This document shows, piece by piece, positions 1-64,000 of a stretch of DNA of 64,000 bases. The stretch comes from Vampirovibrionales bacterium (GTDB lineage: Bacteria; Cyanobacteriota; Vampirovibrionia; Vampirovibrionales; Vampirovibrionaceae). Positions within the stretch are counted from its first letter, which is position 1, and each line of letters opens with the position of its first letter. A model generated the notes under the pieces. It saw nothing but the letters and a program-made list of their open reading frames with translations. It was not told the origin of the DNA and made no database searches. Location: NCBI GenBank assembly GCA_039794365.1, contig JBDIVN010000006.1:71390-135389 (forward strand). Direction: 5' to 3'. Both the position numbers and the translations under genes were made by a program.

Positions 1-108
1 GACTGCCGCAGTAGGCCGAGCCGTTATACTCCACCAGCAACGCATGGCGCTGCTGGAGAATAAAAGCTTCCGTTGCCGGAGAGGTCATTTGCCGCCGCTT
101 CTTGGTCC

Positions 109-513
109 CTAATCAACCAGTTCGATCACGGCCATCGGTGCCGCATCGCCCCGGCGCGGAGGCGCCTGGATGATACGGGTATAGCCGCCCTGGCGTTTTT
201 CAAACCGGGGGCCGACGTTGCGGAAGATCCGGCGCAGAACGGTTTCAGGAATTTCCTTGCCGCTTTTGCCGTCCTGGATCAACTCACCGGTTTTCTGGTT
301 GTAGATCAACCGGGAAACCTGGCGGATGGCGTGGAGATCGCCGCGCTTGGCCAGCGTAACGATCTTGTCGGACACCTCTTTGAGGGCCTTGGCCCGCGGC
401 AGGGTGGTCGTGATCTGATCGTGGGTGAACAGGCTGGTGGCCAGGCTGCGCATCAGGGCCTTGCGTTGGTCGGCGGGTTTGCCGAGGTGATGAACTTTTC
501 TGCGGTGTCTCAT
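109..513 (-). CDS. rplQ: 50S ribosomal protein L17
   Basis: 134-aa ORF with the typical L17 sequence (RHRRKV…HLGK…); last gene of the alpha operon, downstream of rpoA. Confidence 0.9.
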   Translation of the reverse strand: MRHRRKVHHLGKPADQRKALMRSLATSLFTHDQITTTLPRAKALKEVSDKIVTLAKRGDLHAIRQVSRLIYNQKTGELIQDGKSGKEIPETVLRRIFRNVGPRFEKRQGGYTRIIQAPPRRGDAAPMAVIELVD

Positions 514-543
514 GGCGCTTTGGTTCCTGTCTTCTGAATCGCT

Positions 544-1524
544 CTAGTAGGCGGACTCGATTTCCGCATCTTCCGGGTTCGGCTTGAGATTCAGCCCGAA
601 CGCCTTGAGCCGCTCGATCACCTCGTCGGACGATTTCTTTCCGAAGTTCTTGATAGCGAGCAGATCGGCCTCGGACTTCTGAAGCAGTTCGGAAATGCTG
701 TTGATGTTGGCCCGCTTGAGGCAGTTGAACGCCCGGACGGACAGTTCGAGATCCTCAATGGTAATGTTGGCGGCCACGTTGTCCTCTTTGGGCTTTTCCT
801 CTTCCTTCGGCTGGGGCACAAGGGTGGGAATGCCGGAAAGGGACGCGATGGGCACCAGGTGCTCAATGAGGATGTTGGCGGCCTGGCTCAGCGCGTTGCT
901 GACCTCGATGCTGCCGTTGGACCAGATTTCCAGCACCAGTTTGTCGTAGTCGGTGCGCTGGCCCACGCGGGTTTCCTCAACGGTGTAGGCCACCCGCCGG
1001 ATCGGCATGAAGGCGGCATCGATCATCAGGGTGTCCACGGCCTTGCCCTTGCTGGTGACGTGATCTTCGGCAGACACGTAGCTCCGTCCGGTCTCGCAGG
1101 TGAGATCCGCATGGAAACCGCCGCCTTCGGTCACGGTGCAGATTTTCCAGTCCGGGTTGACGACCTTCACGTCGGCAGGCACCTCGATGTCGCCGGCAAA
1201 CACCGGGCCGGGCTTGTCCACGTCGAGTCGCAAGTACTGCGGCTCGTCGCTTTCAGACCTGAGCACCACACCCTTGAGGTTGAGCATCACGTCCAGCACG
1301 TCCTCGACAACGCCGGGAATGGTGGTGAACTCATGGGTGACGCCTTCAATGCGAACAGACGTGACGGCCACACCCGACAGGCTCGACAGCAACACACGGC
1401 GCAGCGAGTTGCCCAGTGTGGTTCCGTAGCCCCTTTCCAGCGGCTCAATCACGTATTTACCGTAGATGGAACCATCGGAATCGGTGGTCGTATTGACGCA
1501 TTTGATATTGAGTTGGTGCTCCAT
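544..1524 (-). CDS. rpoA: DNA-directed RNA polymerase alpha subunit
   Basis: 326-aa ORF with alpha NTD and CTD motifs (…SVRIEGV…; C-terminal …ISELL…DLL.IKNFGKKS); conserved position between rpsD and rplQ. Confidence 0.92.
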   Translation of the reverse strand: MEHQLNIKCVNTTTDSDGSIYGKYVIEPLERGYGTTLGNSLRRVLLSSLSGVAVTSVRIEGVTHEFTTIPGVVEDVLDVMLNLKGVVLRSESDEPQYLRLDVDKPGPVFAGDIEVPADVKVVNPDWKICTVTEGGGFHADLTCETGRSYVSAEDHVTSKGKAVDTLMIDAAFMPIRRVAYTVEETRVGQRTDYDKLVLEIWSNGSIEVSNALSQAANILIEHLVPIASLSGIPTLVPQPKEEEKPKEDNVAANITIEDLELSVRAFNCLKRANINSISELLQKSEADLLAIKNFGKKSSDEVIERLKAFGLNLKPNPEDAEIESAY

Positions 1525-1583
1525 GTTCGGCAGAGGCCTCCAAAGAATTTCTGAAACTTTAAAAGGGGATGTGCGCAGTTTTC

Positions 1584-2183
1584 CTAGCGCGAGTAGTACT
1601 CGATGATGAGCTGCTCGTTAATGGTCTGGTCCATTTCCTCGCGTTCGGGAACGGAAAGGAACTTCACGGTCAGGTTTTTGACGTCGGTCTCGATCCACTG
1701 GGGAACGTGGGGAGAGCGGCCTTCCTGGAGGGCGGTCACCATCGCCCTGCTGCGCTCGCGGATGGTGATGACATCACCCGGCTTCATCAGGTAGGAGGGG
1801 ACGTTCACCTTCTGACCGTTGACAAGCACATGGCCGTGAACAATGATCTGCCGGGCCTGAGGCCGGGAATGGGCGAGGCCGGAGCGGTAGAAAATGTTGT
1901 CCAGGCGGCTTTCAAGGCGCTGGAGCAGGATGGTGCCGGTCACGCCCTTGCGGCTGGCGGCATACTGGTATATTTTGCGGAACTGCTTCTCCAGCAGACC
2001 GTAGGTCCGGCGCACCTTCTGCTTCTCGCGCAGCTGGATGGCATATTCGGACAGCTTCTTGCGGGCCTGGCCATGCTGACCCGACGGATAGGGACGACGC
2101 AGGCTCTCGGTCTTCGGATACCCGTCAAGGGTTCCGCCCGAATTGCGGGCCTGCTTGGTAACGGATCCTCTGTAACGTGCCAA
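1584..2183 (-). CDS. rpsD: 30S ribosomal protein S4
   Basis: S4 signature (ARYRG…LREKQKVRR.YG). The probable TTG start at 2183 is preceded by AAAGGAG; the track ORF extends to a GTG at 2231. Confidence 0.85.
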   Translation of the reverse strand: MARYRGSVTKQARNSGGTLDGYPKTESLRRPYPSGQHGQARKKLSEYAIQLREKQKVRRTYGLLEKQFRKIYQYAASRKGVTGTILLQRLESRLDNIFYRSGLAHSRPQARQIIVHGHVLVNGQKVNVPSYLMKPGDVITIRERSRAMVTALQEGRSPHVPQWIETDVKNLTVKFLSVPEREEMDQTINEQLIIEYYSR

Positions 2184-2200
2184 AACGGGGACTCCTTTGA

Positions 2201-2593
2201 TTACACGCGACGACGCTTGGGAGGACGGCACCCGTTATGAGGGATCGGGGTGACATCCTTGATCATGGTGATTTCGAGTCCGGCTACCTGCAACGCCCGG
2301 ATGGCGGTTTCCCGACCGGCTCCGGGGCCGCTGACGTAGACCTCGACGGAACGCATCCCCTGATCCATGGACTTACGGGCCACGGATTCGGCTGCCTGCT
2401 GGGCCGCGAACGGCGTCCCCTTGCGGGCACCCTTGAATCCGGAGCTGCCGGCACTGGCCCAGGCAATCGCATTGCCCTGCGGGTCAGTCGACGTCACGAT
2501 GGTGTTGTTGAACGTGGATTGGATGTGAACGGTTCCCTGGAGAACGTTCTTTTTCTCTTTACGCTTTTTGGTCGCTTGTTTCGGTTTTGCCAT
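2201..2593 (-). CDS. rpsK: 30S ribosomal protein S11
   Basis: 130-aa ORF with the S11 C-terminal motif (…[13 protein letters not shown]). Confidence 0.92.
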
Positions 2594-2649
2594 GGCGGTC
2601 TAACCTGTTCCTGTCGTCTCTATGCTTGCTGCTTCAAACGGGGACTTTT

Positions 2650-3018
2650 CTAGGCTTTTTTCTTCATCGGAGCGCCGCGACGGCCCCGACGGGTTCTGGC
2701 GTTGGTCTTGGTGCGCTGGCCGCGGGCTGGCAGACCTTTTCTGTGGCGCTGGCCGCGATAGGAGTTGATCTCGATAAGCCGCTTGACGTTGAGGCCCTCC
2801 ATCCGGCGAAGATCGCCTTCCACCTGGTAGTGGCTCTCAATCTCGTCTTTCAGGGCCGTCACTTCGCTCTCGGAAAGATCCTCGACCCGTTTGTCGGGAT
2901 CGATGCCGGTGGCTGCCAGGATTTTCACGCTCAGCGTGGACCCGATACCGAAAATATAGGGGAGGGCAAACCGGATTTTCTTTTTCCGGGGAAGATCGAC
3001 ACCTACGATTCTAGCCAT
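2650..3018 (-). CDS. rpsM: 30S ribosomal protein S13
   Basis: 122-aa ORF starting [10 protein letters not shown], which is diagnostic for S13. Confidence 0.92.
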
Positions 3019-3236
3019 TAACGACTCCTAAACTGTTCAAACCTGTCTGATTACGGACAATCTGCGGGTGGGGTCAATAAAGTAATGTAAAAACGATAGG
3101 GAATCAAGAGGTTACACCGAAAAACGCCGCGAGGGGATTAACTTTTGTAATTGTGCCGCCGTGGAAAGGACACGGCAACGGGCCGGTCGCAATGACCGGC
3201 ACCTTATTGCGACCCGTCGGCGCCCGCCATGGACAA

Positions 3237-3350
3237 CTAGCCCTGACGCTGCTTGTGCTTGGGGTTTTCGCAGATAATCGCCACCCGGCCCCGACGACGG
3301 ATGACCTTGCACTTTTCGCAAATCTTTTTAACGGATGCGCGCACTTTCAT
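3237..3350 (-). CDS. rpmJ: 50S ribosomal protein L36
   Basis: Hand-translated 37-aa [40 protein letters not shown]; it is below the ORF-track length cutoff. Confidence 0.9.
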
Positions 3351-3388
3351 GGCGGTTTGAAATCCTTCTTTCTTTCGTTGGGAACACC

Positions 3389-3607
3389 TTATTTTTTAAG
3401 CCGGTAGGTGATGCGTCCACGGGTCAGGTCGTAGGGAGAAAGCTCCACCTTGACCTTGTCGCCGGGCAATATCCGGATGAAATGCTTTCGTATCTTACCA
3501 GAAATGTGGGCCAGGACAACCATGCCGTTTTCCAGTTCGACCATGAAGGTCGCGTTGGGCAACGCCTCGTTGACGGTTCCTTCCATTTCAATGACGTCTT
3601 TGGCCAT
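3389..3607 (-). CDS. infA: translation initiation factor IF-1
   Basis: 72-aa S1-like IF-1 (MAKD…GTV…NA.F.VEL.NG…). Confidence 0.92.
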
Positions 3608-3660
3608 GGGTTTGTTTCAGCCAGCCTGTTCCATTTACACGCAAATCCGGATGCAACGCC

Positions 3661-4431
3661 CTAATCAAGGATTGTGAGGATGTCGGGATCACCTTCCGTA
3701 ACGACTACTGTATGCTCAAAATGGGCCGATGGCAAGTGGTCTGTTGTCAAGACGGTCCACCCGTCCTCGGCGGTGTAGACGTCGTCACCGCCCAGGTTGA
3801 ACATTGGCTCGATGGCCAGCACCGAACCCGGACGCAATACCGGTCCGCGCTGCCCCGTACGGAAGTTGTGAACGAAGGGTTCCTCGTGAAGCTTGCGCCC
3901 GACCCCGTGGCCGCCGTAGTTTCGCACCAGGCCGTAGCCGTATTTTTTATTCACATCCTCCACCGCGCCGGAGACATCCTCCAGGTGGTTGCCGTCACGC
4001 ATCATGGCGATGGCCGCAAAGAGGCTCTCCTTTGTGGCGTCCAGCAGCTTCTGCAGATCCTCAGGGATTTCGCCCACACCCGCCGTAAAGGCGGCGTCGG
4101 CAATCATGCCCTTGTACGTCGCGCCCACGTCCACGCTGATAACGTCCCCTTCCTTGAGGACCCGCTCTTCGCTCGGAATACCGTGGACCACCTCGTCGTT
4201 GACGGAGGTGCACAGCGTCGCGGGAAAACCGTAATACCCCTGAAACGTGGGCAGGGCGCCGGATTTTCGGACATGCTCCTCGGCAAGGGTGTCGAGTTCC
4301 TTGGTGGTGATGCCGGGGCGCAGGTTCTCGCGCACCAGGGCATGAACTTCGGCCACGATGCGGCCCGCCTTTTTCATCAGGCTGATCTCGTGGCGGGATT
4401 TTCGATCGACGGTTGCGCTCATAATACTCAT
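3661..4431 (-). CDS. map: type I methionine aminopeptidase
   Basis: 256-aa ORF with M24A motifs (…GATYKGM.AD…, GHGVG…HE.P). Confidence 0.9.
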   Translation of the reverse strand: MSIMSATVDRKSRHEISLMKKAGRIVAEVHALVRENLRPGITTKELDTLAEEHVRKSGALPTFQGYYGFPATLCTSVNDEVVHGIPSEERVLKEGDVISVDVGATYKGMIADAAFTAGVGEIPEDLQKLLDATKESLFAAIAMMRDGNHLEDVSGAVEDVNKKYGYGLVRNYGGHGVGRKLHEEPFVHNFRTGQRGPVLRPGSVLAIEPMFNLGGDDVYTAEDGWTVLTTDHLPSAHFEHTVVVTEGDPDILTILD

Positions 4432-4468
4432 TTTATCCGATTCCCAAAAAGACGCTACACGCCTGACG

Positions 4469-5296
4469 CTAGACGCGAACGACTTTCATCAGGAGAGCAA
4501 TGGCCAGGGGCACGGCCAGCGCCAGGAGGATTCCCAGGGTTTTGCTCAGCCCCGGCTGCGGCTCCTTGAGATAGTTTTCCATGTTCAGCAGCAGTTCCTC
4601 GGTGATGGCCTCCGGCTTGCGATCCCCGTTGAGTTCGGTCAGCAGGCCCATGCCGTCGAGCTTGTCGATCATCGGCTGGGTGTCCGCCTTGAAGGATTCG
4701 AGGCGCTTGCGCACCACCTCTTCCTTGTCGTCGTCGCGCTGGTAATAATCCGGGTTGCTGGCCAGGAAGGTCTTCTCATCGGTCGTGCCGGGATCGAACC
4801 CAGGCGGGTGGAAGCCCGCGATGCGCAGGTTGTAGACGTTGCCCGTGGGCTTGTGGAAGACCCGGCCCGCGGCGCGGTCAATCAGGGTTTGGGGGTCCTC
4901 GAACTTGAGGTAGAAAGCCTTGGCGAGATCGGCGCCCACTTTATTGCACATATCGAGCAATTTGTCGAGTTGTTCGATATTGCGGGGGAAGCCGTCGAGG
5001 ATGAAGCCGGTGACGTTGGGGTTCTTGCGGGCGGCCTTGGTCAGCCCTTCTTCCAGCACCCCGATGACAATATCGATATCCACCAGCTTGCCCGCCTTCT
5101 GGGCATCCCGGATCTTCTGACCCAGCGGGTTACTCTCGTCGGCGGCAGCTTCACGCAGCAAGGCGCCCATATCCACCTTGGAAAGCTTGTCCGGGTATGT
5201 TTTCAACAGGGCACCGGTCTGGGTCCCCTTGCCGCCATTGGGCGGGGCGATGAACGGGAAAAACCGCTTACCTTTCAAATCCTGCTGTTCAGCCAT
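4469..5296 (-). CDS. adk: adenylate kinase with extended LID and C-terminal hydrophobic tail
   Basis: P-loop PPNGGKGTQ and the GFILDGFPRN motif. ATG at 5296 is preceded by GGAAGGAG. The last about 25 aa (LGILLALAVPLAIALLMKVV) are TM-like. Confidence 0.85.
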   Translation of the reverse strand: MAEQQDLKGKRFFPFIAPPNGGKGTQTGALLKTYPDKLSKVDMGALLREAAADESNPLGQKIRDAQKAGKLVDIDIVIGVLEEGLTKAARKNPNVTGFILDGFPRNIEQLDKLLDMCNKVGADLAKAFYLKFEDPQTLIDRAAGRVFHKPTGNVYNLRIAGFHPPGFDPGTTDEKTFLASNPDYYQRDDDKEEVVRKRLESFKADTQPMIDKLDGMGLLTELNGDRKPEAITEELLLNMENYLKEPQPGLSKTLGILLALAVPLAIALLMKVVRV

Positions 5297-5396
5297 CGGA
5301 AAACTCCTTCCAAACCGTGAAATTGCTGTGTTCATTTGCTTTTCCCCTTTCCCCCGGTGTCTCTCTCAGTGATATTCAGTTTTCAGTGAACGTTTG

Positions 5397-6725
5397 CTAC
5401 TTGAGGAAGCCCTCGTATTGCCGGGCTAGCAGATGGACCCGGATCTGGTTCACCGTATCCAGTGCCACACCTACCATGATGATGAGCGACGTGGCCCCCA
5501 GACCGGCGAGAGTCGGAATCCGGAAAACCTGGGGCGCGTAGGACGCAATGAGCGTAATACCCGCAATGGCGAAGGCCCCGATCCAGATGATGCGCGTGAG
5601 GATCTCCTCCAGCTTGTCCGCCGTCGGCTTGCCGGGCTTGACGCCGGGAATGGAACTGCCGTACTTCTTCAGGTTCTCCGCAATCTCCTTGGGCTGCATG
5701 CTGGGGATGATCGAGGCATAGAAAAAGGTGAAGAAGATCACCAGCCCGAACATGATCAGACCGTAGAACCAGCCGTTGGAACCGATCCAGACCTGGTAGA
5801 AGGTCTTGGCCTCGGCGAAGAAGCTGCCCGGTTCCGGGGTGGCCAGGTTGAAGACCGTATCCGGAAAGGCCAGCACCGCGAAGGCGAAGATGATGGGCAT
5901 CACCCCCGCCGGATTGATCTTGAAGGGGATGTGGGTGTTCTGGCCGCCATAGATCTTGTTGCCCACCTGGCGTTTGGCGCTGACGATAAAGACGTTTCGC
6001 GTGGCTTCCTGGAGGATGATGATCAGCCCCACCAGCGCCAGGAAGACGGCCAAAAGCAGCACCAGCAGGAAGGACCGTTCCGGGTCGCCGGAAACCAGGG
6101 TGTAGGTCCGGTCCGCATAGACCGGAATCCCGGCCAGAATACCGATAAAGATGAGCAGTGACCCGCCGTTGCCGATCCCGCGCTCGGTGATCATCTCGGC
6201 CAGCCACAGGGCGAACACCGCCCCGCCGGTCAGCGACGCCACCGCCGCGATCCAGAAGAACGTCGGGTCCACGCCGGGCAGCAGGCTCGTCCCCCCCTGG
6301 GTAATCAGGCGGACAATGAGCGAGCCTTGCAGGATGGCCAGCGCCACGGTGAGATACCGGGTAATCTGGGACACCTTCTTGCGGCCCTGCTCTCCTTCCT
6401 CTTTCTGCAACTCCTCCAGGCGGGGAATCACCACCGTCATCAGCTGCATGATGATGGAGGCGGTAATGTAGGGACCGATGCCCAGCGCCAAAATGGAGAG
6501 CTGACCCAGGGCGCCGCCGGAGAACAGGTCCAGGAAGCCGCCGAGACCCCCCTGAAGATACTGCGCCATCGCGTCCGGGTGTACGCCCCAGATGGGGATC
6601 TGTACACCCAGACGGTAGATGGCAATAGCCGCAATGGTAAAGAGGATTTTTTCCTTGAGTCCCGACGCCTGGAACATCGCAACCAGATCATCGAGCCGGG
6701 GTACCTGGGACTTGGGTTTTGCCAC
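5397..6725 (-). CDS. secY: preprotein translocase subunit SecY
   Basis: 442-aa multipass membrane protein with conserved SecY motifs, in the canonical operon position. Confidence 0.93.
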   Translation of the reverse strand: MAKPKSQVPRLDDLVAMFQASGLKEKILFTIAAIAIYRLGVQIPIWGVHPDAMAQYLQGGLGGFLDLFSGGALGQLSILALGIGPYITASIIMQLMTVVIPRLEELQKEEGEQGRKKVSQITRYLTVALAILQGSLIVRLITQGGTSLLPGVDPTFFWIAAVASLTGGAVFALWLAEMITERGIGNGGSLLIFIGILAGIPVYADRTYTLVSGDPERSFLLVLLLAVFLALVGLIIILQEATRNVFIVSAKRQVGNKIYGGQNTHIPFKINPAGVMPIIFAFAVLAFPDTVFNLATPEPGSFFAEAKTFYQVWIGSNGWFYGLIMFGLVIFFTFFYASIIPSMQPKEIAENLKKYGSSIPGVKPGKPTADKLEEILTRIIWIGAFAIAGITLIASYAPQVFRIPTLAGLGATSLIIMVGVALDTVNQIRVHLLARQYEGFLK

Positions 6726-6763
6726 GGAAAAACTATCCTCTTCGAATCAATTCAACGGAACGT

Positions 6764-7288
6764 TCACTCAGCACCGACCAGGACGACGGAGCCACCGGCG
6801 CCTTCAAGCTTCTCGCGGGCACCGGGCGTTGCGTAGTGGGCATGCACCGTCACCTTGCGCTTGCAGTCACCTTTGCCCAGCAGACGGAGTCCGTCCATGC
6901 CAGGGCGCAGCAGGCCGCGCTCGATGAGCAGGTCATAGGTCAGTTCGGTTTCGTCCGGCAGAAGCACTTCCTCAAGATCGCAGACGTTGAGTTCCAGCCA
7001 TTTACGAACGTTGGGCTGGAAGAAGCCCTTGAACTTGGGGAGCCGACGGTAGGCCGGCATCTGTCCGCCTTCGAAGCCCCGTTTCTGGGAGTTCCCGGAA
7101 CGCTGACCTTCACCGTTATGGCCGCGGTTGGAGGTTTTACCGGCACCGGACGCCCGGCCCCGGCCAACCCGAAGCTTGGGCCGGGTTGCGCCCTTGGCCG
7201 GGCGCAGGGAGGTCAGGGTGATTGCCGGGGATTCCTGGGAATCCTGGCCTTGCCTGGATTTTGTTTTCGCTGAAGTTGTCTTGGCCAT
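6764..7288 (-). CDS. rplO: 50S ribosomal protein L15 with about 25-aa N-terminal extension
   Basis: L15 core (…RVGRG.ASG.GKTS.RGH.G…GFEGGQMP…RRLPKFKGF). Its start abuts the rpmD stop. Confidence 0.88.
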   Translation of the reverse strand: MAKTTSAKTKSRQGQDSQESPAITLTSLRPAKGATRPKLRVGRGRASGAGKTSNRGHNGEGQRSGNSQKRGFEGGQMPAYRRLPKFKGFFQPNVRKWLELNVCDLEEVLLPDETELTYDLLIERGLLRPGMDGLRLLGKGDCKRKVTVHAHYATPGAREKLEGAGGSVVLVGAE

Positions 7289-7290
7289 TG

Positions 7291-7479
7291 TTATGCCACC
7301 TCCACGGTAATCAGGTGGGAAATCCGGGTCACCATTCCCTTGATGGTGGGACTGTCGGCATGCTCGACCACGTCGTGCAGCTTTTTCAGTCCGAGGGCCC
7401 GGGCCACCTTGCGGTGCTTCTCCGGGCGTCCGATCAGGCTGCGGGTCAGCCTGATGCGGAGTTTTTTCTGTTGAGCCAT
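7291..7479 (-). CDS. rpmD: 50S ribosomal protein L30
   Basis: 62-aa ORF (…LRIRLTRS.IG…) lying between rpsE and rplO. Confidence 0.88.
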   Translation of the reverse strand: MAQQKKLRIRLTRSLIGRPEKHRKVARALGLKKLHDVVEHADSPTIKGMVTRISHLITVEVA

Positions 7480-7502
7480 GATGCGTGTTACCTCCGAAAA
7501 AG

Positions 7503-8054
7503 CTACTGAAGAATCTGCGACACTGTCATACCACGGCCTTTGGCAATCGTTTCAAAGGTCCTGAGTTCTTCGAGACCTTGAATGGCTGCGCGGGCCACGT
7601 TCAGCGGCGAGTTCGATCCGAGGGATTTCGAGAGAATGTCGCCAATGCCGGCCAGTTCAAAGACGGCACGGGCGGCCCCCCCGGCAATCACCCCGGTCCC
7701 TTCGGAGGCGGGCCGCATCACGATGAAGCTGCCGCCGGCTTTCGCCTTGACCATGTGGGGAATCGTACGGTTGTGCAGCGGGACGTCAATCAGGTTCTTG
7801 CGGGCCGCAGCGACCCCTTTCTGAATGGCGCCGATGACTTCGTTGGATTTGCCAATGCCCAGACCCACCTGACCGTTGTTGTTGCCAACAACCACCACGG
7901 CTCGGAAGCTCAGCTTCTTGCCGCCCTTGACGACTTTCGTCACGCGGCGGATCTGGATGACTTTCTCTTTCCAGTCACTGTCGCCAGCGGCCTGCGGGGC
8001 ACCCTGACTCGGATTTGCCAACTGCTGCTTTTGCTTGGCTTGTGCGTTGTCCAT
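7503..8054 (-). CDS. rpsE: 30S ribosomal protein S5 with a Q-rich N-terminal extension
   Basis: S5 core (…RVTKVVKGG…VVVGN..G.VG.G.GK…). ATG at 8054 (MDNAQ…) follows an AGGA. Confidence 0.88.
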   Translation of the reverse strand: MDNAQAKQKQQLANPSQGAPQAAGDSDWKEKVIQIRRVTKVVKGGKKLSFRAVVVVGNNNGQVGLGIGKSNEVIGAIQKGVAAARKNLIDVPLHNRTIPHMVKAKAGGSFIVMRPASEGTGVIAGGAARAVFELAGIGDILSKSLGSNSPLNVARAAIQGLEELRTFETIAKGRGMTVSQILQ

Positions 8055-8207
8055 CGTTGATCCAAATCCTTCAATTAATACGTAAATTTGAGAATCGCCA
8101 ATGTAACACAACAGCAAATCACGAAGCAAGCAACCTTCTCCCGCACGGACGCTGTTATATGAGGGAGAAAATTGTTTTTCCGGTCCAGTTCACGCTACAT
8201 TTTAGGC

Positions 8208-9179
8208 ATGAGCATGATTCACGTCCTCAAAACCAACCGCCTGGTCCAGTTTCTCATCGTCGGCCTGTGGCTGCTGCTGGTGGGATTCCTGCTGACCGTG
8301 CGCACCGTGGGCGAAGCCGGCCCCCACGCCATCGAGCCGCTGCCGGTCCCGCCGACCCAGGAAAACGGCCCGGACGGTTTTGACTTCCTGGTCATCGGCG
8401 ACACCGGCTCCGGCGCGTCGTTCCAGTTCGACGTGGCCAAACAGATGATGGCCCGCTACGAGCAACAGCCCTACACGCTGGTGCTCCACGTCGGCGATAT
8501 CATCTATCCCAGCGGCGAATTCCGCAAAAGCGGCGACGAACTGTACAAAAAAGTGTATGCCCCCCTGATGGACAAGGGGGTCGAATTCAGGACGGTTCTG
8601 GGCAACCACGACGTCCGTTACGGTTACGATCCCGGCGCCCTGGCGTTCTACGGCATGCCGGACCGGTATTACCATTTTTCCAGGGGCAACGTGGATTTCT
8701 TCGCCATCGACACCAACATCATGAACCGGGACGAGCAGCGCCAGTGGCTGGATGAGGCCCTGGCAAAAAGCGACGCCCGCTGGAAGATCGTCTACGGCCA
8801 CCATCCCATCCACTCATCCGGCCAGCACGGCCCCAACACCGCCCTCAGCCGACGGCTGGCACCCCTGCTGATCAAACACGGCGTGGATTTCTACATCGCG
8901 GGCCACGAGCATAACTACGAGCGCTTTGAGCCGATCCGGGGCGTGGTTCACCTGGTTTCCGGCGGCGGCGGCGCCTGGCTGCGCTCTTTCGCCAAAGAGC
9001 AGCCCCATTCCAAGGTGCGCCTGAGCACCCATCATTTCCTGGACTTCCAGGTCCGGGGGGACACGATCCGGTTTCAGGCCGTCGACAAGACCGGCCGGGT
9101 TATCGACGCGGAAGTTTTCAGGAAGCAGCCCGCCATCCGACCCCTGACCAGGGACCAGAAACTGAAACCTGCCGCCTGA
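8208..9179 (+). CDS. calcineurin-like metallophosphoesterase (purple-acid-phosphatase-like), membrane-anchored
   Basis: N-terminal TM segment followed by the metallophosphatase motifs GD.G…GD..Y…GNHD…GH.H. Confidence 0.7.
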   Translation: MSMIHVLKTNRLVQFLIVGLWLLLVGFLLTVRTVGEAGPHAIEPLPVPPTQENGPDGFDFLVIGDTGSGASFQFDVAKQMMARYEQQPYTLVLHVGDIIYPSGEFRKSGDELYKKVYAPLMDKGVEFRTVLGNHDVRYGYDPGALAFYGMPDRYYHFSRGNVDFFAIDTNIMNRDEQRQWLDEALAKSDARWKIVYGHHPIHSSGQHGPNTALSRRLAPLLIKHGVDFYIAGHEHNYERFEPIRGVVHLVSGGGGAWLRSFAKEQPHSKVRLSTHHFLDFQVRGDTIRFQAVDKTGRVIDAEVFRKQPAIRPLTRDQKLKPAA

Positions 9180-9187
9180 CGAGCAGG

Positions 9188-10476
9188 TTATTTGTCCGGC
9201 GCGGCCTTGACCAGCACCATGACCTCGGACGCCCACTGGATGGCCTCGGCATAAACGCCGGGGATCGCTTCCGGGTCCAGATCCAGTTCGGCGCAGAGGG
9301 CTTCCACCCGATCCCAGTCCAGTCCTTCGTAGGCCTTGACCAGTTCATAGATGGGCGCATGGGTGGACGGCTGCCCCAGCAGGGGGTTCTTGATCTCGCC
9401 GGGCAGGGGAATATCCGCCAGCACATCGCCCATGGGTTTGTCCAGAATGGCATCCACCCGCGAGAACATCCCCATCAGGAACATCTCGTCAAAGGACAGG
9501 TTGCTCAGGTTGGATTGGGCCGCCAGATCCTCGCACAGCTTGGCCCGCATGGCGGCGTTGACCAGCAGCTCAGTGGGCTTGTCGCTGCCCAGTTCGGCCA
9601 GGGCGATGAGGTTAACCCATTTTTTGAGCTGCATCTGCCCTAAAAAGACCACGGCCTGCTGGATGGACTCAATCTGCTTCGTCAGGCCGAAGGCGGCGGA
9701 GTTGATATAGCGCAGCAGCTTGTAGGTAAGCGACACGTCGCGCTTGATCACATCGCTGACCTTGTTGAAATCCACGTCCGCCTGGTTGATGGTGCGCAGC
9801 AGCTCCAGCTTTACCAGCTTGGATTCGGGCATGCGGCGACCTTCCACAATTTCGGGCTTCGAGAAGAAGTAGCCCTGGAAGTAGACGAACCCCTCCTCCA
9901 CGGCCTGCCGGAACTCTTCATGGGTTTCGATTTTTTCCGCCAGCAGCTTGATATTACGGGCCTTGGCCTTTTCCACCACGGCCAGCCGCTCCTCGTCGGA
10001 ACTGAGGCGGTAGTCCACCTTGATGATATCGGCATAATCCAGCAGACCGGCGTTCTCGTCATCGAGGACGAAATCGTCGAGGGCACGATGTAACCCGCCT
10101 CTTTCAGGCGCCGACAGGCGGCCATGCACTCGTCCTTCGCCTTGACCTGCTCCAGCACCTCAATCACCGCATATTCCTTGGGCAGATGCATGGCGAAATC
10201 GTCGAGCAGCAGCTGCTCGGAGAAGTTGATAAACGCCTTTTTCCCGCTGACCAGGCCCTGCATGGTATCGAGAACCAGGTCCATGATGATATTGGACGTG
10301 GCCACGTCACCGTCCACATCCTTGGGAAAGGCATTGTCCAGCCCTTTTCGAAACAGCAGCTCGTAGGCATACACGTCCCTGTTCTGGGTAAAAATGGGTT
10401 GCCGGGCAACGAACGTCCGCATGTAAACGGGTTCATCCACGCCGTTACCAACGCTATTCTCAGCATTCACGACCAC
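9188..10476 (-). pseudogene. EAL-like c-di-GMP phosphodiesterase–HDOD domain protein, interrupted by a 1-bp frameshift
   Basis: The two overlapping ORFs 9811..10476 (EAL N-terminal half, …QPIF…YELLFR…) and 9188..10129 (ALDDF… EAL C-terminal half plus HDOD) join if one G is restored near 10082-10086. Confidence 0.7.
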
Positions 10477-10671
10477 AGCCAGTCTTCCTTATTTTTTCGG
10501 GGGACACACAATCTCACGCAATTATGAGATGCATCGACCAAACCGGGCCAAAGCTTTAGCCGGTTTCCGGGAGTTCTTTCGTACTATTTTTCCTCCAGGA
10601 GCCTGTATATCCGGGTTTTCGGGCATCCCCCCAAAAAGTCGGCGCCGCGACGTTGTAATAATTCTTCGCAA

Positions 10672-11646
10672 TCAGGGACGCGGTTGGCCTTGAAAGAACG
10701 TCCAGACTGCCTGTGTCCCATCCAGTTCCTGGCTGACCCGTCCCACAATCCAGGCGGGGAGATAGGGTTGACCCTGCGGCCAGGTATGGCCGCCGCCTTC
10801 GATGACGTACAGCACCACAACGCTACCGTCGCTCCCCGGATAGATGGTTTTCGTAACGCGGGTGCCGTCGCCGGGGTTCATTTCCGGCAGAACGGTCCGG
10901 CGAACCGGATGGAGATCCCGGTTGAAGCCAAGCTGTCCGGCCCAATAGAGGGCACTTTCCGAAGCGGAAAGAACGGCGCCCCGATCCTGCCGCCCCACCC
11001 TGACCTGCCCGCCCGCAAAGGGAACCAGGGGATCGTCCGTACCGCTGATCATCAGCATGGACACCGGTGATGACGGCTGGCAACGGCGCGTCAATCTTTC
11101 CGGGATGGCCGAGGCCACCAGGGCCACGGCGGCAATTTTTCCGGAGAGTTCACAGGCCAGACGGGCGGACATCATCCCGCCGTTGGAAATGCCGCCTGCG
11201 TATATCCGCCGCGGATCAATCGGGTAGGCCCCCTCCATCTTACGGATGAGAGCATCGATAAAGCCCACGTCATCGATGTTTTCCACATGGGCCGGAATGG
11301 ACGCCACGCCGCGTCCGTCATTCCACTGGCGTTTGTATGCCTGTGGATAGACCAGAATCGCCCCGTCACGATCCGCCAGGGGTTTCAGACGGTTTTTCAC
11401 CAGCGCATCGAAACGGTCCGCCCTGCCCCCGCCGCCATGGAGCATCAGCACCAGCGCGGGACGGGCATCCTTGACCCGTGCAGACGCCGGAACATAGACC
11501 CAGTATTCGCGGGGCATGCCCTGGTAAGTCAGTTTCTCCTTGCGCCAGATCGCCTTTTCCGCCGCCTCCGCCGGTATCATCGCCAGCAGGGGCAGGAGCA
11601 CGAGCATACCGCACAAGAATTTCATCATGCCGATTCCTGTCATCAT
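10672..11646 (-). CDS. secreted alpha/beta-hydrolase esterase (PHB-depolymerase/LpqC-like family)
   Basis: Signal peptide, GGISNGG nucleophile elbow and the LHGGGG oxyanion motif. Confidence 0.7.
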   Translation of the reverse strand: MMTGIGMMKFLCGMLVLLPLLAMIPAEAAEKAIWRKEKLTYQGMPREYWVYVPASARVKDARPALVLMLHGGGGRADRFDALVKNRLKPLADRDGAILVYPQAYKRQWNDGRGVASIPAHVENIDDVGFIDALIRKMEGAYPIDPRRIYAGGISNGGMMSARLACELSGKIAAVALVASAIPERLTRRCQPSSPVSMLMISGTDDPLVPFAGGQVRVGRQDRGAVLSASESALYWAGQLGFNRDLHPVRRTVLPEMNPGDGTRVTKTIYPGSDGSVVVLYVIEGGGHTWPQGQPYLPAWIVGRVSQELDGTQAVWTFFQGQPRP

Positions 11647-11783
11647 GGCTTTTATTATCCCGGATAGATCAATATTTTTAAAAGATGCGATTAGTCTACA
11701 AACGGATGGTGTATAATTTGTATGAATTCAGGTTATTTGTTGTATAAATTTCGGATAGTCGGATCGAGTCGGGGCCTGCCGGG

Positions 11784-11999
11784 ATGAAAATCAAAATTAA
11801 GGAAGTCGCCAAGGACAAGAAGGACTGGAGCCTGTACAAGCTGGCCAAGGAGTTGTCCTTGCCTCAACAGACGGTGTATTCGTGGGCCAGCGGTCGTACC
11901 CAGCCCAGCTACGAGAACATGGACCGCCTCTGCGACATCCTCGACTGCGCCGTCGGCGACCTCTTCGAAGCCGAACCGGTCCAGCGCAAGCTGTTTTAG
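11784..11999 (+). CDS. XRE-family helix-turn-helix transcriptional regulator
   Basis: 71-aa Cro/C1-type HTH (…LAKELSLPQQTVYSWASGRTQPS…). The upstream intergenic region is AT-rich with TGTATAAT. Confidence 0.7.
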   Translation: MKIKIKEVAKDKKDWSLYKLAKELSLPQQTVYSWASGRTQPSYENMDRLCDILDCAVGDLFEAEPVQRKLF

Positions 12000-12013
12000 G
12001 AGAGCAGCAGAGC

Positions 12014-12496
12014 ATGACCGAACTCATCTTCCAGCGTTCCAAGGAATTTCTCCCATACCCCTTGGAGATCCTGGTGGATGGGGAGGAAAGGGGACTGGTA
12101 AAGAATGGAAAAACCTTCCGGCTGACCCTGCAACCCGGGAACTATAATCTTCAACTTCGACAACGCGTCAACCTGTACAGTGAAGCATGGGAATTTCTGT
12201 TTCTGGGAAAACGGATCAGCCCCCCGCTGCCGGTCACAGTGAACGACAGAGAGGTCCAGCATTACCAATGCTGCGTGGCCGAAAAACCTTGGTTGGCTGG
12301 CCTTGTTGAAGCCGGGCCATTGATTCTCCCCTTGGGTTGGCTTCTTCTCTCTATGTTTATTTTCAACTTCCGTCTCCCTGTAGAGGGAGCTTTTTATCTG
12401 ATACTGGGCGCTTTTGCAGTTACGCGGTACAGCACTCGGTTTTCGTTTATCCGCCCCACCGTCACACCCATTCCTGAAGATCTGCTACGGCAGTGA
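12014..12496 (+). CDS. hypothetical membrane protein
   Basis: ATG at 12014 lies 15 bp after the XRE gene stop; two C-terminal hydrophobic segments; no recognisable family. Confidence 0.4.
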   Translation: MTELIFQRSKEFLPYPLEILVDGEERGLVKNGKTFRLTLQPGNYNLQLRQRVNLYSEAWEFLFLGKRISPPLPVTVNDREVQHYQCCVAEKPWLAGLVEAGPLILPLGWLLLSMFIFNFRLPVEGAFYLILGAFAVTRYSTRFSFIRPTVTPIPEDLLRQ

Positions 12497-12520
12497 ATCC
12501 TTCAACCACCAACTGCCAGA

Positions 12521-13846
12521 TTACGACATGGCTTGAACCGACTCGCCCATGCAGATTTCGTCGATGAGGAGCGGGGGGTCGACGGGGGTGTCGGAGAAGG
12601 TGATGGCCTCGTGCAGCAGATCCAGGGCATCCGCCTCGCCTTTGGGGCCGACATGGAGTTCTGCCAGCGTCTCGCCCGCCTCCACACAGTCGCCGACTTT
12701 TTTGTGCAGCACCACGCCCACGCCCAGATCAATGGGGTCCCCTTTTTTCGCCCGGCCTGCGCCCACAGCCTTCGCCGCCTGGGCGATTTTAAGGGAGTCA
12801 ATCCCGGCAATATAACCGGAGCGCGAGGCCGGAAACAGCCGGATTCGGGCGGGCTGGGGCAACTGGTTAAAGTCGGCGAGGGCTTCTATATCCCCACCCT
12901 GGGCGGCCACCAACTCCTGGAATCTGGAAAACGCCGATCCGTCCTCGATCCGGGCCATCAGCTCGGCCTCGGCATGCGTCGGATTCGGCGCCTTTCCGGC
13001 GCTGACCAGCGTAATGGCCCCCAACTGGACGCAAAGTGCCAGCAGGTCCTTCGGCCCTTCGCCCTTGAGGGTGTTCACCGTTTCCACAATTTCCACGGTA
13101 TGGCCGATGGCATAACCCAGAGGCTGGTTCATGGAGGAGATGACGGTGGAGATGGAGCGCCCAAGACGGCGACCCACCTCCCGGCAGGTCCGGGCCAGCT
13201 CGCGGGCCTCGTCCAGGGTTTTCATGAAGGCCCCCCGGCCAAACTTGATGTCCAGCACGATGACCTTTGCGCCGGAGGCCACCTTCTTGGAGACGACAGA
13301 AGCGGCAATCAGGGGAATGTTATCCACCGTGGCGGTCACGTCACGCAGGGCATACATTTTGCCGTCGGCGGGGGCCAGATCTGCCGTCTGGCTGGAGATG
13401 GCCAGCCCGATTTGATTGACCTGCCGGATAATCTCGTCGTTGCTCAGGGTCACACGGAAACCGGGGATGGCCTCCAGCTTGTCAATGGTCCCACCGGTAA
13501 AGCCCAGCCCCCGGCCTGAGAGCTTGGCCACCTTGACCCCGCAGGCCGCCAGCATGGGAGCCAGCACCAGGGTGGTCTTGTCGCCCACGCCGCCGGTGCT
13601 GTGCTTGTCCACCACGACGCCATCCACTTTGGAGAAGTCCAGCACCTCGCCGGATTCCACGAAATACTTCGTCAGCCAGGTGGTTTCATCCAGATTGAGG
13701 CCGTTGATGCAGGCCGCCATCAGCCAGGCGGAGATTTGATAATCTGCGGCCTGGCCGCTGACCATGCTTTCCACCAGGAACCGGATCTCTTCCTCGCCAT
13801 GCGTTTCGCCCCGGCGTTTTTTATCTATAATCTGGATGACGTTCAT
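12521..13846 (-). CDS. pdp: pyrimidine-nucleoside (thymidine) phosphorylase
   Basis: Glycosyltransferase family 3 motifs (…DKHSTGGVGDKT…) with the C-terminal PYNP domain. Confidence 0.88.
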   Translation of the reverse strand: MNVIQIIDKKRRGETHGEEEIRFLVESMVSGQAADYQISAWLMAACINGLNLDETTWLTKYFVESGEVLDFSKVDGVVVDKHSTGGVGDKTTLVLAPMLAACGVKVAKLSGRGLGFTGGTIDKLEAIPGFRVTLSNDEIIRQVNQIGLAISSQTADLAPADGKMYALRDVTATVDNIPLIAASVVSKKVASGAKVIVLDIKFGRGAFMKTLDEARELARTCREVGRRLGRSISTVISSMNQPLGYAIGHTVEIVETVNTLKGEGPKDLLALCVQLGAITLVSAGKAPNPTHAEAELMARIEDGSAFSRFQELVAAQGGDIEALADFNQLPQPARIRLFPASRSGYIAGIDSLKIAQAAKAVGAGRAKKGDPIDLGVGVVLHKKVGDCVEAGETLAELHVGPKGEADALDLLHEAITFSDTPVDPPLLIDEICMGESVQAMS

Positions 13847-13933
13847 CGATTCAACAACCTCCCGAACCCGGCAATGGCCCATTTATAGCAGTATCGCCGG
13901 GGATATGCAAACAATAGGCAGAGAGGGCGCACC

Positions 13934-14800
13934 GTGATTTCCGATCCCAACCAGTTGATGCAGGACCTGGCGGAGAGCATCCGCATCATCCAGTCGCGCT
14001 ACGACAAACCGATCAGCGCCGGGCTGATCCTTGGCTCCGGTTTGGGCGCCTTTGCCGACAGCCTGGAAAACGCCGTCCGCATCCCCTATGATGAGATTCC
14101 CCACTTTGCCCGCTCCAGCGTGGAGGGGCATTCCGGCACGCTGGTACTGGCGGAATTCGAGCCGGGTTTCTCCGTGGCCTGCATGCAGGGGCGTTTTCAT
14201 TATTATGAAGGCCACGACATGGGCACCGTCGTCTACCCGGTGCGGGTGATGCAGCAGCTGGGGGCGGAAATCCTTATCGTCACCAACGCCGCAGGCGGCA
14301 TCAACGCCGATTTCAGGGCCGGGGATCTCATGCTGATTACGGATCACCTGAACCTGATCGGGAATAATCCCCTGATCGGCAAGAACTGCGACGACCTCGG
14401 TCCGCGTTTTCCGGATATGTCCGAGGCATACAGCGCGACATTGCGGATCATTGCCCAGGAAAAGGCGAAAGAACTGGGCATCGACCTGAAGCAGGGCGTG
14501 TACGCCGCAGGCAGCGGCCCCACCTACGAGACACCGGCGGAGGTCCGGATGCTCCGGACGCTGGGCGCGGACGCAGTGGGCATGTCCACGGTGCCGGAGG
14601 TCATTGCCGCCAATCATATGGGAATGGAAGTGCTGGGGATCTCCTGCATCACCAACCTGGCCTCGGGCATCTCCCCCCACAGGCTCTCCCACCAGGAAGT
14701 GATGGAAACGGGCCAGCGGGTCCGGCAGCATTTCATCGCCCTGCTCGAAGGGGTGCTTCGTCGCCTGGCCCTTGCGCCATCGACAAGCCCCTTGCGATAA
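13934..14800 (+). CDS. purine nucleoside phosphorylase (PNP-I/MTAP family)
   Basis: …LILGSGLG…, …GMSTVPEV… motifs. Confidence 0.85.
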   Translation: MISDPNQLMQDLAESIRIIQSRYDKPISAGLILGSGLGAFADSLENAVRIPYDEIPHFARSSVEGHSGTLVLAEFEPGFSVACMQGRFHYYEGHDMGTVVYPVRVMQQLGAEILIVTNAAGGINADFRAGDLMLITDHLNLIGNNPLIGKNCDDLGPRFPDMSEAYSATLRIIAQEKAKELGIDLKQGVYAAGSGPTYETPAEVRMLRTLGADAVGMSTVPEVIAANHMGMEVLGISCITNLASGISPHRLSHQEVMETGQRVRQHFIALLEGVLRRLALAPSTSPLR

Positions 14801-14815
14801 AGTACCATCAAGGAC

Positions 14816-17236
14816 ATGGAAAAATTTCTCGATACTTTGCCCTTCGAGCTGGACGAATTCCAGCTGGAGGCCATCGGCACCATTTCAGACGGCCATAGCG
14901 TGGTGGTCTGCGCCCCAACGGGCAGCGGCAAGACCATCGTGGCCGAATACGCCGTCTTCAAGGCGCTGGAAACCGGCAAAAAAGCCTTTTACACCACGCC
15001 GCTCAAGGCGCTCAGCAACCAGAAATTCCATGATTTCCGAAAGGCCTACGGCGAAGAGAACGTGGGCCTGCTGACCGGGGACATCTCCGTCAACCGCGAA
15101 GCGCCGATTATCGTGATGACCACGGAAATTTTCCGCAACATGCTTTACGGCCACGTCGAAGACAGCTCGCTGCTGGCCGACGTGGGCTACGTGGTGCTGG
15201 ACGAGTGCCATTACATGAACGACGCCGAGCGGGGCACTGTCTGGGAAGAGAGCATCATCTACTGCCCGGAGACCATCCAGATCGTGGCACTCAGCGCCAC
15301 CATCGCCAACGCCCAGGAGCTGACCGACTGGATCAACGAGGTGCACCACGACACCCGGCTCATCCAGAGCGATTACCGCCCCGTTCCCCTGCGGTTCTTC
15401 TATTTCACCCGCAAGGACCTGCTCCCCCTGTTCGAAGGGCCGGGCCAGATGAATCGCAAGCTGAAGTTCGACATCAAGGGCAACCGCTTCGCCAAGAAAA
15501 ACCGGGAATTCAACCCCAACCCGCTGATACTGGACATGCACCGGCGCGACATGCTGCCCGCCATCTTCTTCACCTTCAGCCGGATGGGCTGCGACAAGGC
15601 CATGAAAAACACCCGCGACCTGCAGCTGCTCACCCCGCAGGAACGCCAGACCCTGAAACAGAAGATCGCCGAGTTCGCCGCCCAGCACCCGTTTTTGCAG
15701 AACAACCCCAACCTGCATTCGCTGGAAAACGGGGTGGCCAGCCACCATGCCGGATTGCTTCCGGGGCTGAAAGTATTGGTCGAGCAGCTCTTCCAGCAGG
15801 GACTGATCAAAGTGGTCTTCGCCACGGAGACCCTGGCTGCGGGGATCAACATGCCCGCAAGATCCACCGTCATTACGGCCCTCTCCAAGCGAACGGACGA
15901 CGGCCACCGACTGCTGACGGCGAGCGAGTTCCTTCAGATGTCCGGGCGGGCAGGACGTCGGGGCATGGACGAGGTCGGCTACGTGGTGGTGGTCAGTTCG
16001 CCGTGGGAGGGGGCGTCGGAGGCGGCGAGACTGGCCAGCAGCGAGGCGGACCCCCTCAACAGCCAGTTCACGCCGACCTACGGCATGGTCCTCAACCTTT
16101 TGCAGCGCTATACGTTGGAAGAAGCACATTTCCTCATCAGCCGCAGCTTCGGCCAGTTCACGTGGGAACGGCGGATGGAACCGATGGAGGCGGAGATCGC
16201 CGAGACCGAGGCCCGCTACAACCGCTACATGAACATTTTAGAGTCGGCGGGGCTGACGGAAAAAGAGTTCGGCAACCTGCTCAAAACCCGCGCCATGCTC
16301 AACGAGACCCATCGGTTCGTCCGGGCGCTCAAACGCCAGATCAAGCAGTACGGCAAGCAGAAGGACATTATGGTCCAGCTTTCGCAGGAGGAAGCCAAGC
16401 GCGACAACCTGGAAAAGAGTCTGAAAAAGGGGTCGGTCGATATCTACCAGCTCCTGAGCAAGCACAAGCACCTGGACGTGAAGATCAGCCGGGCGCGGAA
16501 ACAGTTGAAACATCTTAAATACCGGTTTGAGAACGAAAAAGACATCTACTGGCGGCGCTTCACCAGCATCTACAACCTGCTGAAAGAGGCCGCCTACCTC
16601 AACGAAAACGACCGGCCCACGGAGCAGGGGGTGCTCACCTCGCGCATCCGGGCGGAAAACGAGTTTGCCGTCACCGAGATCATCAACAAGGGCATTTTGA
16701 ACGACCTGTCCCCTCCGGCCCTGGCCGCCGTCATCTGCGCCCTCACCAACGACAGCAACCGGGAGAACCTGTACTCGAATCTCGATCACTCGCCCCAGGC
16801 CCAGCAGGCCATGTTCGACATCCTGAAAGAGCTTAAGCGCATCACGAAGTTGCAGGAACGCCACGGCGTGGATGTGCCCCTTCTGCTCAACCCGGTGGCC
16901 AGCGGCCTGGTGGAGGCCTGGGCCGAAGGGTTGCCCTGGGAACGGCTGATGGGAGCCACCAACATTTCCGAGGGCGACCTCGTACGCATCACCCGGCGAA
17001 CGGCGGATCTCCTGCGGCAGTTGAGCCGCATCGAGGGGCTTCCCCAAACACTGTCGAGAAACGCCCGCGCCGCCGCAAAGCTGATCATCCGCGATCCCGT
17101 GAAAGAGGTGGACATGCCCGCCGCCACGCCGGAAGAGATGGACGAGGCCGCCATCGACGAGGCCATCGCCACCGAAGAGGACTTCGAGGTCCCCGAACAG
17201 TTCCAGGTGCCGGAAATCTCCGTGGAAGACCGCTAG
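14816..17236 (+). CDS. Ski2/HelY-like DEVH-box superfamily-2 RNA helicase
   Basis: Walker A APTGSGKT, DECH box, SAT, and motif VI QMSGRAGRRG; the long C-terminal region is DSHCT-like. Confidence 0.85.
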   Translation: MEKFLDTLPFELDEFQLEAIGTISDGHSVVVCAPTGSGKTIVAEYAVFKALETGKKAFYTTPLKALSNQKFHDFRKAYGEENVGLLTGDISVNREAPIIVMTTEIFRNMLYGHVEDSSLLADVGYVVLDECHYMNDAERGTVWEESIIYCPETIQIVALSATIANAQELTDWINEVHHDTRLIQSDYRPVPLRFFYFTRKDLLPLFEGPGQMNRKLKFDIKGNRFAKKNREFNPNPLILDMHRRDMLPAIFFTFSRMGCDKAMKNTRDLQLLTPQERQTLKQKIAEFAAQHPFLQNNPNLHSLENGVASHHAGLLPGLKVLVEQLFQQGLIKVVFATETLAAGINMPARSTVITALSKRTDDGHRLLTASEFLQMSGRAGRRGMDEVGYVVVVSSPWEGASEAARLASSEADPLNSQFTPTYGMVLNLLQRYTLEEAHFLISRSFGQFTWERRMEPMEAEIAETEARYNRYMNILESAGLTEKEFGNLLKTRAMLNETHRFVRALKRQIKQYGKQKDIMVQLSQEEAKRDNLEKSLKKGSVDIYQLLSKHKHLDVKISRARKQLKHLKYRFENEKDIYWRRFTSIYNLLKEAAYLNENDRPTEQGVLTSRIRAENEFAVTEIINKGILNDLSPPALAAVICALTNDSNRENLYSNLDHSPQAQQAMFDILKELKRITKLQERHGVDVPLLLNPVASGLVEAWAEGLPWERLMGATNISEGDLVRITRRTADLLRQLSRIEGLPQTLSRNARAAAKLIIRDPVKEVDMPAATPEEMDEAAIDEAIATEEDFEVPEQFQVPEISVEDR

Positions 17237-17239
17237 GAT

Positions 17240-17974
17240 TTAAAGCGGCTTCTTCACCGGCATGCCGGCGGCGCGGGGATATTTTTCGGGGGTGGGTTCG
17301 ATCTTGGAGAACACCAGCAAGACGGTGCCGGAGAGTTTGGGATGGTCAAAACGCACCGTGTCCGCCAGTTCGGCCCGCAGCATGTGAAGCGCCTTGCCGG
17401 ACTCGGCCAGTTCGTCCTGATAGGTTGCCGACCCCTTGGGCGCGAGAAAGATACCGTCCGGGTCCAGCAGGGGAATGCAGTACTCCAGCAGAATCCGCAG
17501 TCTCGCCACGGCGCGGGCGGTCACCACGTCGAATTTCTCCCGATACTCCAGCTTGCGGCCCAGCTCGTCGCTGCGGCCCTTCACCACCCGCAGGCGTTTC
17601 TCCAGGCCCAGCACCTCGCGGATCTCCTCGATAAAGGCGCACTTCTTGCCCACGGCCTCGATGGCGGTCACGGTAATATCGGGCCGCGCCATTGCCAGGG
17701 GCAGGGCAGGGAAGCCGGGGCCGCTGCCCACGTCCGCCACCTTGGCCCCTTCCGGAATAAAGGGCGCCAGAACCAGGGAATCCAGCAGGTGCCGGTAGAG
17801 GAAGTCTTCAGGCGCGGTGATGCGGGTGAGGTTCACCTTCTCGTTATAGGCGAGCATGCGGGTATAGAGCGTTTCAAAGTCTTTCAGCAGAGCGTCGTTT
17901 CCGGCGATCCCCGGAATGCCCAGCGATTCGCAGGCGTCCTGCCACGCCTGCCAGTGTGGTGATAGGCCCGTCAT
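17240..17974 (-). CDS. rsmG: 16S rRNA (guanine527-N7)-methyltransferase
   Basis: GidB-family SAM motifs (…DVGSGPGFP…); ATG at 17974. Confidence 0.85.
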   Translation of the reverse strand: MTGLSPHWQAWQDACESLGIPGIAGNDALLKDFETLYTRMLAYNEKVNLTRITAPEDFLYRHLLDSLVLAPFIPEGAKVADVGSGPGFPALPLAMARPDITVTAIEAVGKKCAFIEEIREVLGLEKRLRVVKGRSDELGRKLEYREKFDVVTARAVARLRILLEYCIPLLDPDGIFLAPKGSATYQDELAESGKALHMLRAELADTVRFDHPKLSGTVLLVFSKIEPTPEKYPRAAGMPVKKPL

Positions 17975-18002
17975 GATGCAAACAAGTGTACAATAAAAGA
18001 GG

Positions 18003-27896: not shown

Positions 27897-29301
27897 TGGA
27901 TTTAACGAACCTTTTGTAGAGACCCGCCAGCCCCAGCAGGAGCAGCGGTCCGCCAATCAACAGCAACATCGTGCGGGTGCCGATATACTCGACCCCCAGC
28001 CCGGCGGCCAGCACCGGCGCCGTGGAACAGGTGCTCAGGATGGTGAACTGCACCCCCATCACCTTGCCCCGCTTGTCTTCGGGAATCATCTCGTGAAGCA
28101 TGGCCTGCAGGGGGATGGCCACGAACGAAGCCCCAACCCCCATCACCGTCGCCAGAACGTAGGTATACAGCATTCGGGCGGTGAGGTTGAAGTTTTCCAG
28201 GTAGACGCTGCGAAAGGGCAAGTCTATCTGGGAGTGGCCCAGCGAAAGCAGGGCCAGTTCCCGCGGGATCATGTCAATCATGGACAGCAGGACAAGAAAC
28301 AGCCCCACGCAGGTAAAACCGCCGAAGACCAGCCAGCCCCGGCGGACCTCCCGGAAAAACCGGCCCACGATGACGGCGCCCAGAGCCATGCCGATGCCGC
28401 TGTAGGTGACAATGTAGGCAAACTTCTGGGCCGCCACTTTGGGATCGTCGTAGAGGAAGTCGCGGGCAAAGCTGATGAAGAGGATGCACAGGGCCACTAC
28501 CGTGGAAAACAGCAGGGCCAGCTTGAGGATGGCATTAAGAACCACGGAATGGTTACGGATGTAGTCGATGCCGTCATGCATCTCGGCAAAAAACTGCCGA
28601 AACGCCTCCGTCGCCCCTTTCCGCTGAGGAACAGCCCCGTTACCCGTCCCGTTTTCCGCCGCAACAGCCGGTGGCGGCGGGGCCTTGACGAAGACCAGGG
28701 TGATGCTGGCCAGGACAAACAGACCCACAATGGACCAGTGGACCTCCTCCAGCCCGAAGATATTGATGAGCGGATCACCCAGGGCAAAACCGAAGATAAT
28801 GGAAGCCATCATGGTGGTGGTGAACAGGGAATTGGCTGCCAGCAACTGGCTTTTGCGCACGATCATGGGAATGGTGGCGGCTTCCGCCGGAACAAAAAAC
28901 TGGGTGGCCGAAGACAGCAGGAAGGCCAGCCCGTAGATGCCCATCAGGTTGTTCTGGGCGGCCAGGGGCAGGAAGGCGACGAAGATGGCCCGCAGGATGT
29001 TGGTGACCACCAGCACCAGGCGCCGGGGCCAGCGGTCCACAAAAACCCCGGCAATTGCGGTCAGCAGAATCGCCGGGATGGTGAAGGCAATATAGAGAAA
29101 ACTGTTGTAGCGGTCATTGGCCCCAAAATAGGTGGCGATGGCCGCGATAAAGACGACAAAGACGACGCGATCCCCCAACTGGGAAAAGATCTGACCGATC
29201 CAGAGCGCCAGAAAGTTTTTATTCGCCAGAACCGACCGGTAGCCTTCATTAACCGGAACAAACGATTCCAACTTTTCTTCAACGGGAGTCTGGAGGGTCA
29301 T
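27874..29301 (-). CDS. MFS transporter
   Basis: 475 aa, 12-14 predicted TM segments, MFS motif-A-like loops. Confidence 0.75.
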   Translation of the reverse strand: MTLQTPVEEKLESFVPVNEGYRSVLANKNFLALWIGQIFSQLGDRVVFVVFIAAIATYFGANDRYNSFLYIAFTIPAILLTAIAGVFVDRWPRRLVLVVTNILRAIFVAFLPLAAQNNLMGIYGLAFLLSSATQFFVPAEAATIPMIVRKSQLLAANSLFTTTMMASIIFGFALGDPLINIFGLEEVHWSIVGLFVLASITLVFVKAPPPPAVAAENGTGNGAVPQRKGATEAFRQFFAEMHDGIDYIRNHSVVLNAILKLALLFSTVVALCILFISFARDFLYDDPKVAAQKFAYIVTYSGIGMALGAVIVGRFFREVRRGWLVFGGFTCVGLFLVLLSMIDMIPRELALLSLGHSQIDLPFRSVYLENFNLTARMLYTYVLATVMGVGASFVAIPLQAMLHEMIPEDKRGKVMGVQFTILSTCSTAPVLAAGLGVEYIGTRTMLLLIGGPLLLLGLAGLYKRFVKSNAVADDW

Positions 29302-29377
29302 AGTCCCTGTTCAATCTCGCCTTTGGCCACAGTCCTATCATTGTACTGTACACAAGAGGCGCTTTAAAGTGAGGGAT

Positions 29378-30172
29378 TTAATGGGCGGGGGCGGGAACGG
29401 ATGCGCCTCCCAGCAGTTCCAGAACAAAATCGTAGGCCTTAATCCGGCGCTCCAGCTTGTGGGAAAAATAATATTGCAGAAACCGGTAGACTTTCAGGCT
29501 GCTCGCCTCGGCCCAATCTTCTGCCAACGGATTGCAGAGCACCCTAAGCGTCTCCACGGAGACGTTAACCAGTGTGGTGTCGCCAATCCATTCCCGGTTT
29601 CGCTCCAGCACCACGCCGCCCTGCTCCGGCGAAAACGGGTAGTGAGGCCGGTCAAAACGCATGGGGGCATCGCTGGCAATGCACCGATCCAGCACGGGCG
29701 CATAACCGGCGGCATTGAGCAGTCGCAACTGGTAATCCGCCCCGATGGCCGCAAGGCGAAGATCCCCGGCGCCGTCGGCATGGGGGGGCGCTTCACCTTC
29801 CAGGCTTTCCAGGGCCTCACGCAGCAGCTCGTACATGCGCGTGCTGTCCGTATCATGTTCCGTGGCCAGCAGGTTCAGCAGCTCGGCAAACAGGGTGGCC
29901 AGGGCCAGCTTGAGGATATCCTCCCGAATCCGCCGGAAGGATTGCAAGGACTCATACTGGCAGAGCACATCCAGATTTTTTCCCGTCGCCAGGTGAATCC
30001 GGCTGAGGTTGAGGATCTCGCAGGCACCGGCCAGCTTGCTCTTATTGCCCTTGACCCCCTTGGCAATGGCCTTCACCAGTCCGCGATCCGGCGAATAGAA
30101 ATGGATAATCCGGCTGGACTCGCCGTAGTCGTAGGTTTTCAGGCAAACCGCCTGCGTGGTGTAGGAACCCAT
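29378..30172 (-). CDS. recO: DNA repair protein RecO
   Basis: 264-aa RecO N-terminal OB-fold consensus (…QAVCLKTYDYGESSRI…). Confidence 0.8.
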   Translation of the reverse strand: MGSYTTQAVCLKTYDYGESSRIIHFYSPDRGLVKAIAKGVKGNKSKLAGACEILNLSRIHLATGKNLDVLCQYESLQSFRRIREDILKLALATLFAELLNLLATEHDTDSTRMYELLREALESLEGEAPPHADGAGDLRLAAIGADYQLRLLNAAGYAPVLDRCIASDAPMRFDRPHYPFSPEQGGVVLERNREWIGDTTLVNVSVETLRVLCNPLAEDWAEASSLKVYRFLQYYFSHKLERRIKAYDFVLELLGGASVPAPAH

Positions 30173-30225
30173 GCGCTTTCGGACCTTCGCTAATCCCCTA
30201 TGGCATGCCTCCTATTATACCGGTT

Positions 30226-30867
30226 TCAGGCACGGCCTCCTCCCCGGCGAAACGGCGAGGAACCACCCGGTGTGCCACCCGGACCGGCGGATCGGCCCAG
30301 CACATGACCGGCAACGACCGTCGCCTGGCCGCCGGTGTAGTAGACGCACTTGGAGGCGCAGTTGGAGATATGGCCCGTGGCCCGGCCCATTACCCAACCC
30401 GCCGCACGGGAGATGACGGTCCCGATGCCCACGGTGAGGGCGCCGATGGCCGCCCCTTTCGCCGCATCCTTCAGGCCATCGTTCAGGGTATATTCCGCGC
30501 CCTCCCGCCGGGCCTGCGCGTTTTTGACCAGCGGCTCGGTCACGCCGCCGATGGCAGCCCCCAGAACCAACGCCAGCGGCAGGGTGGCGGGCGTCATGGC
30601 CAGGCCGATGGCCACGGCGGTGCCCAGTCCCTGAACCACCCGCCAGGTGGTGGGGTTGCCGGTCAGACGTTTGAAAAAACCGCCTTCTTCGCCCAGTTCG
30701 CCTGGCGACGGCAGCTTGGCGTTGAGAAACGGCAAACCGGCCACCTGCTGGCGAATCTGCCGGAGTTCGGCAATCTCCCGGTTATTCAGGAGATCGTCCT
30801 CGTTCGCCTGGGCGGTGTTCACACCGGCGGGCGCGTAGGTTCCGAAGTTGACTGCGGAAATGCTCAT
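30226..30867 (-). CDS. hypothetical glycine-zipper membrane protein
   Basis: 213-aa ORF with a Gly/Ala-rich TM region (GLGTAVAIGLAM…LVLGAAIGG); no recognisable family. Confidence 0.45.
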   Translation of the reverse strand: MSISAVNFGTYAPAGVNTAQANEDDLLNNREIAELRQIRQQVAGLPFLNAKLPSPGELGEEGGFFKRLTGNPTTWRVVQGLGTAVAIGLAMTPATLPLALVLGAAIGGVTEPLVKNAQARREGAEYTLNDGLKDAAKGAAIGALTVGIGTVISRAAGWVMGRATGHISNCASKCVYYTGGQATVVAGHVLGRSAGPGGTPGGSSPFRRGGGRA

Positions 30868-31070
30868 GCGCGTTGGTCCCCTCTCTTCGAAAGAGCGCTC
30901 AGACTCGTTAATCTCTTCTCGACTTCCCTAGTGCGTGACGAATCGCGTGATCAAAAATCCTTCCGCATGCATGAAAACATGCTCTGCGATTTTGTTGCGC
31001 CCGTCACAACACCCTCGCCCCCGCAATCAATACGAGGGCGATGGCAAGGGATGAGATGGTTTTCAAACGG

Positions 31071-31430
31071 TCAGCCCGAAACGGCGGCCTTGGCCTTTTC
31101 GGCAATCTGCGCGAAGGCCTGGGGCTCGCGGGCGGCAAGATCGGCGAGGAACTTGCGGTTCAGCTCGATCCCGGCAGCCTTCAGCCCATGGACCAGACGG
31201 CTGTAGGACAGGCCATGCAGGCGGGCGGCGGCGTTGATGCGGGTGATCCACAGCCGCTTTAGATCCCGGCGGCGGTTGCGCCGATCACGATAGGCGTATT
31301 TCAGGGACTTCATGACCGCCTGGTTGGCGACCTTGAACTTCTTGCTCCGGCTGCCCCGGAAGCCTTTGGCCAGCTTCAGAATCTTCTTATGGCGCTGGCG
31401 GGAAACATTTCCTCTTTTGACTCTGGACAT
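31071..31430 (-). CDS. rplT: 50S ribosomal protein L20
   Basis: [16 protein letters not shown]… start is diagnostic for L20. Confidence 0.92.
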
Positions 31431-31512
31431 GGTCGTTTCACCTTATGCTTGTTGTGTCTGTGTGTTCTGCATGCATCCCCTGGCGGGGGATAATTATAAT
31501 GGGATATTTTCT

Positions 31513-31722
31513 CTAGCGGGAATATTTCAGATAGGGAAGCTGGACCCTGATTTTGGGGATCAGGGTATCGTCCACCACCACGGTATGATCCAGGCTGCGT
31601 TTGGCCCGCGAAGACATGTGCGAGTTCAGGTGGCTCCGCCCGGCCTGCTTGCGCATGAATTTTCCGGTGGCCGTCACACGGTAGCGCTTGGCGCCGGCTC
31701 TATGAGTCTTCATCTTCGGCAT
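31513..31722 (-). CDS. rpmI: 50S ribosomal protein L35
   Basis: MPKMKTHRAGAKRYR… is the L35 N-terminus; the C-terminal tail is somewhat extended. Confidence 0.85.
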   Translation of the reverse strand: MPKMKTHRAGAKRYRVTATGKFMRKQAGRSHLNSHMSSRAKRSLDHTVVVDDTLIPKIRVQLPYLKYSR

Positions 31723-32266
31723 GATCGTCTTCATCCCTTTCTGATTCTGATTTTTCGGAGACCTTGGGCTTGCCGGTTCCGCCCGGATTCAGGTTGAGGG
31801 TGATGTTGCGGGCACCTTCAAGGCGCACATGACCCTCCAGGGTACCGACCTCCTCCAAGTCTGCTACAAACTGCCTGGCCAAGTCAAATGCCAGTTCCGA
31901 ATGCTGAACCTCGCGTCCCTTGAGGCGGATGGTGCATTTCACCTTGTCTCCCTGCTCCAGGAACTTGCGGGCACGGTTCATTTTGACGCTGTAGTCATGA
32001 TCGTCAATGCGCACACCCATCTTGATTTCCTTGACGGCCATGACGTGCTGCTTCTTCTTGGCCTCGCGGGCTTTCTTTTCCGTCTCGAACTTGAACTTGC
32101 CGTAGTCCACCAGGCGAACCACCGGAGGGCTTGCGTCCAGGCTCATCACCACAAGATCCAATCCCCGTTCCTCGGCCATCCGTTCCGCTTCGGTACGCGA
32201 GACCACCGTGTTATCTTCTCCGTCGACCAGCCTCACTTCGGAACACTTGATGCGGTCGGTCAGCAA
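31700..32266 (-). CDS. infC: translation initiation factor IF-3
   Basis: IF-3 N- and C-domains (…EVRLVD.…; …AKKKQ…KEIK). The true start is probably a non-ATG codon, as is usual for infC. Confidence 0.85.
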   Translation of the reverse strand: MLTDRIKCSEVRLVDGEDNTVVSRTEAERMAEERGLDLVVMSLDASPPVVRLVDYGKFKFETEKKAREAKKKQHVMAVKEIKMGVRIDDHDYSVKMNRARKFLEQGDKVKCTIRLKGREVQHSELAFDLARQFVADLEEVGTLEGHVRLEGARNITLNLNPGGTGKPKVSEKSESERDEDDHAEDEDS

Positions 32267-32372
32267 CTGGGGACCCTTTTTGGGCGGGGGGGGCGAAAAC
32301 CTGGAAATAGCGTATCCTCCTGTCTCACATTCAAACCGGATGTTACAAGATTATATAAAGAAGGGAGAAGAA

Positions 32373-32456
32373 TGCGGAAGGGGGGACTTGAACCCCCACA
32401 GCCTTGCGGCCACATGCTCCTGAAACATGCGTGTATACCAATTTCACCACTTCCGC
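32373..32456 (-). tRNA. tRNA-Leu (anticodon CAG), long variable arm
   Basis: Hand-folded cloverleaf: acceptor GCGGAAG/CTTCCGC, T-arm GGGGG-TTCAAGT-CCCCC, anticodon loop TTCAGGA, variable arm GGCC-GCAA-GGC. Confidence 0.75.
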
Positions 32457-32737
32457 ATAGGAGCACCCTGACGGCATGCCAGGATCGATGTTTAAATATA
32501 GCCCGACTTCTCACGGGAATCAAGAGGGGAAACCGCGCTTTTCAATCTCAACCGGTTGGAGGATTTCAGGCCCCGTTGTTTGTCGGATAACTGGGGTGTT
32601 CTCCTCCGGACGCAGGAGCCGGTGGAACCCCTGTAAACCCGCTGCCCTCCTCTCGGAAACCATGTGAATGACAAAAAAAACGGCACAACGGGTTTCATGC
32701 TTATGGTAGGCTCTCGCGCACGAGGTAAAGGGTTGAA

Positions 32738-34408
32738 ATGGTTCGCAAACGGAAGGGCATATCGCATCCAGTCGAGGAACAGGAACTTCACGAAGTTGAA
32801 GTCTCCCGCCTCAAGCTGGCCCTGAAAACCGCGCTGGTTTTGCCCAGAAACCAGTCGGAGATCATTGAGGCCAATTCGCTGGCGTTTGATCTGCTTCAGA
32901 AGGAAGTGGAATGCGCCCGACTGTTCAACTTCGAGCTGCCGGAAGACCTCTCGATGGCCATGCGGATGCTGGAAAACGCCGTCTCCAACTTCACCCAGAC
33001 GGAAAAGAATGTCATCCTCGTCTTCAACGACCGGCTGGGAACGTATACGTGCCTCAACGACGAGATTCACCCGGACCGCAAACCCCGCGAGCTGACCCAG
33101 ATTTCCGACGGCTTTCTGCGGGATCTGCTGGATACCGACGAGGCGATGCACACGTATCTGTTCTCCGATGATTCGCTCATCGGCATCGTGGCCGTCGCCG
33201 AACCGAAGGATGGCCCGCTGGGCATCCGCCACGAGATTTTGCTGGAACTGGCCGCCCAATACCTGTCCACCAAGGTGCTGGCCTTCCAGAACCTCAGGCA
33301 GACCTTGACCCTGTCCCTCGTCCAGAAGACGGTGCTGGAGATTTCCGCCCAGCTCATCACGGCGGTAGATCAGGAGGGCGTGCTCATCGCCACCCTCGAC
33401 TCGCTCGGAAGCCAGCTGGACTTCGGCATCTGCCAGTACATCCACCTGGACCCGGAAACCGGCGTCGGGGAAGTGCTGCTGGAATACCGCCAGGGCGACA
33501 TTCACAGCTTCATCCATGCGGGCCTCAAGAGCAAGCGGCAGGTCATCGACGGCTTTGCCTCGCTGGTGAGCCTCTTTACCTCCGTCGCCCGTTCCAGCCC
33601 GTACCTGCACATTCCGGGCAACACCCTGGGGGAAAAGCCGCTGCATGAGATTTTCGGCATCCAGAAAGGCAAGAAGGCTGATCAGGCCATTCACTCGGCG
33701 GTCATTCTGCCGGTGATGGACCCGACCACGGGTAAGATTCGCGGCACCTTCAACCTGTACCGCACCCGGCCCCACCACATCGTGCCGGAGTCCCTGGAGG
33801 TGGCGAAAGAAGTGGCCGCCATGGTGTCGCTGGCCCTCAGCCGCGTCATGGTTCTGGAGCTGGCCTTGGAAATGGCCAGCACCGACGAGCTGACGGGACT
33901 TACCAACCGCCGGGGCTTCTACGACCGGTTCGAGGCGGAGATCGAACGCGCCCGCCGCAACCAGACCTCCCTCTGCGTGGCCATGGTGGACGTGGATTAC
34001 TTCAAACGCCTCAACGATACTTACGGACATCTCAGCGGCGACTGCGTGCTGCGCGAACTGGCCGAGATCTTCCGCCAGAGCCTGCGTAAAAGCGATTTGA
34101 TCTGCCGCTTCGGGGGTGAGGAATTCGCCATCCTGCTGCCGGACACTTCCTTCCAGGCGGCCACGGACCTGCTGGAGCGGATTCGCAAGACCGTCAGCCA
34201 GACAGCCATCCAGGGCATCGAGAACGAGGTCCTCCAGGTTTCCGTCAGCGTGGGCCTGGCCCAGGTGAACACGGATCGCGGCCTGGGGCGCCCCTCGCGC
34301 GAGGTGATTTCCGACGCCCTGGCCATTGCCGACGAACAGCTTTATCTCGCCAAGGAACACGGTCGCAACCGCGTCTGCGCCACCTGTGAGGGCCATTCGG
34401 CCCCTTAG
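32738..34408 (+). CDS. GAF domain-containing diguanylate cyclase (GGDEF, GGEEF active site)
   Basis: C-terminal …RFGGEEFAILLPD… with RxxD I-site context; N-terminal GAF-like region. The 658-aa minus-strand ORF over the same span is its shadow. Confidence 0.85.
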   Translation: MVRKRKGISHPVEEQELHEVEVSRLKLALKTALVLPRNQSEIIEANSLAFDLLQKEVECARLFNFELPEDLSMAMRMLENAVSNFTQTEKNVILVFNDRLGTYTCLNDEIHPDRKPRELTQISDGFLRDLLDTDEAMHTYLFSDDSLIGIVAVAEPKDGPLGIRHEILLELAAQYLSTKVLAFQNLRQTLTLSLVQKTVLEISAQLITAVDQEGVLIATLDSLGSQLDFGICQYIHLDPETGVGEVLLEYRQGDIHSFIHAGLKSKRQVIDGFASLVSLFTSVARSSPYLHIPGNTLGEKPLHEIFGIQKGKKADQAIHSAVILPVMDPTTGKIRGTFNLYRTRPHHIVPESLEVAKEVAAMVSLALSRVMVLELALEMASTDELTGLTNRRGFYDRFEAEIERARRNQTSLCVAMVDVDYFKRLNDTYGHLSGDCVLRELAEIFRQSLRKSDLICRFGGEEFAILLPDTSFQAATDLLERIRKTVSQTAIQGIENEVLQVSVSVGLAQVNTDRGLGRPSREVISDALAIADEQLYLAKEHGRNRVCATCEGHSAP

Positions 34409-34573
34409 ATATGGCATAGGGCGTAAAGCCTTCAGAACCAGGGGTGAATACCGCCGATTGCTTGTCATTGCGGCCCCTGCCTCCGCAGGGGTAAACTCCG
34501 GCGGAAATCCATCTCAACCACCCGGACGAGTTAGCCGCAAGGGGGATGTTGATTCCGCGCTGGCTGCGCTAGA

Positions 34574-35824
34574 ATGGTGCCCGTTATGATGAACGTGATG
34601 GCAATGATTCTGGCAGGCGGCGAAGGGAAGCGGCTCTTCCCCCTGACCCAGGACCGGGCGAAACCGGCGGTTCCCTACGGCGGCAAATACCGCATCGTCG
34701 ATTTCGTGCTGAACAACTTCATCAACTCGGCCATCTACAAGATCAAGATTCTCACCCAGTTCAAGTCGGATTCCCTCAATAAGCACATCTCGCGGGGCTG
34801 GCCCATGACGCCCATCTACGGACACTACATCGATCTGGTCCCCGCCCAGATGCGTACCGGCCAGACGTGGTACCAGGGCACGGCGGACGCCATTTACCAG
34901 AACCTGAACCTGATCTATGACGAACAGCCGGAACTGGTCTGCGTGTTCGGCGCCGACCACATCTACAAGATGGATATCGGCCAGATGATCGACTACCACA
35001 AGCGCAAGCACGCCGATCTCACCATCACCGCCATCCCGGTGCCGGTGGACAAGGCCAGCGCCTTCGGGATCATCGAGATTGACGAGGACTACCGGGTCAT
35101 CGGCTGGCAGGAAAAACCCCAGAACCCCAAGGAAATGCCGGATCGCCCCGGCTGGGCGCTGGCCTCGATGGGCAACTACGTCTTCAACCGCGACATCCTG
35201 ATTGAAGAGCTGGCCCAGGACGCCCTGAAAGAGGACTCCTCCCATGATTTCGGCCACGACATCATCAAAAGCATGATCCGCCGCCGCTACGTCTACGTCT
35301 ACGATTTCCACACCAACGTGGTGCCCGGCGTGCACGAGCGCGAACGCGGCTACTGGCGCGACGTGGGCGATCTCGACGCCTACCTGGAATCCCACCTGGA
35401 TCTCGTCTCCGTCGAACCCATCTTCAACCTGTACAACAACGAATGGCCCATCCGCTCCCTCTCCTACCAGGCGGCCCCCACCAAGTTCGTCCATGACGAA
35501 GGCGAACGACGGGGCTTTGCCACGGAGTCCATGATCTCCGACGGCTGTATTATCAGCGGAGGCCGGGTCAGCCGGTGCGTTATTTCTCCCCATGTCCGCA
35601 TCAACAGCTATTCGCGGGTAGAGGAGAGTATTATTATGCATGGCGTCAATATTGGCCGCCATGCCAAGATCCGCCGGGCCATCATCGACAAGAACGTCAT
35701 TATCCCCGCCGGTTGCGAAATCGGCTACGACCCGGATCATGACCGCGCCAGGGGCTTTTTCGTCACGGACAGCGGTATCACCGTCATCCCCAAAGGCGCC
35801 GAAGTCCCCCAGGATCATTATTAG
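34574..35824 (+). CDS. glgC: glucose-1-phosphate adenylyltransferase
   Basis: …ILAGGEGKRL.PLT…PAVP.GGKYRI.DF.L.N… and the C-terminal LbH domain. Confidence 0.88.
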   Translation: MVPVMMNVMAMILAGGEGKRLFPLTQDRAKPAVPYGGKYRIVDFVLNNFINSAIYKIKILTQFKSDSLNKHISRGWPMTPIYGHYIDLVPAQMRTGQTWYQGTADAIYQNLNLIYDEQPELVCVFGADHIYKMDIGQMIDYHKRKHADLTITAIPVPVDKASAFGIIEIDEDYRVIGWQEKPQNPKEMPDRPGWALASMGNYVFNRDILIEELAQDALKEDSSHDFGHDIIKSMIRRRYVYVYDFHTNVVPGVHERERGYWRDVGDLDAYLESHLDLVSVEPIFNLYNNEWPIRSLSYQAAPTKFVHDEGERRGFATESMISDGCIISGGRVSRCVISPHVRINSYSRVEESIIMHGVNIGRHAKIRRAIIDKNVIIPAGCEIGYDPDHDRARGFFVTDSGITVIPKGAEVPQDHY

Positions 35825-35939
35825 GACGCCTTATCCGGCCCCTTTTGTAAAGCCCTGTTAAGCCAGCGCTCTCCGTCCGGCAATTTATAGATCCGCCCTG
35901 TTTTTTTTAAAAGGATTTTAAGGAACAGGGTGTATTTGG

Positions 35940-37721
35940 GTGTCCATGATGATGAATGTACAGGGAACTTCTTCTATTCTTCCTGCCCGTGTGGATTTTG
36001 GAACCGCAGTGGCAATCAGAACTCCGTCCTTCGGCAGCGATCGGTTTGAACCCGTGCGGTTCAGCCGCAGGAACGAAGCCGAGGACCCCGAACTGACCAC
36101 CGAGCAGTTGCTCAAGCGCGAAGCGCGACGCTACCCGGAACTCTCGCCGAAAGAACGGGTTGCCGTCCTGGCCCGGCTGTATGAAAATCCCGGCGACGAT
36201 GAAGCCCTCAAACAACTGATGATGCCTTTTCAGCCGCTGGCCCTCGCCATGGCCGGAAAATTGCTTTACCGGCGCGGCCTCGGAAACCATGGAAAGATCC
36301 AGCCCATGGACCTGGTGAACACCGGAAACGAGGCTTTTCTTAAAGCCCTTCATCGCAAGGGCATCAAGCTGGAGAAAGCCGAGAAGAGTTTCGTCAATTA
36401 CGTCACCACGCTCTATGCCCGGACAATGCTCCATTATATCTGGCGCAACCTGCGGCAGGTTCCGGAGACCCACAATGACCAGGTGGCCTTTCTCAAGCTG
36501 TTTGCCATCGCCCATCAGCTGGAAAATAAAAACGGACGCCAACCCACTCCTGAGGAAATCCTCACCGTTGCCACCGAGCAGGAGATGGAGCCCCGGTATC
36601 TGACCCTGATTGAGAAAATGCTGAAAGAAGGCCCCAAAGGCCATGAGCGTTCGATGGACAGCGCCATGGGCGATAGCCGCGACGACCGGCTGCTTGCGGA
36701 ATACATCGCCGACCCGTCTCCCACACCGGAGCATCTGACCCATATGGCCCGCGCCAGAGCGGCCATGGTCACGGCAGCAGCCGACGGTTTCACCCGCCTG
36801 ACCCCGCTGCAGCAATATGCTTTTGCCCGACACTATGGGTTGTGGCCGAACATGCCCGCCATTCCTCAGACAGAGATTGCCCAGGAACTGGTGACCCTGA
36901 CGGACAACCCGCGAGGGCGGGAATCCATTACGGTAGCCGAATTTACCGGCATGAAAACCCTGGCGGAAACCGTGGCACAGGCCCTCAACCTGTCGGGAGC
37001 GGATGACCTTTCCGTCTCTCCCCGCCATGCCACCCGCATTCTGCTGGACGAAATCTCTCCGGCGGAGGCGGCGACCTTTCTCCCGCCCCATGACATCATG
37101 CTCCTGCTGGTGAAGCTGGGCCAGCGCTTCGGCATGAAAAACCCCATGACCGAGATAAGCCCCGTCAACAGCCAGAGCCTCGGCAAACTCCATCCGGCTT
37201 TGCCGAAAAACCACAACGGCTATATGATTCGGTACGACTGGACCCAGCAGTTCAAGCCGAAGGCCTTCAACGAGCGCCTGGTGGAGATTCAGGAATTTCT
37301 GGCCGCCCATGCGGACCTGCACCTGGTCTACAAGAATGACCTCAACCCGTTTTCCCTGGACCCCAACAACCATAACCGGGAGCTTCGCATGGTGGTCTTT
37401 CCCCCGGTACCGGGCGAGTCGAGCCGCCCCCAGGTGTTCATGGAAAAAAGCGAAGGCACCGGCCTGATGCGTGAAATGCTCAAAGCCAAGCTGGATCGGT
37501 ATACACCCGAAGAGCAGGTGATCCTGAGCCGGTTCTTTGATCTCGACGAAACCGGCGAAGAGCTGACGACACGAGACATCAGCCGACTGCCCGAAGTCCC
37601 CTACTCCCAGGCCTACGTGTCGAAGATCAAGAACCGCATCGTGGAGGAGGTTCAGGCTGAAATCCGGCGCCGGTACCCCAACGGCTCGCCCATTTGGGAA
37701 AAAGCGCCCGCCGGCGTTTAG
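35940..37721 (+). CDS. atypical large sigma-70-family-like protein (region 2, region 4, plus extra C-terminal region-4-like module)
   Basis: Region 2-like DLVNTGNEAFLKALHR…FVNYVTTLYARTMLHYIWRN; region 4-like LTPLQQYAFARHYGL; a second HTH-like block LSRFFDLDETGEELTTRDISRLPEVPYSQAYVSKIKNRIVEE near the C-terminus. Confidence 0.5.
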   Translation: MSMMMNVQGTSSILPARVDFGTAVAIRTPSFGSDRFEPVRFSRRNEAEDPELTTEQLLKREARRYPELSPKERVAVLARLYENPGDDEALKQLMMPFQPLALAMAGKLLYRRGLGNHGKIQPMDLVNTGNEAFLKALHRKGIKLEKAEKSFVNYVTTLYARTMLHYIWRNLRQVPETHNDQVAFLKLFAIAHQLENKNGRQPTPEEILTVATEQEMEPRYLTLIEKMLKEGPKGHERSMDSAMGDSRDDRLLAEYIADPSPTPEHLTHMARARAAMVTAAADGFTRLTPLQQYAFARHYGLWPNMPAIPQTEIAQELVTLTDNPRGRESITVAEFTGMKTLAETVAQALNLSGADDLSVSPRHATRILLDEISPAEAATFLPPHDIMLLLVKLGQRFGMKNPMTEISPVNSQSLGKLHPALPKNHNGYMIRYDWTQQFKPKAFNERLVEIQEFLAAHADLHLVYKNDLNPFSLDPNNHNRELRMVVFPPVPGESSRPQVFMEKSEGTGLMREMLKAKLDRYTPEEQVILSRFFDLDETGEELTTRDISRLPEVPYSQAYVSKIKNRIVEEVQAEIRRRYPNGSPIWEKAPAGV

Positions 37722-37839
37722 CCCCGGCCTCACCGCTTGCATCCAATCTGTTTTAATGTTTAATTATTAATCGAAAGAAACATCGGACGACCGCTGGCGT
37801 CCGGAAATCGATTTTTTATGAATCGCAGGGGGAAAGCAC

Positions 37840-39126
37840 GTGATTCAGTTTCGCGCGGCCATGCCGTCATGGCCCCAGCCGGTCCGGCCGGTGCAGCCAC
37901 AACAGGCCAACAATATCCTGCCGCTCTTTGGCCATACATCGACAGCAAAAACCATCCCGGCCCCAATTCCGGCTTATGACCCGCCGGTGCCCTACCACCT
38001 GATGCAGCTCTTTCAGAAGGTTCCCAAGACGGAAAACCACCTGCATCTCTCCGGCTCGGTCCCGGAGCGCACCATTGAAAAGTTCATGCGCGAAAACGGC
38101 CTGGATGAAGCGCAGATCAAACAGCAACTGGGCATGCTGAAATCCGAATACAAGGACCTGAACGATTTCCTCGCCACCTACTACGTCGTCCCCGCCCATG
38201 TGAAGACCAAAGCCCAGTTCAAGGAAGCCACCCTGGAGCTGGTGAAAGAGGCTGCCCGCGAAAACGTGCGGGTGATGGAGGTGCGCAGCAGCGTGCTGGG
38301 CAAGGGCGATTCCGGCGAGGAACTCATTGACGCCATCCAGGACGGGCTGCGCGAAGGAAGCAACTGGGTAAAGAAACACCACGGCTTCGACATGAAGGTC
38401 AGCTACACCGTGCTGGCCCAGCGCTACAAAGACCCCAAAGAGGCTCTGGAACACGCCAAGCTGGCGGTGAAAAAGGCGGCGGAGCCGGGCAGCCTCGTGC
38501 GGGGATTCGATCTGGCCGGCAGCGAATCAGACCATTCGCTGGAAAAATTCCAGGAAGCCTTCGACTACATCAATCAATACGGCAAGCCGCTGGGCATGGG
38601 CCTGACCATCCACGCGGGCGAGACGCCGATGTCCGAAAGCCTTTCGGGCACCCAGGCCATCCGCAAGGCGCTTTCGATGGGGGCGGATCGCATCGGCCAC
38701 GGCATCCAGGCCGAATCAGACGAGGAGTTGCGCCAGCTGCTCATCAAAAAACAGATCCCCATCGAGGTCTGCACCTGGTCCAACGTGCAGCTGGGCTATG
38801 TGGACCCCTATGACAAGCACCCCCTGAGCAACTTTTTACGAGACGGCATGAACGTAAGCCTCAGCACGGACAACCGGATGATGTCGCAAATTACCCTGAC
38901 CCGGCAGCTGGGCCAGCTCTGGGCACATGGGGTGGTCAAGACCTGGGACGATCTGGTGCGCCTGACGTTAAACGGCGTCCGCATGTCCTTCCTGCCCGCC
39001 GACGAGAAGAAGGCGGCGGAACAGGAGGTCATCGCCGAATTTAAAGATCTCGAACGGCGTTACGCCAAAACCATCGACCAATACCTGCCCCGCGCCCCGC
39101 AGGACCAGCGGGTGTGGTTCGGCTGA
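37840..39126 (+). CDS. adenosine/adenine deaminase family metallohydrolase with N-terminal extension
   Basis: HLHLSGS metal motif, IHAGE and SLSTDN motifs; GTG start. Confidence 0.75.
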   Translation: MIQFRAAMPSWPQPVRPVQPQQANNILPLFGHTSTAKTIPAPIPAYDPPVPYHLMQLFQKVPKTENHLHLSGSVPERTIEKFMRENGLDEAQIKQQLGMLKSEYKDLNDFLATYYVVPAHVKTKAQFKEATLELVKEAARENVRVMEVRSSVLGKGDSGEELIDAIQDGLREGSNWVKKHHGFDMKVSYTVLAQRYKDPKEALEHAKLAVKKAAEPGSLVRGFDLAGSESDHSLEKFQEAFDYINQYGKPLGMGLTIHAGETPMSESLSGTQAIRKALSMGADRIGHGIQAESDEELRQLLIKKQIPIEVCTWSNVQLGYVDPYDKHPLSNFLRDGMNVSLSTDNRMMSQITLTRQLGQLWAHGVVKTWDDLVRLTLNGVRMSFLPADEKKAAEQEVIAEFKDLERRYAKTIDQYLPRAPQDQRVWFG

Positions 39127-39147
39127 TTTAAGCCGGTTACAGCCACT

Positions 39148-39603
39148 TCAGGCAGGCTCCAGGGACGACGTGCACATCTGGCAGCGCTTGGCCTGGACGG
39201 GGATGCTGGCCAGGCAGAAGGGGCATTCTTTGTTATCGGGCGGATCGTCGCGGCGCTCCGGGCTGAACTTGAGCCGGTTGATCTGTTTAATCAGCAGGAA
39301 AACGGCGAAGGCCACGATGATAAAATTGATAATGGTGCTGATAAAGGCGCCGTAGTTGATGGTAACAACCCCCGCCGCCTGGGCTGCGGCCAGTGACTCG
39401 TACTCGCCGCCTGAGAGGTTAATGTAGTAGTTGCTGAAATCCACCCGGCCCAACAGAATACCGAGGGGCGGCATGAGGATGTCGTTGACCAGCGAGGTGG
39501 TGATGCGGCCAAAGGCGCCACCAATGATGATCCCTACGGCCAGGTCAATGACGTTGCCGCGCAGGGCGAACTTCTTGAATTCCTGGAGCAGTCCCAACGC
39601 CAT
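39148..39603 (-). CDS. mscL: large-conductance mechanosensitive channel fused to a C-terminal Cys4 zinc ribbon
   Basis: MscL TM1/TM2 consensus (…[21 protein letters not shown]…) followed by CPFC…CQMC. Confidence 0.8.
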
Positions 39604-39615
39604 TTGGGCGGGCCG

Positions 39616-40380
39616 CTACTTCTTCACGCCCATCTTGCGCAACAGCCACATGACCGGATCGTAATAGCGGTCCACCACCCGTTCTTTTAGCGGGATGATG
39701 CCGTTGTCGGTGATGTGGATGTTTTCCGGGCAGACCTCGGTGCAGCATTTGGTGATGTTGCACATGCCGACCCCCGCCTCCTCCTTGATGAAGGGGACAC
39801 GGTCCTCGCCGTCCATGGGGTGCATTTCCAGGGTGGCCAGGCGGATCATGAAACGCGGCCCGGCAAACTTGGGCTTCTGCTGGTGGTTGCGCAACACATG
39901 GCAGACGTCCTGGCACAGGAAGCACTCGATGCACTTGCGGAATTCCTGGATGCGGTCCACGTCCTCCTGGAAGACCTCCCACTCGTCGGTATTCTCGTTG
40001 GTGGGTTTGAAGGGCTTGATCTTCTTGTTCATTTCGTAGTTCCAGGACACATCGGTCACCAGATCCCGGACGACCGGGAAGGTCTTGAGGGGTGACACGG
40101 TGATGGGTTCATCCAGGGGCAGATCGTCCATGCGCTGTTTGCACATCAGGCGGGGCTTGCCGTTGATCTCGGCGCTGCATGAGCCGCATTTGGCCGCCTT
40201 GCAGTTCCAACGCAGAGCCAGATCCGGGGCCTGGTAGTTCTGGACGTAGTGCATGGCGTCGAGAACAACCATGCCCTCCTCCACCGGTACCCGGTACTCT
40301 TTCATGGCGCCCGACTCACCGTCGCCGCGGTAGACGTGGAAGACCGCCTCTTTCTGTACGGTGGTTTCTTCGTGCGCCAT
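39616..40380 (-). CDS. sdhB: succinate dehydrogenase/fumarate reductase iron-sulfur subunit
   Basis: 2Fe-2S (C.KAAKCGSC) and 4Fe-4S/3Fe-4S Cys clusters. Confidence 0.88.
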   Translation of the reverse strand: MAHEETTVQKEAVFHVYRGDGESGAMKEYRVPVEEGMVVLDAMHYVQNYQAPDLALRWNCKAAKCGSCSAEINGKPRLMCKQRMDDLPLDEPITVSPLKTFPVVRDLVTDVSWNYEMNKKIKPFKPTNENTDEWEVFQEDVDRIQEFRKCIECFLCQDVCHVLRNHQQKPKFAGPRFMIRLATLEMHPMDGEDRVPFIKEEAGVGMCNITKCCTEVCPENIHITDNGIIPLKERVVDRYYDPVMWLLRKMGVKK

Positions 40381-42113
40381 TATTTCGCCTCCTCGAACAG
40401 TTTCTTGAGATCATCGGGCATCTGCATTTTCGGCGACTGGCCGATGGTCATCTCCTCGCCCCGGATGTTGACCGTGGAGTTGGTGTTGCCCCAGTGTTCG
40501 TCATAGCCTTCGTGGTCAATGCGCGTATGGGCACCCCGGCTTTCGGTGCGCTGCAGGGCGCAGCGGGCCACGGCCTCGGACGCCATCAGCATGTTGTTGA
40601 GATCGATGGCCAGGTGCCAGCCGGGGTTGAACTGCCGTGAACCTTCCACGGAGACGTTAGCCGCCCGGCGCTTGAAGTTCTGCAACTCCTCAATGGCCAG
40701 CTTGAGATCGCCCTCGTTGCGCACGATACCCACGTTGCTCTGCATCAATTCCTGCAAGTCGCGGTGGATGGCATAGGGGTTCTCGCCGTTTTCGTGCTCG
40801 AAGGGGGCCGTGATTTCCTTCACCGCCGCCTCCACCGCTTCATCGCTGATGGACGGGGCGCTGCCCAGGCTTTTTGCGTATTCAACGGCACCGATACCCG
40901 CCCGGCGGCCAAAGACCAGAAGATCCGACAGGGAGTTGCCGCCGAGACGGTTGGCCCCATGCATGCCGCCCGCCACCTCGCCGCAGGCAAACAGCCCCGG
41001 AACGGTGGACATGGCCGAATCGGCCTCCACACGAATGCCTCCCATCGTATAGTGGGTGGTGGGGCCTACTTCCATCGGCCCCTTGGTGATGTCCACGTCG
41101 GCGAATTCCAGCAGCTGCCGGTACATGCCGGGCAGCTTCTTCTTGATATACTCCGGCCCCCGGTGGGAGATGTCGAGGAACACGCCGCCATGCGGGCTGC
41201 CCCGGCCCTCTTTTACCTCGCGGTTGATGGCCTTGGCCACGATATCGCGGGTGGAGAGTTCCATCCGATCCGGGTCTACGTTTTTCATGAACCGCTCGCC
41301 CTCGCTGTTGGTGAGCAGTCCCCCCTCGCCGCGAACGGCTTCCGTAATCAGCAGCCCTTTGACGCCGTTGGGCCAGACCATCCCGGTGGGGTGAAACTGG
41401 ACGAATTCCATATCAATCAGCTCGGCGCCGGCACGGGCCGCCATCGCGTGGCCGTCCGCCGTGTATTCCCAGGAGTTGGAGGTGACCTTGAACGCCTTGC
41501 CGATGCCGCCGGTGGCCAGAATCACGGCCTTGGCCCCGAAGACGACGATGCGGCCGCTTTCGCGCCAGTAGCCCAACGCCCCGGAGATCTGCTCACCGTC
41601 CTTCAGCAGGCTGGTGACGGTGGCTTCCATGTAGACGTCGATACCCGAATGGACGCCCTTGTCCTGGAGGGTGCGGATGATTTCCAGGCCGGTATGGTCG
41701 CCTACGTGGCAGAGGCGGCGGTAGGTATGGCCGCCGAAGGGCCGCTGGAGGATCTTGCCACCCTTGGTGCGGTCAAACACCGCGCCCCAGCGCTCCAGCT
41801 CCCGGATGCGATCCGGGGATTCCTGGGCGTGGATCTGGGCCATGCGCCAGTTGTTGAGGAACTTGCCGCCGTGCATGGTGTCGCGGAAGTGGGTCGTCCA
41901 GCCGTCATCCGGGTCCACATTCGCCATGGCCGCCGCCACGCCGCCTTCCGCCATCACCGTATGCGCCTTGCCCAAAAGCGACTTGCAGACCAGGCCGACG
42001 GACAGACCGAGGGCCGATGCTTCGATGGCCGCCCGCAAACCGGCTCCGCCCGCGCCAATCACCAGCACATCGTGATGATGACACTCATACTTGGTTTCGT
42101 AGCTTTTGACCAT
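40380..42113 (-). CDS. sdhA: succinate dehydrogenase/fumarate reductase flavoprotein subunit
   Basis: FAD-binding GAGGAGLRAA, covalent-FAD His region and the RSHT active-site motif. Confidence 0.9.
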   Translation of the reverse strand: MVKSYETKYECHHHDVLVIGAGGAGLRAAIEASALGLSVGLVCKSLLGKAHTVMAEGGVAAAMANVDPDDGWTTHFRDTMHGGKFLNNWRMAQIHAQESPDRIRELERWGAVFDRTKGGKILQRPFGGHTYRRLCHVGDHTGLEIIRTLQDKGVHSGIDVYMEATVTSLLKDGEQISGALGYWRESGRIVVFGAKAVILATGGIGKAFKVTSNSWEYTADGHAMAARAGAELIDMEFVQFHPTGMVWPNGVKGLLITEAVRGEGGLLTNSEGERFMKNVDPDRMELSTRDIVAKAINREVKEGRGSPHGGVFLDISHRGPEYIKKKLPGMYRQLLEFADVDITKGPMEVGPTTHYTMGGIRVEADSAMSTVPGLFACGEVAGGMHGANRLGGNSLSDLLVFGRRAGIGAVEYAKSLGSAPSISDEAVEAAVKEITAPFEHENGENPYAIHRDLQELMQSNVGIVRNEGDLKLAIEELQNFKRRAANVSVEGSRQFNPGWHLAIDLNNMLMASEAVARCALQRTESRGAHTRIDHEGYDEHWGNTNSTVNIRGEEMTIGQSPKMQMPDDLKKLFEEAK

Positions 42114-42988
42114 CAGAAGAGAACCTTATCCTGAATGATACCCATAGCGCACATGCGGATGTAGAAGTCGGAGAAGCCGACCCAGAACAGGCTGACCCAG
42201 GCAAAGAGCATATGATGCTCATTGAGGAAGGACTGGCGCTTCCAGGCATTGTAGCGGGCCTTGCTAAAGTCGCTGCAACTGAAGCAGTCCAGCTTTCCGG
42301 CCAGCAGGTGGCGCCAGGAGTGGCAGGAAAACGTGTACAGCCCCAGGAAGATGACGTTGAGAATCAGCACCAGGGAGCCGACCCCCAGGTGGAACATCCG
42401 GCCATCGGTATACCCGACGTGTTCCCAGCCGATGAGGGACCAGATGGCGTCCCAGGTGAGGATGAACATGAAGATGACGGCGATGTAGAAGGTGTAACGG
42501 TGGAGGTTCTGGATCGTCATGGGGAACCGGGTTTCGCCGGTATAGCCCTTGCCCGACCCCAGAAGCCACGCCAGCGGGCTGGGCTGGCCGCCCACGTTGC
42601 AGGCGGAGGGGGTGGTGAAGAAGGACCGGTAATAGGCCTTACGGTAATAGTAGCAGGTGGCCCGGAAAAGGCCGGGGAACGGCAGGATCAGAATGGCCGG
42701 GGAGAGGGGCCACCAGCCGAACAGCTCCGGCGCCCAGCGGGGAAGATCCGGCGAATAGAAGGGGGACAGGTATGGCCTTACGGCTTCGGCGGCGCTCCAG
42801 CCTGCCGGAACGATGATTCCCGACGCCTCCTCCATGTGGTAAAACTGGCCCTGCAGGGCGCCCCAGGTGGCGTAGACGATAAAGGCGCCCAGCCCCAGAA
42901 ACACCAGCAACGGATGGACCCACCAGGCGTCATTACGCTCGGTCTGCCCGACCCCGTTCACCTCCAGCACCGAAGAAGTGTTCGCCAC
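42113..42988 (-). CDS. sdhC: succinate dehydrogenase/fumarate reductase membrane anchor (cytochrome b, 5-TM type)
   Basis: 291-aa multipass membrane protein with conserved His; co-transcribed with sdhA and sdhB. Confidence 0.7.
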   Translation of the reverse strand: MANTSSVLEVNGVGQTERNDAWWVHPLLVFLGLGAFIVYATWGALQGQFYHMEEASGIIVPAGWSAAEAVRPYLSPFYSPDLPRWAPELFGWWPLSPAILILPFPGLFRATCYYYRKAYYRSFFTTPSACNVGGQPSPLAWLLGSGKGYTGETRFPMTIQNLHRYTFYIAVIFMFILTWDAIWSLIGWEHVGYTDGRMFHLGVGSLVLILNVIFLGLYTFSCHSWRHLLAGKLDCFSCSDFSKARYNAWKRQSFLNEHHMLFAWVSLFWVGFSDFYIRMCAMGIIQDKVLF

Positions 42989-43170
42989 CGGCCTTCCTCC
43001 ATTCAGAAAACAACTTTTTCACAGACACCTAAATATGCCGCACGCACCTCATCATAGGCGACGGAAAATGCAAAGTCTGTGATTACTCTCAAAGTCCAGA
43101 CAAAGTTTCGCGACAACCAGGCCCCCTGTGATAGCATAGAGACTGTCATCGAGCATCTGGAAACGCCCAC

Positions 43171-43548
43171 ATGCAACAATTCTCACAATCCACCCCCTTT
43201 TCCCTGCGGGCCGCCGCCCTGGGGCTGGTTCTTCTCAGCGGCTGCCAGGGGGTCATCACACCAAATGCGGAGGTCACCGGCAGCATGCTGGGATTCCAGA
43301 TCCGCAACCTGGACAATGCCCAGTGGCACGACTGCACCGTCATCCTGAACCGGGATGCCGGCGACGAGAACCGGTTTACCCACCACATCGGCAACGTGGA
43401 ACCCGGTGCCACGGAGCGAATCCTGGTGACGGCCTTTTCCAAGAAGAACGGCGAACGGTTCATCCCGGTCATTTCCAAGGCCAGAACCCTGGACATCCAG
43501 TGCCGGATGCCCTTCCTGCCCTACTCCATGGATCTGGACAAAAAATAA
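43171..43548 (+). CDS. small lipoprotein
   Basis: Signal peptide with lipobox LLSGC. Confidence 0.5.
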   Translation: MQQFSQSTPFSLRAAALGLVLLSGCQGVITPNAEVTGSMLGFQIRNLDNAQWHDCTVILNRDAGDENRFTHHIGNVEPGATERILVTAFSKKNGERFIPVISKARTLDIQCRMPFLPYSMDLDKK

Positions 43549-43601
43549 CCTGATTATCGGGAATCAACCCTAACGTATGTCATTCGCAGGGTATCCGCCC
43601 T

Positions 43602-43697
43602 CGCCCCTGTGTCATTCCCGCGAAGGCGGGAATCCATTGTGCCGACTCGTCGAAATGCTGAAATGGCTTCCCGCCTTCGCGGGAATGACACATGCGG
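43602..43697. repeat. pair of inverted dRS3-like palindromic repeats (GTCATTCCCGCGAAGGCGGGAATCCATT … CTTCCCGCCTTCGCGGGAATGACAC), MITE-like
   Basis: ATTCCC-N8-GGGAAT palindromes in opposite orientation about 40 bp apart; the same unit recurs at 46.13 kb and 57.58-57.80 kb. Confidence 0.8.
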
Positions 43698-43759
43698 GTA
43701 TAGCAAACAGGCATGGATACATTGCCTTATTCCCGATAATCAGGAAAAATAAAGCCGGC

Positions 43760-44011
43760 TTATACTGCGGCGCCAATCTTCTTCAGTTCGGCCAGAATTT
43801 CCTCATCGGTCTTCGCATTGACCGCAATCCGCTGAAAGGTTTTGGCGTCGACGCCCAGCCGGCTCAACAGGCCGCTGTCCATCGGGCAGGGGTACTCCAG
43901 ATCAAACGGCTCAATTTCACCGGCGGCTTCCAGACGGGCCTTGTCAATCATCCGGGCCAGCCACGGAATGCCGCCCACCGGGACGGAGCCGGAACGGGGT
44001 TCGTTTGCCAT
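43760..44011 (-). CDS. small hypothetical protein
   Basis: 83-aa ORF (…GIPWLARMIDKARL…); no family recognised. Confidence 0.45.
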   Translation of the reverse strand: MANEPRSGSVPVGGIPWLARMIDKARLEAAGEIEPFDLEYPCPMDSGLLSRLGVDAKTFQRIAVNAKTDEEILAELKKIGAAV

Positions 44012-44131
44012 CGGCAGTCTCCTTTTTCGAATCGCTTCCTACCCGGATCTTAACGAAAGGCCCCTCGAATGTCGAACCCCCTCCTGGTACAATAGGCCGT
44101 GTTTTCAGACTAACCCTGGAGTTTGCGCGTC

Positions 44132-44809
44132 ATGATGGGCCTGCAAGACCCTGCCGTTTCACAGTTCACCGAAAAGCAGGTGCTGGAGAAAACCCGGCTG
44201 GCCGCCGATACGGCCTGGCGGCTTCTGGAAGAGATTACGCTGCTACTGAAACCCGGCATCCGCGAATCCGGGGCGAAGGACCAGGCCTTGGCCCTGATGC
44301 GTGATCGCGGCGTCACGAAACACTGGCACCAGCCCTATATCCGTTTTGGCTCCCACAGCATCCTCACCTTTGCAGACAAGCCCGAAGACGACCGGGTTCT
44401 GGGCGAAGACGACATTGCCTACATCGATCTCGGCCCGGTGATTGATGCCGGCGGCCTCGACGTGGAAGGAGACGTGGGCCACACGGTGGTCTTCGGCGAC
44501 AACCTCCTGTTTCATGACCTCAAGGCCACCAGCGAACGGCTGTTTCATGAGGGGGTCGCCTACTGGAAAAACCACCGGCCCACCGGGGTGGAACTCTACG
44601 ACTATTTGAAGGCTGCCGCCAGCAGCGCCGGGTACGACTTTCACCTGAACCCCGCCGGACACCTCATCGGGACGTTTCCCCACAAGGGCTGGCGCAACGG
44701 CCTCAACACCTATCCCTACCCCCCGGAGCCGGGCATCTGGATTCTGGAAATTCAGATCCGCCACCCGGAGCAGCCCTACGGCGCTTTCTACGAAGCGGTT
44801 CTTCTCTGA
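44132..44809 (+). CDS. M24 (pita-bread fold) metallopeptidase-like protein
   Basis: D.G…D…H…E…E spacing reminiscent of methionine aminopeptidase/prolidase (IDLGPVIDAGGLDVEGD…, AGHLIGTFPH, ILEIQI); GGAG 10 nt before the ATG. Confidence 0.5.
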   Translation: MMGLQDPAVSQFTEKQVLEKTRLAADTAWRLLEEITLLLKPGIRESGAKDQALALMRDRGVTKHWHQPYIRFGSHSILTFADKPEDDRVLGEDDIAYIDLGPVIDAGGLDVEGDVGHTVVFGDNLLFHDLKATSERLFHEGVAYWKNHRPTGVELYDYLKAAASSAGYDFHLNPAGHLIGTFPHKGWRNGLNTYPYPPEPGIWILEIQIRHPEQPYGAFYEAVLL

Positions 44810-44911
44810 CCATGGTGGCGGCGGCGTTGTATACCGCCGCCATGCTGCCCGTCACATGATCCCAAAGCCTGCACCTTCCCCGAATTGTGAAACCGGGCCT
44901 ATAATGGGGCT

Positions 44912-46111
44912 ATGTTCAAGTTCATCAAGACCCGACTGACCCCCGGTGCCCGCGCCCTGAACGTGGCGCCTTTGTTCAGCGTGCCCCTGGACGAGTACAA
45001 GGCCACCGGGGAACGCGACGCCATTCTGGCCTCGTCCGGGATGGGTAAATCCTACCTGACCGGCGTCATCATGGAAGAGACGCTGGAAAGCGGCTGCAGC
45101 ATCTGCGTCATTGACCCGGAAGGGGAACACTTCACCCTGGCGGAACGCTACCCGATGATGATCATCGGCGGTGAACACGGCAACCTGCCCCTGGAAGAGG
45201 CGGCCATCGATCTTTTCATCGACGCCATGCTGAAAACCGGCTTCTCCGCCGTCTTCGATCTCTCGGAGTATCTGGATGACGAGCAGCAGCATCTGTACGG
45301 CGTCATTGCGGACAAGCTGTTCCAGGCCGAACAGAAGTACCGCCGCAAGATTCGCCTCATCGTGGAGGAGGCCCAGATCTACGCCCCCCAGAAAACCATG
45401 GGCGGAGCTGCGTCTTCGCGCAGCAAGACCAAGAAGATGGACCCGCTGCTGGCCAGCCAGAAGATCGCCAAGCGGGGCCGCAAGCGGGCCATTGACAGCC
45501 TGTGGGCCACCCAGCGTCCCGCCAGCATCAGCAAGGATATTCTCAGCCAGTGCAACCGGTTCTGGTTTGGGGGGATCACCTCCGAGCAGGATTACAAGGC
45601 CATTCGGCCCTTTCTTAACGAGGCGGGGATCTCCTTTGCGGAGATCAAGGCTCTGCACCCCGGCGAGTTCTACTTTTACAGCAAGGGGATGACCAAGAAG
45701 ATCAAGATCCGCAAGCGCCACTGCAAACACGCCGGGGCCACGCCGGAGGCGGGCATGAACTTTCACGCCACGGTGAACAGTTCCATGGAGAAAGCCATCG
45801 CCTCGCTGACCGAAGCCGTTGCCCAGCGGGCCGTCGAGAAGCAGAAGGAAGAATCGGAAATCGCCCTGCTCAAGGCCCAGATCCGCGAACTGAAGAAGGA
45901 CAACGAGAACCTGCGCAAGGAACTGGAGCAGGAGCAGCTGGCCACCAAGGTGATTGAGCGGCTGGAGAAATCGCCCACATCCAGCACGTCGTCCTCACGG
46001 CGTCCCCGCAAGCCGGGAGGACAGGACGATGCGGCCCTGCAGGCCAAAATCGCGGAAAAGATCGAGGAATCCAGCCGGCGGCTGCATCCGACGAAAATCA
46101 ATCTCGACTAG
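44912..46111 (+). CDS. HerA/FtsK-like (DUF87) P-loop ATPase with C-terminal coiled coil
   Basis: Walker A SSGMGKSY, Walker B …LIVEEAQ, conserved WATQRP motif; C-terminal heptad-rich KQKEESEIALLKAQIRELKK… and a Ser/Arg tail. Confidence 0.6.
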   Translation: MFKFIKTRLTPGARALNVAPLFSVPLDEYKATGERDAILASSGMGKSYLTGVIMEETLESGCSICVIDPEGEHFTLAERYPMMIIGGEHGNLPLEEAAIDLFIDAMLKTGFSAVFDLSEYLDDEQQHLYGVIADKLFQAEQKYRRKIRLIVEEAQIYAPQKTMGGAASSRSKTKKMDPLLASQKIAKRGRKRAIDSLWATQRPASISKDILSQCNRFWFGGITSEQDYKAIRPFLNEAGISFAEIKALHPGEFYFYSKGMTKKIKIRKRHCKHAGATPEAGMNFHATVNSSMEKAIASLTEAVAQRAVEKQKEESEIALLKAQIRELKKDNENLRKELEQEQLATKVIERLEKSPTSSTSSSRRPRKPGGQDDAALQAKIAEKIEESSRRLHPTKINLD

Positions 46112-46129
46112 GGTCAATCTCCGCTTAAT

Positions 46130-46165
46130 CCAGAATGGATTCCCGCTTTCGCGGGAATGACAGGC
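46130..46165. repeat. dRS3-like palindromic repeat copy (ATTCCCGCTTTCGCGGGAATGACA)
   Basis: Same ATTCCC-N8-GGGAAT unit as at 43.6 kb, lying immediately 3' of the HerA-like gene. Confidence 0.75.
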
Positions 46166-46169
46166 GGCT

Positions 46170-46439
46170 TTACGCGAAGATGGCGCCTGCCTCGTAGAGA
46201 TCCTGGCGCATCTCCAGGCGCTTCTGGGCGTCCTTGTCGTTCATCTGGTCCGCAATAGACACAATGTCATCCGCGCTCTGACTCTCCGAACGGGCGACAT
46301 CCAACAACTGGGCCATCAGGCCGGTGGCCGAGCCGTCGCTTCCGTAACTCTCCAGGCTTGCATTCGACGTTGATCCGTCGCGGCCCGGCCTCTTCTGCAT
46401 GGCCTGCACCATGCCCAGGGCACCAACACTGCCAAGCAT
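46170..46439 (-). CDS. small-protein family member A (C-terminal …LYEAGAIFA)
   Basis: ATG at 46439 preceded by a GGAGAGAGGAGAGAG purine tract; paralogous to the ORFs at 47014, 47596 and 48255. Confidence 0.5.
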   Translation of the reverse strand: MLGSVGALGMVQAMQKRPGRDGSTSNASLESYGSDGSATGLMAQLLDVARSESQSADDIVSIADQMNDKDAQKRLEMRQDLYEAGAIFA

Positions 46440-46687
46440 AAACGCTCTCTCCTCTCTCCGAACACTTCGTTTTTCGATCACAATCGCACACGGTTGCCGT
46501 ATAAAAATAAAAACGATTTTACGGTGCGGATTGCCCCGCCTCTCTCCAAAAGGCTTTGACGGGCTTTAGATTTTATTTATGCACCAGCGGCAAAAAAAAT
46601 GTTTTTATGCAAGCACAGGGAGCAACACACTCCTACAGAATCGGTATCAGGTACAGGCAGGGGATAACAGGAGGTTTGACAGCAAGT

Positions 46688-46900
46688 ATGGGTTTGGAAA
46701 TCGGACAAAAGATTCAGAATCCGCAGGTTCAGTTTGGCGGCGGTGAAAACGGCCAAGCTGGCGGAGCCAAGCAGGCGGGTGGCGCCGAGGGCGGTCCGAA
46801 GCCGCCGGAAGGCACCGGGTTCCCCGGGCTGGACAATCAGCAGGACGGCAAGAATCCGCAGCAGGCGCAAAAGCTGGAGATGAATTCCATCTTTTCATAG
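46688..46900 (+). CDS. small Gly/Gln-rich protein D (N-terminus resembles the Q/G-rich proteins; C-terminal …LEMNSIFS)
   Basis: AGGAGG 13 nt before the ATG; MGLEIGQKIQNPQVQFGGGENGQAGG… resembles MSLTIGFKPDQQQAQGQQGLGQAGQ of the 23899..25113 product. Confidence 0.4.
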   Translation: MGLEIGQKIQNPQVQFGGGENGQAGGAKQAGGAEGGPKPPEGTGFPGLDNQQDGKNPQQAQKLEMNSIFS

Positions 46901-47013
46901 TTTGAAATAAGGAGGTTAAGGACATCCACCCAGCCGGGTTTCGCCGGGCTGGATGGATGCATTGTCAGGAGATTCAGCAAGAGATAGCAAGAGAAAACAG
47001 TTAAAGCATTTTT

Positions 47014-47403
47014 TCAGGTTCCAAAAACGGCGCCCGCATCGAACAGCCCTTGGGACTGGGCGCGGCGGCGGCGTTTTTGCTCGTCTCGCGCCTGCATGCG
47101 CAGGTATTCGATCTCCTCGATGATCTTGCGTTGCTCGGCCCGGATCGCCAACTGGCGATCCAACTGGTTGACGGCCAGCATCTCGTTAAGGGACATGTCG
47201 GGCCTCACGCTGTTGGCCAGCGCAATGCGCTGATCGCTGTAATAAAAGCTGTCGCCGCTGCCGACGAGTTTGTCCAGGGCGCGTCCGCTCAGGTGCCGGT
47301 AGGCGCCGGGATTTCCAGCGACCTGGGCGGCCACGTCGGAAATGGGCCTGCCCAACGGGCGAAACACCGTATTCAGTGCCAGGGGGACACCGGACAGAGA
47401 CAT
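47014..47403 (-). CDS. small-protein family member B (C-terminal …LFDAGAVFGT)
   Basis: ATG at 47403 with GGAG 12 nt upstream; N-terminus MSLSGVPLAL…; basic Q/R-rich helix before the tail. Confidence 0.5.
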   Translation of the reverse strand: MSLSGVPLALNTVFRPLGRPISDVAAQVAGNPGAYRHLSGRALDKLVGSGDSFYYSDQRIALANSVRPDMSLNEMLAVNQLDRQLAIRAEQRKIIEEIEYLRMQARDEQKRRRRAQSQGLFDAGAVFGT

Positions 47404-47595
47404 TAGACACACACTCCGGGAAATTGCTCTTTCCAAACTGCTCTTCATGTTTATAAAAACATTAGAGCGTTCGAAATTGCCCGCCCGTTACAAAAGAAGC
47501 TTCTTAAAATTTGACCGGAACGCGGGGGGCCGCGCTCCGGTCATTCACTTCCCAACTTCCAAAAACGGATCTTTCCTCACTTTCCTCACTGAAAC

Positions 47596-47961
47596 CTAGT
47601 AGAAGACATGCCCCTGGGCGATGGCGTTCTCCTCGGAGATCCGGTCCTGTTCGCGCATCCGCTTGAAGCGGTCCAGTTGCACCTCCAGTTTCTCAATCTC
47701 GGCCATGATGGCTTTCAGAATATTGTTGAGCACCGCCAGTTGCGGGAAATAGCTGGACCAGTCGGACACCTGCCTTTTCTCCACCCGGCCCGTGAAATGG
47801 ACCGTATCGCGTGACACCATGAGATCGTTGCTGAGGCTGGCCGCCAACGCGGAGCGCTCGGAGAGCGCATTGTTGAATTGCGATTTCGCATCGCTCAGCG
47901 CGGCAATCGTTGCCAGTTCGCCAAAGAGGATTCCAATACTCACGACCTGTATCTCCCACAC
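47596..47961 (-). CDS. small-protein family member E (C-terminal …AIAQGHVFY)
   Basis: Start uncertain (GTG at 47961 or ATG at 47820); the C-terminal RMREQDR…AQGHVFY aligns with member B. Confidence 0.4.
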   Translation of the reverse strand: MWEIQVVSIGILFGELATIAALSDAKSQFNNALSERSALAASLSNDLMVSRDTVHFTGRVEKRQVSDWSSYFPQLAVLNNILKAIMAEIEKLEVQLDRFKRMREQDRISEENAIAQGHVFY

Positions 47962-48254
47962 AATAGACAGACGTACGGATTTGACTTGTTGAAACGTTAC
48001 GGGGGATCTTGTGCGCTACTTTCGCTTTCCTACCGGTTGCATAAAAACCTGCTTTTGATTTTTTGTGACAGCCTGTTTTGGCAGAGAACGGGGCGTTAGG
48101 CTAAAAACCTCTCCCCGAAAGCCTTTCCCATATTAACTTTTTTAATTTTTATAAGTCTTTTATATTTGCTACAGATGTACCAAATCTATCTTCAGGCGCT
48201 AAAAACCCGCTTGTTTTTCAAGGCGGGTCTGGTGGTATAACGAAAAACCTCGGC

Positions 48255-48560
48255 TTATGCAAAAACGGAGAGGCCGGAACTGATGGCCTGCTGGCGGCGA
48301 GCCGTCTCCTGCTTCTGCCGCTTTCGGGCCGCTTCGGCCATCAGCGAGTGGGCCTCGTACATGGAGGCGTTCAGGTTATTTTTCATCTCCAACTGGGTAT
48401 CCGCCTGGGCAATCTGCCCCAGAAAACGCGGATTGTTGTAGTTGGCGGCGGCACGATTCGCCAGCCCCATGCGGGCTTCGTTATTGCTCTGGATGCCGAA
48501 CGCGGCGTTGTTGGCGCCGTTAATGCCGCTCAGCCCTGAAAACAGCGTAATTGGTGACAT
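48255..48560 (-). CDS. small-protein family member C (C-terminal …ISSGLSVFA)
   Basis: ATG at 48560 with GAAGG upstream; N-terminus MSPITLFSGLSGINGANNAAFG; Asn/Ala-rich. Confidence 0.5.
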   Translation of the reverse strand: MSPITLFSGLSGINGANNAAFGIQSNNEARMGLANRAAANYNNPRFLGQIAQADTQLEMKNNLNASMYEAHSLMAEAARKRQKQETARRQQAISSGLSVFA

Positions 48561-48862
48561 AACAACCCACAGCCTTCTTTCATCTACTCGACGTCTTTAA
48601 GCATTAAACCCGTTTTTCCGATTTTGTTGCCACCTCAAAATGATTCATTTTGTATATACAGACAGCCACCAGCAAGAAATCCGCACGCTACAACTCATAC
48701 CCTGAGAGTGTTCCCAAGATCATAAAAGTTATTCGCTATGGTTTTTCAGAAACATATGCCATAGTGGTTAAAACAACCTCTCAGACTGAAGCGACCCGAT
48801 CCGCCGCCTCAGCGAGGCCATACACACCCACTCCCTGTTTCCAATTCAGGAGTTGTTTTGTC

Positions 48863-50338
48863 ATGACCAATTCTCCAAACCCATACCCCATTAGGCCGGA
48901 AATCGATCCACGGGCTGAATCCGCCTTACCGGTGATTCTGGAAGGAAGCGTCCGCAAACACGAAACCCTTCCGCCAGAAGGACGAAACCGGACGGGCGGA
49001 CTGCTGCAAGCCCTGCTCATGGAGGCCGCCAACATCAAGCAGGCGATCCGTCAGCAGAATGACCACCTGGGTGACGACCCGGATGCGTTCAAGACGTCCG
49101 GCCTGATCCAAATCCCCCGGTTTGAACCCCTGCCCGATGCCGCAGAACTCAACGCCGAACTGGATCGCCGTCAGCCGAACAGAAACACCGGGATGAAGGC
49201 GATTCACAATGCCGTCATCCAGAACGAAATCGAAAAGGAAAAAGCCCGCCGTCAGGCCATCCAGATGGAGGCCGTCGATCAACAGATGGCCCGCCTGGCC
49301 CGCGCCATCGTGGAAACGGCTGAAGCGCAGAAGATGCAGCAGGCCCGCAGCTTCCACCGCCAGCAGGCCACAGCCTTTGATACAATACCGGGAATCATCC
49401 CCGGCTCCCTGGCCCGCCACGGCATCGGCCAGACGAACATACGCCCTTTGATTGCCGAAAGCCTGCCGATTGTTCACGCCATCCCCGGCGCCCAAAAACC
49501 AATCAGCCGCGCCGACTACCTCCGCCAGCAAAACGCCCTCGCCATGGAACGCGCCCAACGCGATGCCCTGTACGCCCAGCAGCGCTATTATGAGGAACAG
49601 ACCCGCCAAGAGCGCGTCCGACGGAATGTGGAATACCAGCAGCGTTTGAGAACCGGAAATCAACAGCAGGCCTTGGCTCAGCCGGTAAAAGTTTTCCCCC
49701 AGGCTCAATCCTCCTCCCCAGTGCCTGGAAGTTATGCTGAGGCTCTTAAAACCCTTGATGCTCTAACTGATAAAATAGATCAGGTAATCGAGAGCCTTCT
49801 TGAAGCAATACCGTTGCCTCCTCAGCAGGCTTATCAAATGGTTCAGGCTGGTCATCTTAGTCAGGTACGAACAAAGCGCGTCTCCCTATGGTATAACTGG
49901 GGCGATATACTAAAGGCTCCCCACGTTACTGCGGGTAATGCAAAGACCATTCCCCTTTCAGCTTACGAAAACGCCGTGGATCTGGCGGAGGCTTTGGACA
50001 GAGTCTGCAATAATCTGGGTTCCAAGGCTCCTATTAATAACTGGATCCGTCCAGGTAATCGCCGCTACCACGGCCAGGGTCTGGCAGTGGATTTTGAAGG
50101 AACGAAGGCCTGGAAAGACGGTCCACTTTATACAGCATTGAGACGAACTCCCGAGATCAAACGTATAGGACAACCTGATAATAACTATCCAGGAATGCAT
50201 GCGGATATTGGCCCTAATGGATGGGTTCCTGGGCGGCAGTTTCTTTTCATTGATAACGGATACTATAAACCTGGACGTGACTATACCGTTCCGGTTTTTA
50301 CTGGGCCACAATCGGCTCGTTTAAGGCCAGGAACGTAA
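48863..50338 (+). CDS. polymorphic-toxin-like protein: coiled-coil N-terminal region plus low-GC C-terminal M15/LAS-type zinc peptidase domain
   Basis: CAGGAG 11 nt before the ATG at 48863. C-terminal …RYHGQGLAVDF…GMHADIGP matches the H..G.AVD / H.D signature of M15 D-Ala-D-Ala carboxypeptidase-like peptidases. GC drops from about 62% to about 47% at about 49.71 kb. Confidence 0.55.
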   Translation: MTNSPNPYPIRPEIDPRAESALPVILEGSVRKHETLPPEGRNRTGGLLQALLMEAANIKQAIRQQNDHLGDDPDAFKTSGLIQIPRFEPLPDAAELNAELDRRQPNRNTGMKAIHNAVIQNEIEKEKARRQAIQMEAVDQQMARLARAIVETAEAQKMQQARSFHRQQATAFDTIPGIIPGSLARHGIGQTNIRPLIAESLPIVHAIPGAQKPISRADYLRQQNALAMERAQRDALYAQQRYYEEQTRQERVRRNVEYQQRLRTGNQQQALAQPVKVFPQAQSSSPVPGSYAEALKTLDALTDKIDQVIESLLEAIPLPPQQAYQMVQAGHLSQVRTKRVSLWYNWGDILKAPHVTAGNAKTIPLSAYENAVDLAEALDRVCNNLGSKAPINNWIRPGNRRYHGQGLAVDFEGTKAWKDGPLYTALRRTPEIKRIGQPDNNYPGMHADIGPNGWVPGRQFLFIDNGYYKPGRDYTVPVFTGPQSARLRPGT

Positions 50339-50340
50339 AT

Positions 50341-50673
50341 CTAGTCATTAGCAATATAGCTCTGAACAATACTACTAACCTCATTTTTACAGAAGTCAGA
50401 ATGGAGGGAAATTTCACCATTGGCATCAAAGCATCTGTCAGAAACAGCTTTCGCTCTTTTACTCCACTGCATGTCTTGTCCGGAATTAACACCACACTTT
50501 TCAAGCGCTTTTCTCATATCAAAGAGTGAATCCGCTTGTTTTTGAATAGTTTCCTGTTGTTCAATACGGTCTCTATGTAACCGTTCAACTTCATTTCTAC
50601 CCGTCCAAATGGTAACTATCATGCCTACTAGAAGCGCAGCAATCATAATATTTTTGATCACTTGGAACCTCAT
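50341..50673 (-). CDS. low-GC small membrane-anchored Cys-containing protein (candidate immunity protein)
   Basis: 110 aa with an N-terminal TM segment (IMIAALLVGMIVTIW) and 3 Cys; about 40% GC; stop lies 3 nt from the toxin stop, convergent. Confidence 0.45.
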   Translation of the reverse strand: MRFQVIKNIMIAALLVGMIVTIWTGRNEVERLHRDRIEQQETIQKQADSLFDMRKALEKCGVNSGQDMQWSKRAKAVSDRCFDANGEISLHSDFCKNEVSSIVQSYIAND

Positions 50674-50746
50674 ACCCGCCGAGTAACAACTCTATTTACC
50701 CATTCTACTAAGTAATTAGCACCATACAAGGCATAAATATTCGGCT

Positions 50747-51628
50747 TTGCTCAATATGATCACCACTGATGAGCACCGGGAACTGACCGTGGGCCTCAAG
50801 GCGGAAGTCGCCAAAAACTGGCTGCTGAACGATGGCCGCTCACTCGAAGATGGCCGTTGGGAGTACCGGGGTCAGGCGATGGATAACATCGAAGACGCCC
50901 AGTTGCTTGCCTATGCCGACGTAAAGAACGTCGAAGACACTGGCCGTCATCTGACCTCGGCCCAGTTGCAGAAAGCAGCGCTGGATATCGCTATGGGCGC
51001 TTATAAACTCTGGATCGGCGACGATATCAACACCCTGCTCGATCCTGAAGCTAATCTGCTGGAGAAAACCTGGTCCGGCATCTCCCTGGCCTCCAACTTC
51101 ATCCCCGGCGCTGCCATAGGTAAGCTGGGGCTGAAGACAATCACGGCCTTTAGAAGACTCAGAGGCATCACCAAGGCCAGTGGCAAGATTCCGGCGAATA
51201 TAGCCCGAAGTCCTCGAGCCCTTCGGCAGCTTCAGCAGAAAATGAAGCTGACCGACGCTCAAATTGCCGCTTTCAAAAAAGATCCCACAAAATTCAGAAA
51301 CGGACGATTTGAGCACATCGAAGTCTACAAGGGACCGAAAGACACTGCAATTTTTCGGACTAAGATAAAATCCAATATTGCAGATGGCTCTCATACGGTT
51401 AGAGAGTACCTAGTAGATAAAAATGGAAAGCTCTTGTTTCAAGCGCATAAAACTCAACTGAGAAACGGCTCTTTTCGTCATTGGCGAATCGATCAAGAAG
51501 GACCTTTTTCGGAACTTTTTCAAAAAGCAGCTAGGCGTGGCCAAAAGGTAAAGCCACAAATTGATGGACCCTTCGAAGATGAATATTACAATACTTGGCA
51601 ACAAATATTAGACAAGGTAGGAGAATAA
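50747..51628 (+). CDS. orphan polymorphic-toxin C-terminal module (conserved pretoxin segment plus low-GC toxin tip)
   Basis: 293 aa. The first about 150 codons are at genome-like GC and the last about 140 at about 42% GC. No secretion domain; followed by a translationally coupled small gene. Confidence 0.45.
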   Translation: MLNMITTDEHRELTVGLKAEVAKNWLLNDGRSLEDGRWEYRGQAMDNIEDAQLLAYADVKNVEDTGRHLTSAQLQKAALDIAMGAYKLWIGDDINTLLDPEANLLEKTWSGISLASNFIPGAAIGKLGLKTITAFRRLRGITKASGKIPANIARSPRALRQLQQKMKLTDAQIAAFKKDPTKFRNGRFEHIEVYKGPKDTAIFRTKIKSNIADGSHTVREYLVDKNGKLLFQAHKTQLRNGSFRHWRIDQEGPFSELFQKAARRGQKVKPQIDGPFEDEYYNTWQQILDKVGE

Positions 51629-51629
51629 T

Positions 51630-52025
51630 ATGGAAACGGAAAAAGAGATTCTGGATTCATTGGTTGCTTTTAACCGGCCCTTAGAGGAATTGGTGCCTTT
51701 AGTATGGCCGCTTAAGTTTCGGTATTCCGCTCCCATTACCCACATTACCCGGCAGGATATTATTTCAGTGATGAATCGTTATCTGGCCGGAGAATTTGAC
51801 GGAGATACGCTGGAATTTTGGGCCGATCTCGTCTTTGATCGCCTCTTTTATGATGTACCGACCAGTGGCCCCCTCGAAATGGAAACAAACTATACAGATG
51901 CCATTGACAATGTGTTGGAAATTCTGACATATGAGCCTGAGCGGGGGCATCCACACACGCCGGAGTTTATCCGTCAGCTTATTGACGAACTGGAAAACGC
52001 CAAGCTTGACCCTGTGGAGGCTTGA
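51630..52025 (+). CDS. candidate immunity protein (acidic, 131 aa)
   Basis: ATG lies 1 nt after the stop of 50747..51628 (TAATATG); acidic with no TM; paralog at 52276..52692. Confidence 0.45.
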   Translation: METEKEILDSLVAFNRPLEELVPLVWPLKFRYSAPITHITRQDIISVMNRYLAGEFDGDTLEFWADLVFDRLFYDVPTSGPLEMETNYTDAIDNVLEILTYEPERGHPHTPEFIRQLIDELENAKLDPVEA

Positions 52026-52074
52026 TTCAATCTGCACATTTAAAAACCGAATAGAATAGGCAAGTATCAAGAGA

Positions 52075-52108
52075 GCGGCTGATGGAACCTTCCATCAGCC
52101 TTTTTTTA
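52075..52108 (+). terminator. rho-independent terminator
   Basis: GGCTGATGGA-ACCT-TCCATCAGCC stem-loop followed by T7. Confidence 0.7.
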
Positions 52109-52275
52109 GGTCCACCCATTCCTATGAGATTTTTGTTCCCCTTGTACAGGATATTTTGGTAAAATAGACAAAGAACCTTTCGAGGTTTTCTGATTAGGGA
52201 GAAGATTTAACGTTCAGTGGGTGAATACGGGATTATATTGGAGAATGCGAAGTCTCTAAGTGTAATCTCGAGAAT

Positions 52276-52692
52276 ATGGCGTGGTTAGAAAGGAGCCCGG
52301 TGGTGATCGCTGAAGACAAAATAAAGCCGGTGGTTCAGGCCTTTGTGAAACAGGGAGGGTATCCCTCTCCCGAGGATCGCAAAAATGTCTGGCAGTTTCA
52401 TGAGCGGAACTGTCCTGAACATGCCTTTGTCATCGCGACTCGAGCCGATGTGATTCGGGAAGCAGACCGGTTTCTGAATCAGGAAATCACCGGTGCAGAC
52501 CTGGCGGCATGGGCTGATGGCATTATTTTCCTGGCCGGTGGCGGCCTGGTTGAATATGACCCGGATTACCGGGACGAGATTGTCAACGCCCTGGAAGAAT
52601 TGGCAAGTGAAGAAGAAAACCTGACGCTTGAAGTCATAACGCGAGTCAAGAAGTCTTCCATAGAGAACGGTGAGATGAATTTCAGTTTTTAA
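52276..52692 (+). CDS. orphan immunity-like protein, paralog of 51630..52025
   Basis: Shared block YLAGEFDGDTLEFWADLVF vs FLNQEITGADLAAWADGIIF; its 3' flank and terminator are a diverged copy of 52035-52108. Confidence 0.45.
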   Translation: MAWLERSPVVIAEDKIKPVVQAFVKQGGYPSPEDRKNVWQFHERNCPEHAFVIATRADVIREADRFLNQEITGADLAAWADGIIFLAGGGLVEYDPDYRDEIVNALEELASEEENLTLEVITRVKKSSIENGEMNFSF

Positions 52693-52726
52693 AAACCGGA
52701 TAGAGCAGGTAAGTACCCAGGAGAGC

Positions 52727-52756
52727 AGCTGATGGAAATTCCATCAGCTTTTTTAC
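52727..52756 (+). terminator. rho-independent terminator (duplicate of 52075-52108)
   Basis: AGCTGATGGA-AAT-TCCATCAGCT followed by T6. Confidence 0.65.
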
Positions 52757-52757
52757 G

Positions 52758-53540
52758 TTATTCAAATTCGTCGAAGTCATCCGGCTCCTGGGGGATTTCG
52801 TCGGGGAGGGCGTCCATGACTTCCAGGGCCATCTTGGCGGCGGCCTGCTGGGCCTCCTTCTTGGAGGCGCCCTTGCCGTAACCCATCACCTCGTCATTGA
52901 TCAGCACCTCGATATAAAACGTCTTCTTGTGGGCGGGGCCGCTTTCGCGGGCCGTGCGATAAACGGGCAGGCCGTCGCCTTCGGCCTGGGTCAGCTCCTG
53001 CAGCACCGCCTTGAAGTTGTCCTTCGTGGGGCTTAAGTCCACCTGGGTCACTTCGTCTTCGAGTACTCGCAGGAGCATCTCGCGGGCCGCCGCCATCTTG
53101 CCGTCGAGAAACAGGGCGCCCAGCAGGGACTCGAATCCGCAGGCCAGGTTGGAGGTTTTCTTGCGTCCCCCGCTTCTCGCCTCGCTGACGCCAAAAATCA
53201 TGTATTCCCCCAGGTTCAGCTGCTGGGCGAATTTGGCAAGGGTGGCATCGCTGACGATGACCGCGCGAATCTTGGTGAGTTCGCCCTCGCGGTAATCGGG
53301 AAAGCGTTCAAAAATATACTCGCTGACGATGAGCTTGAGCACCGCGTCACCGAGAAACTCCAGGCGCTCGTAGTTTTCAAGGTGCGAAAGCTTGTTCTCG
53401 TAAGTATAGGAACTGTGGGTCAGCGCCCGGTCATAGATTTCGTAGATGCTTTCATGGGACGGCAGATCGATGCCCAGACTGTCGAGCAGTTCGTCAATCT
53501 GGCGCATGCGTGATTCGTCAATGCCGTAAGGATAGGTCAT
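52758..53540 (-). CDS. rnc: ribonuclease III
   Basis: RNase III signature (ERLEFLGDAVL) plus the C-terminal dsRBD. Confidence 0.9.
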   Translation of the reverse strand: MTYPYGIDESRMRQIDELLDSLGIDLPSHESIYEIYDRALTHSSYTYENKLSHLENYERLEFLGDAVLKLIVSEYIFERFPDYREGELTKIRAVIVSDATLAKFAQQLNLGEYMIFGVSEARSGGRKKTSNLACGFESLLGALFLDGKMAAAREMLLRVLEDEVTQVDLSPTKDNFKAVLQELTQAEGDGLPVYRTARESGPAHKKTFYIEVLINDEVMGYGKGASKKEAQQAAAKMALEVMDALPDEIPQEPDDFDEFE

Positions 53541-53594
53541 CGCGAGCGTCCCATATTCCCAAGGCCCTTAAAATCTTAAAATATGGACCGCTTT

Positions 53595-54461
53595 TCAGGG
53601 AAACAGGGGAAGGAGATCTTTGACCAGCCCCTGCTGAAGAACGACCCAATGAATATAATAATACGAGATTGCGCCGCAGAAAAGATAACTGTCCAGACGG
53701 TCCAGCAGCCCGCCGTGCCCCTGGAAGAGTCCGCCGGAATCCTTCACCCCGGCATCCCGCTTGATGAGGGATTCGGCCAGGTCGCCCAGCTGAGAGACCA
53801 CCACCAACAGGACACTGAGGAGCAAGGCATGGAGCCAGTTGAAATACGCCAGGAAGGCAAAGCCGGTGCCGGCGATAATGCCCACAACCAGCCCGCCGAT
53901 GGCTCCCTCTGTGGTTTTCTTGGGGCTGATTTCCGGGTAGAGCGGGTGTCTGCCCATCAGTTTGCCCACGTAATACGCCCCCACATCGGACATACTGATG
54001 ACGAGCACCGTGAAAAAGACGTAGTAGGCACCCTCGGCAGAAACGTTGCGCAGCAGAATAAAGTGCATGGGCAGGAAGGCCACGTAAAAGATGGCCAGAA
54101 ACGTGGCGCCAATGTCGTTGATCGTGGCACGGGGTTTGCGAAACAGCAGCCGGATGAAGCTGCCGATAATCCCCAGGGTGATCATGGGCAGGAAGTACTG
54201 GGTCTTGTCGAAGTGGGCCAGGAGGATCAGCGCAATGCCGGTGGTCAGGACGATCAGCTGGGAAGGCCGGATATCCTTGGCCTTCATGATGGAGGTCAGC
54301 TCCCGGAACCCCTGGTAGAGGGTAAACAGAACCGCGCCGGTCCAGACCCAGCCGCCGGTAAAGATCAGGGTCGCCATCACGCAACCCAGCAGGATTCCCA
54401 TCCCCACCCGGCGGCCTTTGCGCGGAGCAGCGGGAGGCGTCGCCAGTTGTTCTTCTGTCAT
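53595..54461 (-). CDS. cdsA: phosphatidate cytidylyltransferase
   Basis: 288-aa multipass membrane protein with the C-terminal CTP-transferase signature (…GHGG..DR.DS…). Confidence 0.85.
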   Translation of the reverse strand: MTEEQLATPPAAPRKGRRVGMGILLGCVMATLIFTGGWVWTGAVLFTLYQGFRELTSIMKAKDIRPSQLIVLTTGIALILLAHFDKTQYFLPMITLGIIGSFIRLLFRKPRATINDIGATFLAIFYVAFLPMHFILLRNVSAEGAYYVFFTVLVISMSDVGAYYVGKLMGRHPLYPEISPKKTTEGAIGGLVVGIIAGTGFAFLAYFNWLHALLLSVLLVVVSQLGDLAESLIKRDAGVKDSGGLFQGHGGLLDRLDSYLFCGAISYYYIHWVVLQQGLVKDLLPLFP

Positions 54462-54486
54462 AAGGGCCTCCGCGCGATCGGATGGA

Positions 54487-55050
54487 TCAGATTTCCATCA
54501 CTTCCTTTTCTTTTTCCGCCACCAGCCGGTCCAGTTCCGCCGTATAGCGATCCGTCAGCTTCTGGATCTGCTCCTGCCGGGACTTGAACTCGTCTTCGGG
54601 CAGGTTCTCTTCCTTCTGAGCCTTGTCCAGCTCGTTGCTGGCATCGCGGCGGATGTTGCGGATGGCAATCTTGCCGTCCTCGCCCATCTTCTTCACCAGC
54701 TTGGACATTTCCTTGCGCCGTTCTTCCGTCAGCGGCGGCACGTTAAGGCGGATGACGGACCCGTCATTGTTTGGGGGCAGGCCGAGTTCGGATTTGGCGA
54801 TGGCCTTCTCGATCTCACCGAGCATGGACTTGTCGTAGGGCTGGATCACGATGGTCGTCCCGCCCTGGACGGAGACGTTGGACATCTGCCGCACCGGCGT
54901 GGGCGTGCCGTAGTAGTCCACCTGGACCCGGTCCAGCATCAGGGGGTTGGCCCGTCCGGTGCGCACCGTTCCCATCTCATTCTGGGTGGCGGCCACCGCC
55001 TTTTTCATTTTTTCCTCTGCCGTCGCATGTATCTCGTCAACGCTGACCAT
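54487..55050 (-). CDS. frr: ribosome recycling factor
   Basis: 187-aa RRF consensus (…RTGRANP..LD.V.VDYYG..TP…). Confidence 0.9.
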   Translation of the reverse strand: MVSVDEIHATAEEKMKKAVAATQNEMGTVRTGRANPLMLDRVQVDYYGTPTPVRQMSNVSVQGGTTIVIQPYDKSMLGEIEKAIAKSELGLPPNNDGSVIRLNVPPLTEERRKEMSKLVKKMGEDGKIAIRNIRRDASNELDKAQKEENLPEDEFKSRQEQIQKLTDRYTAELDRLVAEKEKEVMEI

Positions 55051-55220
55051 CGTGCTGTTTCCCTGTCTCTCCGATATAAAGTACCCGACATCTTAATCAA
55101 GATCCCCTGCCGGTTCAAGCGTTTCGACTTGTTAATGTAAACCCAGGGTTTACTTGCCGGGGGCGGCCCGGTTTCCTATGATGGAAGGCAGTCGCATCCG
55201 AGATAGAGAGAGTCAGAGAC

Positions 55221-55895
55221 ATGCAGCAATCACTGTTCGGCAGTGTCGTACTCAGCGGAGAGGACGAGGCCGCCCCAAAACTTTCCCCGCTGGCTTCGGC
55301 GATTGAAGACGCCGTTTTTACGGTCATCGACCTGGAAACCACCGGCCTCAACGCCCGAAAGAATGCCATCACGGAGATCGTGGCCATCCAGTACAAAAAC
55401 GGCGAGGAAATGGGCAAATACGCAACGCTGGTAAAACCCACCGAGCCGATTCCCCCTGAGGTCGAGGCCATTACCGGCATCAGCAACGACATGGTCGCCC
55501 AGGCCCCGGCCCTGGTCATGGCGCTCAGCGAACTCTGCGGTTTTGTCGGCACAAGCCCCCTGATCGTCGGACACAATGTAGCCTTCGATCTCAACTTTCT
55601 GCGGGAAAAGCTGGATACCAGCGGTCTTTCACCTTTTATCACCCGGTTTGATCCGGCGACGGCTTTTTGTACTAAAATATTGGCGCAGAAGGTCCTACCC
55701 GGCCTTCCCAGTTACGAGGGGATCGTCGTCGCCAACCAGTGCGGTGTCATCAATGACAACCCCCACCGGGCGGAGTACGACGTGCGCATGAGCGCCGGCA
55801 TATTATTCTCACTCATCCGGCGCCTCAGGGAGCGGCAACACCCGATCCAATCCGTTGAGGATCTGCTTTGCTATCAGGGGGCTATCTTGCTGTAA
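55221..55895 (+). CDS. DnaQ-like (DEDDh) 3'-5' exonuclease
   Basis: Exo I DLETTG, Exo II GHNVAFD, Exo III H..EYD motifs. Confidence 0.8.
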   Translation: MQQSLFGSVVLSGEDEAAPKLSPLASAIEDAVFTVIDLETTGLNARKNAITEIVAIQYKNGEEMGKYATLVKPTEPIPPEVEAITGISNDMVAQAPALVMALSELCGFVGTSPLIVGHNVAFDLNFLREKLDTSGLSPFITRFDPATAFCTKILAQKVLPGLPSYEGIVVANQCGVINDNPHRAEYDVRMSAGILFSLIRRLRERQHPIQSVEDLLCYQGAILL

Positions 55896-56047
55896 ACACA
55901 TCCACCGTGCCGTCGGCACGGCGACTGCCCCTGAAACAACCTGCCTTCGGCAAGCCCATCGATCTCAGACCTCCAGTAAATACACCTCAAAAGCCCGTTT
56001 CGCTGTTTCAGCGGCTCCGGGCTTTATTTTTTACGGGCATCCAGCGC

Positions 56048-56689
56048 ATGGAACACTGGCTGCCCCTCTCCATGACAACGTTTACGGTGATCGACCTGGA
56101 AACCACCGGCACCGACCCGGCCATGAACGAGATCATTGAAATCGGCGCCGTCAAGTTCCGCAATGGCCGGGAAACCGGGCGGTTTGAAACCCTGGTTCAG
56201 CCGGTTTCCGGCGGAATCCCCGCCAAAACCACGGAGATCACCGGCATCACCAATGCCATGCTCAAAGACGCGCCCGGTCCCATCGCCGCCCTGCATGAGC
56301 TGGCTGACTTCGTCGGGGAGCATCCCCTGCTGGTTGCCCACTCGGCGGACTTTGACCTGGGAACAATCCACCGGCAACTGGACCGCCTGGGACTGGATCA
56401 CCTCAAGGACCGTTTCGATCCGGGGCGGACCGTCTGCACCCTGCGCCTGGCGGAAGACCTGGTGCCGGAAGTCATTGAAAACATCCGCCAAGTACAAAAG
56501 GATCGCCCCGATTACCTGACCCTCGACGGCCTGCGCGACCACTACGGGCTGACTGAAGACACCCGCCACCGGGCCGACAGCGACGCCCGGCTCACGGCCC
56601 GGCTGCTTTACCGGCTGCTGAAAGAGAACCCCAGGCTGAAGACCCTGAGGGATCTTCAGAATTTCAGTTCCAGCGAAATGGGGCAGTGA
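56048..56689 (+). CDS. DnaQ-like (DEDDh) 3'-5' exonuclease, tandem paralog
   Basis: DLETTG…HSADFD…H.ADSD motifs; ATG at 56048. Confidence 0.75.
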   Translation: MEHWLPLSMTTFTVIDLETTGTDPAMNEIIEIGAVKFRNGRETGRFETLVQPVSGGIPAKTTEITGITNAMLKDAPGPIAALHELADFVGEHPLLVAHSADFDLGTIHRQLDRLGLDHLKDRFDPGRTVCTLRLAEDLVPEVIENIRQVQKDRPDYLTLDGLRDHYGLTEDTRHRADSDARLTARLLYRLLKENPRLKTLRDLQNFSSSEMGQ

Positions 56690-57435
56690 TCGGACCCCAT
56701 CACGTCCGGGTGGATGGCGGCGTTGACCAGGTTGCCCTTCAGGTTCGGCGTGACGAAGAAGTAGTCGATCCGCCACCCAACGTTTCTTTCGCGGGCGAAA
56801 GACCGCTGGTTCCACCATGAATACTGCTCCGGTTCCTGGCAGAATTCCCGGAAGGTATCGATATAGCCGCAGCCGACGAACTTGTCCACCCAAGCTCTTT
56901 CCACGGGCAGAAAGCCGCTGGTTTTCTCGTTGGCCTTGGGCCGGGCGAGGTCGATTTCCTTGTGGGCGGTGTTGAGATCCCCGCACATCACCAGGGCCTT
57001 GCCCTGGGCCTTCAATTCGTTCACCTGGTCCAGAAAGGCATCATAGAACGCCAGCTTGTACTGGAGCCGCTCATCACCGCGCTGGCCGTTGGGCCAATAG
57101 ATGTTGTAGAGGATGAACTCCGGGTACTCGGCGATAATGACCCGTCCCTCGCGGTCAAAGCGTTCGATGCCCAACCCTTCACGGATGCTGAGAGGCTCTT
57201 CCTTCGTAAAAAGCGCCACGCCGCTGTAGCCCCGCTTTTCGGCATGGCTCCAGTAGGTATGATAACCCTGGATGGACGCCATCTCCAGCGTCAACTGGTC
57301 GCCGCTGATTTTGGTTTCCTGGAGGCCCAGAATATCGGGCTGCGTGGCGTTGAACCAGTCCCAGAACCCTTTTTTGATGACGGCGCGAATGCCGTTGACA
57401 TTCCACGAATAAAGCCGCAGGTGCTTGTTGGCCAT
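56656..57435 (-). CDS. xth: exodeoxyribonuclease III (AP endonuclease)
   Basis: EEP family motifs (…SWNVNG.R…; …SDHCP). Confidence 0.88.
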   Translation of the reverse strand: MANKHLRLYSWNVNGIRAVIKKGFWDWFNATQPDILGLQETKISGDQLTLEMASIQGYHTYWSHAEKRGYSGVALFTKEEPLSIREGLGIERFDREGRVIIAEYPEFILYNIYWPNGQRGDERLQYKLAFYDAFLDQVNELKAQGKALVMCGDLNTAHKEIDLARPKANEKTSGFLPVERAWVDKFVGCGYIDTFREFCQEPEQYSWWNQRSFARERNVGWRIDYFFVTPNLKGNLVNAAIHPDVMGSDHCPISLELKF

Positions 57436-57574
57436 GAGGAACAATTACCAAAAACGAATGATGACGCTCCCCATTCTGCCCGACCCGCAACACCGAATCA
57501 AGCCCGGCGGGAAAAGGGGGCCAGGACGAATCGACCCTTAAAAAATCAACCGTGTCATGTCGGGAAAAACCGGG

Positions 57575-57805
57575 AAATGGATTCCGGCCTTCGCAGGAAT
57601 GACAATAAATCCCTGTTTTAGCTGAATAGGTCAATCGGCATTTAAGATAAACCAACCCGTGTCATTCCGGACGCTGATAGCCGTAAGCGAGGCCCAAAGC
57701 CGAGCTGTACGGTCTTCAGCGCTTCGCGAGGAACGAGCGTTAGCGATGCAAGGGATATGGGTGAGCCGGAATCCATTGACCGGGAATGCGGGAATGACAG
57801 CAGAA
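57575..57805. repeat. cluster of dRS3-like palindromic repeats / MITE-like element
   Basis: ATTCCGGCCTTCGCAGGAATGACA at 57580; GTCATTCCGGAC… … CGGGAATGCGGGAATGAC forming terminal inverted repeats about 145 bp apart (57656-57800). Confidence 0.7.
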
Positions 57806-57842
57806 AGCAGGTTTCAGGTTTATTTAAATGTCGATTGTGACC

Positions 57843-58463
57843 CTAGACCAGTTTGAGTTTCTGGGCGATATAGGCCGCCTGCATCCGGTTGGAGACTTCC
57901 AGCTTGCGGAAGATGCTGGCCAGGTGGTTCTTCACCGTGGTTTCGGAGATGGACAGGATATCGCCGATTTTGGCGTTGGAATGCCCCTGCGCAATGTAGC
58001 GCAGCAACTCCTGCTCACGCGGAGTCAGCATTTTCAGAGCCTCGCCCAGACGCTCATCTTCGGGGTCCTTCATATTCTGGGCCGCCTCGTTTTCCCACTG
58101 GGAACGGCGCGACATCGCCTCGATATGGGCCAGCAGAACACCGGGGGTCACGGGCTTGATGAGATATTCATCGGCGCCGCGCCGCAGGCCCGCTATCTTG
58201 GACTGCTCCTCGTCGGCGCAGGTCAGCATGATAATCGGCACGTTGGGCCGGTGTTCACCGCTTCGGATATATTTTAACGTTGCCCAGCCATCCATCTTCG
58301 GCATCTGAACATCCAGAATCACCATATCATAGCGGACATCCGGGTTGGAAAACTTCTGGATACCGGCATAGCCGTCCTCGGCCACGTCCACCTCGTAACC
58401 AAACATCGTCACCATGTCCCGGATCAGGAGGGGATCGTCGTCAATAAGCAATATTTTTAGCAT
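57843..58463 (-). CDS. NarL/FixJ-family response regulator (REC + LuxR HTH)
   Basis: Receiver D(D)…D…K motifs and a C-terminal LuxR-type HTH (…LTPREQELLRYIAQGHSNAKIGDILSISETTVKNH). Confidence 0.85.
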   Translation of the reverse strand: MLKILLIDDDPLLIRDMVTMFGYEVDVAEDGYAGIQKFSNPDVRYDMVILDVQMPKMDGWATLKYIRSGEHRPNVPIIMLTCADEEQSKIAGLRRGADEYLIKPVTPGVLLAHIEAMSRRSQWENEAAQNMKDPEDERLGEALKMLTPREQELLRYIAQGHSNAKIGDILSISETTVKNHLASIFRKLEVSNRMQAAYIAQKLKLV

Positions 58464-58824
58464 GCGTCGTTCTATGCCGTTCCTTTTTACCGAAGAAACC
58501 CGGTACCCCCACACAGAAAAAACTGGGGTGGCCGTCAGTCCTCACTTTCCGCTGATACACAACGCCGTTTCACGGAGGTTTCCCTGCATTCTGCCGTTTG
58601 CAATCAACCGATGGGCTGTTTTACTCATGTTCTTTTATAGTTGTATACCATGCTACTCATAGTATTCAACCTGAAAATGTTCGGGATCTGAAAAAAAATT
58701 CGTATACTGGTTTACATATAACTTAGCTTTATTTTAGCCGTTTTTCAAGTTTTTTGGAAGTCCGGCGGGGCTTGTGCGATGATAGGTGCCTGGATTGTCC
58801 GCCGGATCAAGGGAGCGATTGCGC

Positions 58825-59946
58825 ATGTCCGTCACCCACCCCATTCCCCAACTCAGCCTCAGGCGCCAGCTCGACGCCATTCGCCCGGAGATTGAAGCCG
58901 CCTGGGCGGATATTCTGGATAACACGGCCTTTATCGGAGGCCGACGGGTCCAGGACTTCGAGGCGGACTTTGCCCGTTACTGCGGGGCGGAACACTGCAT
59001 TGGCGTGGGCAACGGAACGGACGCTCTCCAGGGCATCTTGCACGCCCTGGACCTCGCTCCCGGTGACGAGGTCATCGTTCCGGCCATGAGCTTCATCGCC
59101 ACCCTTGAGCCGCTGACGACCCTGGGATTGAAACCGGTTCTGGCCGACATCGACCCCGTCACCTGCAATCTCGATCCGGCGCAGGCCGAAAAAGCCCTCA
59201 CCGGGAAAACGCGGGCGCTGCTGCCGGTCCACCTTTACGGCCAGCCTGCCGACATGGACGCCCTGAACCGGCTGGCCCAGAAAAAGGGGCTGATGGTCAT
59301 CGAGGATTCGGCCCAGGCCCACGGGGCCGTCTACAAGGGCCAACGCACCGGGTCATTGGGCCATGCCGCCGGATTCAGCTTCTATCCCGGCAAGAACCTG
59401 GGCGCCTTCGGTGACGGCGGGGCGGTGACCACCAGTGACCCCGAACTGGCGGACCGGCTGAGGAAATATTGCGACCATGGCCGCCTCGACAAGTACAAGC
59501 ACGGATTCCCCGGAATCAACAGCCGCCTGGACGCTTTGCAGGCCGCCGTTCTTCACGTCAAGCTCCGGCACCTCGACGGCTGGAACAACGCCCGCCAGCG
59601 CTGGGCCAGCCTTTACACCGAACTCCTGCAGGGCATCGACGCACTGATCCTGCCTGAAACCGGGCCGGATCGCACCCATGTATGGCACCAGTACGTTATC
59701 CGCACACCGGAACGGGACCGGCTGCAGGCCCACCTGCAGGAAAAGGGCATCACCAGCGGCCTGCACTACCCCATTGCGCTGCACCTGCAACCGGCCTACC
59801 GGGATCTAGGCTACGGCACAGGGGATTTTCCCCACGCCGAGGCGCTGGGTGAAACCTGCCTCTCCCTGCCCATGTTCGCCGAACTGACCGAGGCGGAGGT
59901 ACGAACGGTGGCCGATGCCATCCGGGCCTTCTTCGGACAACAATAA
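58825..59946 (+). CDS. DegT/DnrJ/EryC1/StrS-family PLP-dependent sugar aminotransferase
   Basis: Family consensus including the lysine region (…FSFYPGKNLGA.GDGGAV…); GGGAG 10 nt before the ATG. Confidence 0.85.
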   Translation: MSVTHPIPQLSLRRQLDAIRPEIEAAWADILDNTAFIGGRRVQDFEADFARYCGAEHCIGVGNGTDALQGILHALDLAPGDEVIVPAMSFIATLEPLTTLGLKPVLADIDPVTCNLDPAQAEKALTGKTRALLPVHLYGQPADMDALNRLAQKKGLMVIEDSAQAHGAVYKGQRTGSLGHAAGFSFYPGKNLGAFGDGGAVTTSDPELADRLRKYCDHGRLDKYKHGFPGINSRLDALQAAVLHVKLRHLDGWNNARQRWASLYTELLQGIDALILPETGPDRTHVWHQYVIRTPERDRLQAHLQEKGITSGLHYPIALHLQPAYRDLGYGTGDFPHAEALGETCLSLPMFAELTEAEVRTVADAIRAFFGQQ

Positions 59947-59969
59947 AAAACGGCGGGAGGAGGACAGCC

Positions 59970-60263
59970 ATGACACGAACGGCAATGGGCGAAGCGGAAA
60001 TCCGCCACTGGCTGGAGGGTTTTCCCCACTGGCACTATCAGGACGGCGCCCTCACGCGGGTCATTGAACCGCCCACCTACCGGGCGGCGCTGGATCTCGT
60101 CAACCGGGTGGGACACCTGGCCGAAGAACTGAACCACCACCCGGACATTTTCATGCACTACAAGAAGGTCACCCTCCGGTTCTGGACCCATACGGCACGC
60201 GGCGTGACGGAGTACGACCTGAAAGCCGCAACAGAAGTTGAACGGCTGCTCGGACAGCTCTAA
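59970..60263 (+). CDS. phhB: pterin-4a-carbinolamine dehydratase
   Basis: PCD/DCoH signature (…EELNHHPD…). Confidence 0.85.
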   Translation: MTRTAMGEAEIRHWLEGFPHWHYQDGALTRVIEPPTYRAALDLVNRVGHLAEELNHHPDIFMHYKKVTLRFWTHTARGVTEYDLKAATEVERLLGQL

Positions 60264-60323
60264 AAGGCGACCCCGAAAGCGGGCAGCTTCCGGGGTCAGG
60301 AGGGTTAAGGAAACCGGGAACTA

Positions 60324-60473
60324 GGCCTTCTGGATATCCAGCTTGGTTCCCTGGGTTTCGTTCAGCGCGGCCGGCTTGGCTTCAGTCACCGCGGGCATGG
60401 CGGCAATCTGCTGGCCGAAGTTCGGCTCGGCTTTTTTCTGGAACATGGGCAGTGCTGGCATTTTGATATCCAT
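60324..60473 (-). CDS. small hypothetical protein (50 aa)
   Basis: Hand-translated MDIKMPALPMFQKKAEPNFGQQIAAMPAVTEAKPAALNETQGTKLDIQKA; AAGGAG 6 nt before the ATG; below the ORF-track cutoff. Confidence 0.35.
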
Positions 60474-60721
60474 AACTGCACTCCTTTTCTAACTCGTTTT
60501 TCTCTAACCGACTACGCAAAGCGATCCTTCCGAGTTTTACCCCACAAGAACCCCTTCGGCAGCCGAGATTATGTATACAACAAAGCACGCCCCATGTCCA
60601 GGTAAACACCCGTCGCTACTGGATAAATACCTCGTATGCGATCCACATGCCCCGGCATGGCTGTATACCATGACAAATCATGCGTTCCACCCATTTTACC
60701 TGGCATCCGGCATGATATACG

Positions 60722-61015
60722 GTGTATGATGTTAACCGAATAACCGGAGGAAGTTCAGACAACCCCGGAGGAAATTTTTTGGAACCGCCCCGTATTTTTT
60801 CCCGCAAGCCGGACATCCGCGACGTGACGCCGGGCAGCTATTTCTGGTGCAGTTGCGGTTACTCGGACACCCAACCCTTCTGCGACGGGCAACACATCCG
60901 TCACGGCATGATGCCCGTCATGCTGGATGTGCCCGAAAAGCGCACCATCGCCTTCTGCAACTGCAAACACACGAAGAACCCGCCTTATTGCGACGGGTCC
61001 CATTCGAAACTGTAA
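60722..61015 (+). CDS. CDGSH iron-sulfur domain protein (two CDGSH motifs)
   Basis: C.C…PFCDGQH and C.C…PYCDGSH. Confidence 0.8.
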   Translation: MYDVNRITGGSSDNPGGNFLEPPRIFSRKPDIRDVTPGSYFWCSCGYSDTQPFCDGQHIRHGMMPVMLDVPEKRTIAFCNCKHTKNPPYCDGSHSKL

Positions 61016-61076
61016 GAAAAGGGCGCCGCCCCTTCGGCGGCTCGTTCGGATTTTTTTCGCCTACCCCAAGGACGTC

Positions 61077-62510
61077 CTAAACTCCGAAGTGGTCCCGGAC
61101 CCAGGCGCGGGCGCCGGCTTCCGTTGTTACCTCGCCCAGTTGGTGGGCCTCCTGGAGGGCGTCGAGCACCTCGCCGATTTTTTTGCCCGGCGGCATGCCG
61201 AGAATTTCCATTACCGCCTTGCCATCAAGCAGACGGGGCATTTTCAGGACGGCCTGCTCCTCGTAGTATCGCGCAAGCAGCCAGAGATGCTCCGCATGGC
61301 TGCGGTTGAGATCGTCCAGGGTGACCTCCGGCCCCAGCGTGCTGAAGCGATCGGCCAGCGCCAGCAGGATGACATCCGGCGTCTCGTCGCCCATGCGCCG
61401 GAAGAACCGCAGCACCGCCTTTCTTGAGGACTCCGGCCCGAACTGGCAGGGGTATAAATGCCAGCGCACCAGTTTTTTAAGATAGTCGGCAATTTCGTTG
61501 CTCAGGCGCCAGCGCCTGCAGATGACCGCGGTCATCTCCTCGGACACCTGATCATGACCGTAAAACGTGTGGCGGGTCCCGTCCTTGTGCAGCGCCATCG
61601 TATCCGGCTTGCCGATGTCATGGAGCAGGCAGGCCATCTTCACCAGCCCGAACCGGGTGGCAAACGGCGCCTTCCACTGGGAAAGTTCTGCCTGCGCCTG
61701 TTGCGGGAGATCGTTCCAGAGCAGCTCCGCCTGGTTCACCAACTCCAGGGTGTGGGTAAAAAGCCAGAGGTGGTGGTATCCGCTGGGCGGCACATCGCGG
61801 GTGGGGGTCAGCTCCGGCAGGATCACTTCCAGCAGGCCGCAATCCCCCATCATCTCCAGCACCGGGAACATCCGCCGGACACTGAGCATTTTGAGAAACT
61901 CGAAGTGGATGCGCTCCGGGGCGGATTCCAGCAGGCGATCCTTATGCCTGGCAATCACCGCCAGGGTTTTCGGATCGATCCGGGTGGTTTCCAGCACCGC
62001 CGCAAAGCGGAAGACCCGCAACATCCTCAAAGTATCATCCAGCAGATTTTCCTCGGACACCATGCGGATAATCCCAGCATCAAGGTCCGCCCGACCGTCA
62101 TGGGGGTCCAGAAACTCGCCGGTATCCAGACTCACGGCCATCGCATTGACGGTGAGATCCCGCCGGGCCAGATCCAATAAAATGTTTCCGTTCAGCGCGT
62201 CGGCAATGTCCAGGTACTTTTCAGAAACAACCACCCGGTGTATGCCAAAATCGGCGTCCAAAAGAACATAATGACCATCCATCACATCCGCCGTCTGCCG
62301 GGCCAGGGTTTCAGCGGAAACACCGGTCACGGCAAAGTCGAGATCCGAAGGCGTCTGGCCGGTTCGCAGGGCATCGCGCACCGCGCCCCCCACGAGAAAG
62401 ACACCGGCCCGATGCGCCATGGCCAGTTCCCGGACCCGCATCAGGGCCGGATCGCTGAGAACCGCTTGAAGATTACTGTCGGGCGATATCATACTCATAC
62501 GCAAGAGCAC
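61077..62510 (-). CDS. cca: CCA tRNA nucleotidyltransferase / poly(A) polymerase-family protein with HD domain
   Basis: …GGAVRD.L…DLDFAV… nucleotidyltransferase head; HD-like …LHDIGK… region. Confidence 0.8.
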   Translation of the reverse strand: MLLRMSMISPDSNLQAVLSDPALMRVRELAMAHRAGVFLVGGAVRDALRTGQTPSDLDFAVTGVSAETLARQTADVMDGHYVLLDADFGIHRVVVSEKYLDIADALNGNILLDLARRDLTVNAMAVSLDTGEFLDPHDGRADLDAGIIRMVSEENLLDDTLRMLRVFRFAAVLETTRIDPKTLAVIARHKDRLLESAPERIHFEFLKMLSVRRMFPVLEMMGDCGLLEVILPELTPTRDVPPSGYHHLWLFTHTLELVNQAELLWNDLPQQAQAELSQWKAPFATRFGLVKMACLLHDIGKPDTMALHKDGTRHTFYGHDQVSEEMTAVICRRWRLSNEIADYLKKLVRWHLYPCQFGPESSRKAVLRFFRRMGDETPDVILLALADRFSTLGPEVTLDDLNRSHAEHLWLLARYYEEQAVLKMPRLLDGKAVMEILGMPPGKKIGEVLDALQEAHQLGEVTTEAGARAWVRDHFGV

Positions 62511-63255
62511 TCATTACGGCAATGGCCGCCGTTTCACTGCGCAGAATCCGCGCTCCCAGACTGGCGGGCCGAAACCCGGCAGCGATGAGATAGGCCGCCT
62601 CCGGCTCGGTCCAGCCGCCCTCCGGCCCCACCGCAAAGGCGATGGACCGGGCCACCGCATGCTGGCGAAGCAGCATGCGCAGGGCCTCTCGTTTGTCGCC
62701 ACGCTCAATCAGGGCGACTTTCAGCGCGGCGGGACGGGCCAGTTCGCAGAAGGCGGGCAGATTCATGGGCATTTCCACGCGGGGCACAAACAGTCCCTCG
62801 GACTGCTCCGCCGCGGACCGGGCCACCGCCTCCCAGCGCTCCTGTTTTTTCTCCGCCGAGCCGATATGGACCACGGCCCGCTCCGTCTCGATAGGCACAA
62901 TGGTCCTGACGCCCAGTTCGGTGACCTTCTGCAGCATCCAGTCCCACCGCTGGCCCTTGATGAGCGCCGCCCCCATCATGATCTGGGGAACCGCCCCCTC
63001 CGAGGCCTGCTCATGCAACGCAAGAAGGCTCACGTAGATTTTATCCCGATCCAATTCGGTCACTTCGGCGATAAAACTTTGCTGGCGCTGGCCATCCACC
63101 GCCACGATGTGATCGCCGGGGGTCAGGCGCAGCACGTTTCGGATATGATGCACCGAGGGCGGATCGTCCACGAACGAGGCATAGGGCAAGGCCTTTACTG
63201 CATCGGGGAGGGCGATGAAAAACCGGTTCAGCCGCCGGGTGTTCGCCGTCTTCAT
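62473..63255 (-). CDS. rsmE: 16S rRNA (uracil1498-N3)-methyltransferase
   Basis: RsmE family, with an N-terminal PUA-like region and the C-terminal SPOUT motif (…VGPEGG.T..E). Confidence 0.75.
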   Translation of the reverse strand: MKTANTRRLNRFFIALPDAVKALPYASFVDDPPSVHHIRNVLRLTPGDHIVAVDGQRQQSFIAEVTELDRDKIYVSLLALHEQASEGAVPQIMMGAALIKGQRWDWMLQKVTELGVRTIVPIETERAVVHIGSAEKKQERWEAVARSAAEQSEGLFVPRVEMPMNLPAFCELARPAALKVALIERGDKREALRMLLRQHAVARSIAFAVGPEGGWTEPEAAYLIAAGFRPASLGARILRSETAAIAVMSALAYEYDIARQ

Positions 63256-64000
63256 GGCGTATAAACCCCGCGCAGCAGGAACCAGTCCCCGTCCTGGCGG
63301 CGGATGATGTCCGCAAACCCGGCCTTTTCCAGAGCGTCCTGAACCGGTCCCACAGATTTTTCAATCAGGCCGCTGGCCAGCAACAGCCCGCCCGCCTCCA
63401 GCCGGACGGTGATTTCGGGAAGCAGTTCGATAATCACCGGCCCCAGGATGTTGGCCAGGATCACGTCGTATTTCGTCCGGCACATCTCCTGAAGCGGCGT
63501 GTCTGAAGCCGTTACCACATCGGCAACGCCATTGATTCTGGCATTTTCGGCGGTGGCCTCCACGGCGGCGGGATCGATATCCAGGGCCATCACGGAGCGG
63601 CAACCCCGCATGGCGGCATAAACAGCGAGAATTCCGGAGCCACAGCCAAGATCCAGCATGGCAAGCCGGGAGAAGTCTTTTTCAGTGGCCAGGCGCTCCA
63701 TTTCGGCCAGCATCAGCCTTGTTGTGGCATGGGTGCCGGTGCCGAAGGCGCAGCCGGGGTCCAGGTTAATGACCGTCTCGCCTTCCAAAGGCGCGTAAGT
63801 CTCCCAGCTGGGGCGGATCACAATACCGTCGGTAATGTGGGTCACATGCCAGAAGCGCTTCCAACTTTCAGCCCAATCCTCGGCAGCGATGAGGGACTCA
63901 CTGTCGATCCGGCAAACGGAAAAGGCCTCTTCACGGGCAAACAGACCGTCCAGACGTTCTCGGATCATCGGAGAATCAGCAAAAACCCGGATTTTAGCAA
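63252..64000 (-). CDS. prmA: ribosomal protein L11 methyltransferase (5' end beyond window)
   Basis: …LDLGCGSGILA… SAM motif and the PrmA C-terminal half; the reading frame stays open to the window edge. Confidence 0.75.
   Translation of the reverse strand, partial: AKIRVFADSPMIRERLDGLFAREEAFSVCRIDSESLIAAEDWAESWKRFWHVTHITDGIVIRPSWETYAPLEGETVINLDPGCAFGTGTHATTRLMLAEMERLATEKDFSRLAMLDLGCGSGILAVYAAMRGCRSVMALDIDPAAVEATAENARINGVADVVTASDTPLQEMCRTKYDVILANILGPVIIELLPEITVRLEAGGLLLASGLIEKSVGPVQDALEKAGFADIIRRQDGDWFLLRGVYTP

Follow-up and report, generated by a model that had tools for sequence, protein, structure and literature searches.

In the usual view a sigma factor recognises its promoter through a single region 2 and a single region 4, and the C-terminal extensions known so far are, to our knowledge, those of ECF sigmas and are regulatory rather than DNA-binding. 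One polypeptide with two separate DNA-reading modules is familiar from σ54 (RpoN), a family unrelated to the protein described here, which gave no match to a σ54 model in Pfam or NCBIfam scans. Group 2/3 sigmas (σS, SigA, FliA/WhiG, SigB/F/G, SigE/K) have the same order and spacing of regions as the core of this protein; similarity to them is only ~21–24%, and the present protein differs from them in having ~245 extra C-terminal residues, including a second region-4-like module whose candidate recognition helix, SQAYVSKIKNRI, resembles the SigE/K/F/G type. ECF sigmas with a C-terminal extension likewise have no adjacent anti-sigma gene and carry a conserved domain after region 4 (PMC8999054). 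They differ in consisting of just σ2 and σ4 with a short linker between them, whereas the present core has regions 1.2 and 3; the present extension is unrelated to the SnoaL, TPR and Cys-rich domains of ECF extensions and ends in an HTH, and in the literature searched no ECF extension was found to be described as containing an HTH or DNA-binding domain. The extension is similar in layout to LuxR/GerE (NarL/FixJ-type) regulators, in which a sensor or α/β domain is followed by a four-helix HTH homologous to region 4, but here the HTH has no GerE match, the α/β domain is not a receiver and the unit is fused to a sigma. The α-CTD of RNA polymerase and class I/II activators offer an analogy of mechanism only, that of a tethered DNA-binding module upstream of -35; there is no homology, and the tethered module here would be part of the sigma itself.

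The gene lies in the window, by which we mean the whole 64,000-nucleotide stretch of DNA analysed, and the ORF list gives it exactly as an earlier note on this DNA had described it (35940–37721, + strand, 593 aa). Judged by homology, its product is a very divergent yet complete bacterial sigma factor with a conserved tail of ~245 residues (Table 1). That note had called the protein sigma-70-like and about twice the usual size, and both descriptions are borne out: the stretch quoted as region 2 falls inside the segment aligned to sigma regions 1.2–3 (SigA matches), the one quoted as region 4, LTPLQQYAFARHYGL (residues 287–301), corresponds in a BLASTP alignment with P0002, a 296-aa sigma, to the region-4.1 motif that ordinary sigmas have, and 593 aa compare with ~290 aa in ordinary sigmas. 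Its estimate of about 300 extra residues was also right, with 292 residues following LTPLQQYAFARHYGL. Among ~15 billion public proteins a single homologue was found, P0001 (590 aa, 53% identity), which is collinear with the query, i.e. the long form is conserved in the sole relative.

Table 1. Features of the sigma gene and its product (positions in the window)
Feature	Position	Strand	Description
Whole ORF	35940–37721	+	593 aa; sigma-70-family core, then C-terminal extension
N-terminal tail, residues 1–44	35940–36071	+	Predicted disordered, pLDDT 23–30; 18% identity to P0001
Region 1.2-like, residues ~45–85	36072–36194	+	Aligns to region 1.2 of SigA and P0002
Region 2, residues ~86–176	36195–36467	+	DLVNTGNEAFLKAL...FVNYVTTLYARTMLHYIWRN; hhalign, own HMM
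Region 3 and region 3.2 linker, residues ~177–262	36468–36725	+	Pfam Sigma70_r3 sub-cut-off, own region-3 HMM
Module 1 (region 4, canonical position), residues ~263–349	36726–36986	+	4.1 motif LTPLQQYAFARHYGL, first HTH helix
Acidic tether, residues 350–383	36987–37088	+	29% identity to P0001, dN/dS ~0.9, pI 4.4
α/β domain, residues ~384–505	37089–37454	+	AF2 strands and helices; 64% identity to P0001
Module 2 (region-4-like HTH), residues ~506–579	37455–37676	+	YTPEEQVILSRFFDL ... SQAYVSKIKNRIVEEV; 74% identity to P0001
Short C-terminal tail and stop codon	37677–37721	+	Unconserved

The core (residues ~45–349) aligns over its whole length with ordinary sigmas of ~290 aa and contains regions 1.2, 2, 3, 3.2 and 4, of which regions 2 to 4 are homologous to their sigma-70 counterparts, in the same order and normally spaced. 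Against 20 ordinary sigmas hhalign gave 99.8% (E = 7e-29, residues 41–317), and BLASTP aligned query residues 45–345 end to end with residues 18–293 of P0002 (E = 1e-14), a protein that carries Pfam r1.2, r2, r3 and r4, with Sigma70_r1_2 at residues 26–59. Matches were also obtained to SigA of B. subtilis (phmmer E = 3.4e-5, query residues 59–262), to SigA of C. difficile in the PDB (profile search, E = 2.9e-6) and to PHROG_351 (E = 4.7e-11), while our own HMMs detected region 2 (i-E = 8e-30) and region 3 (37 bits on residues 171–262). The predicted model points the same way, its best fold matches in Foldseek being σS and SigA chains (σS, E = 1e-5 over ~300 columns). Sequence comparison would place the core closest to group 2/3 of the sigma-70 family; it is not an ECF sigma, because regions 1.2 and 3 are present.

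The divergence of the core is seen in the curated models. None of the Pfam or NCBIfam sigma cut-offs was passed by the 593-aa protein: the Pfam r2 and r4 models gave no match at E <= 10 on it or on P0001, Sigma70_r3 stayed below its cut-off (E = 0.15 for the query; for P0001 E = 3.7e-4 and 21 bits, the cut-off being 25.3), and the best NCBIfam match, FliA/WhiG (TIGR02479), reached 23 bits against 189.6 and so missed the subfamily threshold. T and L stand where group 1/2 sigmas have their two tryptophans in region 2; region 2.3 reads FVNYVTTLYARTM in the query and FVDYLGTTYARTM in P0001, compared with an A3 consensus of F.TYA.WWIR, and the aromatic group 1/2 motif of this region (YATWWIRQ, -10 melting) is absent from both proteins. 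In P0001, the 'EGN' motif of region 2.2 has become 'ASY'.

Two region-4-like modules, as the earlier note had proposed, are present in the protein. An HMM of region 4 alone, made from 20 ordinary sigmas, ranked the query and P0001 at the top among 548 sequences and matched each of them twice, and PHROG_351 was also matched twice, over overlapping profile positions; by sequence, this double region-4-type matching exceeds chance. The C-terminal HTH noticed by the earlier note (529–567) matches the region-4 ends of five NCBIfam models (SigE, SigK and SigB/F/G; E = 3.6e-5 to 0.055, SigE being the best). Module 2 further gave 82% in hhalign (E = 1e-5), with an alignment running through the full recognition helix, E = 1.1e-3 with PHROG_351 and i-E = 2.2e-4 with our region-4 HMM; the small fold matches of its predicted model in BFVD include a 'Sigma70_r4 domain containing protein'. 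The region-4 HMM also matches a LuxR-type response regulator encoded in the window (57843–58514), and module 2 is therefore certain only as a member of the σ4/LuxR HTH superfamily. Pfam GerE (PF00196) found no match at E <= 10 in residues 501–593 or in the whole protein; the true regulator in the window, which served as a positive control, was detected at E = 7.8e-21.

Module 1 follows region 3.2 without large gaps relative to the 20 ordinary sigmas. Its AF2 helices span residues 263–285, 289–298, 310–321 and 326–348, with pLDDT of 70–84 up to ~320 and of 61–66 over 321–350, where the recognition helix lies. This helix, RGRESITVAEFTGMKTL, is divergent and contains Pro and Gly (PRGRES); matches from hhalign and PHROGs stop at 317, before it, and those from BLASTP and hmmsearch reach ~345 at weak identity. 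Taken alone, module 1 is matched weakly by the region-4 HMM in the window protein (i-E = 1.6) and at 4e-4 in P0001, and the NCBIfam scan gave no match on it. Its recognition helix has a net charge of +1 to +2, and the candidate recognition helices of modules 1 and 2 together range from 0 to +2, less basic than the average of 3.7 ± 1.9. Going by sequence features, module 2 comes closer to a canonical region 4, whereas module 1 has the canonical position and the canonical 4.1 motif. The idea that module 2 is an internal duplicate of module 1 was rejected, as BLASTP detects no similarity between the two.

The family consists of two metagenomic members; P0001 derives from SRR30654426, and SRR35794088 holds a relative at ~89% DNA identity. 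Besides P0001, no further member was found when the full protein was run in a word-indexed search against 5.8 billion clusters, by an exhaustive HMMER search of 1.84 billion representatives, in GTDB species genomes, in JGI metagenomes (two scans with different seeds), in IMG/VR viral contigs or by tblastn against phage and plasmid records. The exhaustive search returned 35 other matches, none of them in the extension; the best match of each to the query ends by residue ~344. Word-indexed searches with the extension alone missed even P0001, which makes their nulls uninformative. As there are only two sequences, covariation analysis and structure prediction from deep alignments are impossible, and the AF2 models are modest (mean pLDDT 60 and 68).

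Comparison of the two proteins shows that the extension is the best-conserved part, with 64% identity in the α/β domain and 74% in module 2 against ~49% in the core; the tether that joins the core to the α/β domain falls to 29% and has low pLDDT at 352–364. Residual similarity of the two genes at the DNA level is confined to window positions 37224–37687, i.e. the end of the α/β domain and module 2. In all folded segments dN is low against saturated dS, and module 1 and region 2 are conserved alike (51% and 50% identity, dN/dS ~0.09).

The α/β domain of ~120 aa is predicted by AF2 as strands and helices at pLDDT 61–83 and holds two blocks invariant between query and P0001, RYDWTQ.FKPKAFNERLVE and NHNRELRMV.FPP. 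It has no family, PDB or BFVD match, and when the extension was searched with Foldseek in the PDB and BFVD no match reached E < 0.01, the weak top matches being nucleotidyltransferase folds (Trf4, TUTase, RelP), ribosomal proteins and tyrosine phosphatases at a probability <= 0.35. A nucleotidyltransferase was not adopted, as no GS...DxD-type motif was seen. A degenerate second sigma was rejected on an hhalign probability of 1% for residues 350–465; a 'region 3-like' stretch in the extension scored 1.5 and -1.7 bits, values reached by 28 and 208 of 1000 shuffles, respectively. We likewise rejected a receiver/LuxR-type regulator (no GerE match, no REC in Foldseek, strand–helix order not that of a receiver) and a defence or phage origin (nothing in PADLOC, only the sigma family in PHROGs). 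The window protein has 0 cysteines, no HxxxCxxC or CxxC motif and no RsiG or PilZ c-di-GMP motif. A cysteine-based sensor of the ZAS or CorE type is therefore out, and so is a c-di-GMP switch, which had been considered because of a GGDEF gene nearby and the best match to FliA/WhiG; the RsiG motif used was E(X)3S(X)2R(X)3Q(X)3D (PMC8325347).

We tentatively favour a reading in which the protein is an orphan alternative sigma whose core carries, on a flexible, fast-evolving tether of ~35 residues, a conserved α/β domain and a second HTH that would read an extra promoter element. The core would bind RNA polymerase in the usual way and, as module 1 comes right after the 3.2 linker at normal spacing, this module is proposed to dock at the -35 position, on the β-flap. 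The place proposed for the tethered α/β–HTH unit is upstream of -35, in the zone used by α-CTDs and class I/II activators, and its HTH may bind an additional upstream DNA element, with the α/β domain positioning or gating this second head. The outcome would be a built-in activator or a third specificity determinant, and it may be that the second head compensates for the divergent recognition helix of module 1. A regulator recognising two promoter elements was one of the earlier note's suggestions and is consistent with the predicted anatomy, namely a complete core, a poorly conserved tether and a strongly conserved α/β domain with HTH. The fuller version, in which promoter recognition is split or extended over two region-4-type heads, a tripartite promoter class exists and the α/β domain represents a new fold, seems to us rather doubtful.

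The extension could instead be an autoinhibitory or sensory tail like those of ECF41, ECF42 and ECF238, which we consider unlikely. Its α/β domain would sense a ligand or partner, and the α/β–HTH unit, folded back onto the core, would block or license binding of RNA polymerase or the promoter, replacing an anti-sigma. No anti-sigma gene adjoins the sigma gene in either locus (window and P0001), and ECF sigmas without anti-sigmas typically have extensions that contact σ2, σ4 or the linker (PMC8999054). Were there a specific interface, intramolecular or for a ligand, one would expect conservation above that of the core, and the polar and aromatic residues of the invariant blocks (RYDWTQ, NHNRELR) could form a binding site. 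However, among the known families and folds of anti-sigmas and sensors none was matched by the extension: Pfam, NCBIfam and PADLOC gave no anti-sigma family, PHROGs gave only the sigma family, over module 2, and no anti-sigma structure was found among the fold matches. These results, together with the missing cysteines and RsiG/PilZ motifs, do not bear out the fused sigma/anti-sigma of the earlier note. An extension with neither cysteines nor c-di-GMP motifs fits a sensory tail poorly, a tail serving pure regulation would not need a complete, highly conserved HTH whose recognition helix (SQxYVSKI) is group-3-like, and the precedents are ECF (σ2–σ4) factors, whereas the present core has region 3.

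It is less likely still that module 2 is the working region 4, bound to the β-flap and reading -35; in that case module 1 and the α/β domain would together be a large insertion, specific to the lineage, between regions 3.2 and 4, and module 1 would be a degenerate relic. Module 2 is the only one of the two recognised by curated sigma models when taken alone, its alignment spans the full recognition helix and it is the best-conserved segment (74% identity), while the recognition helix of module 1, with its Pro and Gly, lies outside the hhalign match; module 1 could be such a relic. It nevertheless keeps the 4.1 motif and canonical spacing from region 3.2, and its conservation equals that of region 2, which is not the pattern of a relic. 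The tether, moreover, resembles a fusion linker and not part of a domain, and a survey of 4193 cyanobacterial sigma factors located accessory domains at the termini alone and in no case between essential domains (PMC11119718).

A product that does not work as a sigma and no longer binds core RNA polymerase, either a stand-alone regulator made of sigma-derived domains or a decaying fusion, is very improbable: the failure of every curated cut-off, the replaced -10-melting tryptophans and the 'ASY' of P0001 would fit it, but all regions are present, ordered and normally spaced, the WW pair is often lost in group 3/4 sigmas, and the two genes, both intact, are collinear (53% identity) and show low dN in all folded segments, so that the gene is not decaying.

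If the favoured reading of an additional promoter-reading head is true, a tethered second region-4-type HTH would be a natural case of promoter specificity extended within the sigma itself, and could be put to use in designing orthogonal synthetic sigma/promoter pairs. On the more doubtful fuller version, a tripartite promoter class would exist in an almost unsampled bacterial lineage. What limits the significance is that the family has two metagenomic members, that the host is poorly sampled and that the reading is made from sequence alone.

The two loci do not share synteny: the neighbours are glgC and adenosine deaminase genes in the window, and PFOR and MerR genes at the P0001 locus; a sigma gene near sdhA was found in 0 of 80 loci. 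For SdhA, identity to GTDB species representatives reached 70% at most, with the top matches scattered across many phyla, and an exact match of IF-1 pointed only to a 914-bp Logan contig, at 88.6% DNA identity. The window also contains rpoA. Upstream of the two genes, the alignment score does not exceed what shuffled sequences give (110 of 300 shuffles reach it), and no conserved upstream motif was found between the loci as a candidate target. A direct repeat with 10-bp spacing, TGTAAAGCC/TGTTAAGCC, lies upstream of the sigma gene; the window shows no enrichment of this repeat, and the P0001 locus lacks it. The ORF begins with GTG, and the true start may be one of the in-frame ATGs at 35946–35952. 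On the opposite strand it is fully overlapped by an ORF of 611 aa (35907–37742), which we took for a shadow ORF of the 59% G+C DNA.

The open reading frame of the sigma gene starts with GTG, and a 611-aa ORF that fully overlaps it on the opposite strand is taken as a shadow ORF of 59% G+C DNA. All segments of the 593-aa protein quoted in the earlier note were found in place, and sensitive profile and pairwise comparisons confirm what it had observed, a sigma-70-like protein with two region-4-like helix-turn-helix (HTH) modules. Coordinates are collected in the table.

Features of the window and segments of the sigma protein (nucleotide positions, or residues where so marked)
Feature	Position	Strand	Remarks
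map-infA-rpmJ-rpsM-rpsK-rpsD-rpoA-rplQ	109-4431	-	conserved cluster; rpoA by Pfam, others named from translations
STAND-type NTPase (AAA_16 / nSTAND1), 979 aa	18003-20942	+	C-terminal TPR repeats
tRNA-Leu (CAG), single	32372-32457	-	just upstream of GGDEF gene
Diguanylate cyclase, 556 aa	32738-34408	+	GGDEF at residues ~376-548; two genes upstream of sigma gene
Tandem direct repeat TGTAAAGCC-C-TGTTAAGCC	35846-35864	+	10-bp period; ~80 bp upstream of sigma gene
Sigma gene, 593 aa	35940-37721	+	in-frame ATGs at 35946-35952
Sigma core	residues ~45-349		
Module 1	residues ~263-349		immediately C-terminal to region 3.2
Putative tether	residues 350-383		
Predicted α/β domain	residues ~384-505		
Module 2	residues ~506-579		signals stronger than module 1
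Adenosine deaminase homologue	37840-39126	+	
MscL homologue	39148-39603	-	
Low-G+C stretch	48000-54000		46.5% at 50-52 kb vs ~59% elsewhere
NarL/FixJ-type response regulator, ordinary (REC + GerE)	57843-58514	-	control for σ4/LuxR cross-recognition

Family libraries barely recognise the protein: Pfam returned Sigma70_r3 alone, below threshold, and NCBIfam scored FliA/WhiG at 23 bits, where its cut-off is 189.6, with weak RpoD and σ32 matches. Among PDB sequences, phmmer matched B. subtilis SigA (E = 3.4e-5, query 59-262), and a two-sequence profile matched C. difficile SigA (E = 2.9e-6). HMMER, run exhaustively over 1.84 billion representatives, found 35 proteins besides P0001, the sole known homologue, and all eight of the matched proteins scanned against Pfam were sigma factors. 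Several ordinary sigmas of ~290 aa match the query from ~45 to ~335-344, near their own C-terminal end; one of 296 aa, P0002 (Pfam r1.2, r2, r3, r4), aligns over its residues 18-293 with query 45-345 (BLASTP, E = 1e-14). Residues 41-317 match an alignment of 20 ordinary sigmas, normally spaced (hhalign 99.8%, E = 7e-29), and a modest AF2 model (mean pLDDT 60) resembles chains of σS and SigA across ~300 columns. Together these comparisons show a core with regions 1.2, 2, 3, 3.2 and 4. The N-terminal half is thus a sigma factor that is complete, though its sequence has diverged strongly. The presence of regions 1.2 and 3 rules out an ECF sigma, and the WW pair found in primary-like sigmas is missing from the core, which reads FVNYVTTLYARTM where the consensus has F.TYA.WWIR.

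P0001 (590 aa, on a 5.1-kb Logan contig of SRR30654426) is collinear with the protein over its whole length at 53% identity; the long form is thus kept in this one relative. No further homologue was found in GTDB species genomes, the 1.84 billion representatives, JGI metagenomes, IMG/VR or phage and plasmid records. Identity to P0001 is 64% in the α/β domain and 74% in module 2, compared with ~49% in the core, making the extension the most constrained part, and DNA-level similarity between the two genes is confined to window positions 37224-37687; the long form must accordingly be real and under selection. An assembly or frameshift artefact is excluded by the conserved, constrained extension in P0001.

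The acidic, poorly predicted segment that follows the core (29% identity to P0001, dN/dS about 0.9) looks like a tether. The α/β domain is predicted to have five strands and two to three helices (pLDDT 61-83); it has no sequence match in Pfam, NCBIfam, PADLOC or PDB, a chance-level match alone in PHROGs (E = 0.34), and structure searches of PDB and BFVD gave nothing significant. Derivation from a sigma region was rejected, the domain being without similarity to any of these. This anatomy of a full sigma, a floppy tether and a tightly conserved α/β and HTH unit is best accounted for, though at somewhat less than even odds, by a sigma factor whose tether carries an additional head for reading DNA; that head would lie upstream of the -35 element.

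The earlier note had offered a fused sigma/anti-sigma as one of two possibilities, and its interpretation is supported in part. Its sigma-70-family assignment and two region-4-like modules stand; the anti-sigma part has no support, since no family or fold of anti-sigma factors matches the extension, which has no cysteines and no RsiG or PilZ motif. An autoregulatory tail, by analogy with the extensions of ECF41/42/238 (PMC8999054), is possible but rather unlikely. Such extensions of ECF sigmas are well described; the types given in the review searched are SnoaL-like, TPR, WD40-like, Cys-rich and anti-sigma-like, and text searches found no HTH or DNA-binding domain within an extension. More doubtful is that module 2 is the real region 4, with a large insertion ahead of it in which module 1 survives as a relic. 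A sigma-derived regulator that has lost core RNA polymerase binding is very unlikely.

Module 1 alone has no library match, and its recognition helix lies beyond the hhalign and PHROGs profile matches, which end at residue 317; its 4.1 motif (LTPLQQYAFARHYGL) is typical, and a first HTH helix is present. In five NCBIfam sigma models (SigE 3.6e-5, SigK, SigB/F/G) module 2 matches the region-4 part at the very C-terminus, and with hhalign it aligns to full region 4 including the recognition helix (82%, E = 1e-5); in PHROG_351 it matches profile positions 663-725, overlapping the 483-704 taken by core and module 1. In a BFVD fold search the last ~75 residues gave small matches, among them a phage 'Sigma70_r4 domain containing protein'. 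When an HMM of region 4 alone, made from the 20 ordinary sigmas, was run on all 547 window ORF segments plus P0001, the protein and P0001 ranked first with two matches apiece (i-E 1.6, which is weak, and 2.2e-4; for P0001, 4e-4 and 7e-4). The same HMM also matches the NarL-type regulator, so similarity to region 4 alone assigns module 2 to the σ4/LuxR superfamily as a whole. Inside that superfamily, module 2 looks sigma-like rather than LuxR-like; it has no Pfam GerE match, and its helix SQAYVSKIKNRI resembles the SigE/K/F/G type. Recognition-helix charge does not separate the two modules. BLASTP finds no similarity between them, which rejects a recent duplication of module 1 into module 2.

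The cyanobacterial sigma survey PMC11119718 places accessory domains at termini only and admits 'non-canonical' patterns with duplicated essential domains; text searches found no description of the present arrangement, nor did titles and abstracts matching such phrases describe a sigma factor with two, tandem or second sigma4 domains. We rate the protein as a member of the sigma-70 family that bears a novel extension, and not as a system of a new kind; its unusual architecture is real and is conserved in the two known members.

The sigma gene is solitary between glgC and the adenosine deaminase gene, with gaps of about 115 bp on either side and mscL and sdhCAB downstream. The neighbours of P0001 differ (PFOR and MerR): synteny is not conserved, no upstream motif is common to the two loci, and neither has an adjoining anti-sigma gene. 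The tandem repeat has no other exact copies in the window, is not enriched there (19 matches vs 16 expected, one mismatch allowed) and is missing at the P0001 locus. The sigma protein shows no motif for c-di-GMP binding; the nearby diguanylate cyclase carries ~370 residues of unassigned type ahead of GGDEF.

The window is chromosomal, since it holds rpoA and the ribosomal-protein cluster; tRNA-Leu (CAG) is its only RNA gene by Rfam and ARAGORN. Among 185,579 GTDB species representatives, identity to SdhA does not exceed 70%, and the top matches are spread over many phyla. IF-1 is matched exactly on a 914-bp Logan contig (SRR35794088; DNA identity 88.6%), and a related species is therefore present in raw public data, though none of the assembled genomes is close. 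Sampling of the lineage is poor, and the host appears to come from a poorly characterised one. Of ten larger ORFs that NCBIfam leaves unnamed, nine also lack a Pfam match; some of the ten may be wrong-strand shadow ORFs. The low-G+C stretch, possibly an island gained by horizontal transfer, contains ORFs 48650-50338 and 50747-51628; neither has a Pfam match, and the former has no NCBIfam match either. The STAND-type NTPase resembles a MalT/AfsR-type signalling ATPase. In the adenosine deaminase homologue, a Pro/Gln-rich N-terminal extension of ~55 residues precedes the catalytic domain (the NCBIfam match begins at residue ~56-62), and the MscL homologue ends in a tail with two CxxC pairs that looks like a zinc-ribbon motif, unexpected in MscL.

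Follow-up and report, generated by a model that had tools for sequence, protein, structure and literature searches.

Short palindromic repeats on both sides of a gene block raise the question whether they are the borders of a mobile segment or insertions beside genes of long standing. The question is addressed here for a 64-kb stretch of DNA from a Vampirovibrionales bacterium (hereafter the window), in which repeats at 43.6 and 46.1 kb lie on either side of three genes. A preliminary description had taken these repeats for the ends of an inserted 2.5-kb segment with a HerA-like ATPase. Our analysis points to another explanation, in which hairpin-forming Ssn-related motifs (SRM) were probably inserted in intergenic spacers and flank an old, vertically inherited gene block by chance and not as island borders.

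Repeat copies in the window

The 28-mer TGTCATTCCCGCGAARGCGGGAATCCAT occurs in the window at 43610-43637 (+), 43663-43690 (-) and 46135-46162 (-), with a degenerate copy at 57577-57604 (-), against a chance expectation of about 0-0.5 copies in shuffles. Its 24-mer core TCATTCCCGCGAAGGCGGGAATCC was found four times with up to three mismatches, at 43612-35 (+), 43665-88 (-), 46137-60 (-) and 57579-602 (-), and not once in 100 dinucleotide shuffles; the units that the preliminary description had noticed at 43.6 and 46.1 kb are thus real and non-random. The pattern ATTCCC-N8-GGGAAT, which defines the dRS3 repeat of Neisseria, has four matches in the window with at most one mismatch (0.26 expected). 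Two of these are exact (43614-33 and 46139-58) and one has a single mismatch (43667-86), and the match at 7334 looks like a chance occurrence. All copies are intergenic and they are enriched within the 64 kb.

In copy 1, TGTCATTCCCGCGAAGGCGGGAATCCAT, a stem of 8 bp closes a GAAG loop. Copy 2 carries one mismatch (GGGAAG) and stands inverted to copy 1, so that the two form a +/- doublet with arms of 31 nt each (43608-38 and 43662-92), 97% complementary and spaced by 23 nt. The ORF at 43577-44053 translates through this pair as ...SREGGNP...PAFAGMT..., which bears out the suspicion that the repeat itself produces this ORF. Copy 3 has a GAAA loop and lies in the 58-bp spacer that separates the convergent DUF87 gene and a gene for a 103-aa small protein. 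Folded as DNA, copies 1, 2 and 3 give hairpins of -8.9 (z = -4.05), -8.4 and -9.5 kcal/mol, all with z about -4. Copy 4 has two mismatches that weaken the stem, and its hairpin is weak (-3.9 kcal/mol, z = -1.35).

The site at 57.6 kb had been described as a cluster of the repeat. Repeat sequence is indeed present there, reaching 57799, but it amounts to one degenerate full copy (copy 4), one split copy and one half-site. The split copy (57660-57799, +) consists of TGTCATTCCGG (57660-70/71), an insert of about 94 nt that is unique among the DNA compared, and CCGGAATCCATT (57766-78), and is followed by the reverse half-site GCGGGAATGACA at 57788-99. Together with copy 4 these pieces make an imperfect long palindrome (fold z = -3.2). 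A second SRM variant, GCGAGGAACGAGCG, was also considered for the 94-nt loop insert and found no support in any locus; the insert and the spacers are alike unique.

Identity of the repeat

Chenal et al. have described SRM as single-stranded DNA (ssDNA) hairpins that are bound and cut by small GIY-YIG nucleases named Ssn (Nat Commun 2025, PMC11893778). Ssn is a single-domain GIY-YIG nuclease of about 95 aa (cd10448) that cuts a few nucleotides 5' of the hairpin; cleavage is confined to the hairpin strand, and neither double-stranded DNA nor RNA is cut. In the systems studied, the hairpin forms in DNA that becomes single-stranded in replication, repair, uptake or conjugation. The same authors have shown that cleavage requires the 5' GTC and that binding requires the C following the palindrome (Chenal et al., 2025). 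The window repeat is a directional element of 28 nt in which TGTC and CCAT flank, 5' and 3' respectively, an 8-bp stem (ATTCCCGC/GCGGGAAT) with a 4-nt loop. Both the 5' GTC and the C immediately 3' of the palindrome are kept in all four copies, and the palindrome ATTCCCGCG-N-GCGGGAAT is common to the window repeats and the NTS/SRM-Ssn system. The published SRM pattern, HGTCWYN(0-2)YYVSBRHN(0-5)WNVSBRGN(0-2)RNCYNB (Chenal et al., 2025), fits copies 1, 2 and 3, compared with a mean of 0.51 and a maximum of 3 matches in 100 first-order Markov simulations; copy 4 fails the strict pattern.

Against the Neisseria NTS, CGTCATTCCCGCGMAVGCGGGAATCYRG, the window repeat is identical at 26 of 28 positions, the best copies differing at the first and last bases (T for C at position 1 and T for G at position 28). 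NTS sensu stricto is CGTCATTCCCGCGMAVGCGGGAATCYRG with at most one mismatch (Chenal et al., 2025). The exact NTS sequence is absent from the window and its copies, with two mismatches, therefore fall outside that definition and qualify as SRM only. The repeats are Ssn-related motifs, a family first met in Neisseria as dRS3/NTS, and an ordinary further instance of a known repeat class; they share with other SRM the hairpin and the extragenic position, and are present in several copies within the 64 kb. The earlier comparison with dRS3 was apt, since a nearly full 28-nt NTS contains the dRS3 core, and the literature now understands the dRS3 definition to mask the longer NTS. The host here belongs to the Vampirovibrionales (Melainabacteria), on which the main text of Chenal et al. 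(PMC11893778) is silent.

Occurrence in other genomes and GIY-YIG neighbours

At least 119 genome tiles, spread over more than 20 phyla, carry the exact 28-mer; among them are Chloroflexota, Planctomycetota, Nitrospirota, CPR groups, Rickettsia and two other Vampirovibrionales MAGs. Across these tiles conservation is limited to the 28-mer, and the flanks are random. A small GIY-YIG ORF (about 95 aa) adjoins the exact 28-mer in six of the tiles. The Pfam scan covered five of these ORFs (98-142 aa; L020, L059, L110, L118 and L127), which match PF01541; L084 has a truncated GIY-YIG-like ORF. In L020 the 28-mer lies on both sides of the GIY-YIG ORF, which is the NTS-ssn-NTS arrangement.

No ssn or GIY-YIG ORF was detected in the 64 kb of the window or in about 204 kb of Vampirovibrionales DNA. 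The window search, with approximate GIY-YIG sequences and with an HMM derived from five Ssn ORFs that adjoin repeats, gave no hit better than E = 3. A profile search with the Ssn alignment in a set of 5.8 billion proteins gave at least 8000 matches, and none of the 120 that were listed bore a Vampirovibrionales label. By analogy with Neisseria, this genome may encode a cognate Ssn that acts on the copies and thereby changes recombination of ssDNA locally. In a Logan assembly of the same strain, the sequence stops in the SRM at 46.1 kb and, at the other end, just right of the doublet at 43.6 kb, inside the 196-bp palindrome described below; such breaks would follow from multiple copies of the motif in the genome. 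An exact look-up of the DUF87 protein gave a 2.4-kb Logan contig.

An unlikely alternative is that the hairpins act mainly as RNA, as REP-like stabilisers of 3' ends or as terminators, and that the likeness to Ssn targets is incidental in this host. The stems are strong, and the copies at 43.6 and 46.1 kb lie just past the stop codons of convergent genes, a placement at gene 3' ends that is also seen for the doublets in L121 and L039. However, the repeats are followed by no U-tract, and a terminator scan did not call them as intrinsic terminators. A scan of the window at Rfam gathering thresholds gave a tRNA-Leu only, and the repeats fell under no RNA family. The 28-mer is identical in more than 20 phyla with the unpaired TGTC and CCAT included, which points to a site recognized by a protein and not to a generic RNA hairpin. 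In addition, SsnA does not bind RNA (PMC11893778), and the same junctions in relatives function without a hairpin.

Genes between the repeats

The preliminary description had correctly called three genes between the repeats, a small protein, an M24-like protein and a DUF87 ATPase. The small protein (43760-44011, -) is a DUF5069 protein (Pfam PF16798, E = 3.7e-17), ancestrally located beside the sdh operon, with orthologues at the same place in the related loci L132, L135 and L130. The second gene (44123-44809, +) encodes a protein with the M24 (creatinase/aminopeptidase-like) fold (PF00557, E = 2.5e-11); the gene call in L001 has 225 aa, and the ATG at 44132 is the likelier start. Its orthologue is 52% identical in L132 and absent from L135. 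The third gene (44912-46111, +) encodes the DUF87 ATPase of 399 aa.

Comparison with relatives argues that the repeats, and not the genes, are the insertions. GCA_019751815.1 (locus L132) is collinear with the window over 37.8-58.5 kb and keeps the order sdhBA-DUF5069-M24-DUF87 without any repeat. L135 shares sdhBAC-DUF5069-DUF87 with the window and likewise has no repeats there, and SRM were found at none of eight relatives' loci (about 118 kb). The junction of the DUF87 and small-protein genes is 2 bp long in L132, against 58 bp in the window, so that the repeat is the inserted piece. At 43.6 kb the corresponding junction measures 166 bp in L132 and 216 bp in L135. The window exceeds it by about 600 bp, made up of the SRM palindrome and a 125-aa ORF (43171-43548, +) that is specific to this window; the ORF is predicted to encode a lipoprotein (LLSGC lipobox), has no Pfam match and has no homologue in L132 or L135.

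The ATPase has an HerA/FtsK-type core (Pfam DUF87) with a Walker A motif GMGKS (residues 43-47), a Walker B motif VEEAQ (about 151-155) and a long C-terminal coiled-coil helix (290-352). Only two short strands precede Walker A, in place of an N-terminal HAS barrel. The best Foldseek matches were 8xau, 9x1m and 4d2i (E about 1e-12), at 13-19% sequence identity. The RecA-like core fold is shared with HerA of the HerA-NurA, HerA-Sir2 (Nezha) and HerA-DUF4297 systems, whereas HerA measures about 500-650 aa and the window protein is shorter, lacks the barrel and ends in a coiled coil. NCBIfam HerA models scored 18-48 bits against cut-offs of 800-970, with HerA_antiphage at 48 against 800. PADLOC gave weak, partial matches to HerA and mad8, the HerA models being covered in their C-terminal part only. 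The label HerA-like therefore stands for the core fold and fails for a defence HerA, which, judged from its sequence, the ATPase is not recognizably. It was rightly described as lacking a known partner: NurA, Sir2 and DUF4297 are absent beside the gene, whose neighbours are the DUF5069, M24-like and small coiled-coil proteins. Across the eight loci of relatives its neighbours vary, and none of them is a nuclease or Sir2. Identity is 56-78% among the 120 best matches, and the organism labels given among these are all Vampirovibrionales, Melainabacteria or Cyanobacteria; within one order the ATPase is conserved, and its inheritance is apparently vertical.

These results bear directly on the idea that the repeats are att-like or recombination borders of a 2.5-kb mobile or accessory segment with a HerA-type defence ATPase. 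The repeats do lie on both sides of the segment, the ATPase has the fold and the weak PADLOC matches just mentioned, and the set of genes varies on the right-hand side of the repeat at 46.1 kb. Yet the repeat-free L132 and L135 have the block in collinear arrangement with the sdh operon, the 120 best homologues of the ATPase carry, where labelled, names of its own lineage, the antiphage HerA score is far under its cut-off, and the 2-bp junction in L132 makes the repeat the inserted piece. The GC content of the 43.7-46.1 kb segment is not anomalous, and no integrase, transposase or defence partner gene was seen among the scanned ORFs beside the repeats. The idea is extremely improbable; conservation of the segment in relatives with no insertion signature is what the preliminary description had itself named as refuting an island. 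DUF5069, the M24-like gene and DUF87 are long-standing, vertically inherited chromosomal genes and not a mobile or defence island. In the explanation preferred here, SRM would have been inserted as single copies or +/- doublets into intergenic spacers of a Vampirovibrionales chromosome, mostly between convergent gene ends, and would happen to sit on both sides of an inherited block adjoining the sdh operon.

A variable region next to copy 3

The preliminary description had placed the start of an accessory region immediately after the repeat at 46.1 kb, and gene content does differ from that of relatives from there on (46170-52692). The region opens with four small paralogues that share a G-x-[IV]-F ending (46170-46481, 47014-47448, 47596-47961 and 48255-48560). 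Next come ORFs of 562, 110 and 293 aa, the last accompanied by two paralogous ORFs (131 and 138 aa). GC content is 46-50% across 50-52 kb, compared with 58.6% for the window; the genome had been put at about 62%, a value that the window does not reach. At the same region L132 has two small members only of the G-x-[IV]-F family. The small proteins and the 562-, 293-, 131- and 138-aa ORFs gave nothing above the curated cut-offs in PADLOC, Pfam and NCBIfam. At the position of the 57.6-kb cluster L132 has a histidine-kinase gene, and a search for a remnant of this gene at the cluster found none.

Neisseria dRS3 repeats, known together with NIMEs and the integration of Nf/MDA filamentous prophages, are likewise found near genes that vary between genomes, and two window copies match their 20-bp core exactly. 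It might be proposed on this basis that the repeats serve as integration targets for filamentous prophages or elements with an IS110/Piv-type recombinase; dRS3 is a phage recombinase target in the literature, and one copy carries the insert of about 94 nt in its loop. However, no recombinase, transposase or phage gene lies next to any copy among the scanned ORFs, recombinase and transposase domains were not found in the ORFs flanking the copies or in 46.2-52.7 kb, and the RS-flanked mosaic arrays of Neisseria are missing here. The 94-nt insert is unique and far too short for an element, and the variable region opens with an ancestral small-protein family and not with a prophage. Integration at these sites, which the preliminary description had noted for phages and islands at dRS3 in Neisseria, is very improbable, the block between them being syntenic in relatives.

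The composite palindrome and possible mobility of the repeats

The doublet at 43.6 kb is enclosed in a composite palindrome of 196 bp (43549-43744; RNA fold -107 kcal/mol, z = -10.7), which is placed after the stop codons of two genes that converge on it. It ends in perfect 16-bp inverted arms, CCTGATTATCGGGAAT (43549-64 and 43729-44; confirmed by blastn), and contains an extra half-site, TGTCATTCGCAGGG, at 43578. The 8-bp sequence AAAAATAA directly abuts it on both sides as a direct repeat (43541-48 and 43745-52). The arms and flanks hint that this copy, at least, came within a MITE-like unit. Spread inside MITE-like units is a mode that the Ssn literature has not shown.

These features bear on whether the repeats are selfish, non-autonomous REPIN- or MITE-like elements that spread as doublets or composite palindromes, have no host function and cause local indels. 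The mobilising enzyme could be a RAYT/IS200-IS605-type transposase or Ssn itself. Adjacent SRM pairs across phyla are mostly +/- (49 pairs, against 10 -/+ and 3 same-strand), as in REPINs, and all three SRM sites of the window coincide with differences from L132, namely an extra ORF, a variable-copy family and a missing histidine kinase. Chenal et al. have themselves likened NTS-ssnA-NTS to an IS (PMC11893778). Against this, doublet spacers and flanks are unrelated in four Vampirovibrionales loci, which have in common only the 28-31-nt units, so that a conserved MITE body was rejected. A further copy of the 16-bp arm was not found in the DNA compared, and the A-rich flanking octamer may be accidental. 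A transposase was not seen, and Ssn is not known to carry out transposition. Selfish spread is possible though doubtful, and it is compatible with SRM insertion beside an inherited block and not exclusive of it.

The likeness to REP/BIME and REPIN-RAYT systems is considerable. These are also short extragenic palindromes, often inverted doublets with long hairpins at gene 3' ends, and are tied to a single-copy nuclease gene which the repeats flank. The enzyme is RAYT, an IS200/IS605-like HUH Y1 transposase, where that of SRM is a GIY-YIG nuclease, and no Y1 RAYT gene was noticed among the scanned ORFs, which are part of those in the window. REPs are lineage-specific, whereas the window 28-mer is identical across phyla. 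REPs also typically carry a 5' GT[AG]G tetranucleotide, which is missing from the window repeat.

Implications

Overall, a false lead is closed, as SRM on both sides do not make a gene block an island. For annotation, ORFs with PAFAGMT/SREGGNP are translated SRM and are to be masked. The exact NTS-type 28-mer is now documented in Vampirovibrionales, a lineage whose known genomes are nearly all metagenome-assembled. Its typical unit, in this lineage as across phyla, is a +/- doublet at the 3' ends of genes. If this genome encodes an Ssn, the lineage would offer a further natural Ssn/SRM pair, in which the mobility of the system could be examined. A wider reading, which we regard as rather unlikely, is that mobile SRM doublets or composite palindromes such as the 196-bp unit remodel Vampirovibrionales genomes, and that an NTS-genes-NTS arrangement shields DUF5069-M24-DUF87 from incoming ssDNA. 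SRM insertion or Ssn-dependent ssDNA cleavage would then have caused the gains and losses at the three sites relative to GCA_019751815.1. If this were true, it would be direct evidence of Ssn/SRM as a mobile element system, and the control of transformation known from Neisseria would extend to a predatory, non-photosynthetic cyanobacterial lineage.

Identity of the Repeats

The 24-nt core TCATTCCCGCGAAGGCGGGAATCC was matched four times in the window with at most three mismatches, at 43612-35 (+), 43665-88 (-), 46137-60 (-) and 57579-602 (-), and was not matched in any of 100 dinucleotide-preserving shuffles, which confirms the repeat where a preliminary description of the sequence had placed it. 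The dRS3 definition, ATTCCC-N8-GGGAAT, gave four window matches with at most one mismatch where 0.26 would be expected; of these, the one at 7334 is apparently fortuitous. At 43.6 kb the pair consists of arms of 31 nt each, 97% complementary and spaced by 23 nt. The 158-aa ORF at 43577, dismissed as spurious in the preliminary description, is indeed translated repeat, since its SREGGNP and PAFAGMT segments read through the two arms. The cluster proposed at 57.6 kb contains repeat material but is looser than described, with one degenerate full copy (57577-604), a split copy with a unique insert of about 94 nt between its halves, TGTCATTCCGG and CCGGAATCCATT, and a half-site in reverse (57788-99). 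The GC content of the window is 58.6%, not the approximately 62% quoted for the genome.

Chenal et al. (2025; PMC11893778) have reported that about half of the Neisseria dRS3 copies are a 28-nt directional element, NTS (CGTCATTCCCGCGMAVGCGGGAATCYRG), and that NTS-like "Ssn-related motifs" (SRM) are known from many phyla. Small single-domain GIY-YIG nucleases (Ssn, cd10448) bind and cleave ssDNA at SRMs, and their genes frequently have SRMs on their flanks (PMC11893778). For cleavage the 5' GTC of NTS is important, and for binding the C immediately after the palindrome, on its 3' side, is critical (PMC11893778). The window consensus TGTCATTCCCGCGAARGCGGGAATCCAT is identical to NTS at 26 of 28 positions and retains both features. 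Three window copies match the degenerate SRM pattern of the same study, against 0.5 expected, and as ssDNA each is predicted to form a hairpin with an 8-bp stem and a 4-nt loop (-8.4 to -9.5 kcal/mol); the degraded 57.6-kb copy is predicted at -3.9 kcal/mol. No Rfam family covers the repeat, and its hairpins were not called in a scan for intrinsic terminators. The likeness to dRS3 noticed at the outset was therefore right and can be narrowed to SRM/NTS. The window repeats are a new instance of the repeat class described in 2025; the main text of PMC11893778 makes no mention of the Vampirovibrionales lineage.

Distribution and Association with GIY-YIG Genes

The exact 28-mer, scanned in one genome per species, was present in at least 119 genome tiles. 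The matches listed include Chloroflexota, Planctomycetota, Nitrospirota, Omnitrophota, Ignavibacteriota, Armatimonadota, Atribacterota, several CPR groups, Rickettsia, many Pseudomonadota and two other Vampirovibrionales MAGs (CAZXUP01 and JAHQWC01). Across 131 copies among these matches, conservation is confined to the 28-mer, with random bases on either side. Adjacent copies at most 150 nt apart, among the matches listed, form 49 +/- pairs, 10 -/+ pairs and three same-strand pairs; because the +/- orientation dominates, the 43.6-kb doublet has the usual arrangement. In at least six tiles the repeat adjoins an ORF of about 95 aa, and five full-length ones pass the Pfam GIY-YIG threshold. These GIY-YIG ORFs, from different phyla, are 50–60% identical to a reference ORF at locus L020, which has the repeat on both sides. 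The published NTS-ssn-NTS association is thus reproduced with the exact window 28-mer.

Eight IMG/VR viral contigs also contain the exact 28-mer, one copy each, and none of them has a GIY-YIG ORF within the stretch examined. A 2444-bp Logan contig (SRR28812184), assembled independently from the same strain, equals window 43719-46162; its left end falls within a 196-bp palindrome, immediately to the right of the 43.6-kb doublet, and its right end in the 46.1-kb SRM. Many Ssn homologues among the matches listed from the protein database lie on contigs of only 0.5–2 kb. Short-read assemblies appear to be fragmented by SRMs.

The Bracketed Genes in Related Genomes

The repeats at 43.6 and 46.1 kb bracket genes for a DUF5069 protein (43760-44011, -), an M24-like protein (44123-44809, +) and a DUF87 ATPase (44912-46111, +), and had been read as borders of a segment bringing in a HerA defense gene. 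Synteny refutes this reading. DUF87 neighborhoods were read in eight relatives (about 118 kb of loci), and no SRM was found there even at up to six mismatches; besides L132 and L135, described next, the SRM-free relatives include GCA_029866025.1. In the relative L132 (GCA_019751815.1), collinearity with the window extends over 37.8-58.5 kb, in the order adenosine deaminase, sdhB, sdhA, sdhC-like, DUF5069, M24, DUF87 and small proteins, followed by RNase III, CdsA, RRF, RNase T, Xth and response regulator, so that the block is kept in order beside the sdh genes. The sdhBAC-DUF5069-DUF87 arrangement is also common to the window and L135 (GCA_006844805.1), which is without M24. The DUF87/small-protein junction of L132 measures 2 bp and its sdhC-like/DUF5069 junction 166 bp. 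Because relatives are collinear without SRMs and these junctions are short, DUF5069, M24 and DUF87 are ancestral and the repeats are the added part. The GC content of the bracketed segment is unremarkable.

The DUF87 protein (Pfam DUF87, E = 4.5e-13) has 284 homologues at E ≤ 0.001. The best 120 of these are 56–78% identical to it, the self-match excepted, and their organism labels are all Vampirovibrionales, Melainabacteria or Cyanobacteria, the rest carrying no name or a generic one. An AlphaFold model (39 homologues as input, pLDDT 79.6) combines a RecA-like core with a long helix at the C-terminus (residues 290-352). Since only two short strands precede Walker A (residues 43-47) in this model, there is no room for a HAS barrel. 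The best Foldseek matches in the PDB are HerA chains (E ~1e-12, 13–19% identity), and the modeled protein is HerA-like in fold. That part of the earlier assignment stands, but a defense HerA is not recovered: NCBIfam HerA models score 18–48 bits against cut-offs of 800–970, and a search of the PADLOC set gave only partial HerA matches and a 51-bit match to the "mad8" model (314 residues). The protein represents a conserved, partner-less, order-specific family and is no recognizable defense or NurA-type HerA.

Just downstream of DUF87 and on the opposite strand, three genomes encode weakly related coiled-coil proteins of 100–144 aa ending in [DA]-[AG]-G-x-[ILV]-[FY]. These are at 46170-46481, 47014-47448, 47596-47961 and 48255-48560 in the window, 11245-11547 and 11852-12166 in L132, and 12246-12596 in a further relative, L130. 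The members scanned had no Pfam, NCBIfam or PADLOC match. The ATPase may work together with these small G-x-[IV]-F proteins.

Gene-Content Differences and Other Repeats

Between the window and L132, three of five differing junctions carry SRMs and none of about nine conserved junctions does (P ~0.03, a rough hypergeometric estimate of our own rather than one computed by a tool). At the doublet the window has an extra 125-aa predicted lipoprotein ORF; the second SRM site adjoins the G-x-[IV]-F family, which numbers four members in the window against two in L132 and a single one in L130; at the third, L132 has a histidine-kinase gene. The differences without SRMs are MscL (39148-39603) and a second RNase T-family exonuclease, an RNase T paralogue (55868-56689), both present in the window and absent from L132. 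With one comparator and three sites, the coincidence of SRMs with gene-content differences is only suggestive. It agrees with a published link between dRS3/NTS and variable genes.

A low-GC stretch (46–50%) at 48650-52692 is missing from the collinear L132. It contains a 562-aa ORF, a 110-aa membrane-like ORF and a 293-aa ORF followed by paralogous 131- and 138-aa ORFs, each paralogue followed by a 33-nt direct repeat (52039, 52688). The layout of the last three ORFs is toxin/immunity-like; the ORFs of the stretch had no domain matches. A 30-nt motif, GCATnAAAAC...GATTTTnTTGC, has copies at 23779-23808, 30969-30998, 48039-48068 and 48601-48630 (67–73% identity to the reference copy). Two lie upstream of variable-region genes, and the motif may serve as a promoter or operator. 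Around 22400-25100, two adjacent minus-strand ORFs of about 405 aa (22439-23662 and 23899-25113) have internal 21-nt-periodic repeats (CTGGCCGG.CTGCT..) and 49–52-nt stretches in common at 77–80% identity, and are apparently repeat-rich paralogues arranged in tandem.

Placement, Spread and Proposed Function

Every SRM copy in the window falls in a spacer between genes. Two convergent genes end on either side of the 43.6-kb doublet, which is placed between their stop codons and within the 196-bp palindrome (43549-43744); the 46.1-kb copy is located between the convergent DUF87 and 103-aa genes, and the 57.6-kb cluster between xth and the response regulator. Doublets at two other repeat-bearing loci, L121 and L039, are likewise at gene 3' ends. 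At its ends the palindrome carries perfectly matched inverted arms of 16 bp, CCTGATTATCGGGAAT, and the octamer AAAAATAA directly abuts it on either side (43541-43752). Together these look like terminal inverted repeats with a target-site duplication; the octamer may be on both flanks by chance because the flanks are A-rich. No further copy of the arm was found in the DNA compared. A REPIN- or MITE-like mode of spread would fit this combination of terminal arms with repeats on the flanks, as well as the +/- bias among adjacent SRMs, but four Vampirovibrionales doublets have nothing in common beyond the 28–31-nt units.

Neither the window nor 204 kb of Vampirovibrionales DNA yielded a GIY-YIG ORF. 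The best-supported reading is that the window repeats are putative Ssn target hairpins, added to the spacers of a chromosome region that is otherwise conserved, and that they would act while the DNA is single-stranded.

Follow-up and report, generated by a model that had tools for sequence, protein, structure and literature searches.

An FtsK-HerA-superfamily ATPase conserved in sampled Vampirovibrionales has phage-borne sister sequences and is independent of the adjacent M24-fold gene

HerA proteins are known from the archaeal HerA-NurA pair, in which HerA is the helicase of DNA end resection, and from the anti-phage SIR2-HerA and DUF4297-HerA systems. They are 500-620 aa long and are built from an N-terminal HAS barrel and a RecA-like core that carries the Walker A and B motifs. 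Canonical HerA is paired with NurA, usually together with Mre11 and Rad50; anti-phage HerA is accompanied by an effector (SIR2, DUF4297 or other), and these systems have the patchy and horizontally mobile distribution that is typical of defence genes. The FtsK/SpoIIIE and Streptomyces TraB-type proteins are dsDNA translocases of the same superfamily and share its fold. FtsK consists of a motor and a C-terminal gamma domain, a general design resembling that of the ATPase described below, in which a motor is followed by a C-terminal module. The packaging ATPases of membrane-containing dsDNA viruses (STIV2 B204, A32-like, PH1, corticovirus) are minimal FtsK-HerA cores, which, like the ATPase described here, have no HAS barrel.

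The window (the whole analysed stretch of 64,000 nucleotides from a Vampirovibrionales bacterium) encodes an ATPase of 399 aa (entire ORF 44912..46111, + strand; ORF list). A gene for an M24-fold protein lies upstream on the same strand, separated from the ATPase gene by a gap of 102 bp.

Core, tail and described relatives of the ATPase

The first 289 residues of the ATPase (44912..45778, + strand) form the RecA-like P-loop core, as indicated by profile searches, structure comparison and orthologue alignment. The Pfam DUF87/HerA central domain matched aa 24-164 (E = 4.5e-13, 50.3 bits, cut-off 23.2), the PADLOC HerA models and mad8 matched the core at 1e-13 to 2e-19, and a profile search against PDB HerA sequences gave 1.7e-9. 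The top Foldseek matches in the PDB were HerA (E = 2.6e-6), STIV2 B204, TcpA, FtsK and VirB4, with probabilities of 0.98-1.0. The TM-scores of these matches were modest (0.3-0.6) because the model has a pLDDT of 71 and a long tail. Pfam, PADLOC, HMMER and Foldseek thus agree with the first-pass annotation, which had placed the protein in the HerA/FtsK/VirB4 translocase class.

The three motifs on which that assignment was based were located in the + strand as Walker A GMGKSY (aa 43-48, 45038..45055), Walker B VEEAQ (aa 151-155, 45362..45376) and WATQRP (aa 198-203, 45503..45520). An additional block, AKRGRKRA (aa 186-193), precedes WATQRP, and in the HMMER alignment the 'AK.GRK...QRP' block matches HerA 8xau ('AKEGRKYG...ASQRP') residue by residue. 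All four motifs, including G43-Y48 of Walker A and E152, E153, A154 and Q155 of Walker B, are invariant among 39 orthologues, which share long invariant blocks in the core, and the same motifs occur in 8xau. The Walker A and B motifs, the 'GRK...QRP' block and the fold similarity to solved members identify the protein as a P-loop ATPase of the FtsK-HerA superfamily.

The N-terminal HAS barrel is absent from the ATPase. Walker A is found at aa 43, vs residues 144-222 (aligned region) in the HerA chains; position 14 of the DUF87 profile corresponds to aa 24, and in the AlphaFold2 model only two short strands lie ahead of the P-loop strand. This model is a monomer of moderate mean confidence (pLDDT 71), in which aa 189-214, the segment of highest conservation, are poorly modelled.

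The core is followed by a predicted coiled-coil and a basic tail, in line with the heptad-rich tail and S/R-rich end that had been noticed in the first reading of the sequence. AlphaFold2 predicts a single 63-residue helix for aa 290-352 (45779..45967, + strand) with a pLDDT of about 90 over the block (87-93). In the best heptad register 55% of the a/d positions are hydrophobic, vs 29% elsewhere, and Pfam coiled-coil models gave weak matches. The helix is conserved: its end, ATKVIERL, is nearly invariant, and residues L299, L334, E341, A344, V347 and R350 are invariant. The last 47 residues (aa 353-399, with the stop codon 45968..46111, + strand) are rich in S, K, R and P. Orthologues differ in the length and sequence of this segment and keep a cluster of R/K residues. 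The pLDDT falls below 50 for aa 353-371.

With HerA the protein shares the RecA-like core, the Walker motifs, the DUF87 domain and the best Foldseek matches; it differs from HerA in its shorter length, the missing barrel, the C-terminal coiled-coil and basic tail, and vertical inheritance within one bacterial order. Scores were far below the NCBIfam equivalog cut-offs both for canonical HerA (NF040819, 34.5 vs 970 bits; NF040937, 18.5 vs 800) and for anti-phage HerA (NF042943, 47.9 vs 800 bits; NF042944, 38.4 vs 850). The MADS protein mad8 (PADLOC PDLC04140) matched aa 37-279 on positions 31-312 of 314 (E = 3.4e-14, 51 bits). Generic HerA models scored equally well, therefore this similarity is at the level of the superfamily only.

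Although FtsK (6t8g) was among the Foldseek matches, the sequence similarity to FtsK/SpoIIIE is likewise limited to the superfamily level, and Pfam FtsK_SpoIIIE did not match the ATPase at E <= 0.1. The window protein has no membrane anchor, linker or gamma domain; in the model its C-terminus is a coiled-coil with a disordered basic tail, not a winged-helix gamma domain of the FtsK type. The TM-score normalised to the target was about 0.6 for both B204 and the PH1 ATPase. Unlike the window ATPase, whose gene is chromosomal, the membrane-virus packaging ATPases have only 200-240 aa and no coiled-coil, and sequence identity to them is 14-18%. A literature search covering Vampirovibrio HerA, DUF87 with coiled-coil and MADS found no paper on this ATPase family.

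The M24-fold gene and its boundary with the ATPase gene

The upstream gene (44132..44809, + strand) encodes 225 aa from the ATG at 44132, in a frame that is open from a TTG at 44123. An identical protein of 225 aa (P0121) is present in the database. The first-pass annotation had described the product as a truncated M24 fold. The fold stood up to analysis: Peptidase_M24 (PF00557) matched with E = 2.5e-11 (44.2 bits, cut-off 23), and Foldseek related the AlphaFold2 model to MetAP and to the catalytic domains of prolidase and Xaa-Pro peptidase with TM-scores of about 0.7, at 15-22% identity to the solved structures. The truncation did not. The model is confident (pLDDT 94.7), and 25 homologues, 218-233 aa in length, all retain the five metal ligands D102, D117, H180, E209 and E224. 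The protein thus combines the pita-bread fold with the D, D, H, E, E ligand set of the M24 family, and differs from prolidases in its small size and in having no prolidase N-terminal domain. It scored well below the MetAP equivalog cut-offs (TIGR00500, 14.2 vs 171.35 bits; TIGR00501, 12.5 vs 222.65). As judged from the sequence and the model, it comprises an entire pita-bread catalytic domain of minimal size, predicted to act as a stand-alone metallo-hydrolase.

A decayed map paralogue had been named as an alternative identity of this ORF. The invariant ligands and the confidently modelled fold led us to reject it; the gene is intact and belongs to a conserved family of its own. This family is separate from methionine aminopeptidase proper, and its members occur in unrelated genomic contexts. 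Four independently examined homologues (44-61% identity), among them the closest one examined (61%), have unrelated neighbours, namely NMO, RecA and GNAT genes, or lie within a nuo operon.

Between the two genes lie a GC-rich hairpin (44807..44854, + strand) and a candidate promoter. The hairpin, identified by folding and sequence reading, starts at the M24 stop codon, has no U-tract and folds at -26.5 kcal/mol (z = -2.5 vs shuffles); it is likely a transcript boundary or 3' end. The candidate promoter (44876..44905, + strand) consists of a -35-like TTCCCC (44876-44881) and, after a spacer of 18 nt, a perfect -10 box, TATAAT (44900-44905), which ends 6 nt upstream of the ATPase ATG. No other ORF start in the window has a perfect TATAAT-N6-ATG. 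Among 41 orthologous loci, 31 have a TAnA(A/T)T box whose first base lies 9-16 nt (in most cases 12-15) upstream of the ATG. Inspection by eye, uncounted, also revealed TTCCCx or TTTCCA about 17-18 nt upstream of the -10-type box in several loci. A generic promoter/terminator scan did not report the ATPase promoter, because its -35 element is weak. The position and conservation of the box indicate that the ATPase is transcribed from its own conserved promoter, probably as a leaderless mRNA, and the conserved TATAAT-N6-ATG offers a testable case of leaderless expression in Vampirovibrionales.

These results bear directly on the earlier proposal that the two genes constitute a two-gene anti-phage system, in which sensing or motor activity would fall to the ATPase and the effector role to the peptidase-fold protein. 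The genes are indeed adjacent and on one strand, the same adjacency recurs, and the ATPase is matched by the PADLOC HerA and mad8 models. However, when the M24 protein was searched by tblastn against the 44 orthologous ATPase loci (see below), its gene adjoined the ATPase gene in only two (L002 and L004), and M24 homologues elsewhere stand beside unrelated genes. The hairpin and the separate conserved promoter intervene between the genes, PADLOC gave no match for the M24 protein, the ATPase scores against the anti-phage HerA equivalogs are low, and the inheritance of the ATPase is vertical and lineage-wide. We consider a defence pair very improbable. The M24 gene adjoins the ATPase gene in this sub-lineage only, and the two genes are independent. 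The outcome named beforehand as refuting the pair, a housekeeping family without a co-occurring neighbour, is in essence what the analysis revealed. The pairing of a HerA-like ATPase with a peptidase for defence can be dropped, and a phage-challenge experiment would very probably be negative.

Distribution and inheritance of the ATPase

Orthologues of the ATPase with 56-75% identity were found in 44 distinct species-level loci. The loci are labelled as Vampirovibrionales or Melainabacteria, with three exceptions that are probably mis-binned. The order-wide presence of the gene rests on these 44 loci, which came from a pattern-based scan and represent a sample, not a complete census of presence and absence.

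All-against-all clustering of the ORFs revealed no conserved neighbour of the ATPase across the 44 loci, only synteny specific to clades. In one clade sdhCAB and a DUF5069 gene lie upstream, and in another pilin-like genes and an acyl-CoA ligase gene lie downstream. The description of the ATPase as an orphan held: Pfam detected no helicase or nuclease partner among the neighbours, only DUF5069, RNase III and similar domains, and PADLOC found no defence gene, including other mad genes, among the ten neighbouring proteins. NurA was absent from the neighbourhood in the window and from the conserved neighbours in the 44 loci. The same holds for an anti-phage HerA effector (SIR2, DUF4297 or other), which had no PADLOC match in the M24 protein or the ten neighbours.

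Because VirB4 and TcpA were among the structural matches, and also show weak sequence similarity, a role as a motor for secretion or predation, comparable to VirB4, TcpA or type IV systems, could be envisaged, in which the ATPase would provide the energy for delivering protein or DNA to prey or for building a surface filament. The order includes the predator Vampirovibrio chlorellavorus (locus titles), and the pilin-like genes would fit such a role. These genes are, however, convergent with the ATPase gene and restricted to the one clade. No secretion-system neighbour is conserved, and T4SS genes were not found among the ATPase neighbours in the 44 loci. Scores against the VirB4/TraC/TcpA models were far below their cut-offs (NF045975, 26.2 vs 590 bits; TIGR02746, 12 vs 567; NF045971, 11.2 vs 325). 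The ATPase sequence contains no hydrophobic or membrane segment and is far shorter than VirB4 (NCBIfam profiles of about 750-900 positions). We regard this role as quite unlikely.

Divergence of the ATPase was compared with that of the succinate dehydrogenase proteins encoded by sdhA and sdhB. Pairwise identities of the ATPase correlated with those of SdhA (r = 0.88) and SdhB (r = 0.90; Mantel p = 0.0005), and mean identities were similar (74% for the ATPase vs 76-77% for SdhA/SdhB). The parallel divergence and the similar mean identity indicate vertical inheritance under housekeeping-level constraint. In the sampled Vampirovibrionales the ATPase is conserved lineage-wide and inherited vertically, and in this respect it is unlike a gene of a defence island.

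Phage-borne relatives, origin and possible function

The sister sequences of the cellular ATPase are phage-borne. A neighbor-joining tree built from 75 sequences recovered the Vampirovibrionales clade as monophyletic in 100 of 100 bootstraps and joined it to short phage forms in 88; the short phage ATPases were never monophyletic to the exclusion of the Vampirovibrionales clade (0/100). The nearest phage group has 65% core identity to the cellular clade. As to the exact sister, one fixed set was recovered in 22 of 100 bootstraps, and a sister that contains the P0396 group in 74. Long phage branches may have distorted the topology, which limits what the tree can say about the direction of transfer.

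The short phage DUF87 ATPases, among which the cellular clade nests, show 40-65% identity over the whole core and have the same invariant motifs. They differ from the cellular form in length (310-350 aa), in the absence of the coiled-coil and basic tail, in their N-terminal extension, and in their location in phage early regions instead of a chromosome. In IMG/VR 27 viral contigs carry relatives of the ATPase. Genes around the phage relatives include those for the small and large terminase, RecT, integrase, a Dit-like tail protein, Acb2/Tad1 and toxin-antitoxin, and the module of the temperate phages has the order HTH_17, an ORF of about 115 aa, DUF87 ATPase.

A second, more distant group of DUF87 proteins is longer (470-620 aa) and is found on mobile elements. 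Over the core and into the coiled-coil these proteins are 28-37% identical to the window ATPase, the coiled-coil is placed identically, and 'HGG.TP' follows the core. Their extra C-terminal region, absent from the window ATPase, appears winged-helix-like by eye; Pfam found no such domain in it. Haloarchaeal and mycobacterial plasmids and one podovirus encode relatives comparable in length and identity. A cluster look-up of the distant relatives returned no informative names.

Given relatives on plasmids and phages, the gene might be taken for what a decaying conjugative element or prophage has left behind, for example a transfer or packaging ATPase with no present function. A stretch of the protein matches PHROG 2666, which is labelled 'terminase large subunit' (1e-15). 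The phages that carry the sister genes, however, have canonical small and large terminases of their own, and we rejected the assignment as a phage packaging ATPase. The reading frame is intact in all 44 species, the motifs are invariant and the promoter is conserved, mean identity is on a par with SdhA/SdhB, and the chromosomal flanks are housekeeping genes. Decay can be given hardly any weight.

The phage context could also point to a single-gene immunity or superinfection exclusion function brought in by a temperate phage and then fixed in the lineage, which would keep related phages or plasmids from entering or replicating, perhaps together with partners whose genes lie elsewhere. The closest relatives lie in early/lysogeny regions of phages beside excisionase-like HTH_17, integrase and repressor genes, and HerA-class ATPases, which the PADLOC models detect in this protein, are common in defence systems. 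On the other hand, defence genes as a rule have a scattered distribution and evolve fast, whereas this ATPase was present in every sampled species and is as conserved as SdhA/SdhB, with which its divergence keeps pace. No defence genes are found nearby (PADLOC), and the GC content of the gene (0.605) is close to that of the window (0.586). An immunity function is therefore unlikely in our assessment.

The reading that we favour as probable is that of a stand-alone nucleic-acid translocase, probably hexameric and possibly phage-derived, which is inherited vertically and independently of the M24 gene. By analogy with the superfamily, the ATPase would form a ring, probably a hexamer, and spend ATP on translocating nucleic acid, with dsDNA as the most likely substrate. 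Rings would be tethered or paired by the coiled-coil, and the basic tail would touch DNA or a partner. A phage or mobile-element origin is the most likely one for the cellular ATPase because its closest relatives are in temperate phages and others are on plasmids and in a podovirus. We infer that the direction of transfer was from phage or mobile element to host: the ATPase would have been captured and fixed early in Vampirovibrionales, and would now serve a constrained cellular task in DNA handling, such as segregation, resolution or repair. A more specific version is possible but doubtful: that an ATPase of a temperate-phage early region was captured at the root of Vampirovibrionales, was extended by the coiled-coil and basic tail, and turned into a DNA motor that the cell cannot do without, acting for example in segregation/resolution or in DNA handling during the predatory cycle.

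What remains is an uncharacterised subfamily of FtsK-HerA motors, without a HAS barrel, with a coiled-coil tail and with nearest relatives in temperate phages. Its members are conserved like respiratory enzymes across an order of predators that are related to cyanobacteria but not photosynthetic. If an FtsK-HerA motor was indeed domesticated from phage to host, it would define a new functional family; a phage motor would have turned into a core cellular component, and the protein would offer a way into the little-known cell biology of Vampirovibrionales.

The ATPase and its M24-fold neighbour

The 399-residue product of the ORF at 44912-46111 (+) is identical to a public protein (P0001) encoded on a 200-kb contig; public records name it only 'DUF87 domain-containing protein'. 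The motifs listed in the first-pass annotation were found at residues 43-48 (GMGKSY), 151-155 (VEEAQ) and 198-203 (WATQRP), and the HerA/FtsK/VirB4-type class proposed there was borne out by Pfam, PADLOC, PDB and Foldseek comparisons. Residues 24-164 correspond to DUF87, the HerA central domain (Pfam, E = 4.5e-13), PADLOC matched the protein with its HerA models and with mad8 (1e-13 to 2e-19), and the best PDB sequence matches were HerA chains (1.9e-8 when the single sequence served as query, 1.7e-9 for the profile of the family). Foldseek searches with an AlphaFold2 model (mean pLDDT 71) retrieved HerA, the STIV2 packaging ATPase B204, TcpA, FtsK and VirB4, and a BFVD search retrieved packaging ATPases of membrane-containing viruses. 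The protein has an FtsK-HerA-superfamily P-loop core with complete catalytic motifs; it contains neither a HAS barrel nor a membrane segment. The heptad-rich C-terminal tail was also recovered: residues 290-352 form one helix in the model (pLDDT about 90) with a heptad pattern, followed by 47 S/K/R/P-rich residues of low model confidence.

The upstream ORF, which extends from 44123 (TTG) or 44132 (ATG) to 44809 (+), encodes 228 or 225 amino acids, and the shorter form is identical to a public protein (P0121) from the same 200-kb contig as P0001. Its assignment to the M24 fold was confirmed (Peptidase_M24, Pfam, E = 2.5e-11), but its description as truncated was not. The protein is short, yet it is one of a family that numbers at least 120 proteins with lengths of 218-233 residues and has members in Melainabacteria, Rickettsiales, other Alphaproteobacteria and further taxa. 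Alignment of 25 of these proteins showed the five canonical metal ligands (D102, D117, H180, E209 and E224) and H69 to be invariant. The AlphaFold2 model (pLDDT 94.7) superposes on the catalytic domains of Xaa-Pro peptidases and on MetAP with a TM-score of about 0.7. We rejected the alternative that the gene is map or a decayed map paralog, since the protein scores far under the MetAP equivalog cut-offs and its ligands are invariant. It is best described as a predicted stand-alone minimal pita-bread hydrolase.

Gene neighbourhoods and the promoter of the ATPase gene

When GTDB species were scanned, each represented by one genome, orthologues of the ATPase (56-75% identity) turned up in 44 loci, 41 of which are labelled Vampirovibrionales, Vampirovibrio, Melainabacteria or Cyanobacteriota. 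The three exceptions (L009, L014 and L043, labelled Coleofasciculaceae, Oculatellaceae and Gammaproteobacteria, respectively) are probably mis-binned in those MAGs, because they carry a Vampirovibrionales ATPase in Vampirovibrionales gene order. Clustering of every ORF revealed no neighbour common to all 44 loci. In one clade, which includes the window, sdhCAB and a DUF5069 gene lie divergently upstream; in a second clade an acyl-CoA ligase gene lies downstream together with pilin-like genes and a gene whose product has, by eye, a TonB-like end; the remaining loci have yet other neighbourhoods. The DUF5069 protein of the window (43760-44011 (-), 83 aa, Pfam E = 3.6e-17) has counterparts with about 71% identity beside sdhCAB in 16 related loci; in the majority of these loci its gene directly adjoins the ATPase gene in divergent orientation.

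The first-pass annotation had suggested an unusual, possibly anti-phage pair of a HerA-like ATPase and a peptidase-fold protein. Its observations were essentially correct apart from the supposed truncation; the defence pair was not supported. The M24 gene adjoins the ATPase gene in only 2 of the 44 loci (L002 and L004), and ten proteins from neighbouring genes of the window gave no PADLOC match. M24 homologues with 61%, 57%, 55% and 48% identity are all located beside unrelated genes, their neighbours including an NMO-type oxidoreductase gene, a GNAT acetyltransferase gene, recA and the nuo operon. The 48% homologue, in two Rickettsiales MAGs (6001-6702 in both L047 and L048), lies within the nuo operon between Oxidored_q6 (nuoB-like) and Complex1_30kDa (nuoC-like), together with other extra ORFs. 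The ATPase, whose core is followed by a conserved coiled-coil and a basic tail, lacks any fixed partner gene.

Sequence features between the two genes indicate that the ATPase gene is an independent transcription unit. A hairpin (-26.5 kcal/mol, z = -2.5) directly follows the M24 stop codon, and a perfect TATAAT box at 44900-44905 (+), with a TTCCCC motif 18 nt upstream, is separated from the ATPase ATG by 6 nt. In 31 of the 41 orthologous loci with a placeable start, the ATG is preceded by a TAnA(A/T)T box whose first base lies 9-16 nt (in most cases 12-15 nt) upstream of it, so the putative promoter travels with the gene regardless of upstream content. TTCCCx or TTTCCA was seen at -35 distance in several loci (by eye, uncounted). 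The promoter geometry predicts an mRNA that is leaderless or nearly so. Leaderless expression may be used by several genes of the source genome, since TAnAnT boxes also occur 5-9 nt before possible starts of the ORFs at 3661-4422 (-), 8208-9179 (+), 18003-20942 (+) and 53583-54587 (+).

Downstream, the segment 46112-52700, between the ATPase gene and rnc (52758-53540 (-)), has a GC content of 0.47-0.56 versus about 0.59 elsewhere in the window and may be a lineage-specific island; none of its ORFs had a Pfam or PADLOC match. Four small proteins of 101-144 aa (46170-46481, 47014-47448, 47596-47961 and 48255-48560, all (-)) are weakly related to each other, with C-terminal halves that are charged-rich by eye, and the sequence (D/E)AGA(I/V)F forms the C-terminus of two. 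In L002 and L004, relatives that terminate in DAGALYV or DAGALG are encoded at the equivalent position, convergently to the ATPase gene and directly downstream of it. A 562-aa ORF at 48650-50338 (+) contains in its C-terminal part the pattern HGQGLAVDF...GMHADIG, which we take to be reminiscent of zinc D,D-peptidase motifs.

Inheritance and phage-borne relatives

The ATPase gene bears the signature of vertical inheritance and of purifying selection at housekeeping level. Across 13 genomes carrying both the ATPase and sdh genes, its pairwise protein identities correlated with those of SdhA (r = 0.88) and SdhB (r = 0.90; Mantel test p = 0.0005), and mean identity was 74% versus 76% for SdhA and 77% for SdhB. 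An alignment of 39 sequences contains long invariant blocks (GERDAILASSGMGKSYL, EEAQIYAPQ, AKRGRKRAIDSLWATQRPAS, KDILSQCNRFWFGGI and CKHAGATP); the heptads of the coiled-coil are kept up to a nearly invariant ATKVIERL at its end, and only the extreme tail varies. Neither a defence-island gene nor a decaying mobile-element remnant would be expected to show this combination of features, which includes a gene GC content (0.605) close to the window average of 0.586.

With E <= 1e-30 as threshold, an exhaustive profile search returned 304 cluster representatives; relaxing it to E <= 1e-10 raised the number to 5413. Short relatives (310-390 aa, 40-65% identity in the core) are devoid of the coiled-coil, with the exception of P0244, a 392-aa database protein with coiled-coil and basic tail. 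All their retrievable contexts are temperate tailed phages or prophages, with genes for small and large terminase, DnaB, RecT, integrase, a Dit-like tail protein, Acb2/Tad1 and Gp49/HigB toxin-antitoxin systems, and many small ORFs. A module in which an HTH_17 (excisionase-like) gene and the gene for a short DUF87 ATPase flank an ORF of 112-125 aa recurs in three temperate-phage contigs (L054, 9410-11005; L055, 9391-10960; L057, 9383-10942), and in L055 an integrase gene adjoins it. In IMG/VR, relatives are encoded on 27 viral contigs, one of them the contig of locus L058. Long relatives (470-620 aa, 28-37% identity) consist of the ATPase, a coiled-coil at the corresponding position and a C-terminal segment judged winged-helix-like by eye, in which Pfam detected no winged-helix domain; haloarchaeal and mycobacterial plasmids and a podovirus encode relatives of similar length and identity.

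In a neighbour-joining tree (75 sequences, 249 core columns, 100 bootstraps) the Vampirovibrionales clade was monophyletic in 100/100 replicates and grouped with the short phage forms in 88/100, whereas these forms were monophyletic without it in 0/100; the group of database protein P0396 fell within its immediate sister in 74/100. The tree, obtained by a simple method and with long phage branches, tentatively favours a phage-to-cell direction of transfer, with the gene acquired at the root of the order.

Relation to known motors and possible function

The ATPase is outside every named family. It differs from canonical HerA in having no HAS barrel, no NurA neighbour and no equivalog-level score, from anti-phage HerA in partner gene, score and distribution, and from FtsK and VirB4 in domain content and scores. 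Its likeness to mad8 of MADS is at superfamily level only, with no other mad genes nearby.

To our knowledge all characterised FtsK-HerA members are ring translocases (structures of HerA, FtsK, VirB4 and B204), and by analogy the ATPase would assemble into a ring, powered by ATP, with nucleic acid (most probably dsDNA) passing through the pore; if so, its working mode would be like that of HerA or FtsK. The coiled-coil would dimerise or tether rings, and the basic tail may replace the C-terminal region of the longer relatives, which is winged-helix-like by eye and possibly DNA-binding. Speculatively, the cellular process it serves could be segregation, resolution or repair, or the handling of DNA in the course of predation. 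The ATPase of the window represents an uncharacterised, lineage-wide FtsK-HerA motor subfamily with phage-borne sisters.

Follow-up and report, generated by a model that had tools for sequence, protein, structure and literature searches.

A divergent M15A peptidase tip on a resident helical protein, with a convergent small gene: a candidate effector and immunity pair

The last third of the gene at 48863-50338 encodes a divergent zinc peptidase of the M15A family, joined to a helical region of different base composition, and beyond the stop codon, on the opposite strand, lies a small gene for an exported, cysteine-containing protein of a kind that accompanies the same peptidase elsewhere. We give an even chance to the reading that these two pieces are a mobile cassette, a peptidase plus its inhibitor, carried by a resident helical protein and serving as an antibacterial effector with its immunity protein. 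The stretch of DNA analyzed, called the window here, is 64,000 nt long. The features at the heart of the locus are these:

48718..48745, + strand: conserved 28-nt element, candidate promoter/operator, upstream of the gene
48863..50338, + strand: full gene for the 491-aa protein, in which an M15A peptidase tip follows a helical N-region (from the ORF list; same product in public assemblies)
48863..49699, + strand: N-terminal region, aa 1-279, native composition (GC 0.60, GC3 0.70), two long helices
49700..50338, + strand: low-GC tip, aa 280-491: a leader helix, then the M15A/LAS zinc-peptidase domain at about aa 315-470, then a beta-hairpin tail
50069..50092, + strand: H403-x6-D410, first two predicted zinc ligands, in the motif YHGQGLAVDF (residues 402-411)
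50198..50206, + strand: H446-x-D448, predicted to supply the third zinc ligand and the catalytic acid, in the motif GMHADIGP (residues 444-451)
50341..50673, - strand: 110-aa protein with a membrane anchor (by hydropathy) and with Cys60/Cys81 as well as Cys95; from its conserved position, a candidate partner acting as inhibitor or immunity protein

The gene begins with ATG at 48863, 11 nt downstream of an AGGAG, and ends with TAA at 50336-50338; the identical 491-aa product (P0001) is called in both NCBI and Logan assemblies. Measured in 200-nt windows, GC is 0.59-0.64 over 48.9-49.7 kb and 0.455-0.525 over 49.7-50.3 kb. Codons 1-279 have a GC3 of 0.70 and codons 280-491 one of 0.40, with the flanking housekeeping genes at 0.77-0.83. 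The best change point falls at codon 285 (about nt 49718), where the two sides differ by 0.305; in 37 other window genes the internal difference reaches 0.173 at most, and of the 39 genes tested only the adjoining one, 50747-51628, has a comparable break. The initial annotation had placed an abrupt switch at about 49.71 kb, and that break is real and exceptional among the genes of the window. A compositional discontinuity of this sort, between N-region and tip, is one of the marks of polymorphic toxin systems, and the orthologue shows it too. The low-GC tract is a mosaic that runs on past the small ORF to about 52.75 kb. Upstream, the 28-nt element matches positions 1376-1403 of the orthologous locus (L001) exactly, with poorly conserved flanks; it is unique in the window, and no chance matches are expected. 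A scan for sigma-70 promoters found none near the gene.

The last 200 or so residues had been assigned to the M15/LAS peptidases on their motifs, and the assignment holds, by a roundabout route. Neither the full protein nor residues 280-491 matches any Pfam or NCBIfam model at E<=1 (the M15 models PF08291, PF05951, PF13539, PF02557 and their NCBIfam equivalents included), and PHROGs and PADLOC are empty as well. Because the direct profile search gave no match, the identity has to be established through transitive homology and a structure model. Among 1.84 billion representative proteins, phmmer finds 28 relatives of the tip, with E-values from 2.8e-33 to 7e-4. Half of these (14) match PF08291 (Peptidase_M15_3; best E 7.6e-17), seven match PF05951 and three PF13539, and a profile built from all 28 matches the solved enzyme 1lbu at E 0.0078. 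In that match H403 and D410 align with the H-x6-D of 1lbu, and H446 with the terminal His of its H-x-H. Five residues, H403, D410, H446, R396 and W394, do not vary across the 28-sequence alignment, and conservation of D448 is at least 90%; we take D448 to be the catalytic acid, an H-x-D ending being, as we understand it, typical of Peptidase_M15_3 and M15_2. A structure search of BFVD returns 18 matches annotated as phage ‘Peptidase M15A’. With homology through intermediate sequences, a predicted zinc-ligand triad with an acid close by, and a modeled LAS fold, the C-terminal domain is a divergent M15A zinc peptidase, one of a branch that current family models miss. Its substrate would probably be peptidoglycan.

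The N-terminal region is a different matter. Its AlphaFold model has a pLDDT of 63: helices at residues 109-173 and 216-272 reach pLDDT 80-92, and everything else is disordered. Residues 1-286 match no known domain in Pfam, NCBIfam, PHROG or PADLOC; a single homologue (P0002) was found, and a scan of JGI metagenomes with the region returned no relatives. Two further candidates were set aside. Alignment hinted that the region might be a paralogue of four small upstream ORFs ending ...VF[A/G/Y], and phmmer scored all of these below 10 bits; kinship with P0003, P0010 or P0014 came down to one weak local match to P0014 (pairwise E 0.015), which phmmer did not confirm. Hydropathy reveals no signal peptide or transmembrane segment in the 491-aa protein (maximum 19-residue Kyte-Doolittle mean 0.79), and Pfam, NCBIfam, PHROG and PADLOC contain no secretion or trafficking domain that it matches, much as had been supposed from its sequence at the outset. 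Roughly 45 window ORFs, most though not all, were scanned; they are housekeeping or unrelated genes, with rnc, cdsA and frr adjoining the locus, and no secretion-system gene was recognized among them. T6SS markers are absent from the protein, and T6SS genes from the ORFs scanned. SdhA shares 60-70% identity with proteins of many phyla, and the window proteins checked are all nameless singletons. A HerA-like ATPase gene at 44912-46111 was considered as a source of export energy and taken to be unrelated, because its product matches the defense-type HerA/mad8 and because it is missing from the L001 locus.

The small ORF is AT-richer still than the tip (38.8% GC). It had been described as a low-GC gene for a 110-aa, membrane-anchored protein with cysteines, and so it is: a hydrophobic stretch spans residues 5-23 (KD 2.14), and there are three Cys. 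It does lie on the opposite strand beyond the stop of the larger gene, although the spacing is not the 3 nt first given; the two stop codons are 2 nt apart. An immunity gene usually lies downstream in the same direction, and this one is convergent.

What draws attention to the small gene is its persistence. An opposite-strand gene for an exported protein with a Cys pair stands beside the peptidase gene in all eight loci for which flanking DNA exists. The set is small and its members lack independence: one sample yielded both the window and L001, and a second yielded both L003 and L088. The partner abuts or overlaps the peptidase gene in seven of the eight; in every one it has a signal peptide or anchor and a Cys-x(8-23)-Cys spacing, and in every one the N part is less AT-rich than either the peptidase part or the small ORF. 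The expectation that the small ORF would be kept in relatives with the same tip is thus borne out. This two-cysteine partner is described in no database. Likeness among the small proteins is architectural, with statistical support in two pairs only. Between P0004 and P0010, identity is 57% for the peptidase domains and 50% for the partners. The small proteins of the window and L001 can be aligned over the membrane anchor alone, with Cys positions in common. The immunity role first proposed for the small protein is therefore upheld as to conserved pairing, and sits less well with the poor likeness of the window and L001 partners despite peptidase domains that are 82% identical. Such divergence is odd for a tight, specific inhibitor. 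On the preferred reading the protein would be the immunity protein of the pair.

The small protein could also be read in another way, as half of a holin/endolysin-type lysis module, or of a secretion module akin to the type 10 system of Serratia (ChiW/ChiX), in which a small membrane protein lets a signal-less LAS peptidase through to open the wall for cargo release or autolysis. The peptidase here has, like ChiX, no signal peptide, and the window's small ORF weakly matches Rz-like spanins (phrog_739, E 1.2e-4; phrog_214, E 1.4e-3) and Pfam DUF2570 (E 0.024). These matches cover the transmembrane-plus-coiled-coil part only, however, below any curated threshold. Five counterparts (those of L003, L085, L087, L088 and L090) have cleavable-looking signal peptides and therefore would be soluble periplasmic proteins, neither holins nor i-spanins. 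The genes, moreover, are convergent rather than co-transcribed; neither an o-spanin nor a lipobox gene is present; and ChiW has three transmembrane segments where the proteins here have one or none. A phage lysis cassette has its holin and spanin genes co-transcribed within a phage genome, and the window locus is not so arranged. We consider a lysis or type 10-like module quite improbable.

The preferred reading, of peptidase plus inhibitor, is one in which the gene's 3' third and the convergent small ORF would have traveled together as a single mobile two-gene cassette. Its enzyme would be a divergent M15A (LAS-fold) zinc peptidase cutting the peptides of peptidoglycan, and the small exported protein, probably disulfide-stapled, would neutralize that enzyme on the outside of the cytoplasmic membrane. 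Recombination may have joined the cassette to the 3' end of a long-helix gene that was resident in an ancestor of the lineage, to give a product in which some 280 aa of helical N-region, presumably for delivery or assembly, are followed by a cell-wall-lytic tip. The most likely use of such a product would be as an antibacterial effector, from which the partner would guard the producer cell as its immunity protein. Two observations sit uneasily with an effector: the protein has neither signal peptide nor known trafficking domain, and the cassette occurs in phage elements as well.

Only two genomes are known to encode the protein at full length. Its sole orthologue, P0002, is 74% identical, shares the tip and also shows the break in GC midway through the gene. 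Between the two, dS is about 0.85-1.05 in both halves and omega is 0.23 for the N part and 0.12-0.15 for the C part; both halves are under purifying selection, and since dS is equal in the two, the fusion must be older than the split of the two lineages. The tail of the tip (aa 451-491) is the fast-evolving part. An orthologue with the same tip is not what ‘polymorphic toxin’ would lead one to expect, namely a constant N-terminus with a tip that varies among strains. Parts of that description stand (the composition break, the small adjoining gene), but the one orthologue shows no variation of the tip, and no known trafficking domain was found. Tips are exchanged elsewhere. Among the relatives the peptidase domain is found on unrelated N-regions, and a 497-aa protein at L003 has the N-region of P0003 (E 8e-28) with another tip; swapping has been observed only in this distant lineage and in the gene adjoining ours. 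Pattern scans of GTDB species genomes, IMG/VR and JGI metagenomes with the domain alignment gave no relatives, nor did tblastn of INPHARED phages with the window domain and P0020 as queries.

That adjoining gene, gene B, is followed by more of the same:

50747..51628, + strand: gene B, 293 aa; an N-part of native composition up to about 51139, then a second low-GC tip at 51140-51625
51630..52025, + strand: 131-aa cytoplasmic protein, immunity-like, starting 2 nt after the stop of gene B
52039..52105, + strand: 3' element with terminator-like hairpin, copy 1, recognized from direct repeats (copy 2 at 52688-52754)
52276..52692, + strand: 138-aa paralogue, an orphan immunity-like gene

GC3 in gene B falls from 0.70 to 0.395 (best-split difference 0.36), and its homology to L001 ends at 51136, after GKLGLK, where a different short tail takes over in the other locus; a search for homologues of the gene found none. 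The 131-aa and 138-aa proteins are paralogous (BLASTP E 5e-6), and the former has no family match in Pfam, NCBIfam or PADLOC. The direct repeats belong to families D2, D3 and D6, are 82-94% identical and lie 649 nt apart; the 138-aa gene, with its own 3' element, stands in tandem with the 131-aa gene in a unit of 649 nt. Gene B and the two paralogous small genes look like a second, independent graft of tip plus immunity gene.

Could the 491-aa protein instead be an ordinary enzyme of wall remodeling, acting in division, shape or the insertion of an envelope machine, with the N-region as scaffold, the small membrane protein as regulator and low GC as a family trait? Selection preserves both halves, the gene is chromosomal and sits among core genes, and an AT-richer peptidase part in every locus could reflect compositional constraint rather than repeated transfer. 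Against this, the family is very scarce, with 28 representatives in 1.84e9 proteins and the full-length protein in two genomes, and its patchy spread over unrelated N-regions and phages does not suit housekeeping. This protein has no export signal with which to reach the wall, and a GC3 of 0.40 against a background of 0.8 is more than amino-acid content explains. Of the explanations we entertain, this one strikes us as very improbable.

A phage legacy deserves more attention, because the same cassette is present in phage elements, which makes phage origin or function a live alternative. It may be the lysin of a membrane-containing, PM2/Jorvik-like phage together with an anti-lysin that a lysogen expresses and exports against superinfection or premature lysis, fused here to a host gene and either domesticated or decaying, with no part in the killing of other bacteria. 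Two of the eight loci with flanking DNA are membrane-containing phage elements: P0007 and P0012 lie on contigs of 9.5-14.7 kb that encode a packaging ATPase and a double-jelly-roll capsid protein of the PM2 type, recognized by Pfam P2_N/P2_C and by phrog_8536 (E 1.9e-16 and 3.5e-11). At L090 the convergent gene for the small exported Cys protein overlaps the peptidase gene by 4 nt, a phage integrase lies near L088, and among viral structures the best matches come from M15A peptidases of phages. There is precedent, too, in Jorvik (Vinavirales), whose PF08291-like M15 enzyme degrades cell walls in zymograms (PMC10589892). Against this, no capsid, packaging or integrase genes lie near the window locus, and INPHARED and IMG/VR hold no sequence match. 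The phage versions are short and membrane-anchored, whereas the window version has a soluble, 280-aa helical N-region, and purifying selection on both halves, across a dS of about 0.9, means that it is not a decaying remnant. We think the phage reading, on balance, unlikely.

A broader view, which we advance tentatively and regard as rather doubtful, would take in both phages and cells. The cassette may be an ancient two-gene module, not recognized before, common to membrane-containing, Vinavirales-like phages and to cellular proteins: a divergent M15A peptidase with a convergently encoded, exported and disulfide-stapled inhibitor. Its repeated grafting onto unrelated long-helix N-regions would have opened a new, signal-less route for delivering antibacterial effectors in a little-known lineage of bacteria.

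Wall-degrading effectors with exported immunity proteins are already well known. If the small proteins do inhibit, however, LAS peptidases would gain a new class of proteinaceous inhibitors, possibly useful against phage lysins or for the control of lytic enzymes, and the link between phage lysin and anti-lysin, on the one hand, and bacterial toxin and immunity protein, on the other, would become experimentally tractable. The helical N-regions, for their part, may indicate a delivery route that has yet to be described.

Compared with its family, M15A/PF08291, of which 1lbu (the Zn D-Ala-D-Ala carboxypeptidase of Streptomyces albus G) is a solved example, the tip is only 16% identical to that enzyme, has an additional helix at its N-terminal end, is extended at the C-terminal end by a conserved beta-hairpin (‘FIDNG...GGG’), and falls below detection by every Pfam and NCBIfam M15 model. 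ChiX, from the type 10 secretion cluster of Serratia (PMC5778951, PMC4259817), is likewise a chromosomal, signal-less LAS zinc peptidase that has to reach the periplasm and is encoded beside a small membrane protein. It is, however, a stand-alone enzyme of 134 residues from the Ply500/VanX-like branch, and its operon also encodes the partner, a holin with three TM segments, along with spanins; the partner here is convergent and has a Cys pair, together with either a single TM segment or a signal peptide that is cleaved. The Jorvik Gp3 lysin (PMC10589892) is a PF08291-like peptidase from a PM2-like element, and P0007 and P0012, relatives of the tip, lie in elements of that kind. Phage lysins of this family are short and have an N-terminal TM anchor; the copy in the window is instead joined to a helical protein of the cell, and phage genes are absent from its surroundings.

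M15-type domains are found in T6SS effectors with adjoining genes for signal-peptide proteins (PMC6833914, PMC12135965), and peptidoglycan hydrolases delivered by T6SS have periplasmic immunity proteins; Tpe14 of A. baumannii, with Peptidase M15_3 (PMC6833914), and the WHIX effectors with M15-like domains (PMC12135965) are examples. The window protein resembles these hydrolases in joining an M15-type wall-lytic domain to a non-enzymatic region, with a small gene for an exported protein adjacent, and differs from them in having no VgrG, PAAR, MIX, WHIX or other marker, a partner gene that is convergent rather than co-directional, and a long-helix module for its N-region. The T7SS LXG toxins differ from it in their own fashion: LXG (PF04740) and WXG100 are not matched at E<=1, no EssC/EccC gene is present in the window, and the sole FtsK/HerA-type ATPase nearby is the one that matches defense-type HerA/mad8. 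The likeness to these toxins is one of architecture only. They too begin with a signal-less helical region of roughly 200-300 aa, and in the TelC-TipC pair (PMC6193138), which acts in the wall zone, a C-terminal toxin that works outside the membrane is matched by a membrane-tethered partner that faces outward, as would be the case in our pair if we read it correctly.

Composition changes abruptly within the peptidase gene (window 48863–50338, + strand). The long ORF opens with a TTG at 48650 and ends in the TAA at 50336–50338; an ATG at 48863, with AGGAG 11 nt upstream, yields the 491-aa product (P0001) described in the initial annotation, and public assemblies call the identical protein. In 200-nt windows, GC is 0.59–0.64 from 48.9 to 49.7 kb, 0.455–0.525 from there to the stop, and 0.39–0.42 over the small reverse-strand ORF beyond. 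GC3 is 0.70 for codons 1–279 and 0.40 for codons 280–491; around it, rnc, cdsA, frr, sdhA and the ATPase gene stand at 0.77–0.83. By change-point scan the break falls at codon 285 (~nt 49718), where GC3 differs by 0.305 between the two sides, an outlier against 37 other window genes, whose internal differences are at most 0.173. The sole further outlier is the next gene downstream, gene B. The low-GC tract of the window is a mosaic. What had been observed from the sequence is confirmed in all particulars bar a trivial one: the two convergent stops lie 2 nt apart, not 3.

The N-terminal region (aa 1–279) is native in composition. Its only known homologue is in P0002 (486 aa, 74% identical over its full length), encoded on a separate contig, L001, from the same sample; searches for further copies found none. 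The modeled structure is poor (pLDDT 63), with long helices at 109–173 and 216–272 (pLDDT 80–92) separated by disordered, proline-rich linkers. The 491-aa protein contains no hydrophobic segment, and the N-region matches nothing in Pfam, NCBIfam, PHROG or PADLOC; as first noted, no signal peptide or trafficking domain is recognisable, and no export route is indicated.

The C-terminal tip (aa 280–491) had been assigned to the M15/LAS peptidases and a profile search proposed as the check. That search gave no M15 match: at E≤1, no model of Pfam or NCBIfam matched either the full protein or its last 212 aa. The peptidase assignment is correct but took deeper methods to establish. Only 28 relatives (E≤1e-3) emerged when 1.84 billion representative proteins were searched exhaustively with phmmer. 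Aligned, they are invariant at W394, R396, H403, G406, D410 and H446 and nearly so at D448, which gives the pattern H-x6-D…H-x-D. Of the 28, fourteen match Peptidase_M15_3 directly (best 7.6e-17), seven match M15_2 and three M15_4, and the family profile picks up 1lbu, the Zn DD-peptidase of Streptomyces albus (E 0.0078), over both motifs. An AlphaFold model built from the family alignment is confident (pLDDT 87.6, pTM 0.81), and a viral structure library returned 18 matches at E≤1e-3, mostly annotated ‘Peptidase M15A, C-terminal’. Transitive homology, motif and predicted fold together establish the tip as a divergent member of the M15A/LAS superfamily. Curated family models currently miss this branch. 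That the gene encodes a housekeeping remodelling enzyme is a reading we rate lower than an effector with its immunity protein.

The small ORF encodes, as claimed, a 110-aa membrane-anchored Cys protein (anchor aa 5–23; Cys 60, 81 and 95). Flanking sequence was retrieved for eight family members, loci that are few and partly non-independent, and in 8/8 with flanking DNA an opposite-strand small ORF for an exported Cys-pair protein accompanies the peptidase; the initial annotation had named its absence from relatives with the same tip as evidence against.

Partner ORFs at the eight loci
Window, 50341–50673 (−): partner of P0001; 2-nt gap between stops
L001, 2882–3220: partner of P0002; 41-nt overlap with the peptidase gene
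L003, 5619–5927: partner of P0014
L004, 4832–5107: partner of P0003; a second at 5186–5599
L085, 4915–5193: partner of P0010
L088, 2371–2652: partner of P0004; a second at 2677–2988
L090, 6858–7106: partner of P0007; 4-nt overlap
L087, 7323–7577: partner of P0012; 1.6 kb away

Each partner carries an anchor or A-x-A-type signal peptide at its N-terminus, plus a helical stretch and Cys-x(8–23)-Cys. Only near pairs among them are significantly similar in sequence, so that common descent is plausible rather than proven. P0004 and P0010 are 57% identical in their peptidase domains and their partners 50%, as expected if these were co-diverging cognates. The window ORF has weak spanin-like matches (phrog_739, E 1.2e-4), to anchor and coil only; a holin or i-spanin role is excluded for the family because five members would be freed by signal peptidase cleavage. 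A module for lysis or secretion of the ChiW/ChiX kind (PMC5778951) is again rated lower than effector and immunity.

Two of the loci, L087 and L090, are small PM2/Vinavirales-like elements on contigs of 9.5–14.7 kb that encode a PM2-type (double-jelly-roll) capsid protein and a packaging ATPase. Their peptidases bear their own membrane anchor, and no relatives of these lysins were detectable in IMG/VR or INPHARED. A phage lysin and anti-lysin, kept by the cell for exclusion, is to us a less probable pair than effector and immunity. At the remaining loci the peptidase sits behind long N-regions that are glutamine-rich or helical and mutually unrelated, and in 8/8 loci AT content is higher in peptidase part and small ORF than in the N part. 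A 497-aa protein of L003 (1282–2775, −) has an N-region in common with P0003 (E 8e-28) and a different end domain, a genuine exchange of tips in that lineage. This glutamine-rich N-region is common to P0003, P0004 and P0010; the end domain has GH…NNSC motifs and a weak Lnb_N/DUF4105 match. A TIR-domain gene adjoins, and the contig also codes for the M15-tipped P0014.

The P0002 gene has the same mid-gene GC break. Between window and orthologue (Nei–Gojobori), dS is 0.86 for the N part and 0.83–1.05 for the tip; with the shared break, these values place the fusion before the two carriers separated, one orthologue being compared. Omega (0.23 and 0.12–0.15, respectively) implies purifying selection on both halves. 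Whether the tip varies between strains had been proposed as a check, a conserved one being named as evidence against; the sole orthologue keeps the same tip. Residues 280–450 are 82.5% identical, the last 40 only 60%, and the adjoining small proteins align over the anchor only (35% over 52 aa), with the Cys60 and Cys80/81 positions retained. Window 50213–50673 and L001 2797–3220—the last 40 peptidase codons together with all of the small ORF—are far more diverged than the rest of the locus, and may have been swapped, or may co-evolve, as one block. Upstream of both genes, in otherwise poorly conserved AT-rich leaders, lies a 28-nt exact match, GATCATAAAAGTTATTCGCTATGGTTTT (window 48718–48745, where it occurs once; L001 1376–1403), a likely regulatory site.

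Gene B has a break of its own: a native N-part (GC3 0.70) to ~51139, then a tip (GC3 0.395) without homologues. Homology to L001 stops at 51136, after GKLGLK, past which L001 runs on into a short unrelated tail; the L001 copy is also frameshifted. Two paralogous cytoplasmic proteins (E 5e-6) are encoded downstream, each gene forming with a 67-nt element a 649-nt tandem unit.

Gene B and the genes that follow
50747–51628 (+): gene B, 293 aa
51630–52025 (+): 131-aa paralogue, after the gene B tip
52276–52692 (+): 138-aa paralogue
52039–52105 and 52688–52754: terminator-like element (hairpin and T-run) ending the 131- and 138-aa genes

The arrangement resembles another graft of tip plus immunity gene, the latter duplicated, which would make the region a small toxin island beside rnc. 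The window ORFs that were scanned include no recognisable secretion-system gene. A short HerA/DUF87-type ATPase (44912–46111, +; 399 aa, C-terminal coiled coil) matches PADLOC defence-type HerA (2.3e-19) and mad8 (3.4e-14), and is missing from the L001 locus. After it (46170–48560, −) come four small helical ORFs (103, 144, 121 and 101 aa), all ending …G..VF[A/G/Y] and without database match. At 90% identity all window proteins checked, Frr, RNase III and the ATPase among them, are singletons in a collection of 15 billion proteins, and SdhA is at most 70% identical to any protein in GTDB species genomes; the source organism belongs to a poorly sampled lineage of ~60% GC.

The label ‘polymorphic toxin with immunity’ is reasonable for the peptidase gene and small ORF, and only partly supported: the GC break and conserved partner fit it, no trafficking domain was recognised, and the one orthologue carries the same tip. 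What best fits is a mobile peptidase-plus-neutraliser cassette, shared with phages, to which a resident helical protein would have been joined by grafting. Its cellular role is most probably that of an effector and immunity pair; against this weigh the export signal not found in the protein, the export machinery not recognised in the window ORFs scanned, the tip unchanged in the sole orthologue, the very fast partner divergence in the one close pair, and the low number of loci, not all of them independent. New here are the divergent branch of M15A, small exported partners of a class not described before, the convergent layout, the phage connection and a putative delivery module of no recognised family. 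The L087 and L090 elements resemble Vinavirales, phages that contain a membrane; one of these, Jorvik, encodes a PF08291-like M15 enzyme whose activity has been shown by experiment (PMC10589892). The cassette also resembles the known T6SS effectors with M15-type domains, in that these, too, have a neighbouring gene for a signal-peptide protein (PMC6833914, PMC12135965).
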